This document shows positions 1 to 32,000 of a stretch of DNA of 32,000 nt, piece after piece. Source of the DNA: Parasynechococcus marenigrum WH 8102 (lineage in GTDB: Bacteria > Cyanobacteriota > Cyanobacteriia > PCC-6307 > Cyanobiaceae). The translations under genes were made by a program, and so were the position numbers. The notes beneath the pieces were generated by a model. The model worked only from the letters and a program-made list of their open reading frames with translations. It was not told where the DNA came from and did no database searches. The stretch lies in NCBI RefSeq assembly GCF_000195975.1, contig NC_005070.1, forward strand, positions 930,001-962,000. The letters are read 5' to 3'. Each line of letters begins with the position of its first letter. The first letter of the stretch is position 1.

Positions 1-2560
1 TAACTTTGCCAATCTTGGTGCTCTATTCTCTGTAAAAGTAGGCAGCCAGACGTTGAGTTATGGAGCTAGCGGTGCAGGCACATTTAGCCTCGGTAAGGAT
101 GGATCCAATAACAACAAGTTAGTCTTTACGATCAATACAGAAGCTGATTATCTGCAAAACGATCAAGAGATTGTTGAAATTATCTATAACGCTGATCCCA
201 GCTCGACGACGCATAATTTAGTTGATTCTGACGGGAACCAAACAACAGATTTCACATTTACTGCGGCTAATAGCTTCTTAGCACCATCTGTTTCCAGTGC
301 AACGACGACCAGCTCGAATGTCGTGACAATGGTACTGTCTGAGAATGCATTGAGTAACAGTGCCAATCTCTCAGCCATTACTAATTTTGCCAATCTTGGT
401 GCTCTATTCTCTGTCAAGGTAGGTAGCCAGACGTTGAGTTATGCAGCTAGCGGTGCAGGCACATTTAGCCTCGGTAAGGATGGATCCAATAACAACAAGT
501 TAGTCTTTACGATCAATACAGAAGCTGACTATCTGCAAAACGATCAAGAGGTTGTTCAGATTATCTATAACGCTGATCCCAGCTCGACGACACATAATTT
601 AGTTGATTCTGACGGGAACCAGACAACAGATTTCGCATTTACTGCGGCTAATAGCTTCTTAGCACCATCTGTTTCCAGTGCAACGACGACCAGCTCGAAT
701 GTCGTGACAATGGTACTGTCTGAGAATGCATTGAGCAACAGTGCCAATCTCTCAGCCATTACTAATTTTGCCGATCTTGGTGCTCTATTCTCTGTCAAAG
801 TAGGCAGCCAGACGTTGACTTATGGAGCTAGCGGTGCAGGCACATTTAGCCTCGGTAAGGATGGATCCAATAACAACAAGTTAGTCTTTACGATCAATAC
901 AGAAGCTGATTATCTGCAAAACGATCAAGAGGTTGTTCAGATTATCTATAACGCTGATCCCAGCTCGACGACACATAACCTAGTTGATTCTGATGCTAAT
1001 CAGACAACAGATTTTACATTTACTGCGACTAATAGCTTCTTAGCACCATCTGTTTCCAGTGCAACGACGACCAGCTCGAATGTCGTGACAATGGTACTGT
1101 CTGAGAATGCATTGAGCAACAGTGCCAATCTCTCAGCCATTACTAATTTTGCCGATCTTGGTGCTCTATTCTCTGTAAAAGTAGGCAGCCAGACGTTGAG
1201 TTATGGAGCTAGCGGTGCAGGCACATTTAGCCTCGGTAAGGATGGATCCAATAACAACAAGTTAGTCTTTACGATCAATACAGAAGCTGATTATCTGCAA
1301 AACGATCAAGAGGTTGTTCAGATTATCTATAACGCTGATCCCAGCTCGACGACACATAACCTAGTTGATTCTGATGCTAATCAGACAACAGATTTTACAT
1401 TTACTGCGACTAATAGCTTCCTAGCACCATCTGTTTCCAGTGCAACGACGACCAGCTCGAATGTCGTGACAATGGTACTGTCTGAGAATGCATTGAGCAA
1501 CAGTGCCAATCTCTCAGCCATTACTAACTTTGCCAATCTTGGTGCTCTATTCTCTGTCAAAGTAGGCAGCCAGACGTTGAGTTATGGAGCTAGCGGTGCA
1601 GGCACATTTAGCCTCGGTAAGGATGGATCCAATAACAACAAGTTAGTCTTTACGATCAATACAGAAGCTGATTATCTGCAAAACGATCAAGAGGTTGTTC
1701 AGATTATCTATAACGCTGATCCCAGCTCGACGACACATAACCTAGTTGATTCTGATGCTAATCAGACAACAGATTTTACATTTACTGCGACTAATAGCTT
1801 CCTAGCACCATCTGTTTCCAGTGCAACGACGACCAGCTCGAATGTCGTGACGATGGTACTGTCTGAGAACTCATTGAGCAACAGTGCCAATCTCTCAGAC
1901 ATTACTAACTTTGCCAATCTTGGTGCTCTATTCTCCGTCAAAGTAGGCAGCCAGACGTTGAGTTATGGAGCTAGCGGTGCAGGCACATTTAGCCTCGGTA
2001 AGGATGGATCCAATAACAACAAGTTAGTCTTTACGATCAATACAGAAGCTGATTATCTGCAAAACGATCAAGAGGTTGTTCAGATTATCTATAACGCTGA
2101 TCCCAGCTCGACAACGCATAATTTAATTGATTCTGACGGGAACCAGACAACAGATTTTACATTTACTGCGGCTAACAGCTTCTTAGCACCATCTGTTCAA
2201 TCACTTACAACTCCGACTAACAGTTCAGTTAAGCTGATATTGACGGAAAATGCGCTTTCCAATTCTACTAATATCTCCTCTATTACTAACTTTGCTAGTC
2301 TTGGTGGTCTATTCACTCTCAAAATTGGCTCACAATCCTTATCTTATGGTACTGGTGCTGGCACATTTAGCTTGACCAAGGATGGCTCTAATAATAATAT
2401 ATTGATATTTACCATCAACACTCAGGCAGACTATATACAAAATGTTGAAGAATCTGTTCAGCTTTTATATAATGCAGACTCTAGTTCCACCACACATAAT
2501 CTGATTGATTCTGACGGTAATCATACTTCCGACTTTAATCTCGCGGCTTCTGTTTCTTTC
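1..2560 (+). repeat. In-frame tandem array with 381-bp (127-aa) period: 6 near-identical copies (first truncated by the window edge) plus 1 diverged copy
   Basis: The string c(a/g)atcttggt recurs at nt 10, 391, 772, 1153, 1534 and 1915, an exact 381-nt spacing. The diverged equivalent tagtcttggt is at 2296. Copies differ by only a few nucleotides. Unit = FSVKVGSQTLSYGASGAGTFSLGKDGSNNNKLVFTINTEADYLQNDQEVVQIIYNADPSSTTHNLVDSD(G/A)NQTTDFTFTA(A/T)NSFLAPSVSSATTTSSNVVTMVLSENALSNSANLSAITNFA(N/D)LGAL. Confidence 0.95.
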
Positions 2561-5500
2561 CAAGCAGCACCTTCAGGTCAAATCGTAATTTCTGATATTC
2601 TAGAAAATTCAACGCTTTCACTTTCCTCTACCGATATTCTTTCACTTATCTCTGATCCTAATAATGACACCTTAAATACTTCTTCCATCACCTCTCTCTC
2701 TATTGCAGCTACAAGTAATGCAACTGTAGCCTTAGGTTCTTCAACACTCACTGGTCCTGTGAGTGATACATGGACATTCTCACCTGGCGACTTCTTTGGT
2801 GAGGTTCAGCTCACCGCTGTCGTTAATGACGGCAATAGTGGTGGTGCATTATCAACAACATTTACTTCCACCTTTAATGTTTTACCAGTAAATGATGCAC
2901 CAGTTCAGTCATCCTCTGCTACTTTGTCGTCTGTTGCAAGAGGGCAGAATAAAGACATTACACTTTCTGATTTACTTGGTAATATTACTGATACTGAGAC
3001 CACACAGCTGAGTGGTACTTTAACCTCCGATCTATCTATTGTTGGAAACTCTGTATCGACCAATAAGGGTACTATTACTTACGACAGTGTGAATACTAAG
3101 TGGGTTTACAATTCAACTTCTACCAATTCAGCTGGAGACTCAATCACAGATAGTGGGAGTGTCACTTTATCATATGTCGTCACAGACGGCACTAACCAGG
3201 TATCAGCATCAGCAACCTTTACTGTTGATGATACTAATGCTGCACCTACTGGCTATATAGAGTTCTCTGATATTTTAGAAAATTCTATTTTAAAGTTTAC
3301 TTCTGCTGATATACTTAACAGGATTTCTGACCCTAATGCCGACACTCTAAATTATGCTTCAATTACTAGCCTTACTATTGTAGACAACTCTAATAACTCA
3401 TCTATACCCAATGGTTCACTTCTCCGTCAGGATGATACATCCAATAACTTATCGAATTTTACTTTTTCACCTGCTGAATTTACTGGTGTTGCTAAGATTT
3501 CTGCAGTTGTCGAAGATGGCAATGGTGGGTCTACTACGTTTACGACTACGTTTAATGTTCTTTCCGTTAATGATGATGCACGCTTCAATTCCTCTGATAG
3601 TGTCTCTCCTACCCTTTTATCAGCTTCGTTATCCTCAGCTGATTCTAAGTCTATAAGTTTATATTTCTCGGAGTCTCTTGATAATTCTATTGTTATTGAA
3701 AATAATACATTTGTTGTTAAGGATTCCAATAATGCTACACTTTCTTACACTGTTACTAGAGACACTACTGATTATTCCTCCAACGACTCTGTTATAACTC
3801 TTGTACTTGATTCAGCGATTTCTGATACTAATAATTTAACTGTTTCATATTCTGGATCATCAATTGTAGACGCCTCTAGTGCAAACTCGTATGCTGGTAA
3901 TGCTTTGTCTGCATTTAGCAATCAGGTCGTTTCTAATACACGTGTTAATAGTCCTTTAATTATAAGTGGAAGTCTTGGGCTTGATGGTAAGACTTTAACA
4001 CTTAACTCCAGCAAGGCCCTTGATTCAACTGACGTTATTTCTTCATCTACATTTACTGTCCAATCCTCAACAGACGGTTCTAACTGGGTGACTGTTCCAT
4101 ATTCTGTTGATGGCGATTCTTCAGACTATATTAACACTGCTTCTTCTATTGTATTGAAACTAGATGATGCCCTGATGTATTCACATCAGGTGCGCGTTAG
4201 CTACGCTTCAACAACTATAGAGGATTCTTCTCAAACTTACGATCTTGCCACGTTTAGTAATTTCTCTATACAAAACCGTTCTAGTGTCTTCACTCTTGAA
4301 TCCCTTGCCTCGACCAATTCAGTTATTTACGAAGACCTTGGTTTTGATGGTACGCCAACAACAGCACAAATAATTTCTCTTGCTGCGGAAGGTACTGTTA
4401 ATCCAGATTCAGTTGTTGTTGGTAATTACTATACCATTGAGTCTGTTGGTAGTACTGATTGGACTGCGATTGGTGCTTCCGCTAATGCTGCTGGTACCAC
4501 GTTTAAAGCCACGAATACTGGCACTGGCAATGGTACAGCTTCTACTAATTATTTAATTCTAGATTCTGAGATACTTGGCAAGTATTATGATGTTGAGAGC
4601 TCAGCTCTTTCGCTTTATAACGTCGTAGCTGACAATGGTACCTTTAAACGCAATGATGCTAATACAGGCTGGTTCTATCGACCTGTGGTTAACTATTCAG
4701 GTCAAGTAGTTGTTTCATTTGATGTTTTTGATGGTACTTCTTTTACCCCTGGTAGTGCCACGTTAGATGTTCAATCGATTAATGACATACCTGTCAGGAT
4801 TGCTGGTAATGTTTCAGGTATCATTATTCCTGAAGGGGCTTCAACCGATACGTCACCTCCAACGCTTGCTCATGCTTCTGTAAATGGTTCATCTGTTTTA
4901 CTCCACTTCTCTGAGGCTCTAGATACTTCTACGGTAGTCAACTCCAGTATGTTTGACATTAAAGTTGGCGGGAATGAGGTAACTTATACTGTTAATGGTA
5001 GTACTGCTGATTATTCCAAATCAAATACAACTCTGTCTCTTACACTTTCAAGTGCTGTTTCGGCTACCGATGTTGTAACCATTGATTTTCCCTCTTATAC
5101 TCGCATAACAAGTCTTGGTACAACGACGAACTGGACTAATCATGGTGCTGTCCAAACCGCAGCTGGCAATTTTGTTGTGGGTCGCGAATACATTATTAAC
5201 ACAGCAGGTGATACTTCGTTTACGGGTATTGGGGCTACTAACAATAATGTTGGTACTGTGTTTATTGCAACTGGTGCCGGTAGTGGTTCAGGCAATGCAT
5301 TAGAGACAAACTTCGTAGCTACATCTTCGATAACTGGTGATGGTGTCTCTGTTGATAATGTGCTCAAGGACACTGCTTTCTCGGCAAATAAACTAGTTGC
5401 ATTTAGTGGAAGTTCAATTTCTAATATTACTGGGACTGATACTACAGTTCCGGTTCTTACCAGTGCTTTACTTGCTCCTGATGGTAAGTCTGTCAAACTA

Positions 5501-8500
5501 GTCTTCTCAGAGCCTTTAGATACATCTGTTTCATTAAATAATTCTACCTTTAACGTCAAAATGTCTGCTGATGGTGTTAATTACTCCGCTCACTCATATT
5601 CTATTGATGCAACCAGTGCTGCTTATTCTGATGGTGATTCAACTATCAGCTTAACCTTTGCCACCGCTGTCGACTATCAAGCCCTCCTTACCCTTGATTA
5701 CCAAGGCACCAACATAAAGGATACTTCTGGTAATGCCTTGGCCACAATCGCGACTGCTTCACCGATGTCTATAAAGAACAATGTTCGTGTTTCTTTGGGT
5801 CTATCTGCGCTTTCCTATCTACCTGGTCTTGGTGATGATGAATCTATCAATTCTTCCACTATTCAAACGCTTACTTACAAGATTACAGCTTTACCCTCTT
5901 CTTTAGTTGGCCAACTGCAGTTGATCGATGGTACTCCAGTAGTCCTTAATGACACCTATAGTATTGATCAGCTCAGGCAACTTCAATTTGAATCTTTCTC
6001 TGGTGCAAATGGTACTACTTCCTTTACTATTAATATAGCTGATTCCGCCGGTTCCTCTATTAATGAGGTGATTCCAATCGGTACGTCTTTTGTCAACGAC
6101 GGTCCAATCCAGACTGGCCCTGCTTTTGTATTTAGCGCTGTTCAAGAGGATAATACGTTAGATATTACAAAGGCTCAGTTGCTGACAGGTTATGTTGATG
6201 AGGAGGGCAACCCAATGTTTGTTAATGGTTTGTCAGCCTCAAACGGCACACTTAGTCAATCTGGTGACACATGGACGTTCACTCCAATAGAGCATTTTGT
6301 CGGCACCGTTGACCTAATGTATGTTATTAATGACAGTAATGGTGGCGGAATACTTGCAACCAACTCTTTTCAAATTACAGAGGTTAATGATGCACCTGTT
6401 CGTGATGATGGTTCAAGCTTTAATACTTTAACAGTACTTGAAGATGGTCCAGTCTCCTCGATGAATCTTCCATCGACACTTTCGTACTCAACTGGTGGTG
6501 AGGGTCGTTCTACTGGTGAAACCTCTCAGTCCCTCACCTATACAGTTACTTCTTTACCTGTCACTGGCGGTGGTGCCTCTGCTGGCACTATATATAAAGA
6601 TAACGGTACATCTGTCGCTGCCGGTAGTTTTGTTAGTGGTACAAAGTATTATATTTCAGCTTCGGGTACTACTGATTTTACTCAAATCGGTGCTGCTAAT
6701 AACAATGTCGGTACTAGCTTTACAGCAACAGGAGCCGGTGCCGGCACTGGTGAAGCAGTAGCTATAACAACAGTTGACTTATCCAATCCTTCACTAACTC
6801 TTACCGAACTAAAAGGTCTTAAATTTCAACCTGCTGCAAATATAGTTGGTACTTTTACTCTGGGCTTCACTGTTTCTGATGATGGCCCTAATACCAACGA
6901 CGGAAATGTAAAGACCGATAAAAATAGTCTTACTCAATCTGTTGGGATTTCAATTCTTAATTTTAATGATACCCCTGTTTTACCAACCCCATCTATTGCT
7001 TTCACATCGAATGGAACAGAGGACACTGCTTTTACATTTACAGAAGCAGATTTTCTAGCTGGTGTGACAGACCCTGATCTTGATTCCAACGCTAATCCCA
7101 CCAATCCCTTTGGTGATGTGTTATCAATATCTAATCTTTCCGCTTCGAATGGTACATTAATTGGCCCCGTGAATGGGGTTTATACGTTCACACCGAGTGC
7201 TAACTTTAACAGTGATCTTGGTGGTGTTGTTACTTTTAATTATTTGATTAATGATGGCCAAGGTGGCTCCATCGCTAATACTATTACAAGGACTATTGAT
7301 CCCGGCAACGACTCCCCTGTTGCTACTTTTAATACTGCACAGTTTGCCTCTGAGAATGGAGGTACTCTTACAGGCCAGTTAACTGCTACCGATATTGAAC
7401 TTTCTCGAGGTGACAATGCTGGTAAAACCCTCACTTACACTCAGACGAATACTGTTGCTGGCTTTGCTCTCGCTGTTGATGGCTCCGGTTCATTTACATT
7501 TGATACTGCTGATACTACCTATCGTTACTTAGCACTTAACGAAACACTTACGCTTACTATTAACTATCAGGTTACAGACGAGGTTCTTGGTACTAATTTT
7601 GGTAGTTTAACAGCTCAGGACCTCGCAAACACTAAAGGTTCTTTCACGATCACTCTGACTGGTTCGAATGACGATCCTTATGCAGTAGGCGGTGCCTTGG
7701 CTGCTCTTACGCCGGGAACGGAAGATACGACGTCTACCTTCACCATTGCAGACTTGACTCAAGGCTATGCTGATTATGATACCTCTGATGTTTTAACTGT
7801 TCAATCACCTACTGCCTATAAGGTTGTTGACGGTGTGACCACTGACGAGATTGTTGGCTCCTTTACTCCTAACCTTGTCAATAATATTCTGCAAAGCTAT
7901 ACCTACCAGCCATCTGCCAATTTTACCGGTAATTTAGAAGTCAAATATGTTGTCTCTGATAGTAAGGGGCCCGGTATCGCAGGTTCGTCAACTCTTGTCA
8001 TCAACGCGGTGAATGACACGCCTGTACCGACGTTTGCCTTCAACCAGTCCGCATCGGAGGCTGGTGCTGTCGTGACTGGTCAATTAACTGCGGACGATAC
8101 TGAAATTACTACAGGCGAACAAGCAGCTACTTCCCTTACTTATTCATTAGTTGGAGATGCTATTGCAGGTCTCACCATTGCCGCCGATGGACAATTCACC
8201 TTTGATCCTACGAATGCTGCGTATGAGTATTTGGCGAACGGTGAAGAGCAGGTAATTACGGTTAATTACCGAGTCACGGACCCTGGCAATTTGTTTGCTG
8301 ATAAGTCATTTACTATTACTATTAATGGTACAAATGACAATGTTGTTGTTGATTTGAACGCAATCGCGACTCTTGCTGCAGCAACAGAAGATACTGCTTT
8401 CGTTGTCAGTATTGATCAGCTTTTACAGGGCTTCAGTGATGTAGATACCTCAGATGTTTTGGTCGTTCAGGGTCTGACCGCATTTAAGGCTAATGCTGCT

Positions 8501-11500
8501 GGCACTGCTCTCGATGAAGTTGCAGGTACTCTCACTCGTGTTGAGACCAATGGTGTGCTTACTGGATATCAATTCACGCCAGTCGCCAACTACAACGGTA
8601 ATGTTGCACTGAAGTACACTGTTGTTGACGGCAATGGTTCTGATATCGCTGGCTCACTTGTTCTCAACGTGAATGCAGTTAATGATATTCCTGTCCCGTC
8701 CTTTGGTATCAATCAGGTTACATACGAGGCCGATACATTGGTTACCGGCCAATTAACTGCTGATGATATTGAGATTGGTACTGGTGAGCAACTTGCAACA
8801 TCTCTGATTTATACGTTATCCGGAAATGCAATTCCTGGCTTTGCTATTGCCAACGATGGGGCTTTCACCTTTGATCCCACGAATCCTGCGTATGAGTACT
8901 TGGCTGCTGGTGAAGAGCAGGTGATTACGGTCAATTACCGTGTAACTGATGCCGGCGGATTGTTTGCTGAAAAGAACTTTACCTTCACCGTTAAGGGTAC
9001 GAACGACGATCCTGTCGTTGACTTGGGTGCCATCGCGGCCCTTGCAGCTGCAACTGAGGATACGCCTTACACTGTGAGTGTTGATCAGCTTTTACAAGGC
9101 TTTAGTGATGTTGATACTTCAGATGTTTTGGTCGTACAAGGCCTCACGGCGTTTAAGGCCGATGCTGCTGGAAATGCACTTGATGACGGTGCTGGCACTA
9201 TTTCTCGCGTAGAGGTCAATGGTGTTCTTACTGGGTATCAATTTACTCCTCTTGATAATTACAATGGTAATGTAATACTTAAATATACCGTCGCTGATGG
9301 TAATGGCCCTGGAAGAGCTGGATCCTTGCCCCTTATTGTTAATGCTGTCAATGATCTGCCTGTTCCCACCTATGATACAAATTTGGTTAATACAGAAGGT
9401 AACGAATTAGTCACTGGCCAGTTAACCGCAGTTGACAACGAGATTATTACTGGCGAGCAACTTCCAACTTCACTGACTTATACACTGTCTGGCAATGCAA
9501 TACCGGGACTGACTATTGCTGCAGATGGGGCGTTTACCTTTAATCCTCAGGATGCTGCTTATGACTATTTGGCATTTGGTGAGGAGCAGATAATTAATGT
9601 TAACTATAGAGTAACTGATGCTGGAGCTTTGTTTGCTGAGAAGACCTTTACCATTACTGTTAAGGGTACAAATGATGATCCCGTTGTTGATGTTAACCAA
9701 ACTGTAGCACTAGCTGCTGCCACCGAAGATACCGAGTACTTAATTACAACCGCTGATCTTCTCGCGGGTTATAGCGATGTTGATACAACAGATGTTTTGA
9801 CTGTTGAATCACTCGTTGTATACAAAGCTGATAATGCTGGACTTCCTACTACCGAGTTAGGAGGTTCCGTGACGCCTGTTGTTGTGAATGGTGTTACAAC
9901 TGGTTATAATCTTCTGCCTGCTGATGATTATTTTGGTGATGTTGTTGTCACCTATATTGTCTCGGATGGCAATGGGCCTGGAGTACCTGCTACCTCGACT
10001 ATTACTGTCAACCCTGTAGTTGACGTTCCTCGTGTAGGTAATCTAGGTGAAAAGGGATTGAATTTAGGTCAAACACCTGAGGATACTCCTACTACCTTCA
10101 CCACTGCTGATTTGTTAGCAGGCTTTACTGATCCCGATGGCTTCGAATTGACGATTAAGCCTGATTCTGTGACAAACGCCTATTCCACGATTACTTTGGA
10201 AGGTGATACCTATACCTTTACACCTAATCTAAATTTCTCCGGTTCGACTCAAATTGATTTTACAGTTGTCGATGCTGCTGGTAATGAGGTTCCATTTTCA
10301 AAATTTATCGATGTTATTGAAGTTAATGATCCGCCTTCGATCACTCTTGATCGCGATGCATTGGATTCCGATTATAAGTCTAAGACATATTTGATTCCGT
10401 TTGAGCAGATTTTCGCTGTTGTTCCAGCTAATCCAGTGGTTGAGCTTATTGATCCTGATTTATCTATTACAACTCAAGTCGTTGGTGATTCACTGAGTAT
10501 TGAAATTCCTGCTGCCTATACTGAGGACGTCTCATTTATGTTTGGTGATACCGTTGTTGATCCAAACTCTTTATTTACGTTAGACGTACTTAGACCTTTA
10601 CAGGTTTCTGACCGTAATGTTGTAGCTGGTTTTGAACGCTTCTTTGCCTTATCTGATTTTGGATTCGGTGATGTTGAAGGTTTGCCTTTACAGTCTGTTC
10701 TGATTCAGGTGCCTGATACATCTCTTGGTACTATTCGTGTTGGTTCGGGTAACTTTGACACCGACACTGAGAATGTGATTCAGCTCACCCCACTCGCTTC
10801 TAGTGATTTCAACCAATCAAATGTTTTTGAGGTTACACGGGAACAAATTGAGACCGGTAGTGTTTATTTTGTTGCCAATCCTTCTCCACTAAATGCTGGC
10901 AAGTCTGCTGATCTTGAATTCATAGTAAAAGATGAGAGTGGTGATCTGTCAACACTCCCAGGTCTGCTTAGAATTACTATACAAGAGGCACCAGAATCTG
11001 TCCAAGATTTTATTGCTAATTCAACTTACGAACCTATTTTCGATGCCGAGCTTGGACTTAATCGTTTTGACTCTGTTGACACCATAATCTCTTCTATAGG
11101 TATAACTCGTGACGAAGCCTTGTCTGTTATACGTTCTACTTTGCCTATTCGCACTGCGGCCAATAGCTTTGATGCCAGTGTAGAGACTCCTTTCAGTTAT
11201 GTAACCCAAAATGAGGTTGAATATCGGTGGGATATTGGAGCATTTGACATCTTTGAATATGATTTCACCAGTAACACGCAAACCCTGGTTCTCGACTTCG
11301 CTTCTTTAACAATTGATTCCGACCTATACCAACATTTTGCCGACCTCTATACCTATTCATTAGCTAATGATCTTGATAATGCTTATTTGGCTAGTAAACT
11401 TGTTGAGTTAATTCCTGGTTCTAATGACCGGCTCAATAAGATTGAAGATGCATTTTCTCTTTCTAATTACGATGATATATATAGCTATTTGACCGCTTCT

Positions 11501-14500
11501 GGCAGGAACGGACCTGAGCTACTTGATATTACTACTGATAATACCCAGAAGCAGTTTGTTCGTTTGTACTCTGCTATTGCTTCTTCACCTATTCTTTCTA
11601 ATACCTTTAATGAAGGTCGTGATCTACTTGTCCAGAGTGTTCTGGATCTTATTAATCCCCCTTCTCCATTACCCAACCGACTTGTTGATAATCTGAACGA
11701 TCTTTTTACTGAGAAGACTAGTTCTTTAGCCTCTTCTTTTGTTCTGCCCTCTGGTATTGCATTGTCTCCTGAAGGTTTAGATAGATTAAACCGAGTTACA
11801 AATTTGGTAGGTACGGGTGGTTCTTCTGACTTGTTAGCAGCCTCTGAATTTTCTACTAATACCCCTCAGCTATTAAATACTCTTAGTGACCAAAATATTA
11901 TCTCTGATACAGGGTCTCTTTTGAATAATTTTGGGCAGCCTGTATTGAGTGACGGTGAACCGCTTATTATCTCTGACTACCAATCATTGGTTAGTTCTTT
12001 TGTTGATACAAATCTCACTACATTTTCCGACGACTTCCTTGAGAATGATTCTATCTCGGGCGAATTAGCGCGTAACATTGTCCTCAATGAGATTTCTGAA
12101 CGAGTTGTTCAGGCTGCTGATTCATCTACGGTACCGGAAGTTATTAGTTCTACTCTAAATAATCTACTTGCTGCTGCCTTGCAGTTAGATCCTGTTGCTG
12201 AGGACGCTAAAACTGAGTCGAATCGTCTTCTTAAGATGGCTCTGAGTGTTGATTCTTTGGTTGAGCAGCGTCCCCTTTATGAAGTAGACGAGGCCACAGG
12301 TCAGCCCAAAACTGTTTTTGACCCGAGATCGAATACTGATGTGTTTGTTGTTAATGAGGAAAATCAGGCCTTTTATAATGCTGCACTTGAGCAGCAAGAT
12401 GTTTTACAGGCAGATTATGTTGGTCTTACCTTAGAGCAGTGGAAGGATATTGATAACCAACCTAATTCTGCTAAAGTTAAAGCTGACCGTATTAACGCTG
12501 TTAAGATAGGAATCTCTTATGCTGATTATCTTAATTTTGCGAACTTAAATCCTCTTGACTCTGAGGTTTGGTCTATTTATCCTTTTGTTGGTTACGTTGA
12601 GGCAGGTACATTTGATTCTGATGACTTCTTAGTTGTTGATAATCTCTTTGTTGACCCACAGGCAGCTCTCAATAATCTTATCTCAAGTGGGATTAACAAA
12701 GGTGTCAGCTTTGATGACTTCTCAAGTCTTCTCTTTAATCAGCCAATTTACACACCAAGTACAGTATCGTCTGATTCTGGTGCTGAGATTACACGTGCAG
12801 ATGCTATTACATATGCCTCTACTGATCCATCCAGTGCTCTTTATATTGCCGCAATGGACTCTAATTTCCAGGAGGGTAATGTTATTAAGGCATATAAGAC
12901 TACCAACCCCAACCCTTACAAATTTACTATTGAGGATTTTGATGACGCTAATTTACTTACCGATGGCCTTCAAGTTAGTTATCTTGTAAACTATACATAT
13001 GGTGATTTAGCTGTCGGTGATTCTGGTTATACCTTTAATGTTGCTTCTGGTTATTCACCAGATCTTGTTGGTCATGACTTAGATGAGTTTAATTTGGCCT
13101 TGAAATATGTTTCCGAATATGACTTATTAAGCTACGGTGCCACTCCTGTTGAGTCAAGTAATGATTTACCTGTTGAACCTGGTCAGCAAGTCTTTACATG
13201 GGAGTCTAACCCAGAAAATATAATTGATAAGTACGGACAGCAAAGTGCGCCACTTTATGATCTAGATGGACGTGTCATTACAAAAGCTGGTTGGTATGAC
13301 TTCACTCTTCGTCCAACAACTGAGACTGAATTTGATCCCGAATTAGAGGAGCAGGTGCCAGTTTGGCGTGACGGTGCTCGCTTTATTTATGCGGATTATT
13401 ATACTGTTGACGTCGGTAACTTCTTAACCGACAATGATCCTGCAAACGACGAACTATTAATACCAGCCAATAGCTGGTATGTACCTTCTCAATCTGACTT
13501 ACTTGAAGAGGAAGAGGGTGTTCTACCGGAAGGTGTCGCTTTTAGGCGTATTGTTGGTTTAGAGCTAAACTTTACAGACAACGCATTCGGAGATAAAGAC
13601 CCAGGCATTGGTCGAGTTGTTGACCCCTTTGGTACTGGTGCAAAGTCTAACTCTTCATCGCTGTTTACTTCTAACTTTACTTCAGACAATCTTTTCAACG
13701 AGGAACCACCTGATCCTAAATTTATTCTTAAAAGAAATGAGAAAAAAGTATTAAAGACTGCGGTAGTTTTAGATGAGACAAAAAAAGCTGTTGATCTCGA
13801 AGCAGTCGTTTTAGACGAGACTCAAAAGGCTGTTGATCTTGATGCTGTTTTGTTAGAGGACGATCAGGTAGCGGTCTCTCGTGATCTTCTTGTCACTGAT
13901 GAATTGTTTACTTCTGATGTTGACATGACAAATCTCCGCCTTGTTGATGAGAATGCTGTGATTCTTGCCCTCAATGAAAAGACTGTCGATATTGATGCGG
14001 TCATACTTGAGGACGATCAGATTGCTATTTCTCGTGATATTTTGGTTACTGACGAGTTATTTACATCTGATGTCGACCTAACTAATCTTCGTCTCGTCGA
14101 TGAAGATGCTGTTGTTCTTGAACCCACTCAGAAGGCAGTTGATATCGACGATGTTGTTTTATTAGACAATCAGATAGCAGTTGATGATGATGCTGTTATC
14201 CTAGATCCAACCGAAAAAGCTGTAGATATTAATGCAATCATTCTTCTGGATGATCAGGTTGCTTTCAATATTGATGATGTTCCTGTCTCTCTTGATGGAT
14301 TAAAACTTGTTCCTGATGATGCTGTTGTTCTGGATCCTAACCAGCAAGCAGTTGATGTCAACACGGAGATTCTTCAGCCTGATCAGAAGGCTGTACCGCT
14401 TGATGCGCCAGAAGTTGCCAATGACGCATCAGGTTCTGGTAAGTACAAGCAACCACCTTCTGATATTAAGCAATCCGGTTCCGGTGTAGATGCTCCTGGT

Positions 14501-15514
14501 ATCAGTGATATTGCGGCACTCAAGTTTGGTGAGGATGCTCCTGGTACTGGTAACGGAGACGGTAATGGCCAGGGGGCTGGAAGTTCAAACAGCTCAGGTT
14601 CAGGTGTTGGTGTATCAATGAATGAACAAGCCACTCAATTCCCTGAGGGAGAGGGTGATGGTGATAGCGACTCTGTAGAACAACGAGGTCAGGGAGCGCC
14701 TGGACAGGGTGATGGTGAAGGCGGAGAAGCAGCACTTGGTGATGACCAAACTCCCACAACACAGCGTAAGCGTGGTCTTATGTTGCAGCCTATTGTTGAA
14801 TCAGAAAGTGTGGATGAAGATGCTAAATCTTCCTCGAACCTTTTGAAAAATTTAAGCGAAGGCTCAATAATGGGTACAAATCTCCTTGACGCACTAACAC
14901 TTGGTGGAGGAATTCTTTACGCTCTTTATGCTCCTCAGGCTGTTAAACCTATCAAACGTACTTTTGGCTCTCTTTTGGGCAGACTAACAGGACGTAGTAC
15001 TTCTATTCCAGAGCGAAAAGTAGCTACTGTGTTTGCTATGAAGCTTCCTGATGGAACACAGCGACTTATTGCTGCCAAAGTTACAACCCAGTCAATTGAT
15101 ATAATTGCTCAGCAGGACATGCCTTCTGGTATGAGTGTTACGCAAGCTGGTAACCAGGAGCAAGTTGATTTTGCCTTTAACCAATTGTTGGATAAAATAA
15201 CGAATGAATCTTTTGATTTGATGCTTGTTGGACCTCGTCTCCGTAATCAAATATCTCTTGTTGCCAAGCTTGCCTCAGATTCCCTTATCCTTGATACTTC
15301 TTCAATTGAGCAGAAACTTAAATCATGTTCTCAAGATGAGGTTAAGTCATTACAACAATGGCTTGATCGTCCCAGCTCCACTCCTCCTGAGTCCAATCCT
15401 GTCAAGGATCTATTGAGTGTACGTCAAAGTGATTATTCGAAGAGTTTAATGACTCAGCAGGCTTCTATGGCCAGTCTTGTAGAGCTGAGTGTTGCATTAT
15501 CTTGGAAGGACTGA
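2..15514 (+). CDS. swmB: Giant repetitive secreted/cell-surface protein, SwmB-like; 5'-partial (frame already open at nt 2, true start upstream of window); stop TGA at 15512-15514
   Basis: One uninterrupted frame of 5,170 codons in AT-rich DNA; the 'M' at nt 53 in the ORF track is an internal TTG. Modular architecture: 127-aa tandem domains (nt 1-2560); many ~100-aa cadherin/Ig-like modules, each ending in (V/I/F)ND(A/D/T/I/L/P)P(V); VCBS-like modules (DG.FTFDP..AYEYLA.GEEQ.I.VNYRVTD); ~100-aa domains of the pattern P.L.SA....I.L.FSE.LD....F.V....V.Y.V...V.L.L...V.V.Y...I.D..GN.L..F, which I associate from memory with the cyanobacterial SwmB repeat family (TIGR02059). These are followed by a ~1,100-aa unique region, 14-aa acidic repeats, a G/S/D linker and a unique C-terminal domain. 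I found only one Cys (..LKSCSQ..) in the visible protein and no RTX GGxGxD nonapeptides. The CDS is near-certain. The swmB family assignment is by eye (~0.6). Confidence 0.9.
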   Translation, partial: NFANLGALFSVKVGSQTLSYGASGAGTFSLGKDGSNNNKLVFTINTEADYLQNDQEIVEIIYNADPSSTTHNLVDSDGNQTTDFTFTAANSFLAPSVSSATTTSSNVVTMVLSENALSNSANLSAITNFANLGALFSVKVGSQTLSYAASGAGTFSLGKDGSNNNKLVFTINTEADYLQNDQEVVQIIYNADPSSTTHNLVDSDGNQTTDFAFTAANSFLAPSVSSATTTSSNVVTMVLSENALSNSANLSAITNFADLGALFSVKVGSQTLTYGASGAGTFSLGKDGSNNNKLVFTINTEADYLQNDQEVVQIIYNADPSSTTHNLVDSDANQTTDFTFTATNSFLAPSVSSATTTSSNVVTMVLSENALSNSANLSAITNFADLGALFSVKVGSQTLSYGASGAGTFSLGKDGSNNNKLVFTINTEADYLQNDQEVVQIIYNADPSSTTHNLVDSDANQTTDFTFTATNSFLAPSVSSATTTSSNVVTMVLSENALSNSANLSAITNFANLGALFSVKVGSQTLSYGASGAGTFSLGKDGSNNNKLVFTINTEADYLQNDQEVVQIIYNADPSSTTHNLVDSDANQTTDFTFTATNSFLAPSVSSATTTSSNVVTMVLSENSLSNSANLSDITNFANLGALFSVKVGSQTLSYGASGAGTFSLGKDGSNNNKLVFTINTEADYLQNDQEVVQIIYNADPSSTTHNLIDSDGNQTTDFTFTAANSFLAPSVQSLTTPTNSSVKLILTENALSNSTNISSITNFASLGGLFTLKIGSQSLSYGTGAGTFSLTKDGSNNNILIFTINTQADYIQNVEESVQLLYNADSSSTTHNLIDSDGNHTSDFNLAASVSFQAAPSGQIVISDILENSTLSLSSTDILSLISDPNNDTLNTSSITSLSIAATSNATVALGSSTLTGPVSDTWTFSPGDFFGEVQLTAVVNDGNSGGALSTTFTSTFNVLPVNDAPVQSSSATLSSVARGQNKDITLSDLLGNITDTETTQLSGTLTSDLSIVGNSVSTNKGTITYDSVNTKWVYNSTSTNSAGDSITDSGSVTLSYVVTDGTNQVSASATFTVDDTNAAPTGYIEFSDILENSILKFTSADILNRISDPNADTLNYASITSLTIVDNSNNSSIPNGSLLRQDDTSNNLSNFTFSPAEFTGVAKISAVVEDGNGGSTTFTTTFNVLSVNDDARFNSSDSVSPTLLSASLSSADSKSISLYFSESLDNSIVIENNTFVVKDSNNATLSYTVTRDTTDYSSNDSVITLVLDSAISDTNNLTVSYSGSSIVDASSANSYAGNALSAFSNQVVSNTRVNSPLIISGSLGLDGKTLTLNSSKALDSTDVISSSTFTVQSSTDGSNWVTVPYSVDGDSSDYINTASSIVLKLDDALMYSHQVRVSYASTTIEDSSQTYDLATFSNFSIQNRSSVFTLESLASTNSVIYEDLGFDGTPTTAQIISLAAEGTVNPDSVVVGNYYTIESVGSTDWTAIGASANAAGTTFKATNTGTGNGTASTNYLILDSEILGKYYDVESSALSLYNVVADNGTFKRNDANTGWFYRPVVNYSGQVVVSFDVFDGTSFTPGSATLDVQSINDIPVRIAGNVSGIIIPEGASTDTSPPTLAHASVNGSSVLLHFSEALDTSTVVNSSMFDIKVGGNEVTYTVNGSTADYSKSNTTLSLTLSSAVSATDVVTIDFPSYTRITSLGTTTNWTNHGAVQTAAGNFVVGREYIINTAGDTSFTGIGATNNNVGTVFIATGAGSGSGNALETNFVATSSITGDGVSVDNVLKDTAFSANKLVAFSGSSISNITGTDTTVPVLTSALLAPDGKSVKLVFSEPLDTSVSLNNSTFNVKMSADGVNYSAHSYSIDATSAAYSDGDSTISLTFATAVDYQALLTLDYQGTNIKDTSGNALATIATASPMSIKNNVRVSLGLSALSYLPGLGDDESINSSTIQTLTYKITALPSSLVGQLQLIDGTPVVLNDTYSIDQLRQLQFESFSGANGTTSFTINIADSAGSSINEVIPIGTSFVNDGPIQTGPAFVFSAVQEDNTLDITKAQLLTGYVDEEGNPMFVNGLSASNGTLSQSGDTWTFTPIEHFVGTVDLMYVINDSNGGGILATNSFQITEVNDAPVRDDGSSFNTLTVLEDGPVSSMNLPSTLSYSTGGEGRSTGETSQSLTYTVTSLPVTGGGASAGTIYKDNGTSVAAGSFVSGTKYYISASGTTDFTQIGAANNNVGTSFTATGAGAGTGEAVAITTVDLSNPSLTLTELKGLKFQPAANIVGTFTLGFTVSDDGPNTNDGNVKTDKNSLTQSVGISILNFNDTPVLPTPSIAFTSNGTEDTAFTFTEADFLAGVTDPDLDSNANPTNPFGDVLSISNLSASNGTLIGPVNGVYTFTPSANFNSDLGGVVTFNYLINDGQGGSIANTITRTIDPGNDSPVATFNTAQFASENGGTLTGQLTATDIELSRGDNAGKTLTYTQTNTVAGFALAVDGSGSFTFDTADTTYRYLALNETLTLTINYQVTDEVLGTNFGSLTAQDLANTKGSFTITLTGSNDDPYAVGGALAALTPGTEDTTSTFTIADLTQGYADYDTSDVLTVQSPTAYKVVDGVTTDEIVGSFTPNLVNNILQSYTYQPSANFTGNLEVKYVVSDSKGPGIAGSSTLVINAVNDTPVPTFAFNQSASEAGAVVTGQLTADDTEITTGEQAATSLTYSLVGDAIAGLTIAADGQFTFDPTNAAYEYLANGEEQVITVNYRVTDPGNLFADKSFTITINGTNDNVVVDLNAIATLAAATEDTAFVVSIDQLLQGFSDVDTSDVLVVQGLTAFKANAAGTALDEVAGTLTRVETNGVLTGYQFTPVANYNGNVALKYTVVDGNGSDIAGSLVLNVNAVNDIPVPSFGINQVTYEADTLVTGQLTADDIEIGTGEQLATSLIYTLSGNAIPGFAIANDGAFTFDPTNPAYEYLAAGEEQVITVNYRVTDAGGLFAEKNFTFTVKGTNDDPVVDLGAIAALAAATEDTPYTVSVDQLLQGFSDVDTSDVLVVQGLTAFKADAAGNALDDGAGTISRVEVNGVLTGYQFTPLDNYNGNVILKYTVADGNGPGRAGSLPLIVNAVNDLPVPTYDTNLVNTEGNELVTGQLTAVDNEIITGEQLPTSLTYTLSGNAIPGLTIAADGAFTFNPQDAAYDYLAFGEEQIINVNYRVTDAGALFAEKTFTITVKGTNDDPVVDVNQTVALAAATEDTEYLITTADLLAGYSDVDTTDVLTVESLVVYKADNAGLPTTELGGSVTPVVVNGVTTGYNLLPADDYFGDVVVTYIVSDGNGPGVPATSTITVNPVVDVPRVGNLGEKGLNLGQTPEDTPTTFTTADLLAGFTDPDGFELTIKPDSVTNAYSTITLEGDTYTFTPNLNFSGSTQIDFTVVDAAGNEVPFSKFIDVIEVNDPPSITLDRDALDSDYKSKTYLIPFEQIFAVVPANPVVELIDPDLSITTQVVGDSLSIEIPAAYTEDVSFMFGDTVVDPNSLFTLDVLRPLQVSDRNVVAGFERFFALSDFGFGDVEGLPLQSVLIQVPDTSLGTIRVGSGNFDTDTENVIQLTPLASSDFNQSNVFEVTREQIETGSVYFVANPSPLNAGKSADLEFIVKDESGDLSTLPGLLRITIQEAPESVQDFIANSTYEPIFDAELGLNRFDSVDTIISSIGITRDEALSVIRSTLPIRTAANSFDASVETPFSYVTQNEVEYRWDIGAFDIFEYDFTSNTQTLVLDFASLTIDSDLYQHFADLYTYSLANDLDNAYLASKLVELIPGSNDRLNKIEDAFSLSNYDDIYSYLTASGRNGPELLDITTDNTQKQFVRLYSAIASSPILSNTFNEGRDLLVQSVLDLINPPSPLPNRLVDNLNDLFTEKTSSLASSFVLPSGIALSPEGLDRLNRVTNLVGTGGSSDLLAASEFSTNTPQLLNTLSDQNIISDTGSLLNNFGQPVLSDGEPLIISDYQSLVSSFVDTNLTTFSDDFLENDSISGELARNIVLNEISERVVQAADSSTVPEVISSTLNNLLAAALQLDPVAEDAKTESNRLLKMALSVDSLVEQRPLYEVDEATGQPKTVFDPRSNTDVFVVNEENQAFYNAALEQQDVLQADYVGLTLEQWKDIDNQPNSAKVKADRINAVKIGISYADYLNFANLNPLDSEVWSIYPFVGYVEAGTFDSDDFLVVDNLFVDPQAALNNLISSGINKGVSFDDFSSLLFNQPIYTPSTVSSDSGAEITRADAITYASTDPSSALYIAAMDSNFQEGNVIKAYKTTNPNPYKFTIEDFDDANLLTDGLQVSYLVNYTYGDLAVGDSGYTFNVASGYSPDLVGHDLDEFNLALKYVSEYDLLSYGATPVESSNDLPVEPGQQVFTWESNPENIIDKYGQQSAPLYDLDGRVITKAGWYDFTLRPTTETEFDPELEEQVPVWRDGARFIYADYYTVDVGNFLTDNDPANDELLIPANSWYVPSQSDLLEEEEGVLPEGVAFRRIVGLELNFTDNAFGDKDPGIGRVVDPFGTGAKSNSSSLFTSNFTSDNLFNEEPPDPKFILKRNEKKVLKTAVVLDETKKAVDLEAVVLDETQKAVDLDAVLLEDDQVAVSRDLLVTDELFTSDVDMTNLRLVDENAVILALNEKTVDIDAVILEDDQIAISRDILVTDELFTSDVDLTNLRLVDEDAVVLEPTQKAVDIDDVVLLDNQIAVDDDAVILDPTEKAVDINAIILLDDQVAFNIDDVPVSLDGLKLVPDDAVVLDPNQQAVDVNTEILQPDQKAVPLDAPEVANDASGSGKYKQPPSDIKQSGSGVDAPGISDIAALKFGEDAPGTGNGDGNGQGAGSSNSSGSGVGVSMNEQATQFPEGEGDGDSDSVEQRGQGAPGQGDGEGGEAALGDDQTPTTQRKRGLMLQPIVESESVDEDAKSSSNLLKNLSEGSIMGTNLLDALTLGGGILYALYAPQAVKPIKRTFGSLLGRLTGRSTSIPERKVATVFAMKLPDGTQRLIAAKVTTQSIDIIAQQDMPSGMSVTQAGNQEQVDFAFNQLLDKITNESFDLMLVGPRLRNQISLVAKLASDSLILDTSSIEQKLKSCSQDEVKSLQQWLDRPSSTPPESNPVKDLLSVRQSDYSKSLMTQQASMASLVELSVALSWKD
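7307..10020 (+). repeat. In-frame super-repeat: 4 tandem units of 223-235 aa, each a VCBS-like domain plus a cadherin-like domain
   Basis: The unit-initiating aa(c/t)ga(c/t) codons of the (G/V)ND(S/T/I/L)PV motif lie at nt 7307, 8012, 8681 and 9350, giving spacings of 705, 669 and 669 nt. Each unit contains ..VTGQLTA.D.EI.TGEQ..TSL.Y.L.G.AI.G..IA.DG.FTFDP...AYEYLA.GEEQVI.VNYRVTD.G.LFA.K.FT.T..GTNDDPVVD... then ..LAAATEDT.....DQLLQGFSDVDTSDVL.VQGLTAFKA.AAG.ALD...G...RVE.NGVLTGYQFTP..NYNGNV.LKYTV.DGNG........L.VNAVND. Units 2-4 are clearly more similar to each other than to unit 1. Confidence 0.9.
13760..14415 (+). repeat. Degenerate 14-aa acidic repeats (A-V-[VIL]-L-[DE]-x-x-[QK]-K-A-V-D-[LI]-[DE]) containing a nested 153-nt (51-aa) tandem duplication
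   Basis: AVVLDETKKAVDLE / AVVLDETQKAVDLD / AVLLEDDQVAVSRD ... AVVLDPNQQAVDVN / TEILQPDQKAVPLD. The 51-aa block AV(L/I)LEDDQ(V/I)A(V/I)SRD(L/I)LVTDELFTSDVD(M/L)TNLRLVDE(N/D)AV..........VDID starts at nt 13844 and again at 13997. Confidence 0.85.
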
Positions 15515-16053
15515 ATTTTAGAATAGCGGCATATATTAGTTTCTTCCTTTATCTTGTATCATCTGCTTTAATTTTAGCTCATTTAGCTTATTTTCTTCTT
15601 TTTCTCTCTTTCGTCGCTAGTTACTTGTTGTTTTATGCCTTTTCAAGGTCTTTTATTTGTTCTGGCCTAATATTTGTTTTATACCGATTCGGCATGTTTT
15701 GTTATTTTAAATCCTAAACTTACCCGCGACGTTCTAATCCTTTGATATCTGTACATTGTATGATAGGCTGATGTTTGTTTTTTTCCTGTGCAACCACAGC
15801 ACTATTAACTATTTTTGAATAATTCTTATGATGTTACGGTCACTATATGGAGACTGCGATAATACCTTTTTAACGTCAAGTGAAGAGGCTTAGTCTTGTT
15901 ACAACTCCCCACAGTAACCATACCAAGTGCTTTGATTTTATTCCCAAAATTATTGATTACCTACTTAGTATTTTAATCTGCCTGACAATACTATATATTT
16001 TTTCTTGATTTGTTCTAGTTCTCATTCGTTCTTCTTGTTTTTGTGTATTATTT

Positions 16054-16536
16054 TCAACAGTGGTCTTTCAGTTCTCTCCTGATCTTTGGCACGGCGTCCG
16101 GCTGTCCTTGCATCAAGAAAGCTTCTCTTTCTATATCAAATTTCTCGCTTTCATAATTTCGATATAGGATTGACTCTATTGCTATTTTTACCGCTTCATC
16201 AACATTTGGCATCCATCCAATTGGCTGTAATGATCCTGTCCTACAGGTTTGCGCTGCATGAACAGCTTCATGTAAAAATGTTGTCCTAAAGATTCTCATT
16301 TGTTGTGTTATAGGTGCAATCCATATAACTTTCTTTTTTGTATTTATCAATCCGTAGGTACCTTGCATCGGCGGTTTCTCAAATTTGATTTTAAATCCAG
16401 CCTCTATCAATGACAATCTAAGTTCATTCAAGTCTTTTACTAGATCTATTTCTTCTGCCCTAGATGGATTTACTGTAGTTAGAGCCAAAAGCGATGCAAT
16501 TATGGCTGTCGAAATGTGTCTGTTAATATTTATCAT
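16054..16536 (-). CDS. Small secreted protein with HExxH motif (putative periplasmic Zn-metallopeptidase-like protein), last gene of the stator-like operon
   Basis: 160 aa. N-terminal signal-peptide-like segment MININRHISTAIIASLLALTTVNPSRA|EE. Motif FLHEAVHAAQ (HExxH followed by Q). ATG start (16534-16536) overlaps the upstream gene's TGA by 4 nt (ATGA). Same low GC as its neighbours. Confidence 0.65.
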   Translation of the reverse strand: MININRHISTAIIASLLALTTVNPSRAEEIDLVKDLNELRLSLIEAGFKIKFEKPPMQGTYGLINTKKKVIWIAPITQQMRIFRTTFLHEAVHAAQTCRTGSLQPIGWMPNVDEAVKIAIESILYRNYESEKFDIEREAFLMQGQPDAVPKIRRELKDHC

Positions 16537-17207
16537 TGAATTGTCATGCTACGGCCTGAATTACCCCAGAAATTGATAGGGTCATCTTTGTACCAGGGTT
16601 CCCAACCAATAGGAACTTTATTTTTTCTGGCAGATCGTTTTATCTCTCTGTACATCTTATACCCTGATGCTTCTAGTACTATGAAAACGGCTTGATTATT
16701 TGTGTTTAGGTTTTTCATTAGTGTGTCTAGCCAATCTCTCAATTCTTCACTCTCAGAGTCAATCGTAGGTTCTTGTGACCTTAGGATTTGTCCTTTCTCA
16801 TGATTGATTGTCATTGATATACCATTAATTTGCTCTTCCTTTTCCCATCCGTTTAATTTGCTATTGCAGATTTCTAGCTCTGGAGATAACAAGTTTTCAC
16901 AACTTCTTACCTCTTTGGCCCTCTCGCGGTCTAGTTCAGCCATTCTATTTATTGCAGGCTGTAAATCCCACACTCCTTCTTTTGCTGCTTGTAAAGTCCA
17001 GAATTGTTTCTTTGTTTCTTTTTTCATTGGCGCTTGTATATTGACTGCACTTGTTGCAGCGAAGACACCAGCAAGTGAGCTAACTAGCACAAGTACCCCA
17101 ACAACATTGCATAAGAGATCTAATAGGCTGTCTGAGCTGTCAGCTAACCCAGATGAACTTTTTTTGCCCTTTTTACGGAGAAGGATTTGTTTCTGTTCGG
17201 TATTCAT
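16533..17207 (-). CDS. ExbD/TolR-like single-pass membrane protein (long paralogue, 224 aa)
   Basis: Basic N-terminus (LLRKKGKKSS). Then an Asp at the start of one hydrophobic helix (SLLDLLCNVVGVLVLVSSLAGVFAA), as in the ExbD/TolR/MotB transmembrane Asp. The C-terminal part (..NQAVFIVLEASGYKMYREIKRSARKNKVPIGWEPW) resembles the ExbD periplasmic domain and that of the neighbouring paralogue. ATGA start/stop overlap at 17204-17207. No OmpA-like peptidoglycan-binding domain. Confidence 0.6.
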   Translation of the reverse strand: MNTEQKQILLRKKGKKSSSGLADSSDSLLDLLCNVVGVLVLVSSLAGVFAATSAVNIQAPMKKETKKQFWTLQAAKEGVWDLQPAINRMAELDRERAKEVRSCENLLSPELEICNSKLNGWEKEEQINGISMTINHEKGQILRSQEPTIDSESEELRDWLDTLMKNLNTNNQAVFIVLEASGYKMYREIKRSARKNKVPIGWEPWYKDDPINFWGNSGRSMTIQ

Positions 17208-17653
17208 TTGGGACTCTCCGGAAACTTAACTTTAAGTTCACTTTCGATTGGTTCGTAGCCATATTCTAACTTATTGAACTCTGCTTTCGATCTTAGTTTT
17301 TCAAAACAAAGATATCCTTCAGGTCGTACACCTATGATTATGTATTGGGGTGTTTCATCAGTTCCTAGGCTTTTTATGATGACATCTACTTTCTCATCGT
17401 TTATATTCATATCCATACTTTCGTTTCGGATTAACATGTTCATATTTCCCTCCTTATTGCATACAATATAATTTCCATTTTTACCTTTACCTTCTCCTCC
17501 GGCAGGCAGGAGTTTCACCACATTGACTCCTGGTTTAATTTGCAAAGCGAATATTACGAGTGTCAATGTCTGGACACCAATTGTTGCAGTCATTATGTTT
17601 AGGAACGATGACAGATCCATACCTGCGTCGCCCTTTTTTCTGCGTCTTCCCAT
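17204..17653 (-). CDS. ExbD/TolR-like single-pass membrane protein (short paralogue, 149 aa)
   Basis: MGRRRKKGDAGMDLSSFLNIMTATIGVQTLTLVIFAL has a basic N-terminus, an Asp, then one TM helix. The C-terminal part (..PQYIIIGVRPEGYLCFEKLRSKAEFNKLEYGYEPI) is paralogous to the 224-aa protein. Its ATG (17651-17653) overlaps the TAA of the MotA-like gene (TAATG). Confidence 0.6.
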   Translation of the reverse strand: MGRRRKKGDAGMDLSSFLNIMTATIGVQTLTLVIFALQIKPGVNVVKLLPAGGEGKGKNGNYIVCNKEGNMNMLIRNESMDMNINDEKVDVIIKSLGTDETPQYIIIGVRPEGYLCFEKLRSKAEFNKLEYGYEPIESELKVKFPESPK

Positions 17654-18966
17654 TATCTTGACCTAATTTTGTCCATAAGTATACCTATGCCAAATCCATT
17701 CCTTTCTCTTCTCATGTTCTTATTCAGCAGGTCAATGGATTCTTTCAATTCAATCAACGATCGTAATTGAGCTTTTTGATCTATACCGATCCTATTTTCA
17801 GCTAACAAGTCGCTTAGTTCACCGGCAAGCAAATTCATTGCATTTCTTATGATGTCAGTCTGTTCCTGTAAGCTTAGGCGTGCTTCACTCACTCCTTCTA
17901 CAGAATCTCTGACAATTGTTGTAAGTGGTGTTAGTTTTTCTATCGTTGCTTCCGTTAATTTTTCTGCATAAACCTGGGCTGGTTCTACCAGTACTGATGG
18001 ATCTGGTAGATGTTTTTCGAACGCATCGCTTATCAACCCTGCAATGTCGTCCCCAAAAATCTCTTTTGGTGTGGGTTTCTCTGGAGTTTTCTCTGATGTT
18101 CCACCGCCAGCACCACCTCCAGTCCCTTCTCCAGACTGTGACGCTATTTCACCGCTACCCAGAGGACTCAGTGATAAGACTCCATCTCTCACAACTCCGT
18201 CAATTTGGCTCAGTAATCTATCTTCAATCTTTTCACAAAGTGTGAGTGGGAATGCCAAAAATACTGATATTACCAGTGCTAGGAATGTTGTGTCGAACGC
18301 TGTACCAAGTCCCCCAGTAACTTGAACCAAGCCATCTTTTAGACCATCAACGTTGTCTGCGTTACTAAGAACGGCATCAAATGAACCAACAGCTTGGGAC
18401 ATTCCAATAACAGTTCCTATAAATCCAGTCAGTGGAATTGCCCATAATAATAGCTTTGGAAAACTAAAACTACTACTCATGGATAATTCGTAAAGATCAA
18501 CATCTCCATCGGCAGCTCGTTCCAGCTGAAACGCTGATCCTGTTGATTCCCATACATCCAATAGGTGTAGAAGTCGTTTACCGACGAGAGATCCAGAATT
18601 CTCAGATTTAAGTTTTATAGCCTCTAAATCACCTTGCCTTACTAAACTTGGTATTTCTAGATCAAATGCTAAATAATCTTTCTGTGCTTTTTGCAAAATG
18701 CGTAATTTGTTAAATAAGAACCACCCCAGCATTCCGCCCAATATGAGTGTTGCAACTTGGGTTGGTCCACGCTGATGAAAAAGGGCATGCCCTGGCATTG
18801 CGTCTGGAAAGTTCACCGCCCAGATCAAAAAGCCAGCAATCCCCCCGGTGATGATCCACCGACCGAATTTTGGATCAAGGTCATTGCCAAGGCCCAAGCT
18901 TACCGAAGGTACAGGTACGCTTCTGCTTCTTGCATCTGCTTCGAGTTGTCCTGTGGAGGTTGTCAC
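17653..18966 (-). CDS. MotA/TolQ/ExbB-family ion-channel protein with an extended C-terminal tail (437 aa)
   Basis: Four hydrophobic segments: WIITGGIAGFLIWAV, VATLILGGMLGWFLF, LLLWAIPLTGFIGTVIGM, TFLALVISVFLAFPLTL. Both family hallmark motifs are present (..PLTGFIGTVIGM.. and ..GGLGTAFDTTFLALVISVFLAFP..). These are followed by a Gly-rich linker GEGTGGGAGGGTSEKTPEKPTPKE and ~140 aa of probably helical sequence not found in canonical ExbB/TolQ. GTG start at 18964-18966. Confidence 0.8.
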   Translation of the reverse strand: MTTSTGQLEADARSRSVPVPSVSLGLGNDLDPKFGRWIITGGIAGFLIWAVNFPDAMPGHALFHQRGPTQVATLILGGMLGWFLFNKLRILQKAQKDYLAFDLEIPSLVRQGDLEAIKLKSENSGSLVGKRLLHLLDVWESTGSAFQLERAADGDVDLYELSMSSSFSFPKLLLWAIPLTGFIGTVIGMSQAVGSFDAVLSNADNVDGLKDGLVQVTGGLGTAFDTTFLALVISVFLAFPLTLCEKIEDRLLSQIDGVVRDGVLSLSPLGSGEIASQSGEGTGGGAGGGTSEKTPEKPTPKEIFGDDIAGLISDAFEKHLPDPSVLVEPAQVYAEKLTEATIEKLTPLTTIVRDSVEGVSEARLSLQEQTDIIRNAMNLLAGELSDLLAENRIGIDQKAQLRSLIELKESIDLLNKNMRRERNGFGIGILMDKIRSR

Positions 18967-19000
18967 TGTTCAGTTGATGTAATGTTGATTTGCTGATAGT

Positions 19001-19324
19001 TTACTTTTTTTCTGTATTCCATTCTTGCCATTCTACTTCTAACTCTCCAGCATCATTAGCTCCTGGTGCTGGAATCTTTGTTAGCAGTTCGTCTGGTAGT
19101 CCGAGACGTTGAAAGACCGTTTGTCTTTGTACCGCCGGCATTGCGGAAAACGACCTCACCACATCTCTTACTTTGTACTCTGAGTAGACCATTTTCATTA
19201 ATTCATCTTGATCCTCATCTGGAAGATTTTTAAACCAATTGACAAACTTTTCGGTTTTAGTTTTAAGGTCCATTTTCGGAGGGTTCAGCGGGGGCATCCC
19301 TCCAATTATAGCCCCTAATGTCAA
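19001..19324 (-). CDS. Hypothetical protein (up to 107 aa), sitting between the T1SS genes and the stator-like operon
   Basis: Open frame with island-like composition; 18-nt gap to the HlyD gene and 34-nt gap to the MotA-like gene. The start is ambiguous: TTG at 19324, ATG at 19297, ATG at 19273. Acidic and helical-looking (NLPDEDQDELMKMVYSEYKVRD). No recognisable family. Confidence 0.55.
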   Translation of the reverse strand: MTLGAIIGGMPPLNPPKMDLKTKTEKFVNWFKNLPDEDQDELMKMVYSEYKVRDVVRSFSAMPAVQRQTVFQRLGLPDELLTKIPAPGANDAGELEVEWQEWNTEKK

Positions 19325-19342
19325 GCAGTCCCCAGCTCTAGT

Positions 19343-20503
19343 TTACTTACTTGATTTTATTCTAGTAAGCGAATCTAAGGCCTTTTGTACCGCATCTGTT
19401 AGTAATGATATGACCCGCTTATCTCTAAGAATGAGATTCACTTGTACACTTTGGCCCGCACTGATTTCGTATTTTTCTCCATCTTTTTCAAGATAGTCCT
19501 TGTCAATCTTCACGTATGCCGGGAACCTAGGCATTGGATTTTGTTGATCTGGTTCTAGTGGAAGTGTCCCCACTGACTTCAAGGACCCTGTAATTGATCC
19601 AAATTGTGTATACGGAAAAGCATCGACCCTTATTTGGGCTTTCATTCCAGGCTTCATAAAACCAACATCTTGATTAGTAATGTATATTTTTGCCTCGATT
19701 TCCCCTCCTGGGACAACTTTTACGAGTGTCTCTCCCGCCGAAGCCGCATACCCTGCGCTTGATGGAATCATCCCATAGACAATTCCTGCAATCGGTGCGC
19801 TCAATTTTTCTTTTGTTATCGTATCCTGAACTTCAACCATTTGCCGTTCTAGTTCTGATATTTCACGCAGGGATTCTTGTTTTAGTTTGTTGAGCTGTGC
19901 TTCTACTTCCTCCAAGTCCGCTTTTACAACTTGTGCCTCTGACTCCAGTTGTTCTACTTTATTCCTTTGCCTTAGCAGCTCTGTTAGTTGCATTGCGCCA
20001 ATCTCTGCTAAGGGTATGATATTTGTATATATACTTGATTCTGTATTTAACGATCTATTTATACCATTTAATCGCTCGACTACTCCTCTCTTTCTAGCCT
20101 CGACAGCTCTCGACTCTTCTTCAAATCTTTTTCTTTCGAGCTTTATTTGTGTTTCTAATGTTTCTTTTCTCTTTCGAGATACGTCTGCGTCAAATCTCAA
20201 TAAGGTGTCTCCTGCATTAACTTTTTGCCCCTCCTTAGCTACAATATCCTTAATTACTCCCCCGAATGGTGCTTTGACTGGTCTTTCAGCACCCAGCGGT
20301 TGTAATTCTCCAGGAGCCAGTACTACTTCGTCAATTTTTGCAAATACAGCAAATATAAATCCGAGTGATGCTGTCGAAATAATGGTCCATGCCAGAGCCT
20401 TGCTCCAAAGAGGTGCCGGCCTTAGTTGTACTTCTTGATGATTGAGTGGCCTTACAGCCAGACTTGAGTTGGTTTTTGGGCTATTTGAATTTGAGGTAGT
20501 CAT
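19343..20503 (-). CDS. HlyD-family membrane fusion (periplasmic adaptor) protein of a type I secretion system
   Basis: 386 aa. N-terminal TM ALAWTIISTASLGFIFAVFA. Lipoyl-like motif VKAPFGGVIKDIVAKEGQKVNAGDTLLRFD. Long coiled-coil stretch (KRKETLETQIKLERKRFEEE...LEEVEAQLNKLKQESLREISELERQ). Second lipoyl half LSAPIAGIVYG and a beta-barrel end. ATG at 20501-20503, 2 nt after the ABC gene stop. Confidence 0.85.
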   Translation of the reverse strand: MTTSNSNSPKTNSSLAVRPLNHQEVQLRPAPLWSKALAWTIISTASLGFIFAVFAKIDEVVLAPGELQPLGAERPVKAPFGGVIKDIVAKEGQKVNAGDTLLRFDADVSRKRKETLETQIKLERKRFEEESRAVEARKRGVVERLNGINRSLNTESSIYTNIIPLAEIGAMQLTELLRQRNKVEQLESEAQVVKADLEEVEAQLNKLKQESLREISELERQMVEVQDTITKEKLSAPIAGIVYGMIPSSAGYAASAGETLVKVVPGGEIEAKIYITNQDVGFMKPGMKAQIRVDAFPYTQFGSITGSLKSVGTLPLEPDQQNPMPRFPAYVKIDKDYLEKDGEKYEISAGQSVQVNLILRDKRVISLLTDAVQKALDSLTRIKSSK

Positions 20504-20505
20504 TT

Positions 20506-23500
20506 TTAGGATTCTTGTTGGTGGTAAAGTGTTGCATAGCGGCCATCCAATGCCATAAGTTCTTCATGAGTACCTTTTTCAACTAATGCCCCTTGATCCA
20601 TTACAAGAATAACATCAGCAAATTTGAGAGATGCCAATCTATGAGTTATAAAGAAAACGGTGCTATCCTTATACAATTCTATCAGATTTGCCGTTAATCT
20701 TCTTTCAGTGTCTACATCAAGAGCACTTGTTGCTTCATCTAGTACTAGTAATCTTGGTCTCCTGATTATCATTCTTGCTATTGCCATTCTTTGTCTTTGT
20801 CCTCCACTCATTCCAGCTCCTCTTTCCCCTACGGAGCTGTTGTAGCCGGCGGGCATAGCTTGAATAAATTCGTGTGCACAGGCAATTTGTGCTGCTACTA
20901 CAACTTCCTCAAATGATGCATCAGGCCTTGCTAACGCAATATTTGACATTACTGACCCGTCGAACAACAGACTATCTTGTGGTACTACACCGATTTGCGA
21001 TCTTAAGGAGTAGAGATCTACTTTGCTAATGTCATTATCGTCTATGAGAATTTGGCCATCGTTTATTTCGTATAACCTTGTTAGCATTTTCAACATTGTG
21101 CTTTTGCCAGAGCCACTACTTCCCACGACCCCAATGAATGAACCTTGTTCAATTTTGAAATTAATGTTTGATAGATTAAGTGCTCCTTCCTTCCCAAATC
21201 TAAAGTTAACACCTTTATATTCCACTGTTCCTACTATGGGAGGTATTGGTGGCTTTTGTTCTCCAGTAATTTCTAATTCTTGGGGATGATCTACGATATC
21301 AGCCAGTCTCTCTAACGATAATGCAGTTTCTTGAAAATTTTGCCATAAGTTTGCCATCCTAAGCAAAGGACTTGTCACGTAACTTGCTAGGATTCTGAAG
21401 GCAATTAATTGTCCAAGTGTTAGTTCACCTTTTAATACTAGTGAGGCTCCAATCCACAAAACAATAAGTCCTGAAAGCTGTTCAAGAAACTGACTTGCTG
21501 ATCCGGCCGCTGTGCTTGTTACGGTGTTCCTAAAACCCGATGTTATCTGACCTCCGTAGAGCTGTTGCCATCGCCACCGACTATGAATTTCCATACTCTG
21601 GCCCTTAATGGTTTCCATTCCTCCAACGGTCTCAACTAAGTGACTTTGTACCCGAGCGTTAGCTTCAGCCTGTTCTCTAAGTTGCTTTCGTATGATTGGT
21701 GCTGATACTAATGTCAACCCCACAAATAATGGAACTACTACTAATGACCATACTGTTAATTGGACTGAGTAAAGTAACATAACAGCAATGTAGATGATTG
21801 CAAAAATTGCATCTAACACTACCGTTAGCGCTGTTCCGGTCAAAAACTGTCTTATTTTTTGTAGTTCATTGATTCTGCTGCTTACTTCACCGACTGGTCG
21901 ATCTGAAAAGTAACCTAATGGAAGCCTAAGTAGGTGATCGATGATTGATGAACCTAATGAGATATCGATTCGATTTGTAGTATCTGCAAATAGGTATGTC
22001 CTTAGCGAAGATAATACCGCTTGAGCTAGACTCATGCCTATTAACAATGTTCCAAGCACATTAAGGCTGCTAACATTTCCTTGGCTGATCACAGCATCTA
22101 TTATTTGTTGTATCAAAAGTGGATTTAATAATCCAAATAGTTGTACAAAAAAACTGGCGACTAGAACCTGAATAAGGACTGCTTTATGTTCTTTTAAAGC
22201 TGGTATAAACCATCCCAACCCAAATCGTTTCTTAGGTGATACTTTGCTTCTTTGAATCGTTAAAACCTGTATTGTTCCATCATCGTTTCTAGCACCTAAG
22301 TCTTTTGTTGAAACTTTTATTTGTCCTTCTTCGGGGCAACTGATCAGTGCTTGGCCAACCATGTCCGCTGACCATAATATTATTGGTTTATTCTTACGTA
22401 TTGCTATTGCAGGTAATTGTAAACGCCCTATCTGGTTTTCCGTTACATTTATTTGTGTTGCTCTAAGGCCAATTAAGTCAGCAGTAGCAGCAAGTTGAAT
22501 CAAACCAATTGATCTTTCTCCCGTTTCTGATAATTCATTTCTCATCAATTGATCTTCAATTATTCTCTGTATTACATCTTTTCTAAAAGGTATATCAAAG
22601 TATCTCGCAAGCATTCTTAATGCAGCCATTGGAATCCCTACAGGTCCAGACCCATCCAACTGTGGAAAGCTCCCGTCATCGCCAAGCTTTCCATACCAAT
22701 CTTCAAGAGCCTCCTGCTGTTTTTCTACTGCAACTATTGCTGTGCTGCTTTCTTGCCAGTCAGGTTCTACGACTTCAGCCTCAATTTGGAGAGGTGCAGC
22801 CTCGCTAGAGTCTGGGCTTACGACTAATACTTGTGGGACATTGATTGGAGGTGTAGCTCCACTTTTAGAGATTAATCTTGCAGGAACTTTCCCTTGAACT
22901 ATTAACTTCATTGGTCCAAGTAATTCTTCACCTGGCTTGCATCCAGAAATGTTTGAACTGCTTACCAACCACGGCCCCCATTTAGAATCAACAAAGTGTT
23001 CACCTGGAGGTAGTAATAATATTTTGTGATCTCCTTTTGATTCTGCTATTTTGTTGCTTGCCCAGTCTTTTATCTCGTTTTTCGTGTTATTTAGAGGCGA
23101 ATTTGTTAATATACTAACTCCATACAATTCTTCAATGTTAGGTTCAAGAAATTCATTTGCAAATTCTGCGTTTTCCGCTATTACTTGCAGAAATCCAGTT
23201 TGAGGAAGCAGCCATAGCAAGCTTGGCTGCGATGCGGCTAATGCATAACCAGTTACCCCCCTGAGGATTCCAATATGTCCAGCTTGATCTCCTGGAGCTA
23301 ATCTATATAGTGTGAAAGGTTCTTCTCTTTCATCTAATGCAAGCAATCTCATCTGACCCTCTGCTATGAGGGCTATCCCTGGAGGAAGGTCTGAAAAATC
23401 ATATAATTTTTGACCCGGACGTAATCGTAATGGTTGAATTGTTTCTGCTAGTTTTGCCTTTTGCTCTGTTGATAGTTTTGAGAAAGGCGCCCAGGAGTTG

Positions 23501-23529
23501 ATTAGGCGCAATGCCTGTCTTAATTGCAT
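20506..23529 (-). CDS. Type I secretion ABC exporter with N-terminal cyclic-nucleotide-binding-like domain and a degenerate (non-catalytic) C39-like domain
   Basis: 1007 aa. Residues ~1-130 are a cNMP-binding-type beta-barrel (LRLRPGQKLYDFSDLPPGIALIAEGQMRLLALDEREEPFTLYRLAPGDQAGHIGILRG). Residues ~290-440 are a C39-like fold (GPVGIPMAALRMLARYFDIPFRKDVIQRI) with no Cys or His at the catalytic positions. Then a six-helix exporter TMD, Walker A GSSGSGKST, ABC signature MSGGQRQR and Walker B LLVLDEATS. Confidence 0.9.
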   Translation of the reverse strand: MQLRQALRLINSWAPFSKLSTEQKAKLAETIQPLRLRPGQKLYDFSDLPPGIALIAEGQMRLLALDEREEPFTLYRLAPGDQAGHIGILRGVTGYALAASQPSLLWLLPQTGFLQVIAENAEFANEFLEPNIEELYGVSILTNSPLNNTKNEIKDWASNKIAESKGDHKILLLPPGEHFVDSKWGPWLVSSSNISGCKPGEELLGPMKLIVQGKVPARLISKSGATPPINVPQVLVVSPDSSEAAPLQIEAEVVEPDWQESSTAIVAVEKQQEALEDWYGKLGDDGSFPQLDGSGPVGIPMAALRMLARYFDIPFRKDVIQRIIEDQLMRNELSETGERSIGLIQLAATADLIGLRATQINVTENQIGRLQLPAIAIRKNKPIILWSADMVGQALISCPEEGQIKVSTKDLGARNDDGTIQVLTIQRSKVSPKKRFGLGWFIPALKEHKAVLIQVLVASFFVQLFGLLNPLLIQQIIDAVISQGNVSSLNVLGTLLIGMSLAQAVLSSLRTYLFADTTNRIDISLGSSIIDHLLRLPLGYFSDRPVGEVSSRINELQKIRQFLTGTALTVVLDAIFAIIYIAVMLLYSVQLTVWSLVVVPLFVGLTLVSAPIIRKQLREQAEANARVQSHLVETVGGMETIKGQSMEIHSRWRWQQLYGGQITSGFRNTVTSTAAGSASQFLEQLSGLIVLWIGASLVLKGELTLGQLIAFRILASYVTSPLLRMANLWQNFQETALSLERLADIVDHPQELEITGEQKPPIPPIVGTVEYKGVNFRFGKEGALNLSNINFKIEQGSFIGVVGSSGSGKSTMLKMLTRLYEINDGQILIDDNDISKVDLYSLRSQIGVVPQDSLLFDGSVMSNIALARPDASFEEVVVAAQIACAHEFIQAMPAGYNSSVGERGAGMSGGQRQRMAIARMIIRRPRLLVLDEATSALDVDTERRLTANLIELYKDSTVFFITHRLASLKFADVILVMDQGALVEKGTHEELMALDGRYATLYHQQES

Positions 23530-23647
23530 TTATCAAATTTGACCTTTCAACGTTAGCACATAGGTATATTACTTAGCAGTAATTTTTTTGTTTGTCAGTA
23601 CAATCTAACGCAGAGGCTCGTCTGTCTTCTTTGCTACTGAATTATTT

Positions 23648-24373
23648 TCACATCGTCTTCTGGGACACTATATCTCTTGACTTCTTCAGTTCTTCTGCTA
23701 GGAGTTCCTCGCCCAGTTCCGACAATATTTTCAACCTCTCTTCTTTGTTGAAGACTGCCGGCCAGAGTTTTTCACTTATAACGATTCCCCATCCGTTTTC
23801 AATTTTTATTGGCGGCCATACTTGTTTGGGTTGACTAATCCTTAGCAATTCAGCAAGTGCATCAGGTAACTCTTGTAGTTTAACTGGTCCAACCCTACCG
23901 ATTTTTAATCCCTGAGGAGGATTTGTCGAGAGTAGAATAGCATCATCAACGGAGCATTCTCCCTCTTTGATGCGAACAAATACTTCGCCAGCAAACGCTT
24001 CGTCATCTATCCATATCATTGAGTAGCTAACTTTGTCTAACTTTGCCTTTTCTTTTAGGAATTTTGTTGCAGCTTGGTTTTTGAACTTCTTTTCGCAAAC
24101 TTTAATCCATCTATAATATCTTGTTGCCCTTGTTAGTAACGATTCCTTGTCTACGTTCTCGCTCCTCATCCATTTCGCAAGTTCTTCTTGGGTATAGATG
24201 TTCATGCTACTTAAATATACTTGTATTACCTCTTCCTCCGATGCGTCTAGTGTTATTTCCGTCTCGATCAATTCATCAAGTACTAGTTCTCGTTTTATGG
24301 AGCCTTCGATGCCCCATCTTTTCAGATCTTCAGGATTTATAGCTTTTGTGCTCACTTGGTGCTTTGCCGACAC
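23648..24373 (-). CDS. Parvulin/PpiC-type peptidyl-prolyl isomerase-like protein (SurA-like accessory gene of cyanobacterial T1SS clusters), first gene of the array
   Basis: 241 aa, GTG start (24371-24373). The C-terminal half follows the parvulin pattern: VSYSMIWIDDEAFAGEVFVRIKEGECSVDDAILLS....G.IGRVGPVKLQELPDALAELLRISQPKQVWPPIKIENGWGIVISEKL. The functional call is by-eye only; the CDS itself is solid. Confidence 0.55.
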   Translation of the reverse strand: MSAKHQVSTKAINPEDLKRWGIEGSIKRELVLDELIETEITLDASEEEVIQVYLSSMNIYTQEELAKWMRSENVDKESLLTRATRYYRWIKVCEKKFKNQAATKFLKEKAKLDKVSYSMIWIDDEAFAGEVFVRIKEGECSVDDAILLSTNPPQGLKIGRVGPVKLQELPDALAELLRISQPKQVWPPIKIENGWGIVISEKLWPAVFNKEERLKILSELGEELLAEELKKSRDIVSQKTM

Positions 24374-25320
24374 TTGACGTATTTTAATTATCCTAGCAAA
24401 TAGGGTGTTGATTTCATTTGTTTATTTCTCTATTCACCTTTTGCTTGGGTTTGTTCACTTCTTTTTTGTTTCCGTCCTGTTCTGTTAGAGGAACTTTATT
24501 TTTTGCACTGTATGAGCGTGTTTTTTAGTTTTTTATCTCTTTTGGTATTGGCGCCTGACTAATAAACCTGATTTATTAACTCTTTTTTGTATTGATTGTT
24601 TTTTCTTAGTCTTTTTCCCGACCTTTTCTTCACTATCTAGATAAAGTACCTTATCGTTTGGTTTTCTCTTTTTCCCCTGCCTTTTTGAAATTTCTTGTAG
24701 TTTCTTTTGGTTTCGCAGCTGACTTTCTTTTTGCCGCAATAAATTTTCCTCTTCGGTTCTTGCATGTGTGTAAATATTTTGCAGTTTTTCTTTTCATTTC
24801 TGTATCTCTTGTTTCCTTGATATGCGTTTATTTGCTATTTATTGCTCTTTCTATTGTGGTTGCAGGTCTATTATTCCAAGGATTTTGTGCTGTTTTTTGT
24901 CGTGTATTGATGTTGCTCTGTTTTGTCTTTTTTCTTGAGTGCAGTTTCTGCGACATGCTCTATGAGGTTCTGTTTCTTGTTTGTCTGTGATTGTCCTGGT
25001 CTTGATCCCTTCTATTTGTTTCTCGTTTCTTTCGTTAATGTCTCCAAGGTATGATTTAAGTTTACTCTTGTTTTAGTGTTTCCTTTTTGGTTTCTACTTA
25101 ATTGATTCTTTCACCTCCCTGTGAATGTATCTTGCGTCGTTCGTAGAACGTTTGATTGACTTTTCGATCGCTTTATTTTTGTCTGCCTAAGTTTTTGGGT
25201 GCTTATAGGCTGAAGGCTTTTCGGTGATGTCTAATTCCTTCCTTTCTTGAGTCATGGTAATTCTATTGTATCGCTTTGATTCCCAGTCGCTGATTTATTT
25301 TGGATCGGTTGGTTTCAACT
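24374..25320. promoter_or_regulatory. ~950-bp non-coding, strongly T-skewed spacer between malQ and the secretion/stator array; probable promoter and 5'-leader region and island edge
   Basis: No credible ORF on either strand; only low-complexity F/L-rich (+) or K-rich (-) frames. A 60-nt spot count at 24421-24480 gave T=35, A=4. No specific -35/-10 pair could be assigned with confidence. Confidence 0.3.
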
Positions 25321-26859
25321 CTAATTTTTTGTCATGTGCTTGGCTCCATTTTTGGAGCGTCCCCAGATCGATCCTCTTTCTCCAAAACCCTGAAGTGCAC
25401 CTTCCACGTTTTTATCAAAGTTCGGTTGACGCCAGTTCCAATTTCCTGTGGATGTCCCTGGTGTGTTGAAACGAGCTGAATCATCTAAGTGAAGCAGATC
25501 CTGCAGTGGGGCGACGACCAGTTCTGCCGATGTTGCAAATGCCATGTCGAGCAACTGCCAAGCCGGTGCGTTCACTGCTCCATTGATTCGACATGTGATT
25601 CGGTTGCGGCTGTCCTGATCAAGTGTGTTCCACCAGCCCAGTGTAGTCGGGTTGTCGTGGGTGCCGGTGTAGACCACCCAACGTCGTCCCTCGATATTTT
25701 CAGGCAGGTATGGGTTGTCGGCCTGTCCATCGAAGGCAAATTGAAGCACTTTCATCCCTCGCAATTTAAAGTTATCGCGTAGCTCCTCTACATCGGGTGT
25801 GATGACCCCTAGGTCTTCAGCAATTAAAGGTAATTCTCCATTGCCATCTTGACGAAGCTTCTTCAGCAGCTCGTTTCCCGGAGACGGCTGCCACTGTCCG
25901 TTTTTAGCTGTCTTGTCTGCTCCGGGGACTGCCCAGTAGGCAGCTAGTGCTCGAAAGTGATCGAGTCGCAACAGGTCCGCTAGCTGGCGTTGTCGTGTGA
26001 ATCGCTGTCTCCACCATCTATAGCGCGTTAAGCGATGTCGTCCCCAGCGATAAACCGGTGAACCCCAGAGCTGTCCGCTTTCGGAGAAGTAGTCAGGAGG
26101 TACGCCACTTTGGGTTGTGAGTTCACCGTTCTCCTTGATGGTGAATAAGTGACGATTGCTCCAGACATCAGCGCTGTCTGCACTGACATAGAACGGCAGA
26201 TCTCCGAACAGTATGACGCCTTTCTCTCGTGCTAGCTCCCTGATTGCATTCCACTGTTGATCCAAGTGCCATTGCTGCAGCTTGATGGCCAGCAGTGCAT
26301 CGGCATGATCACGTTTCCATTCACGCAGCGCCTTGCGGTTGTTACTTGCAAGCCCATCAGGCCAGGTCCACCAGGCTTCACCCTGCTGTTCATGCAGAAC
26401 GCTGAAGCAGGCGTGAGCTTCCAGCCACGGCTGTTTTTTGCACCAACGTTCAAACGTCTGGTGATGATTGGTCGGCTGCTTCGGCCATCCTTTGAGCAGT
26501 GTTTGGGCAAGGGCGCCGCTTCGCTGTTGGGCCAGGCCAAAGTCCAATCTCTCGACGCCACTGCTTGGTTCACTCGCTCCAGGTAAGTCTTGGCAATCCT
26601 GCTCACTGATGAAGCCATCCCGGCGAAGTTCCTCGGCATCAAGAAACCAGGGATTCAGCGCGAAGCTGGAGGGTGAGTTGTAAGGCGAGCCGGTTCCGTC
26701 AGGAGGTGCAAGTGGCAGAAGTTGCCACACGCCGATGTTGTTGTCCGCCAGCAGATTGATCCAACGGCGGCATGGTTCTCCGAAGCTTCCGCAGACTGCA
26801 CTCCCAGGAAGTGCTGTGGGATGTAGAAGCACCCCTGTGCTTCGGGATGGAGTCGTCAT
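25321..26859 (-). CDS. malQ: 4-alpha-glucanotransferase (amylomaltase, GH77)
   Basis: 512 aa. GH77 hallmarks: GVLLHPTALPG, SPYNSPSSFALNPWF, LFGDLPFYV, RLDHFRALAAYWAVP, IAEDLGVITPDV, YTGTHDNPT, NTPGTSTGNWNWR. ATG at 26857-26859. Confidence 0.92.
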   Translation of the reverse strand: MTTPSRSTGVLLHPTALPGSAVCGSFGEPCRRWINLLADNNIGVWQLLPLAPPDGTGSPYNSPSSFALNPWFLDAEELRRDGFISEQDCQDLPGASEPSSGVERLDFGLAQQRSGALAQTLLKGWPKQPTNHHQTFERWCKKQPWLEAHACFSVLHEQQGEAWWTWPDGLASNNRKALREWKRDHADALLAIKLQQWHLDQQWNAIRELAREKGVILFGDLPFYVSADSADVWSNRHLFTIKENGELTTQSGVPPDYFSESGQLWGSPVYRWGRHRLTRYRWWRQRFTRQRQLADLLRLDHFRALAAYWAVPGADKTAKNGQWQPSPGNELLKKLRQDGNGELPLIAEDLGVITPDVEELRDNFKLRGMKVLQFAFDGQADNPYLPENIEGRRWVVYTGTHDNPTTLGWWNTLDQDSRNRITCRINGAVNAPAWQLLDMAFATSAELVVAPLQDLLHLDDSARFNTPGTSTGNWNWRQPNFDKNVEGALQGFGERGSIWGRSKNGAKHMTKN

Positions 26860-26900
26860 TTTTGCCGTCGGAGCTCCGATCTGATCTCAGCATGGCTGCG

Positions 26901-27929
26901 TCAGAACAAAGCTGCATCGCCGAGGTCCTGTCCCGCCATGCCATCCCGCACCACCCGTTCAAAGAACCGCTCCAGGGTGTCTTCTCCGTAGGAGGGGGTG
27001 GCATCGGCGTCGTAGCACTGACGCTCGGGATCCCACACCAACATCGACTCAGCTGCGTAGTAACGCCCGATGCGTCCGAATTCGGCGGTGTCCTGAAGCC
27101 CGGGGAACAGTCGGGACAGTCCCTCCAGCAGAGCGATTGGACCGTCCATCAGGGCAATGGGAACCGAGAGCATTCGCGGGGGGCGCCCCAAGGCGCGGAA
27201 GAGCATTTCTCCCTGTTGTTTGGCGCTGAGGGCTGGCCCTGGCCCGCCGATGGGCAGCACCTGATTGCGTTTGTCCTCATCCCGGAGGCAATCGGCCATG
27301 AACCGGGCCAGGTCGGCTTCGCTGATCGGCTTGCAGCTGGCCAGTTCTCCGCCTCCGAACATCACATAGGGCCCCCCTTTGCGGCAGCTTTCCACCTGCC
27401 CACCCAGACTTTTGAAGAAGGCGGTGGGCCGGACGATCGAATGGGTCATCTCCCCATCGGCCTGCAGTTCCGCTTCAAAGGCCAGTTTCGCCTTCTGGAA
27501 TTCCAGCAGCGGTTTCTGCACGCAGATCGCCGAGAGCAGCACGTAATGAGCCACGCCAGCCCGTCGTCCCTCCCGGTAGGTGTTGAGGGTGGCCTGGTGA
27601 TCAATCGCCCAGGAGTCATTGCGGCCTCCGGTGCGTGACGCCAGACAGGAGACCACCACATCCGTGGGTTGGTTGAAGGCCTCGGCAGCAATGGAGGCGG
27701 GGTCGGTGACGTCGCCAAAGCGGACCTCAGCGCCCTTGTGATCGATGATCACCTGCTCCTGGCTCTGGCGCCCCCCGATGCCACTACGTTCGCGGGCGAA
27801 GGCCACCACCTGGTAACCCCGTTCCACCAGCTCTTGCACAACAAAACGACCGATGTAGCCGGTGGCTCCGAACACCACCACCCGCACCTGTTCAGGGGGG
27901 CGGCTGCGGAAGTCGTGACGCAGAGCCAT
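26901..27929 (-). CDS. dvr: Plant-type 3,8-divinyl (proto)chlorophyllide a 8-vinyl reductase (NAD(P)-dependent SDR-like)
   Basis: Rossmann motif and context VRVVVFGATGYIGRFVVQELVERGYQVVAFARERSGIGGR closely resemble plant DVR/PCB2-type reductases known to occur in marine Synechococcus. The ORF track extends the frame to 28037, but the ATG at 27927-27929 (MALRHDF..) precedes the conserved core and avoids overlap with the divergent gene starting at 27986. Confidence 0.8.
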   Translation of the reverse strand: MALRHDFRSRPPEQVRVVVFGATGYIGRFVVQELVERGYQVVAFARERSGIGGRQSQEQVIIDHKGAEVRFGDVTDPASIAAEAFNQPTDVVVSCLASRTGGRNDSWAIDHQATLNTYREGRRAGVAHYVLLSAICVQKPLLEFQKAKLAFEAELQADGEMTHSIVRPTAFFKSLGGQVESCRKGGPYVMFGGGELASCKPISEADLARFMADCLRDEDKRNQVLPIGGPGPALSAKQQGEMLFRALGRPPRMLSVPIALMDGPIALLEGLSRLFPGLQDTAEFGRIGRYYAAESMLVWDPERQCYDADATPSYGEDTLERFFERVVRDGMAGQDLGDAALF

Positions 27930-27985
27930 GGTGCTCGGGACTGGACAACTGGGCGAAACTAGGCGCCGTAGCCCGCCTGGGGACG

Positions 27986-28945
27986 ATGACGCCCACCCAA
28001 CCGAAGCGGTTGATGCCCTGGTTGGGCCGTCATCCACTGCGGACCGTTCTGCGACTTGCCGCAGCTGTGGTGGGCCTTGGTGCCACCGGTTGGCTGCTCA
28101 GCACGGTTTGGCCAGAGCCGGACCAGGTGGCCCGAACGGAGCCGGTCGCTGCCGACAACCCCACCAATCTGGCGCCCTTGCCTCTGGGGCCGGTGACGCT
28201 GTTGGTGGTGGGAATCGATGCGGATCAGACTAACGATCCCGTGAACAATGCAGCGCCGCGGGGACGTGCCAACGCCGATGCCGTGATGGTGGTGCAGATC
28301 GACGCCCAACAGCCGCTGCGGGTGCTCCAGGTTCCGGTCGAACTGGCCCTTCAGCTCCCCGGTCAGACGACGCCCGTCAAGCTCGGCAGCATCTGGCAGA
28401 CGGGTGGTGTTGCCCTGCTGAGCGATGCGATCCGGGAACTCGTCGGTCTGCCGGCTGATCAACCGCACCGCTACGTGGTGGTCCCTCGGCGGGTGCTGCG
28501 CTCCCTCGTGGACGGCCTCGGGGACCTCGACGTGATCCTGAATGCCTCGTTCCAACGGACGGACAAGGCACAGAACTACACCGTCAATCTTCAGGCCGGC
28601 CGCCAGAGTCTCAACGGTGCTCAGGCTGAGCAGCTGGCGCGCTACCTCAAGGATTCTCTTGATGATCCCAACCGTCGCCTGCGGCAGCAGTTGCTGATCC
28701 GAGCCGTGGTGGAGCAGTTCAAAGGACCAGGGGTGATGGGCAAAATCCCTGGGTTGGTGGATGTAGCCGCCAGTGCTGTGGAGACGAACCTCTCCAACCC
28801 AGAGATGCTCAGCCTTGCGGCGGCTGTCCTGTCCAGTCCGTCATCGGTGAACATTCAACAGCTGCCTCTGGCCAAGCGGGCCGGGAAGCAGGTGCTGCGT
28901 CAGATCAAGGCTGGTGAGCCCCTGCCCCTTTGGCCGCGGCTGTGA
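27986..28945 (+). CDS. LytR/CpsA/Psr (LCP)-family cell-envelope protein
   Basis: 319 aa. N-terminal TM LRLAAAVVGLGATGWLL. LCP-like core: TLLVVGIDAD....RANADAVMVVQID.....RVLQVPVEL..QLPG....KLGSIW.TGGVALL.DAI.ELVGL..D.YVVV.RRVL..LVDGLGDLDV. Several canonical Arg/Asp positions look substituted. Confidence 0.6.
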   Translation: MTPTQPKRLMPWLGRHPLRTVLRLAAAVVGLGATGWLLSTVWPEPDQVARTEPVAADNPTNLAPLPLGPVTLLVVGIDADQTNDPVNNAAPRGRANADAVMVVQIDAQQPLRVLQVPVELALQLPGQTTPVKLGSIWQTGGVALLSDAIRELVGLPADQPHRYVVVPRRVLRSLVDGLGDLDVILNASFQRTDKAQNYTVNLQAGRQSLNGAQAEQLARYLKDSLDDPNRRLRQQLLIRAVVEQFKGPGVMGKIPGLVDVAASAVETNLSNPEMLSLAAAVLSSPSSVNIQQLPLAKRAGKQVLRQIKAGEPLPLWPRL

Positions 28946-29459
28946 CGCAGCGTCGGTTCAGTTCCTGCACCAGATGATCGAGGGCGAGCTCCCGTTCAAG
29001 GGCGTCGGCTGCAGGAATCCAGCCCATCCAGGGGAGACCATCCCTGCGGCGTTGCAGTCGGTTCCACTGTGATCCGATCTGGACCAGTCCGATGAGGGGC
29101 GCACCGAGTTGATGGCAGAGGGCGGTGTAGGCCGCCGCTGAGCCAGCAATGTCACCGCCTGTTCCCCCGGCGACCATCAGCAGGATTGGTTGGCGCCAGT
29201 CGGCCAGGGCGTCAAGCCAGCAGCCCCCCTCCGGCCTCTGTCGCGCCACATCTCCGCAGAAACGGATCAGGCCCTGCTGAGCCGATGGTTTCGACAGCGT
29301 TTCCTGCGGCGATTCGCCTTCGCTGATGTGGCTCAGCTCCAGCCCCCAGCGATCGGACAGGGCTGTGCTGGCCTCGCGCATCAGCAGCTCCGGCAGGGGG
29401 CCTGCACCCACCAACAGCGGAACATCTGTGGACATGGGGGTCCTGCTCACCACTACCAT
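28905..29459 (-). CDS. Conserved hypothetical protein (176-184 aa)
   Basis: GC-rich frame with codon bias matching its neighbours. Two in-frame ATGs (29459 and 29435, the latter giving MSTDVPLLVG..). The 3' end overlaps the convergent LCP gene by 41 nt. No motif I can name. Confidence 0.5.
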   Translation of the reverse strand: MVVVSRTPMSTDVPLLVGAGPLPELLMREASTALSDRWGLELSHISEGESPQETLSKPSAQQGLIRFCGDVARQRPEGGCWLDALADWRQPILLMVAGGTGGDIAGSAAAYTALCHQLGAPLIGLVQIGSQWNRLQRRRDGLPWMGWIPAADALERELALDHLVQELNRRCVTAAAKGAGAHQP

Positions 29460-29491
29460 CGGATTACAGCAAACTTCGTCCCGCGGGCGCC

Positions 29492-30487
29492 GTGACCAGT
29501 TTTCTGACCGCAGCCCGCGCTGAACAGGAAAAGCTCACACCGGACACGCGCCGGTTGCGCTTGTTCAGCGGTACCTCCAATCCTGGGCTGGCCAGGGAGA
29601 TCGCCGCATATCTGGGTGTTCCTGATGGCCCCCGGGTGTGCAAACGCTTCGCCGATGGCGAGCTCTACGTGCAGATCCAGGAGTCCATCCGGGGCTGCGA
29701 TGTGTTTCTGATCCAGCCCACCTGCGCTCCGGTGAATGATCACCTGATGGAGCTGCTGATCATGGTGGATGCCTGCCGTCGGGCCTCGGCGCGTCAGATC
29801 ACCGCAGTGGTGCCGTATTACGGCTACGCCCGCGCCGACCGCAAGACGGCGGGGCGTGAATCGATCACTGCCAAGCTCACCGCCAACCTGCTGGTGAAAT
29901 CCGGCGTGGATCGGGTGCTGGCGATGGATCTGCACTCAGCTCAGATTCAGGGTTACTTCGACATTCCCTGTGATCACATCTACGGCTCACCGGTGTTGGT
30001 GGATTACCTCTCCACGCAGAACCTCGACGACATTGTCGTGGTGTCACCGGATGTGGGCGGTGTGGCCAGGGCCCGGGCCTTCGCCAAACAGATGAACGAT
30101 GCGCCATTGGCGATCATCGATAAGCGCCGCACGGGCCACAATCTGGCCGAAAGTCTCACGGTGATCGGCGACGTCTCCGGCCGTACGGCGATCCTGATCG
30201 ACGACATGATCGACACCGGTGGCACCATCTGCGCCGGTGCCAGGCTTCTTCGCCAGCAGGGTGCAAAACGGGTGATCGCCTGTGCCACTCATGCGGTGTT
30301 TTCGCCCCCGGCCAGTGAACGCCTCTCGGCCGATGGACTGTTCGAGCAGGTGGTCGTGACCAACAGCATCCCGATTCAGCAGGAGCGAACCTTCCCTCAG
30401 CTTCAGGTGCTCTCAGTTGCCAACATGCTGGGCGAAGCCATCTGGCGCATCCACGAGGAGAGTTCCGTCAGTTCGATGTTCCGTTAA
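29492..30487 (+). CDS. prs: Ribose-phosphate pyrophosphokinase (PRPP synthetase)
   Basis: 331 aa, GTG start. RLFSGTSNPGLAREIAAYLG, DGELYVQIQESIRGCDVFLIQPT, VVPYYGYARADRK, PRPP loop LIDDMIDTGGTI. Confidence 0.93.
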   Translation: MTSFLTAARAEQEKLTPDTRRLRLFSGTSNPGLAREIAAYLGVPDGPRVCKRFADGELYVQIQESIRGCDVFLIQPTCAPVNDHLMELLIMVDACRRASARQITAVVPYYGYARADRKTAGRESITAKLTANLLVKSGVDRVLAMDLHSAQIQGYFDIPCDHIYGSPVLVDYLSTQNLDDIVVVSPDVGGVARARAFAKQMNDAPLAIIDKRRTGHNLAESLTVIGDVSGRTAILIDDMIDTGGTICAGARLLRQQGAKRVIACATHAVFSPPASERLSADGLFEQVVVTNSIPIQQERTFPQLQVLSVANMLGEAIWRIHEESSVSSMFR

Positions 30488-31613
30488 GGCCGCAGGCCTG
30501 GCTCTGGGTCTGCTGCTGGCGTCGCCGGCTCTGGCGGAGTCGCGGATTGAGCGGTTGCTGCCGCGACGCACAACCATGGGGGTGTGGCTGACCAACAGCC
30601 CCAGCAAGCTTTACTACAGCCGCGAGCGGATCACGGCCGCACTGGATCAACTGCAGCAGGCCGGTTTCAATCGCGTGGTGCCCAATGTTTGGAGCCGCGG
30701 CACCACGTTTCACCAAAGTCGCTTTGCACCGGTGGAGCCGCCGCTCGTGAAGGCAGGTGTGGAGGTGGATCCGATTTGCACGCTGGCGGAGGAGGGCCGC
30801 AAGCGAGGCATCAAGGTGATGCCCTGGTTCGAGTACGGCCTGATGGAACCGGCCGACGCCGCCGTTGTCCGGGGGCACCCCGAGTGGGTGTTGGCCAAAG
30901 CCGATGGTCAGCGCTGGATGGCGATGCATGGGAATCACCGCATGGCCTGGCTCAACCCGGCGCATCCGGAGGTGCGAGAACGGTTCATCGGCCTGGTCGT
31001 GGAGACGTTGAAGCGCTGTCCGATGGATGGTCTGCAGCTGGATGACCACTTCGCCTGGCCGGTGCAGTTCGGCTACGACCCCTACACCGTTGAGCTGTAC
31101 CGGCAGCAGACCGGATCAGCACCCCCGCGTGACCACACCAACCGAATGTGGATGAGCTGGCGTCGCCGTCAGCTCACAGCGTTGCTGCGGGACTTGCGGG
31201 AACGATTGGAGCAGGAGGACCTTTCCACGACGATCAGCCTGTCGCCGGGACCGTTCCGGCATGCCTACAACCTTTGGCTTCAGGACTGGGAACTGTGGGC
31301 ATTGGGGGAGTTGATCGACGAGTTGGTGGTGCAGAACTACGCCTATTCCGTGAACGGGTTTGCCCGCGATCTCGACCAACCGGCGTTGCGCAAGGCCCGC
31401 GACTGGCGGATCCCAACCCAGATCGGAATCCTGGCGGGGTTCGGACGACGCACCACGTCTATCGGCGATCTGGAGCAGAAGGTTCGCCTGGCCCGTGAAC
31501 GCGGTTACGGCGTGATCTTCTTTTACTGGGAGGGCCTCTGGGGTCGGCATGTGCCGGAGACCAACCGCCAGCATCGCTTTGATTCCTTCCGGTTGCTGGG
31601 GCGTGAGGACTGA
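30417..31613 (+). CDS. Glycoside-hydrolase-like family 10 (GHL10/DUF187, YngK-like) protein, probably exported
   Basis: MGVWLTNSPSKLYYSRERITAALDQLQQAGFNRVVPNVWSRGTTFHQSRF...RGIKVMPWFEYGL..NPAHPEVRE.. fits the GHL10 TIM-barrel pattern. The only start that retains the signal-like AAGLALGLLLASPALA|ES segment is the TTG at 30417, which overlaps prs by 71 nt. An ATG at the MGVWL position would remove the signal peptide, so the start is uncertain. Confidence 0.6.
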   Translation: MPTCWAKPSGASTRRVPSVRCSVKAAGLALGLLLASPALAESRIERLLPRRTTMGVWLTNSPSKLYYSRERITAALDQLQQAGFNRVVPNVWSRGTTFHQSRFAPVEPPLVKAGVEVDPICTLAEEGRKRGIKVMPWFEYGLMEPADAAVVRGHPEWVLAKADGQRWMAMHGNHRMAWLNPAHPEVRERFIGLVVETLKRCPMDGLQLDDHFAWPVQFGYDPYTVELYRQQTGSAPPRDHTNRMWMSWRRRQLTALLRDLRERLEQEDLSTTISLSPGPFRHAYNLWLQDWELWALGELIDELVVQNYAYSVNGFARDLDQPALRKARDWRIPTQIGILAGFGRRTTSIGDLEQKVRLARERGYGVIFFYWEGLWGRHVPETNRQHRFDSFRLLGRED

Positions 31614-31616
31614 GCC

Positions 31617-31850
31617 TTGACGGAGATCGAGCTCAACCGACTGCGCGCAAAGTTGCGGCGCCTGGCATTCACCGAGGAGGCGATTGATCGCACCCTGCGG
31701 CGATTTCAGAGGGATCTGGAGACCTTTGCGTCCGCCAGCCGGATCATCGAGGGCCTGGAGCGTAATAATCCAGAACAGCAGGTGCTGCAAGCCCTGGCCT
31801 GTGGCCTGATCGCGGCTGTGTTGGGCGGATGGTTTGCCACTGTGTATTAG
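31617..31850 (+). CDS. Small hypothetical protein (77 aa) with C-terminal hydrophobic helix
   Basis: TTG start 3 nt after the previous stop. GC-rich codon usage. C-terminus LACGLIAAVLGGWFATVY. Confidence 0.4.
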   Translation: MTEIELNRLRAKLRRLAFTEEAIDRTLRRFQRDLETFASASRIIEGLERNNPEQQVLQALACGLIAAVLGGWFATVY

Positions 31851-31874
31851 CTGATGCGTTGGTGCTGATGGCGA

Positions 31875-32000
31875 TCAGGGGCGTTTGAACAGCAACAGCC
31901 CTACACAGAGCACGCCAATCAAAGGGCCAGGGGGGAGATCCGCGACAACCGCGAGCATCATGCCGCCGCCACAGAGCAGCAGGCCTGTTCCCGCAGAGCG
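31875..32000 (-). CDS. 3' end of a membrane-protein gene running off the window (5'-partial)
   Basis: My manual reverse-complement translation is open from the window edge: RSAGTGLLLCGGGMMLAVVADLPPGPLIGVLCVGLLLFKRP*, with stop TGA = tca at 31875-31877. Hydrophobic. Not in the supplied ORF track. Confidence 0.35.
   Translation of the reverse strand, partial: RSAGTGLLLCGGGMMLAVVADLPPGPLIGVLCVGLLLFKRP

Follow-up and report, generated by a model that had tools for sequence, protein, structure and literature searches.

A MotA/TolQ/ExbB-family module in one operon with type I secretion genes beside swmB of Synechococcus WH8102: a candidate ion-driven accessory

Marine Synechococcus swims without flagella and needs the giant protein SwmB to do so, and the literature lists the motor and its energy coupling as unknown. 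Within the 32,000-nt stretch of the WH8102 genome analysed here (the window), a first-pass annotation had pointed to four genes resembling an ion-driven stator, located between type I secretion system (T1SS) genes and a giant gene. The question raised by this locus is whether such a module serves the giant protein and, if so, in which capacity. We addressed it by assigning the proteins to families and folds, locating conserved residues, tracing the operon and its synteny, and identifying the giant gene.

The giant gene occupies nt 1-15514 on the plus strand, corresponding to its C-terminal 5153 codons, and the open reading frame continues past the left edge of the window. It had been described as SwmB-like; since 24 out of 24 published peptides of WH8102 SwmB (NP_897046.1) match it at a constant offset of 5638, it is swmB itself. 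The Pfam domains of SwmB are SWM_repeat, Cadherin_5, Big_9 and Cadherin_4, and no RTX nonapeptides (GGxGxD motif) were found in the part of the protein encoded within the window. Aligning the C-termini of six giant proteins, drawn from both marine and freshwater loci, revealed a C-terminal region common to all of them, of about 240 residues (nt 14783-15511, plus strand), which has no match in Pfam or NCBIfam. In SwmB, a hydrophobic segment, NLLDALTLGGGILYALYAP, maps to nt 14882-14932 (hydropathy 1.45 over 17 residues) and is followed by a domain of about 200 residues; the region may serve as a secretion signal or as an anchor. Owing to the lack of RTX repeats and to the odd hydrophobic segment near the C-terminus, SwmB is regarded as only a putative substrate of the adjoining T1SS.

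Convergent with swmB lie the four minus-strand genes of the module, which gene order places at SYNW0954-0957: g1 (nt 17653-18966, 437 aa), g2 (nt 17204-17653, 149 aa), g3 (nt 16533-17207, 224 aa) and g4 (nt 16054-16536, 160 aa). The TAATG, ATGA and ATGA junctions coupling them are present as described, and the 4-nt overlap between g3 and g4 is also seen in three other loci (L002, L006 and L007). The genes for an HlyD-family protein and a 1007-aa ABC exporter precede the module at short distances, so that its reported position downstream of T1SS genes and facing the giant gene is correct, as is the low GC content common to the cassette and the giant gene (0.41-0.42 versus 0.62 in the flank). 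As g1, g2, g3 and g4 belong to conserved families, each with hundreds of homologues, the four-gene observation is far beyond chance. In line with the first-pass annotation, profile searches of the window found no TonB, TolA, Pal or flagellar genes; the cassette is also devoid of a TolC-like gene.

The complete cassette comprises eight genes, namely a PPIase-like gene, the ABC exporter, HlyD, a small ORF and g1 to g4, with the SwmB-like giant gene convergent. The first gene (nt 23648-24373, minus strand) is weakly PpiC/SurA-like (Rotamase, E 0.016). The ABC exporter (nt 20506-23529, minus strand; TIGR01846 type_I_sec_HlyB, 2.7e-210) contains ABC_membrane, ABC_tran, cNMP_binding and Peptidase_C39 domains, with the cNMP-binding-like part at the N-terminus; by gene order it is SYNW0959, which has been called an ABC exporter (PMC3091678). 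The T1SS membrane-fusion protein (nt 19343-20503, minus strand) matches HlyD_3 of Pfam (1.8e-18) and TIGR01843 (2.9e-46), and the small ORF (nt 19001-19273, minus strand, the frame reaching 19324) encodes a conserved cytoplasmic protein of 90 aa from a conserved Met, the same length as in the BOUM118 annotation. Finally, g4 is a small, exported-looking protein with a signal-peptide-like N-terminus and the invariant elements HEAVHxAQxC, ExEAF and a C-terminal Cys. Its orthologues match DUF6782, a putative metallopeptidase family, below threshold in four out of six cases (best E 3.7e-4), and on sequence grounds g4 is a putative periplasmic metallopeptidase.

The g1 protein belongs, as judged from its sequence, to the MotA/TolQ/ExbB family. 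Specifically, it scores 29.3 bits against Pfam PF01618 (MotA_ExbB), above the gathering cut-off of 22.9, and hydropathy analysis located the four expected hydrophobic segments at residues 37-53, 69-85, 172-188 and 228-244, in a MotA-like 2+2 TM layout with a conserved TM2-TM3 loop. The hallmark motifs PLxGFIGTVIGM and GLGTAFDTT[FY]LAL, corresponding to TM3/TM4, are essentially invariant in 120 homologues. The Gly-rich linker and the tail of about 140 aa are present too; the tail, strongly conserved in the alignment, is cytoplasmic and coiled-coil-like, matching coiled-coil chains. Compared with ExbB and TolQ, g1 is about twice as large, with its four TM segments and tail.

Both g2 and g3 show, as anticipated, a single hydrophobic segment following a basic N-terminus. 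Their description as ExbD-like, however, did not hold in Pfam, where neither protein matches PF02472 (ExbD), an outcome that the first-pass annotation had itself named as counting against its proposal, and their profiles gave no ExbD, TolR, MotB or SiiA match at the sequence level among PDB chains; for g2, the TolR-like reading is rescued by the fold. When the AF2 model of g2 was compared with 350,542 chains by Foldseek, the best match was E. coli TolR (5by4, prob 1.00), and H. influenzae TolR (2jwk) aligned with a TMt of 0.72 and an rmsd of 2.5 A; as modelled, the g2 periplasmic domain has a TolR-like fold. In addition, the TM motif of the wider g2 family, [SD]LFPF[LI][SDN][IV]L, is ExbD-like, and two distant members are annotated as ExbD by JGI. 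The g3 periplasmic domain consists of a helical hairpin, in which two Cys residues are conserved as a pair, followed by a beta-beta-beta-alpha-beta-alpha-beta-beta unit resembling that of g2 (AF2 pLDDT about 82-95 across residues 66-215). Paralogy of g2 and g3 is sustained by BLASTP (E 5e-6), hhalign (86.8%) and HMM cross-hits, but in BLASTP and hhalign it is confined to the C-terminal 60 residues or so. Similarly, of the Asp residues previously placed at the mouth of both TM helices, only that of g3 stands: Asp30 is kept in every full-length homologue, within the TolR-like (LLDxL) context L-[LM]-D-x-L-x-N-V-[VL]-G, whereas Asp13 of g2 gives way to Asn in roughly 19 of the 114 homologues and lies six residues upstream of the position aligned with the ExbD/TolR Asp, which in g2 is an invariant Asn. 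We propose g3 as the ion-binding 'B' subunit and g2 as a second 'B' subunit. Pfam searches found no OmpA-like (peptidoglycan-binding) domain in the module proteins, as the annotation had stated; in this respect the module is unlike SiiA and MotB.

The full cassette with a convergent giant gene was recovered in six further loci, L002, L006, L007, L012, L013 and L014 (fragmented), all of them with an orthologue of the PPIase-like gene. Besides BOUM118 and a marine single-cell genome, its further carriers are Cyanobium, Synechococcus UW140 and Vulcanococcus, so that it spans from marine clade III to freshwater lineages, and the module directly adjoins swmB in WH8102-type genomes and in the clade III genomes A18-46.1, RS9915 and BOUM118. 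This recurrence bears out the suspected association: it is no coincidence of the window that g1-g4 are linked to a T1SS and a giant protein. In picocyanobacteria the g1-g2-g3 trio was found only within the T1SS cassette. Anabaena, Microcystis and 61 of the 79 metagenome loci have it with neither a T1SS nor a giant gene nearby, surrounded by varied housekeeping genes with no conserved neighbour, while g4 and the 90-aa protein are missing from the stand-alone loci (79 out of 79 for g4) and are therefore cassette-specific. Since stand-alone trios are widespread, the core activity does not depend on the T1SS or require SwmB.

These stand-alone loci agree with a reading of the trio as a general-purpose cyanobacterial ExbB-ExbD energiser, for example of transport in the periplasm or across the outer membrane such as inorganic iron uptake, which merely resides in the swmB island. 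Synechocystis sll0477-0478-0479, named exbB/exbD3/exbD4 and induced under iron stress, has the same 'ExbB-like / HP / HP' arrangement of one ExbB-like and two small 'hypothetical' genes, a likeness of layout; ExbB-ExbD complexes are moreover reported to be essential for inorganic Fe uptake. The PF01618 match of g1, the g2 fold and the LLDxL Asp of g3 are shared with ExbB-ExbD and TolQ-TolR; the trio differs from these in that g2 and g3 do not belong to ExbD as defined by Pfam and no TonB or TolA partner is encoded nearby. In WH8102 mitomycin C induces SYNW0951-0961 but not swmB (PMC3744912), so that cassette and giant gene respond differently. We nevertheless consider this explanation unlikely, given that every picocyanobacterial trio recovered is encoded within a T1SS operon, shares an overlap with g4 and points towards a giant gene. 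In addition, the trio is missing from most picocyanobacterial species representatives, which is unexpected for a housekeeping role, and no TonB or TonB-dependent transporter gene lies nearby.

The induction of the island by DNA damage also bears on a Zorya-like anti-phage defence, in which the tailed MotA-like protein and its membrane partners would sense envelope perturbation by phage and signal inward. The surroundings of the trio on Anabaena and Microcystis plasmids include CRISPR type III-B, viperin, methylase, NTase+SLATT, helicase and nuclease genes; in L036 and L038 its neighbour is a type I R-M system; and g1, a MotA-like subunit with a long coiled-coil-like tail, gives weak ZorA matches (PADLOC, E 1.1e-3; NCBIfam ZorA_2, E 0.014). 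We judge this very improbable, as the ZorA score of 14.5 bits is far below the cut-off of 100, no equivalents of ZorB, ZorC, ZorD and ZorE, no effector genes and no PG-binding domain were found, no general defence context emerged from the 135 neighbours surveyed across 36 loci, and the fixed picocyanobacterial partners are T1SS genes.

A precedent for a complex of this kind serving a T1SS is found in Salmonella, where the MotAB-like proton channel SiiAB acts as an accessory of the T1SS encoded in SPI-4 and regulates how SiiE, a giant adhesin, is retained (PMC6272769; bioRxiv 10.1101/641415); it is listed as a 'type I secretion' 5:2 motor (PMC12204202). As in our cassette, SiiAB/SiiCDF/SiiE brings together a MotA/ExbB-like protein, a single-pass Asp-bearing partner, a T1SS ABC exporter and adaptor, and a giant non-fimbrial surface protein. 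The cyanobacterial system differs in having two B-type subunits, TolR/ExbD-like in fold, without an OmpA-like domain and with no match to SiiA in profile searches, in the long conserved cytoplasmic tail of g1, in the lack of an outer-membrane component in the operon, in the additional HExxH, 90-aa and PPIase-like genes, and in a giant protein required for swimming rather than host adhesion. The earlier suggestion that the module energises the passage or retention of SwmB thus gains a precedent, and is weakened by the trios that live apart from any T1SS or giant gene. As regards g4, in the LapA/LapG/LapD system a dedicated protease acting from the periplasm governs whether a giant T1SS adhesin stays at the surface (PMC6272769), and g4 could by analogy play a role comparable to LapG, although it is an HExxH protein and not a cysteine protease, no LapD occurs in the system and cleavage of SwmB is only putative.

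Taken together, the reading we favour, and to which we give an even chance, is that an old cyanobacterial stator-like trio was recruited as an ion-driven accessory of the SwmB-type secretion system. Weighing against it are the stand-alone trios, the missing Pfam ExbD and sequence-level matches of g2 and g3, the absence of a peptidoglycan-binding domain and of a TolC-like gene, the merely putative substrate status of SwmB, and the mitomycin C response, which swmB does not share. We infer that g1, g3 and g2 would assemble in the inner membrane into a stator-type complex that conducts ions, which, judging from known complexes, would be a 5:2 assembly of a MotA/ExbB-like pentamer around a TolR-like single-pass dimer, in which the invariant Asp of g3 would bind the ion and g2 would be the partner without that Asp. 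The trio, originally self-contained, would have been joined in picocyanobacteria in one operon to the ABC exporter and HlyD, together with three cassette-specific additions (the PPIase-like protein, the 90-aa cytoplasmic protein and g4). Through a putative physical coupling to the T1SS, ion-motive force would most likely assist or gate secretion. Possibly, the complex drives late export stages, or the giant protein is held, tensioned or released in the envelope in the fashion of SiiAB/SiiE, and processing of the giant protein or of its anchor, in the periplasm, may fall to g4. In this way the module probably powers or controls the handling of SwmB.

A further step would be to see in the module the swimming motor proper, sodium- or proton-motive force moving T1SS-anchored SwmB and, via SwmB, the SwmA S-layer, so as to produce thrust. 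GldLM, an ion-driven inner-membrane motor dedicated to type IX secretion (PMC8986121), powers both secretion and, in gliding Flavobacterium, the movement of SprB, a giant adhesin, and is also present in non-motile relatives, showing that a secretion-system motor can drive motility; GldL and GldM (PorLM) come from unrelated protein families, neither PF01618-like nor TolR-like, and serve a different secretion system. In the Myxococcus gliding motor, AglRQS likewise combines one TolQ/MotA-like with two different TolR-like single-pass subunits. AglRQS, listed among 5:2 motors (PMC12204202), resembles the trio by architecture, and its partner is the Glt envelope complex instead of a T1SS. The immediate vicinity of swmB and the MotA-like 2+2 layout of g1, with its conserved loop and tail, fit such a role; swimming was reported to be sodium-coupled (Willey 1987), consistent with an ion-driven stator, and there has been speculation about MotAB-like motors in Synechococcus. 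On the other hand, we found no tie of the module to swimming itself of the kind that the first-pass annotation had supposed. The same cassette is carried by freshwater lineages (Cyanobium, Vulcanococcus, UW140) that are not known to swim, the trio is present in non-swimming cyanobacteria and the module has no peptidoglycan anchor, which makes this role decidedly improbable.

In conclusion, the recruited-accessory reading remains the preferred one, and the g1-g3 module is a candidate for the swimming motor, testable and unproven. The swmB island joins, in one operon, an export pump and a predicted ion-channel complex resembling a motor stator.

ORF calling placed eight closely spaced genes on the minus strand between 16054 and 24373. 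Read in the direction of transcription, they encode a weakly PpiC-like (PPIase-like) protein (23648-24373), a HlyB-type ABC exporter of 1007 aa (20506-23529; TIGR01846, 2.7e-210), a HlyD-family adaptor (19343-20503; TIGR01843, 2.9e-46), a small ORF of 90 aa (19001-19273/19324), the MotA_ExbB-family protein g1 (17653-18966), g2, with a TolR-like fold (17204-17653), its relative g3 (16533-17207) and g4, which carries an HExxH-type motif (16054-16536). We refer to the whole set as the cassette and to the stator-like g1-g2-g3 genes as the trio. The arrangement proposed in the first-pass annotation was borne out: start and stop codons overlap at three junctions (TAATG, ATGA and ATGA), the ABC exporter and HlyD adaptor of the type I secretion system (T1SS) lie on the same strand as the trio with short gaps, a giant ORF on the plus strand (1-15514) is convergent with g4, and cassette and giant gene have a low GC content in common, 0.41-0.42 compared to 0.62 in the housekeeping flank, where malQ, an epimerase-like gene, LytR_cpsA_psr, PRPP synthetase and GHL10 are found. 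Genes for TonB, TolA, Pal or flagella are all missing from the window, again as claimed. By gene order, g4 to g1 are assigned to SYNW0954-SYNW0957, the HlyD adaptor to SYNW0958 and the ABC exporter to SYNW0959, in agreement with a publication in which SYNW0959 is termed an ABC exporter (PMC3091678).

Scans for promoters and terminators gave results no better than those on shuffled sequence, and tRNA and Rfam searches returned no match, including over the ~950 nt of non-coding DNA upstream of the first cassette gene (24374-25320, minus strand). This segment has a GC content of 0.36 and an AT skew of -0.495, its transcribed strand being extremely A-rich and T-poor, and it may represent a long leader or the boundary of an island. 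As a separate observation, the N-terminal ~120 codons of the ABC exporter (23170-23529) encode a cNMP-binding-like domain preceding a C39-like domain. The Pfam match of the former (E 8.4e-6) lies just under the cut-off, and the domain is kept in the orthologues of BOUM118, the nearest named genome among the searchable collections, and of Vulcanococcus; this conservation suggests a cyclic-nucleotide control of export.

The assignment of g1 to the MotA/ExbB family is supported by a PF01618 match over residues 144-244 (29.3 bits, gathering cut-off 22.9), and the same family is precomputed for nearly all g1 homologues. The hydropathy profile shows four hydrophobic segments, arranged 2+2 as in MotA, which correspond to the four TM segments previously proposed. 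The two hallmark motifs, PL[TML]GFIGTVIGM in TM3 and GLGTAFDTT[FY]LAL in TM4, are invariant in 119-120 of 120 g1 homologues and are kept in distant trios that occur outside any cassette. We take the P-x-x-G-x-x-G-T motif of TM3 and the polar (Thr/acidic) motif of TM4 to correspond to ion-path residues of the E. coli proteins. The Gly-rich linker and the tail that had been pointed out as additions to the canonical architecture are both present: the linker is specific to picocyanobacteria, while the tail of ~140 residues is highly conserved, contains a 17-residue invariant stretch (LISDAFEKHLPDPSVLV) and resembles coiled coils. Orthologues of g1 in the clade III strains A18-46.1 and RS9915 are 97% identical, and comparison with strain A18-46.1 showed differences at 4 of 437 residues.

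The case of g2 and g3 is less direct. Each crosses the membrane once and has a basic N-terminus, as described, and the two are paralogous (BLASTP E 5e-6, hhalign 86.8%, reciprocal HMM cross-hits); no OmpA-family match was obtained in Pfam or NCBIfam, in keeping with the stated lack of an OmpA-like peptidoglycan-binding domain. The first-pass annotation had also called both proteins ExbD-like and had named the lack of an ExbD (PF02472) match as one outcome that would refute its proposal; this is literally what was found, neither protein matching at E <= 1. Searches in Pfam and NCBIfam, and of the g2 and g3 family profiles against the PDB, were equally negative for a link to ExbD, TolR, MotB or SiiA chains at the sequence level. 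The AlphaFold model of g2 (pLDDT ~80 over residues 58-143) gave a different picture: among 350,542 PDB chains its best Foldseek match was E. coli TolR 5by4 (E 1.1e-2, prob 1.00, TMt 0.58), and it aligned with the periplasmic domain of H. influenzae TolR 2jwk over 75 columns (TMt 0.72, rmsd 2.5 A). This fold match restores the TolR-like assignment of g2 despite the missing PF02472 match. TolR was absent from the Foldseek matches of the g3 model, in which the order of secondary-structure elements is the same as in g2.

The proposal that each of the two carries an Asp at the ion-relay position of the TM helix holds for g3 but not for g2. Specifically, Asp30 of g3 is found in every full-length homologue, in a context (L-[LM]-D-x-L-x-N-V) similar to the LLDVL of TolR. 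Asp13 of g2, instead, sits six residues before the aligned canonical position, which is occupied by an invariant Asn, and is itself replaced by Asn in ~19 of 114 homologues (~1/6). From this pattern of Asp and Asn conservation, we infer that in the predicted channel g3 is likely the ion-binding partner and g2 a second, Asp-less partner.

With regard to the genes restricted to the cassette, the N-terminus of g4 resembles a signal peptide, and the protein carries an invariant HEAVHxAQxC motif, an ExEAF motif and a C-terminal Cys; its similarity to DUF6782, a putative metallopeptidase family, is sub-threshold, and it is possibly a periplasmic processing enzyme. The 90-aa protein is highly conserved and has no TM segment.

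The giant ORF encodes SWM_repeat, Cadherin_5, Big_9 and Cadherin_4 domains (Pfam). SwmB of WH8102 (NP_897046.1) has 10,791 aa, and the positions of its tryptic peptides are reported in Table S5 of an exoproteome study. All 24 peptides falling within its last 5153 residues match the window ORF with one constant offset, 5638; the giant gene facing the cassette is swmB, and the window comes from WH8102 or a strain nearly identical to it. In the leftmost part of the window, from 53 to ~2450, the translation of swmB shows a tandem array in which a ~119-aa unit (…VKVGSQTLSYGASGAGTFSLGKDGSNNNKLVFTINTEADYLQNDQE…) is present in six or more nearly identical copies. BOUM118 is 96.6% identical to the window across the cassette and only 75% identical within the giant gene; swmB is gapped in the published BOUM118 and RS9915 assemblies (PMC7522525).

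Alignment of the SwmB-type giant proteins showed that their length and repeats are very different, while the C-terminal ~240 residues (14783-15511, plus strand) are conserved. This region consists of a hydrophobic NLLDALTLGGGILYALYAP segment (14882-14932), followed by a domain of ~200 residues. The segment is borderline-TM and contains an LLDAL motif, and the domain belongs to no known family; the last ~1500 residues of SwmB gave no family match in Pfam or NCBIfam, and neither GGxGxD nor GxGxGxD, sought as RTX signatures, occurs in the 5153 residues. SwmB has been detected in the exoproteome. Among the SwmB peptides listed for WH8102, none maps to the C-terminal ~460 residues, past residue 10332, despite the presence of suitable tryptic peptides in that part of the sequence; this hints that released SwmB may lack the portion.

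The complete order PPIase-like gene, ABC, HlyD, small ORF, g1, g2, g3, g4, together with the convergent giant gene, was recovered in BOUM118, in a marine single-cell genome (L002), in a Lake Mendota Cyanobium (L006), in Synechococcus UW140 (L007) and in a Vulcanococcus MAG (L013), and in fragmented form on a further long contig (L014); in these six loci the operon of T1SS and trio is kept. In the species-representative genomes, signature peptides of g1 were found at only eight picocyanobacterial loci, so that the cassette has a patchy distribution, in the manner of an island. It is usually adjoined by malQ. In the window, low GC extends over 16054-25300 (0.41, compared to 0.62 over 26000-32000), and malQ lies alongside here as well as in BOUM118, the Vulcanococcus MAG and another long contig; the island thus occupies a chromosomal site that marine and freshwater lineages have in common. 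The UW140 cassette has the same GC content as its flank. In picocyanobacteria, the trio was found only in a form fused into the T1SS operon, accompanied by three extra genes and opposite to a SwmB-type giant gene.

Outside this group the trio also stands alone. With g2 as query, an exhaustive profile search retrieved 273 representatives at E <= 1e-3. The TM motif of the family, [SD]LFPF[LI][SDN][IV]L, is ExbD-like, two members are labelled ExbD in the JGI annotation, and yet among the 97 distant members only one is recognised by Pfam ExbD (E 0.002). Genomic context, taken for one distant g2 subgroup, yielded 79 metagenome loci, in which a local HMM search identified g1-like genes (61 loci), g2-like genes (76 loci) and g3-like genes (64 loci); these always lie side by side and follow the order g1-g2-g3. 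The distant proteins keep all diagnostic motifs. By the same approach, none of the 79 loci gave a match to HlyD, the small ORF, g4, the PPIase-like gene or the C-terminal domain of SwmB. Stand-alone trios are also carried by two named strains, Anabaena cylindrica PCC 7122 and Microcystis aeruginosa NIES-2481, with the annotation 'MotA/TolQ/ExbB proton channel family protein, hypothetical, hypothetical'. We interpret the trio as an old, autonomous cyanobacterial stator-like unit. In Synechocystis, the iron-stress-induced operon sll0477-0479, which has the same layout as the trio (ExbB-like, HP, HP), is regarded as a third exbB-exbD cluster. The trio beside swmB could retain an ExbBD-like role independent of the T1SS and share the locus by mere co-location, a reading that we consider unlikely. 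A Ton or Tol system was discarded: TonB, TolA, Pal and TonB-dependent transporters were found neither in the window nor beside the stand-alone trios.

Examination of 135 neighbours in 36 stand-alone loci revealed no conserved partner, secretion gene, Ton gene or general defence context. The only recurrent neighbour (10 of the 135, in one sub-lineage) is a histidine kinase; in L031-L038 and L046 this protein, of ~476 aa with HisKA and HATPase_c domains, is encoded directly before the MotA-like gene on the same strand. In one further stand-alone locus, the non-picocyanobacterial L049, a C39-peptidase ABC exporter (3459-6035, minus strand) lies divergently beside the trio (6526-9156). This exporter matches the ABC protein of the window with E 1e-170, and the locus is possibly an intermediate stage of the association between trio and T1SS.

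The trios carried on the Anabaena and Microcystis plasmids have defence genes as neighbours. The former (L094; pANACY.03, 7001-9580) lies amid type III-B CRISPR Cmr genes and a viperin gene, the latter (L095; NIES-2481 p1, 6971-9571) amid a methylase, an NTase and SLATT pair, a 1094-aa helicase-related protein and HNH/GIY-YIG nucleases. A Zorya-like defence function could be read from this island context on two plasmids and from weak matches to ZorA; however, the ZorA_2 score is 14.5 bits against a cut-off of 100, the best PADLOC ZorA match has an E-value of 1.1e-3, g2, g3 and the small ORF had no PADLOC match and g4 had a weak one to HORMA only, no equivalent of ZorB, ZorC, ZorD or ZorE was found, and the census of 36 loci showed no general association with defence. 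We regard this explanation of the module as very improbable; the stand-alone trio may have a defence role, though the metagenome census did not extend it beyond the plasmids.

The closest functional precedent for the module is SiiAB, the accessory channel of the Salmonella SPI-4 T1SS (SiiABCDEF), and for this reason we favour an accessory role of the same kind. SiiAB is a MotAB-like complex that conducts protons, with Asp13 of SiiA, and determines whether the giant adhesin SiiE is retained (PMC6272769; bioRxiv 10.1101/641415); among the 5:2 motors it is now given as the one that represents type I secretion (PMC12204202). Like SPI-4, the WH 8102 locus combines a T1SS ABC exporter and a membrane-fusion protein in one operon with MotA-like and B-like genes. 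Adjacent to this operon is swmB, whose product has cadherin and Big repeats. The module does not belong to the SiiA/MotB family: the trio has two TolR-like subunits, a feature reminiscent of AglRQS, and no peptidoglycan-binding domain; moreover, the g2 and g3 profiles miss the SiiA periplasmic-domain chain in the PDB. We file the trio as working like SiiAB, and not as a SiiAB orthologue. Going by synteny, SwmB would be the substrate of the cassette T1SS. The ion-driven complex would aid or gate the way in which SwmB-type proteins are exported, retained or positioned, and g4 may act as a processor. In our judgement the chances of this reading are about evenly balanced.

A bolder proposal is that the trio is the ion-driven swimming motor itself, which would move or rotate SwmB, anchored in the T1SS, with respect to the cell wall and thereby drive the SwmA S-layer. 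The trio adjoins swmB in the model swimmer, swimming of Synechococcus is reportedly sodium-coupled, and GldLM and SprB offer an analogy, the trio becoming in that case the T1SS counterpart of the GldLM/T9SS/SprB gliding machine. On the other hand, the cassette is present in lineages that are not known to swim, and we hold the proposal to be rather improbable.

Swimming in Synechococcus was discovered in 1985, and we still know of no motor for it. Reviews still give both motor and energy source as unknown; in a survey of motility systems from 2020, SwmA and SwmB are the only components named and the energy source is entered as 'Unknown' (PMC7004002). In the library searched, we found no paper linking a MotA/ExbB/TolQ-type gene to swmB or to a Synechocystis-independent T1SS function in cyanobacteria. 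A stator-like T1SS accessory is, as a kind, already known; what appears to be undescribed is the subunit composition of the trio, its family in cyanobacteria and its link to SwmB.

The trio represents an unrecognised family, widespread in cyanobacteria, of a MotA-like protein with two ExbD-like proteins that have no Pfam model. Captured by a secretion operon, it illustrates how stator units are re-used. As swmB of the model swimmer faces an operon encoding a dedicated T1SS and a predicted stator-type ion channel, the question of the motor becomes testable with three or four small genes. Should the module only aid export or retention, it would be the second MotA-type complex on a T1SS after SiiAB and the first in a phototroph, with a subunit make-up that differs from SiiAB in its paired TolR-like partners and the lack of a cell-wall anchor.

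What the first reader, a model, noticed from the sequence alone, without database searches (positions are those of the whole stretch)
16054..24373. Eight co-directional genes with 1-4 nt overlaps or gaps of at most 118 nt: one secretion-plus-stator transcription unit co-acquired with the giant gene
**Seen in sequence.** The junctions along the minus strand are:
- parvulin-like to ABC: 118 nt;
- ABC to HlyD: 2 nt;
- HlyD to 107-aa ORF: 18 nt;
- 107-aa ORF to MotA-like: 34 nt;
- then three overlaps.

All eight genes share the AT-rich composition of the giant gene and differ sharply from the flanking core DNA. No outer-membrane factor (TolC-like) is encoded here.

**Inference.** The giant protein, its dedicated T1SS and the stator-like module form a single functional and evolutionary unit.

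**From memory, not verifiable here.**
- The order (giant gene, eight small genes, malQ, divinyl reductase) fits what I recall of the swmB locus of Synechococcus sp. WH8102.
- I recall transposon hits in the neighbouring ABC/HlyD-type transporter genes abolishing swimming.
- I do not recall the MotA/ExbB-ExbD-like genes being functionally characterised.
Basis: partly seen in the sequence, partly recalled or inferred. Interest (0 to 1): 0.72.

Follow-up and report, generated by a model that had tools for sequence, protein, structure and literature searches.

The report
SwmB export operon with TolQR-like motor
Next to the giant swimming protein gene swmB of the marine cyanobacterium Synechococcus WH8102 lies a conserved eight-gene operon that joins a protein-export pump to a small ion-driven motor of the TolQ/TolR type, which makes that motor a testable candidate for what powers or controls this still unexplained form of swimming.

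Summary
Eight minus-strand ORFs (24373..16054) have gaps of 118, 2, 18 and 34 nt, then overlaps of 1, 4 and 4 nt. They have 35-44% G+C, like the giant gene, against 62-65% in the flank.

Five proteins match Synechococcus WH8102 entries exactly (SYNW0954, 0955, 0958, 0959 and malQ). By gene numbering the giant gene is swmB.

The operon encodes, in order:
- a parvulin-like protein;
- a HlyB-type ABC exporter with a cNMP-binding domain and a Cys-less C39-like domain;
- a HlyD adaptor;
- a conserved ~90-aa protein, apparently unannotated;
- a divergent MotA/ExbB-family protein with a coiled-coil tail;
- two paralogous single-pass proteins, one with an invariant membrane Asp, the other with a TolR/ExbD-like fold;
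- a secreted HExxH protein.

All eight keep their order in 12 picocyanobacterial loci, marine and freshwater. Every locus that reaches downstream (7 of 7) has a convergent cadherin-like gene ending in the same rare C-terminal domain.

The functional unit is therefore supported, with corrections:
- swmB is convergent, so it is a separate transcript;
- the "stator" is Tol/Exb-like, not MotB-like;
- the module is old and usually beside malQ, not a one-off acquisition.

The closest analogue is Salmonella SiiAB-SiiCDF-SiiE. A role as the swimming motor is untested.

The parts
1..15514 (+). 3' half (about 5,170 codons) of the giant gene swmB. It holds cadherin-like, Big_9 and SWM repeats. It runs off the left end of the window and is convergent with the operon.
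   Evidence: The reading frame is open from base 2. Pfam matches: Cadherin_5, Cadherin_4, Big_9 and SWM_repeat. Identity as SwmB follows from gene numbering around exact WH8102 protein matches.
14753..15511 (+). Conserved 253-aa C-terminal domain of the giant protein. It starts RGLxLQP..NLLDALTLGxGxLYxLYGP and ends QASMAxLVELSLAL.W. It is the presumed recognition or secretion module for the adjacent T1SS.
   Evidence: It aligns with the C-termini of the convergent genes in L002, L006 and L007 (two genes) and is present in L012-L015. Only 79 cluster representatives among 1.84 billion proteins carry it, in nearly all cases ending within a few residues of the protein's C-terminus. The last 1170 aa have no Pfam or RTX match.
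15515..16053 (.). 539-nt spacer between the two convergent stop codons. It is T-rich on the + strand (46% T).
   Evidence: No terminator-like site was found by the simple scan.
16054..16536 (-). Gene 8 (SYNW0954): a small exported protein with a signal peptide and an invariant HEAVH motif, a putative periplasmic metallopeptidase.
   Evidence: Alignment A6 shows invariant H89, E90 and H93, a conserved EREAF motif and two conserved Cys. It matches DUF6782 ('putative metallopeptidase') below threshold in 4 of 7 orthologues, best E 3.7e-4. Exact match to CAE07469.
16533..17207 (-). Gene 7 (SYNW0955): a TolR/ExbD-like B subunit. It has a basic N-terminus, one membrane helix with an invariant Asp30 (SSDGLLDxLxNVVGV) and a 150-aa periplasmic alpha/beta domain.
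   Evidence: Asp30 is invariant in 34 homologues. One membrane helix at residues 31-49. The AlphaFold2 periplasmic domain has pLDDT 80-95. Its C-terminal beta-alpha-beta unit is homologous to gene 6 (hhalign probability 86%, E 5e-6). Foldseek against the PDB is inconclusive: TolR is rank 7 with E 0.17.
17204..17653 (-). Gene 6 (SYNW0956): the second TolR/ExbD-like B subunit. It has a basic N-terminus and one membrane helix. Position 13 is Asp in 27 of 34 homologues and Asn or Ser in the other 7. Asn19 is invariant.
   Evidence: The best PDB fold match of its model is E. coli TolR (5by4): E 2.8e-3, probability 1.00, TM-score 0.58 on the target. ExbD (8vgc) gives TM-score 0.61. N-terminal alignment. 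Membrane helix at 17-35.
17653..18966 (-). Gene 5 (SYNW0957): a divergent MotA/ExbB/TolQ-family A subunit of 437 aa, with a ~190-aa cytoplasmic C-terminal tail (Gly-rich linker, a highly conserved segment, then coiled coil).
   Evidence: Pfam PF01618 scores 29.3 bits against a cut-off of 22.9, and nearly all listed homologues carry PF01618. Invariant motifs are GFIGTVIGM and GLGTAFDTT. The tail matches only coiled-coil proteins in the PDB, and no solved ExbB, TolQ, MotA or ZorA matches at E<=1. Only weak, generic ZorA matches were found.
19001..19324 (-). Gene 4: a conserved small soluble protein, probably 90 aa starting at Met18 (19273). Function unknown. It has no slot in the original WH8102 gene numbering.
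   Evidence: Alignment A9 has 36 invariant columns across 7 loci. No membrane helix. No family match. The accession order CAE07470 to CAE07473 leaves room only for the 149-aa and 437-aa genes.
19343..20503 (-). Gene 3 (SYNW0958): the HlyD-family periplasmic adaptor of the T1SS.
   Evidence: Pfam HlyD_3 at 1.8e-18 and TIGR01843 at 2.9e-46. Exact match to CAE07473.
20506..23529 (-). Gene 2 (SYNW0959): a HlyB-type T1SS ABC exporter with an N-terminal cyclic-nucleotide-binding domain and a C39-like domain that lacks the catalytic Cys.
   Evidence: TIGR01846 scores 700 bits (cut-off 725). Pfam matches to ABC_membrane, ABC_tran, cNMP_binding (26 bits) and Peptidase_C39 (17.6 bits). There is no Cys between residues 198 and 397. 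Exact match to CAE07474, tagged SYNW0959.
23648..24373 (-). Gene 1: a parvulin (PpiC)-like protein without a signal peptide, a putative cytoplasmic chaperone or isomerase for the substrate.
   Evidence: Rotamase_2 matches in 6 of 6 orthologues, best E 5.7e-5. Weak matches to TIGR04500 and SurA. Alignment A7.
24374..25320 (-). 947-nt non-coding leader upstream of the operon. It is 50% A on the operon's sense strand and has no credible ORF.
   Evidence: L002 has a 985-nt spacer with the same composition but no detectable sequence similarity.
25321..28037 (-).
   Evidence: Glyco_hydro_77 at 2.8e-140 and NAD_binding_10/NmrA. malQ is an exact match to CAE07477.

Best explanation
The eight genes are one operon in Synechococcus WH8102. 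It encodes a dedicated type I secretion system for the convergently encoded giant cadherin-like surface protein SwmB, together with an ion-driven TolQ/TolR-type (5:2-class) inner-membrane motor and three accessory proteins.

Proposed mechanism:
- The cytoplasmic parvulin-like protein and the Cys-less C39-like domain of the ABC exporter handle the unfolded substrate.
- The substrate is recognised through its conserved, non-RTX C-terminal domain.
- The ABC exporter and HlyD adaptor, with a TolC-like outer-membrane channel encoded elsewhere, thread it out.
- The MotA/ExbB-like protein forms the outer ring of the motor. The two TolR-like proteins sit inside it, probably as a heterodimer in which the 224-aa subunit carries the ion-binding Asp.
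- The motor converts the ion gradient into mechanical work on the secretion conduit or on the retained giant protein. SiiAB does something comparable for the giant adhesin SiiE in Salmonella.
- The secreted HExxH protein may process or release the surface protein.

Shown here: gene order, domain identities, conservation of the whole set with its substrate, the invariant Asp, and the TolR-like fold of one partner. Inferred: complex formation, stoichiometry, ion flow, what the motor acts on, and the roles of genes 1, 4 and 8.
For: Tight junctions, and no internal minus-strand terminator-like site. The junctions between the motor genes remain within a few nucleotides in other assemblies. The family assignments are: HlyB-type ABC exporter, HlyD adaptor and MotA_ExbB above Pfam's cut-off. 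The C39-like domain lacks Cys. All eight genes are syntenic in 12 of 12 picocyanobacterial loci down to 36-56% identity. A convergent cadherin-like gene with the same C-terminal domain follows in 7 of 7 loci that reach that far, including one locus with two such substrates. That domain is rare (79 representatives in 1.84e9) and almost always at the C-terminal end. Gene 7 has Asp30 invariant in 34 homologues. The best PDB fold match of gene 6 is TolR, with ExbD also matching. Genes 6 and 7 are paralogues. Precedent: SiiAB is a MotAB/ExbBD/TolQR-like proton channel that belongs to the SPI-4 T1SS for the giant adhesin SiiE (bioRxiv 10.1101/641415).
Against: No transcript data are available. The 118-nt and probable 69-nt gaps could hold internal promoters. 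The A subunit is very divergent: its profile matches no solved ExbB, TolQ, MotA or ZorA at E<=1, and the Pfam match is only 29 bits. The TolR fold match for gene 6 is modest (E 2.8e-3, TM-score 0.43/0.58), and the match for gene 7 is not significant. The Asp of gene 6 is replaced by Asn or Ser in 7 of 34 homologues, so a canonical two-Asp axle is not guaranteed. No TonB/TolA-like force transducer and no outer-membrane channel is encoded in the locus. SwmB secretion through this T1SS has not been shown in any source I could read.
Confidence: 0.65

Rival explanations
1. The TolQ/TolR-like trio is itself the engine of non-flagellar swimming. It would use the sodium or proton gradient to move or strain SwmB at the cell surface, through the T1SS conduit or the cell wall. 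This is analogous to GldLM driving the adhesin SprB in Flavobacterium, or AglRQS driving the Glt complex in Myxococcus. The T1SS would be the assembly route.
For: The module is adjacent to swmB and co-conserved with SwmB-like genes. One A subunit with two TolR-like B subunits is the AglR/AglQ/AglS pattern (PMC9389320). Reviews still list the motor and energy source of Synechococcus swimming as unknown (PMC7004002). [quoted passage not shown] From my memory only: swimming depends on sodium (Willey et al. 1987).
Against: The complete module with a smaller cadherin-like substrate also occurs in Cyanobium, Vulcanococcus and freshwater Synechococcus MAGs. Swimming has been reported only for marine clade III (PMC7522525). 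The ancestral function is therefore not swimming. There are no experimental data on these three genes. Non-motility of mutants would also follow simply from loss of SwmB export.
Confidence: 0.15
2. The motor genes form an independent Tol-Pal or TonB-type envelope system that merely sits next to the T1SS genes. It would have no functional link to the giant protein.
For: The fold of gene 6 is TolR/ExbD-like. ExbB-ExbD-ExbD gene triplets exist in other bacteria (general knowledge).
Against: The genes have 1-4-nt overlaps and sit in the middle of the operon, between the HlyD adaptor/gene 4 and gene 8. The order is invariant across 12 loci at about 50% protein divergence. No TolA, TolB, Pal or TonB gene is in the locus. 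The A subunit has a unique conserved tail not seen in solved ExbB or TolQ.
Confidence: 0.05
3. The cluster is a peptide or bacteriocin maturation-and-export system (C39 ABC exporter, HlyD adaptor and a PpiC-related maturation protein). The giant gene would be an unrelated neighbour.
For: Weak matches of gene 1 to TIGR04500 ('putative peptide maturation system protein'). The ABC exporter also matches NHLP-type and bacteriocin-type exporter models.
Against: The best ABC model is HlyB-type T1SS (700 bits against 397 for the NHLP type). The C39-like domain has no catalytic Cys. There is no precursor-peptide ORF. The co-conserved neighbour is always a large protein with the same C-terminal domain.
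Confidence: 0.03

Closest known systems
Salmonella SPI-4 SiiABCDEF: T1SS SiiCDF, giant adhesin SiiE, and the MotAB-like proton channel SiiAB
   Same: A T1SS dedicated to one giant, repeat-built, non-RTX surface adhesin. The same operon also encodes a MotA/ExbB/TolQ-like polytopic protein and a single-pass partner with an essential membrane Asp (bioRxiv 10.1101/641415).
   Different: SiiA has an OmpA/MotB-type peptidoglycan-binding domain. Here there are two partners, with a TolR/ExbD-like fold or a novel alpha/beta fold and no OmpA match. There is no outer-membrane channel gene in this locus. Extra conserved genes are present (parvulin-like, 90-aa protein, HExxH protein). The ABC exporter has a cNMP-binding domain. 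The substrate gene is convergent and carries its own C-terminal domain. No sequence-level link to SiiA was found: the profiles of genes 6 and 7 matched no motor-related PDB chain. SiiB itself could not be compared.
ExbB-ExbD (TonB) and TolQ-TolR (Tol-Pal) 5:2 motors
   Same: The A subunit is in Pfam MotA_ExbB. The B subunit has a short basic N-terminus, one helix with an Asp near the cytoplasmic face, and a TolR/ExbD-like periplasmic domain.
   Different: No TonB/TolA, TolB or Pal partner is present. The A subunit has a MotA-like layout: two weaker N-terminal hydrophobic segments (read by eye from the alignment; not flagged by the hydropathy scan) plus two clear helices. It also has a ~190-aa coiled-coil tail, and no solved ExbB or TolQ is detectable by profile. 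The genetic context is a T1SS.
Myxococcus AglR-AglQ-AglS gliding motor
   Same: One MotA/TolQ-like protein with two different TolR-like single-pass proteins, linked to surface motility and large envelope-spanning machinery (PMC9389320).
   Different: No Glt-type partners are present. Here the link is to a T1SS and a single giant protein. Homology beyond the family level was not tested.
[quoted passage not shown]
   Same: The concept is the same: an ion-driven 5:2 motor serves both secretion and the movement of a giant surface adhesin. The A subunit has a long cytoplasmic tail (PMC9389320).
   Different: The secretion system is unrelated (T9SS against T1SS). GldM has a long four-domain periplasmic shaft. 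There is no sequence relationship.
Pseudomonas LapA/LapBCE/LapG/LapD adhesin system (from my own knowledge, not checked here)
   Same: A T1SS for a giant repeat adhesin, a periplasmic protease that controls its retention, and control by a cyclic nucleotide.
   Different: LapG is a cysteine protease and LapD senses c-di-GMP. Here the candidate is a small HExxH protein, and the nucleotide-binding domain is fused to the ABC exporter. The Lap system has no motor.

Membership tests
Type I secretion system (HlyB/HlyD type) | Inner-membrane ABC exporter of the HlyB type with an N-terminal C39-like domain | tested here: met
   TIGR01846 at 2.7e-210 (700 bits, just under the 725 cut-off). Pfam ABC_membrane and ABC_tran. 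A weak C39 match, with no Cys in residues 198-397.
Type I secretion system (HlyB/HlyD type) | Periplasmic adaptor (membrane fusion protein) encoded next to the ABC gene | tested here: met
   HlyD_3 at 1.8e-18 and TIGR01843 at 2.9e-46 (below cut-off). The gap to the ABC gene is 2 nt.
Type I secretion system (HlyB/HlyD type) | TolC-like outer-membrane channel | tested here: not met
   None of the eight products and no neighbour in the related loci matches an OEP family. Many T1SS use a channel encoded elsewhere, so this does not exclude membership.
Type I secretion system (HlyB/HlyD type) | Substrate with an uncleaved C-terminal secretion signal, and RTX repeats in the classical group | tested here: inconclusive
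   A conserved C-terminal domain is always at the end of the linked giant proteins, but no RTX/HemolysinCabind match was found. Secretion through this system has not been shown.
MotA/ExbB/TolQ - MotB/ExbD/TolR ion-driven 5:2 motors | A subunit belonging to the MotA_ExbB family | tested here: met
   PF01618 at 29.3 bits against a cut-off of 22.9, with precomputed PF01618 on nearly all listed homologues. However, no solved A subunit is detectable by profile.
MotA/ExbB/TolQ - MotB/ExbD/TolR ion-driven 5:2 motors | B subunit: single-pass, with a conserved membrane Asp near the cytoplasmic face, encoded directly downstream of A | tested here: met
   Gene 7 has Asp30 invariant in 34 sequences. In gene 6, Asp13 is replaced by Asn or Ser in 7 of 34. 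The junctions are 1-4-nt overlaps.
MotA/ExbB/TolQ - MotB/ExbD/TolR ion-driven 5:2 motors | Periplasmic domain of the B subunit with a TolR/ExbD fold (Tol/Exb branch) | tested here: met
   For gene 6 the top PDB match is TolR 5by4 (E 2.8e-3, probability 1.00), and ExbD 8vgc gives TM-score 0.61. Gene 7 is inconclusive but shares the C-terminal unit with gene 6.
MotA/ExbB/TolQ - MotB/ExbD/TolR ion-driven 5:2 motors | OmpA-like peptidoglycan-binding domain on the B subunit (MotB/PomB/SiiA branch, i.e. a true 'stator') | tested here: not met
   No OmpA-family match for genes 6 or 7 in Pfam, NCBIfam or PDB profiles. No OmpA-like fold is among the top Foldseek matches.
MotA/ExbB/TolQ - MotB/ExbD/TolR ion-driven 5:2 motors | 5:2 assembly and ion conduction | not testable with these tools
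   This needs multimer modelling, purification or a pH/ion-flux assay.
Zorya (ZorAB) anti-phage system | ZorA with a long tail plus ZorB, matching the curated models, with ZorC/D/E partners | tested here: not met
   Only generic membrane-region matches: 14.5 bits against a cut-off of 100 in NCBIfam, and E 1e-3 in PADLOC. There are no ZorB or ZorC-E matches.
swmB locus of Synechococcus sp. WH8102 | Identity of the encoded proteins with WH8102 entries, and the gene order swmB, eight genes, malQ, reductase | tested here: met
   Five exact protein matches to WH8102 CAE/WP entries, including one tagged SYNW0959. Gene order.

The most novel reading that the evidence does not exclude
[quoted passage not shown] They would have been recruited from an older system that controls a giant adhesin through its T1SS. 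They would transmit force to SwmB at the cell surface through the T1SS conduit.
Probability: 0.15. Interest if true: 0.9.

Novelty: new variant of a known kind. Interest (0 to 1): 0.62.

Why it matters
Swimming without flagella in marine Synechococcus has been known since 1985. Reviews still list only SwmA and SwmB as components and give the energy converter as unknown (PMC7004002). A conserved TolQ/TolR-type motor sits in the operon directly linked to swmB. It offers three small, specific genes and one point mutation (Asp30 of SYNW0955) with which to test whether an ion-driven 5:2 motor powers or gates this motility.

Independently of swimming, the locus extends the SiiAB idea beyond Salmonella. 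A T1SS for a giant adhesin that carries its own ion-driven motor turns out to be an old, complete and widely retained module in picocyanobacteria. It has a recognisable substrate tag, the C-terminal domain, which can be used to find its cargo proteins in other genomes.

Tried and rejected
- **Zorya-like defence system: rejected.** Only generic membrane-region matches were found, and no partner genes.
- **Flagellar-type MotB or SiiA-type peptidoglycan anchor: rejected.** No OmpA-like match by sequence or fold.
- **RTX-type substrate: rejected.** No RTX match in the last 1170 aa.
- **C-terminal helix of SwmB (NLLDALTLGGGILYALYAP) as an inner-membrane anchor, or a TolR-like Asp helix plugging into the motor: not pursued.** Its hydropathy is below the threshold that detects the real membrane helices. 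Its orientation would also be opposite to TolR.
- **Internal terminators or promoters splitting the operon: none found.** The simple scan gave nothing beyond chance.
- **Known RNA families in the long A-rich leader: none.**
- **Reading the McCarren & Brahamsha 2005, 2007 and 2009 papers to check the transposon hits: not possible.** The papers are not held. Searches for the SYNW gene numbers found nothing useful.
- **Profile of the A subunit against the PDB: only coiled-coil matches.**
- **Remote MotA-like hits in Bradyrhizobium and Mediterranea (L009-L011): set aside.** They have no T1SS genes nearby.

Full report
**Observation**

The window holds eight co-directional minus-strand ORFs between 24373 and 16054. 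G+C is 0.35-0.46 from base 1 to about 25000 and rises to 0.61-0.66 beyond 26500. The giant ORF is on the + strand, is open from the first bases of the window and ends at 15514. It is therefore convergent with the eight genes and cannot share their transcript. A simple scan finds no terminator-like site on the minus strand within the cluster, and promoter-like sites occur at chance level (22 against 23.3 +/- 4.6). This is compatible with one operon but does not prove it.

One correction concerns the 107-aa ORF. It is conserved only from Met18 onwards and is called at 90-96 aa in other assemblies. Its true gap to the HlyD gene is therefore probably 69 nt rather than 18.

**Locus identity**

Exact-sequence look-ups place the window in Synechococcus (Parasynechococcus marenigrum) WH8102:
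- the 160-aa protein is CAE07469;
- the 224-aa protein is CAE07470;
- the HlyD adaptor is CAE07473;
- the ABC exporter is CAE07474, tagged 84588.SYNW0959;
- malQ is CAE07477.

Counting from SYNW0959, the eight genes fall within SYNW0954-0961, malQ is SYNW0962 and the giant gene is SYNW0953, which is swmB (NP_897046 in PMC4949707). The accession series leaves no slot for the small ORF between the HlyD adaptor and the MotA-like gene, so that gene was apparently not annotated originally.

**What the eight genes encode**

| Gene | Coordinates | Product | Key evidence |
|---|---|---|---|
| 1 | 23648-24373 | Parvulin-like protein, no signal peptide | Rotamase_2 in 6 of 6 orthologues, best E 5.7e-5 |
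| 2 | 20506-23529 | HlyB-type T1SS ABC exporter | TIGR01846, 700 bits; N-terminal cNMP-binding domain; C39-like domain with no Cys between residues 198 and 397, so not a peptidase |
| 3 | 19343-20503 | HlyD-family adaptor | |
| 4 | 19001-19273 (ORF listed to 19324) | Strongly conserved soluble ~90-aa protein, no family match | |
| 5 | 17653-18966 | MotA/ExbB-family protein | see below |
| 6 | 17204-17653 | TolR/ExbD-like single-pass protein | see below |
| 7 | 16533-17207 | TolR/ExbD-like single-pass protein | see below |
| 8 | 16054-16536 | Exported protein with invariant HEAVH and conserved EREAF | weakly like the putative metallopeptidase family DUF6782 |

Gene 5 matches Pfam MotA_ExbB above the curated cut-off (29.3 against 22.9 bits). 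Its invariant motifs are GFIGTVIGM and GLGTAFDTT. Its ~190-aa cytoplasmic tail resembles only coiled coils. Its profile finds no solved ExbB, TolQ, MotA or ZorA at E<=1, so it is a very divergent member of the family.

Genes 6 and 7 each have a short basic N-terminus and one membrane helix. They share a homologous C-terminal beta-alpha-beta unit (hhalign probability 86%, E 5e-6). Gene 7 carries an Asp (SSDGLLDxLxNVVGV) that is invariant in 34 homologues. In gene 6 the corresponding Asp13 is Asn or Ser in 7 of 34, while Asn19 is invariant.

An AlphaFold2 model of gene 6 has E. coli TolR as its best PDB fold match (5by4; E 2.8e-3, probability 1.00, TM-score 0.58). ExbD is also matched (8vgc; TM-score 0.61). 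The larger periplasmic domain of gene 7 is confidently modelled but has no significant PDB match; TolR is rank 7 with E 0.17. Neither protein has an OmpA/MotB-type domain. No TolC-like protein is encoded in the locus.

**Related loci**

A scan of species-representative genomes, together with look-ups of metagenomic contigs, gave 12 picocyanobacterial loci. They come from marine Synechococcus, Cyanobium, Vulcanococcus and freshwater Synechococcus.

- In all 12 the genes present are in the same order, at 36-93% amino-acid identity.
- In all 7 loci that extend downstream there is a convergent cadherin-like gene whose last ~250 residues are homologous to the end of SwmB. One locus (L007) has two such genes in tandem.
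- This C-terminal domain has no Pfam or RTX match.
- It is rare: 79 representatives among 1.84 billion clusters. It almost always lies at the very end of the protein.

The same loci argue against a recent one-off acquisition. malQ lies directly upstream or within about 3.5 kb in four loci (L002, L006, L012, L013), spanning marine and freshwater genera. The module's G+C is 0.34-0.41 in the single-cell marine Synechococcus genome L002, as in WH8102. In Cyanobium, Vulcanococcus and UW140 it is 0.56-0.65, close to or only moderately below their flanks.

**Mechanism**

The best-supported reading is a dedicated T1SS for SwmB-type giant proteins that carries its own ion-driven motor of the TolQ/TolR (5:2) class. 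The precedent is Salmonella SPI-4. There, SiiA and SiiB form a MotAB/ExbBD/TolQR-like proton channel with an essential membrane Asp. That channel belongs to the T1SS SiiCDF for the 595-kDa adhesin SiiE and is needed for adhesin function. How it acts is still unknown (bioRxiv 10.1101/641415).

This system differs from SPI-4 in several ways:
- it has two TolR-like partners, the AglR/AglQ/AglS pattern (PMC9389320), instead of one MotB-like partner;
- the A subunit has a long conserved tail;
- the ABC exporter has a cyclic-nucleotide-binding domain;
- there are three extra conserved accessory genes;
- the substrate carries a distinctive C-terminal domain.

Complex formation, stoichiometry, ion flow and the target of the force are all inferred, not shown.

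**Swimming**

SwmB is required for swimming, and reviews still give the motor and energy source as unknown (PMC7004002). [quoted passage not shown] A TolQR-like motor in the swmB-linked operon is therefore an obvious candidate. Against this, the complete module also occurs in lineages where swimming has not been reported. Swimming is described only for marine clade III (PMC7522525). The module's ancestral role is more likely control of a giant surface protein. I give the 'engine of swimming' reading about 15%.

**Novelty**

The locus, swmB and the generic ABC and HlyD annotations are known. I found no paper that combines swmB or WH8102 swimming with ExbB. In a wider search pairing swmB with stator, MotA, TolQ or ExbD terms, none of the 15 top-ranked of 2,118 papers mentions swmB. 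Two recent surveys of 5:2 motors mention neither cyanobacteria nor SiiAB. I cannot exclude a description in papers that are not held. I class this as a new variant of a known kind: a T1SS with an integrated ion-driven motor, of which SiiAB is the prototype.

Noticed in passing
window 24374-25320 (also L002:3616-4600 and L012:4253-4634): The ~950-nt non-coding stretch upstream of the operon is 50% A and only 15% T on the operon's sense strand, and has no credible ORF and no Rfam match. L002 has a 985-nt spacer of the same composition but no detectable sequence similarity. L012 has a 382-nt spacer with 43% A. The freshwater loci have only short, ordinary spacers. The spacer after the operon (15515-16053) is also A-rich on the same strand. 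The purpose is unknown (long leader, or a nucleoid- or RNA-binding platform?).
   Followed up: partly
window 19001-19324 (minus strand): This small gene between the HlyD adaptor and the MotA-like gene has no slot in the original WH8102 accession series, yet it is among the best conserved of the set (36 invariant columns across 7 loci). Its likely start is Met18, giving 90 aa.
   Followed up: yes
window 17653-18966 (minus strand): The MotA-like protein is annotated as only 362 aa in Synechococcus BOUM118 (hit P0043 covers 83% of the query). The missing ~75 N-terminal residues are strongly conserved (LGLGNDLDP..., plus two hydrophobic segments) down to 53% identity. The shorter gene models are probably mis-started.
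   Followed up: partly
L007:11113-15621 and L007:15634-18963: The freshwater Synechococcus UW140 MAG has two tandem convergent substrate genes (1502 aa and at least 1109 aa), each ending in the conserved C-terminal domain. One export/motor operon may therefore serve more than one cargo.
   Followed up: partly
window 1-2300 (+ strand): The window opens inside a run of near-identical ~115-aa tandem repeats of SwmB (SQTLSYGASGAGTFSLGKDGSNNNKLVFTINTEADYLQNDQE...). This is the kind of repeat that leaves assembly gaps in swmB of other strains (PMC7522525).
   Followed up: no
window about 13700-14450 (+ strand): Just upstream of the Gly/Asp-rich linker and the C-terminal domain, SwmB has an acidic repeat block (…AVVLDETKKAVDLEAVVLDETQKAVDLDAVLLEDDQVAVSRDLLVTDELFTSDVD…) with no Pfam match. 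It is not an RTX nonapeptide, but it might bind Ca2+.
   Followed up: no
window 25321-26859 (malQ) versus 26901-28037: malQ, which abuts the AT-rich block, has lower G+C than its neighbour (about 0.47-0.57 rising along the gene). Between WH8102 and L002 it is much more divergent (76% identity) than the adjacent reductase (93%). This suggests that the recombination boundary of the variable region lies within or at malQ.
   Followed up: no
window 27986-31613: The high-GC right flank encodes ordinary core functions: a LytR_cpsA_psr family protein, ribose-phosphate pyrophosphokinase and a GHL10 glycosyl-hydrolase-like protein. This confirms that the AT-rich block ends at malQ.
   Followed up: yes
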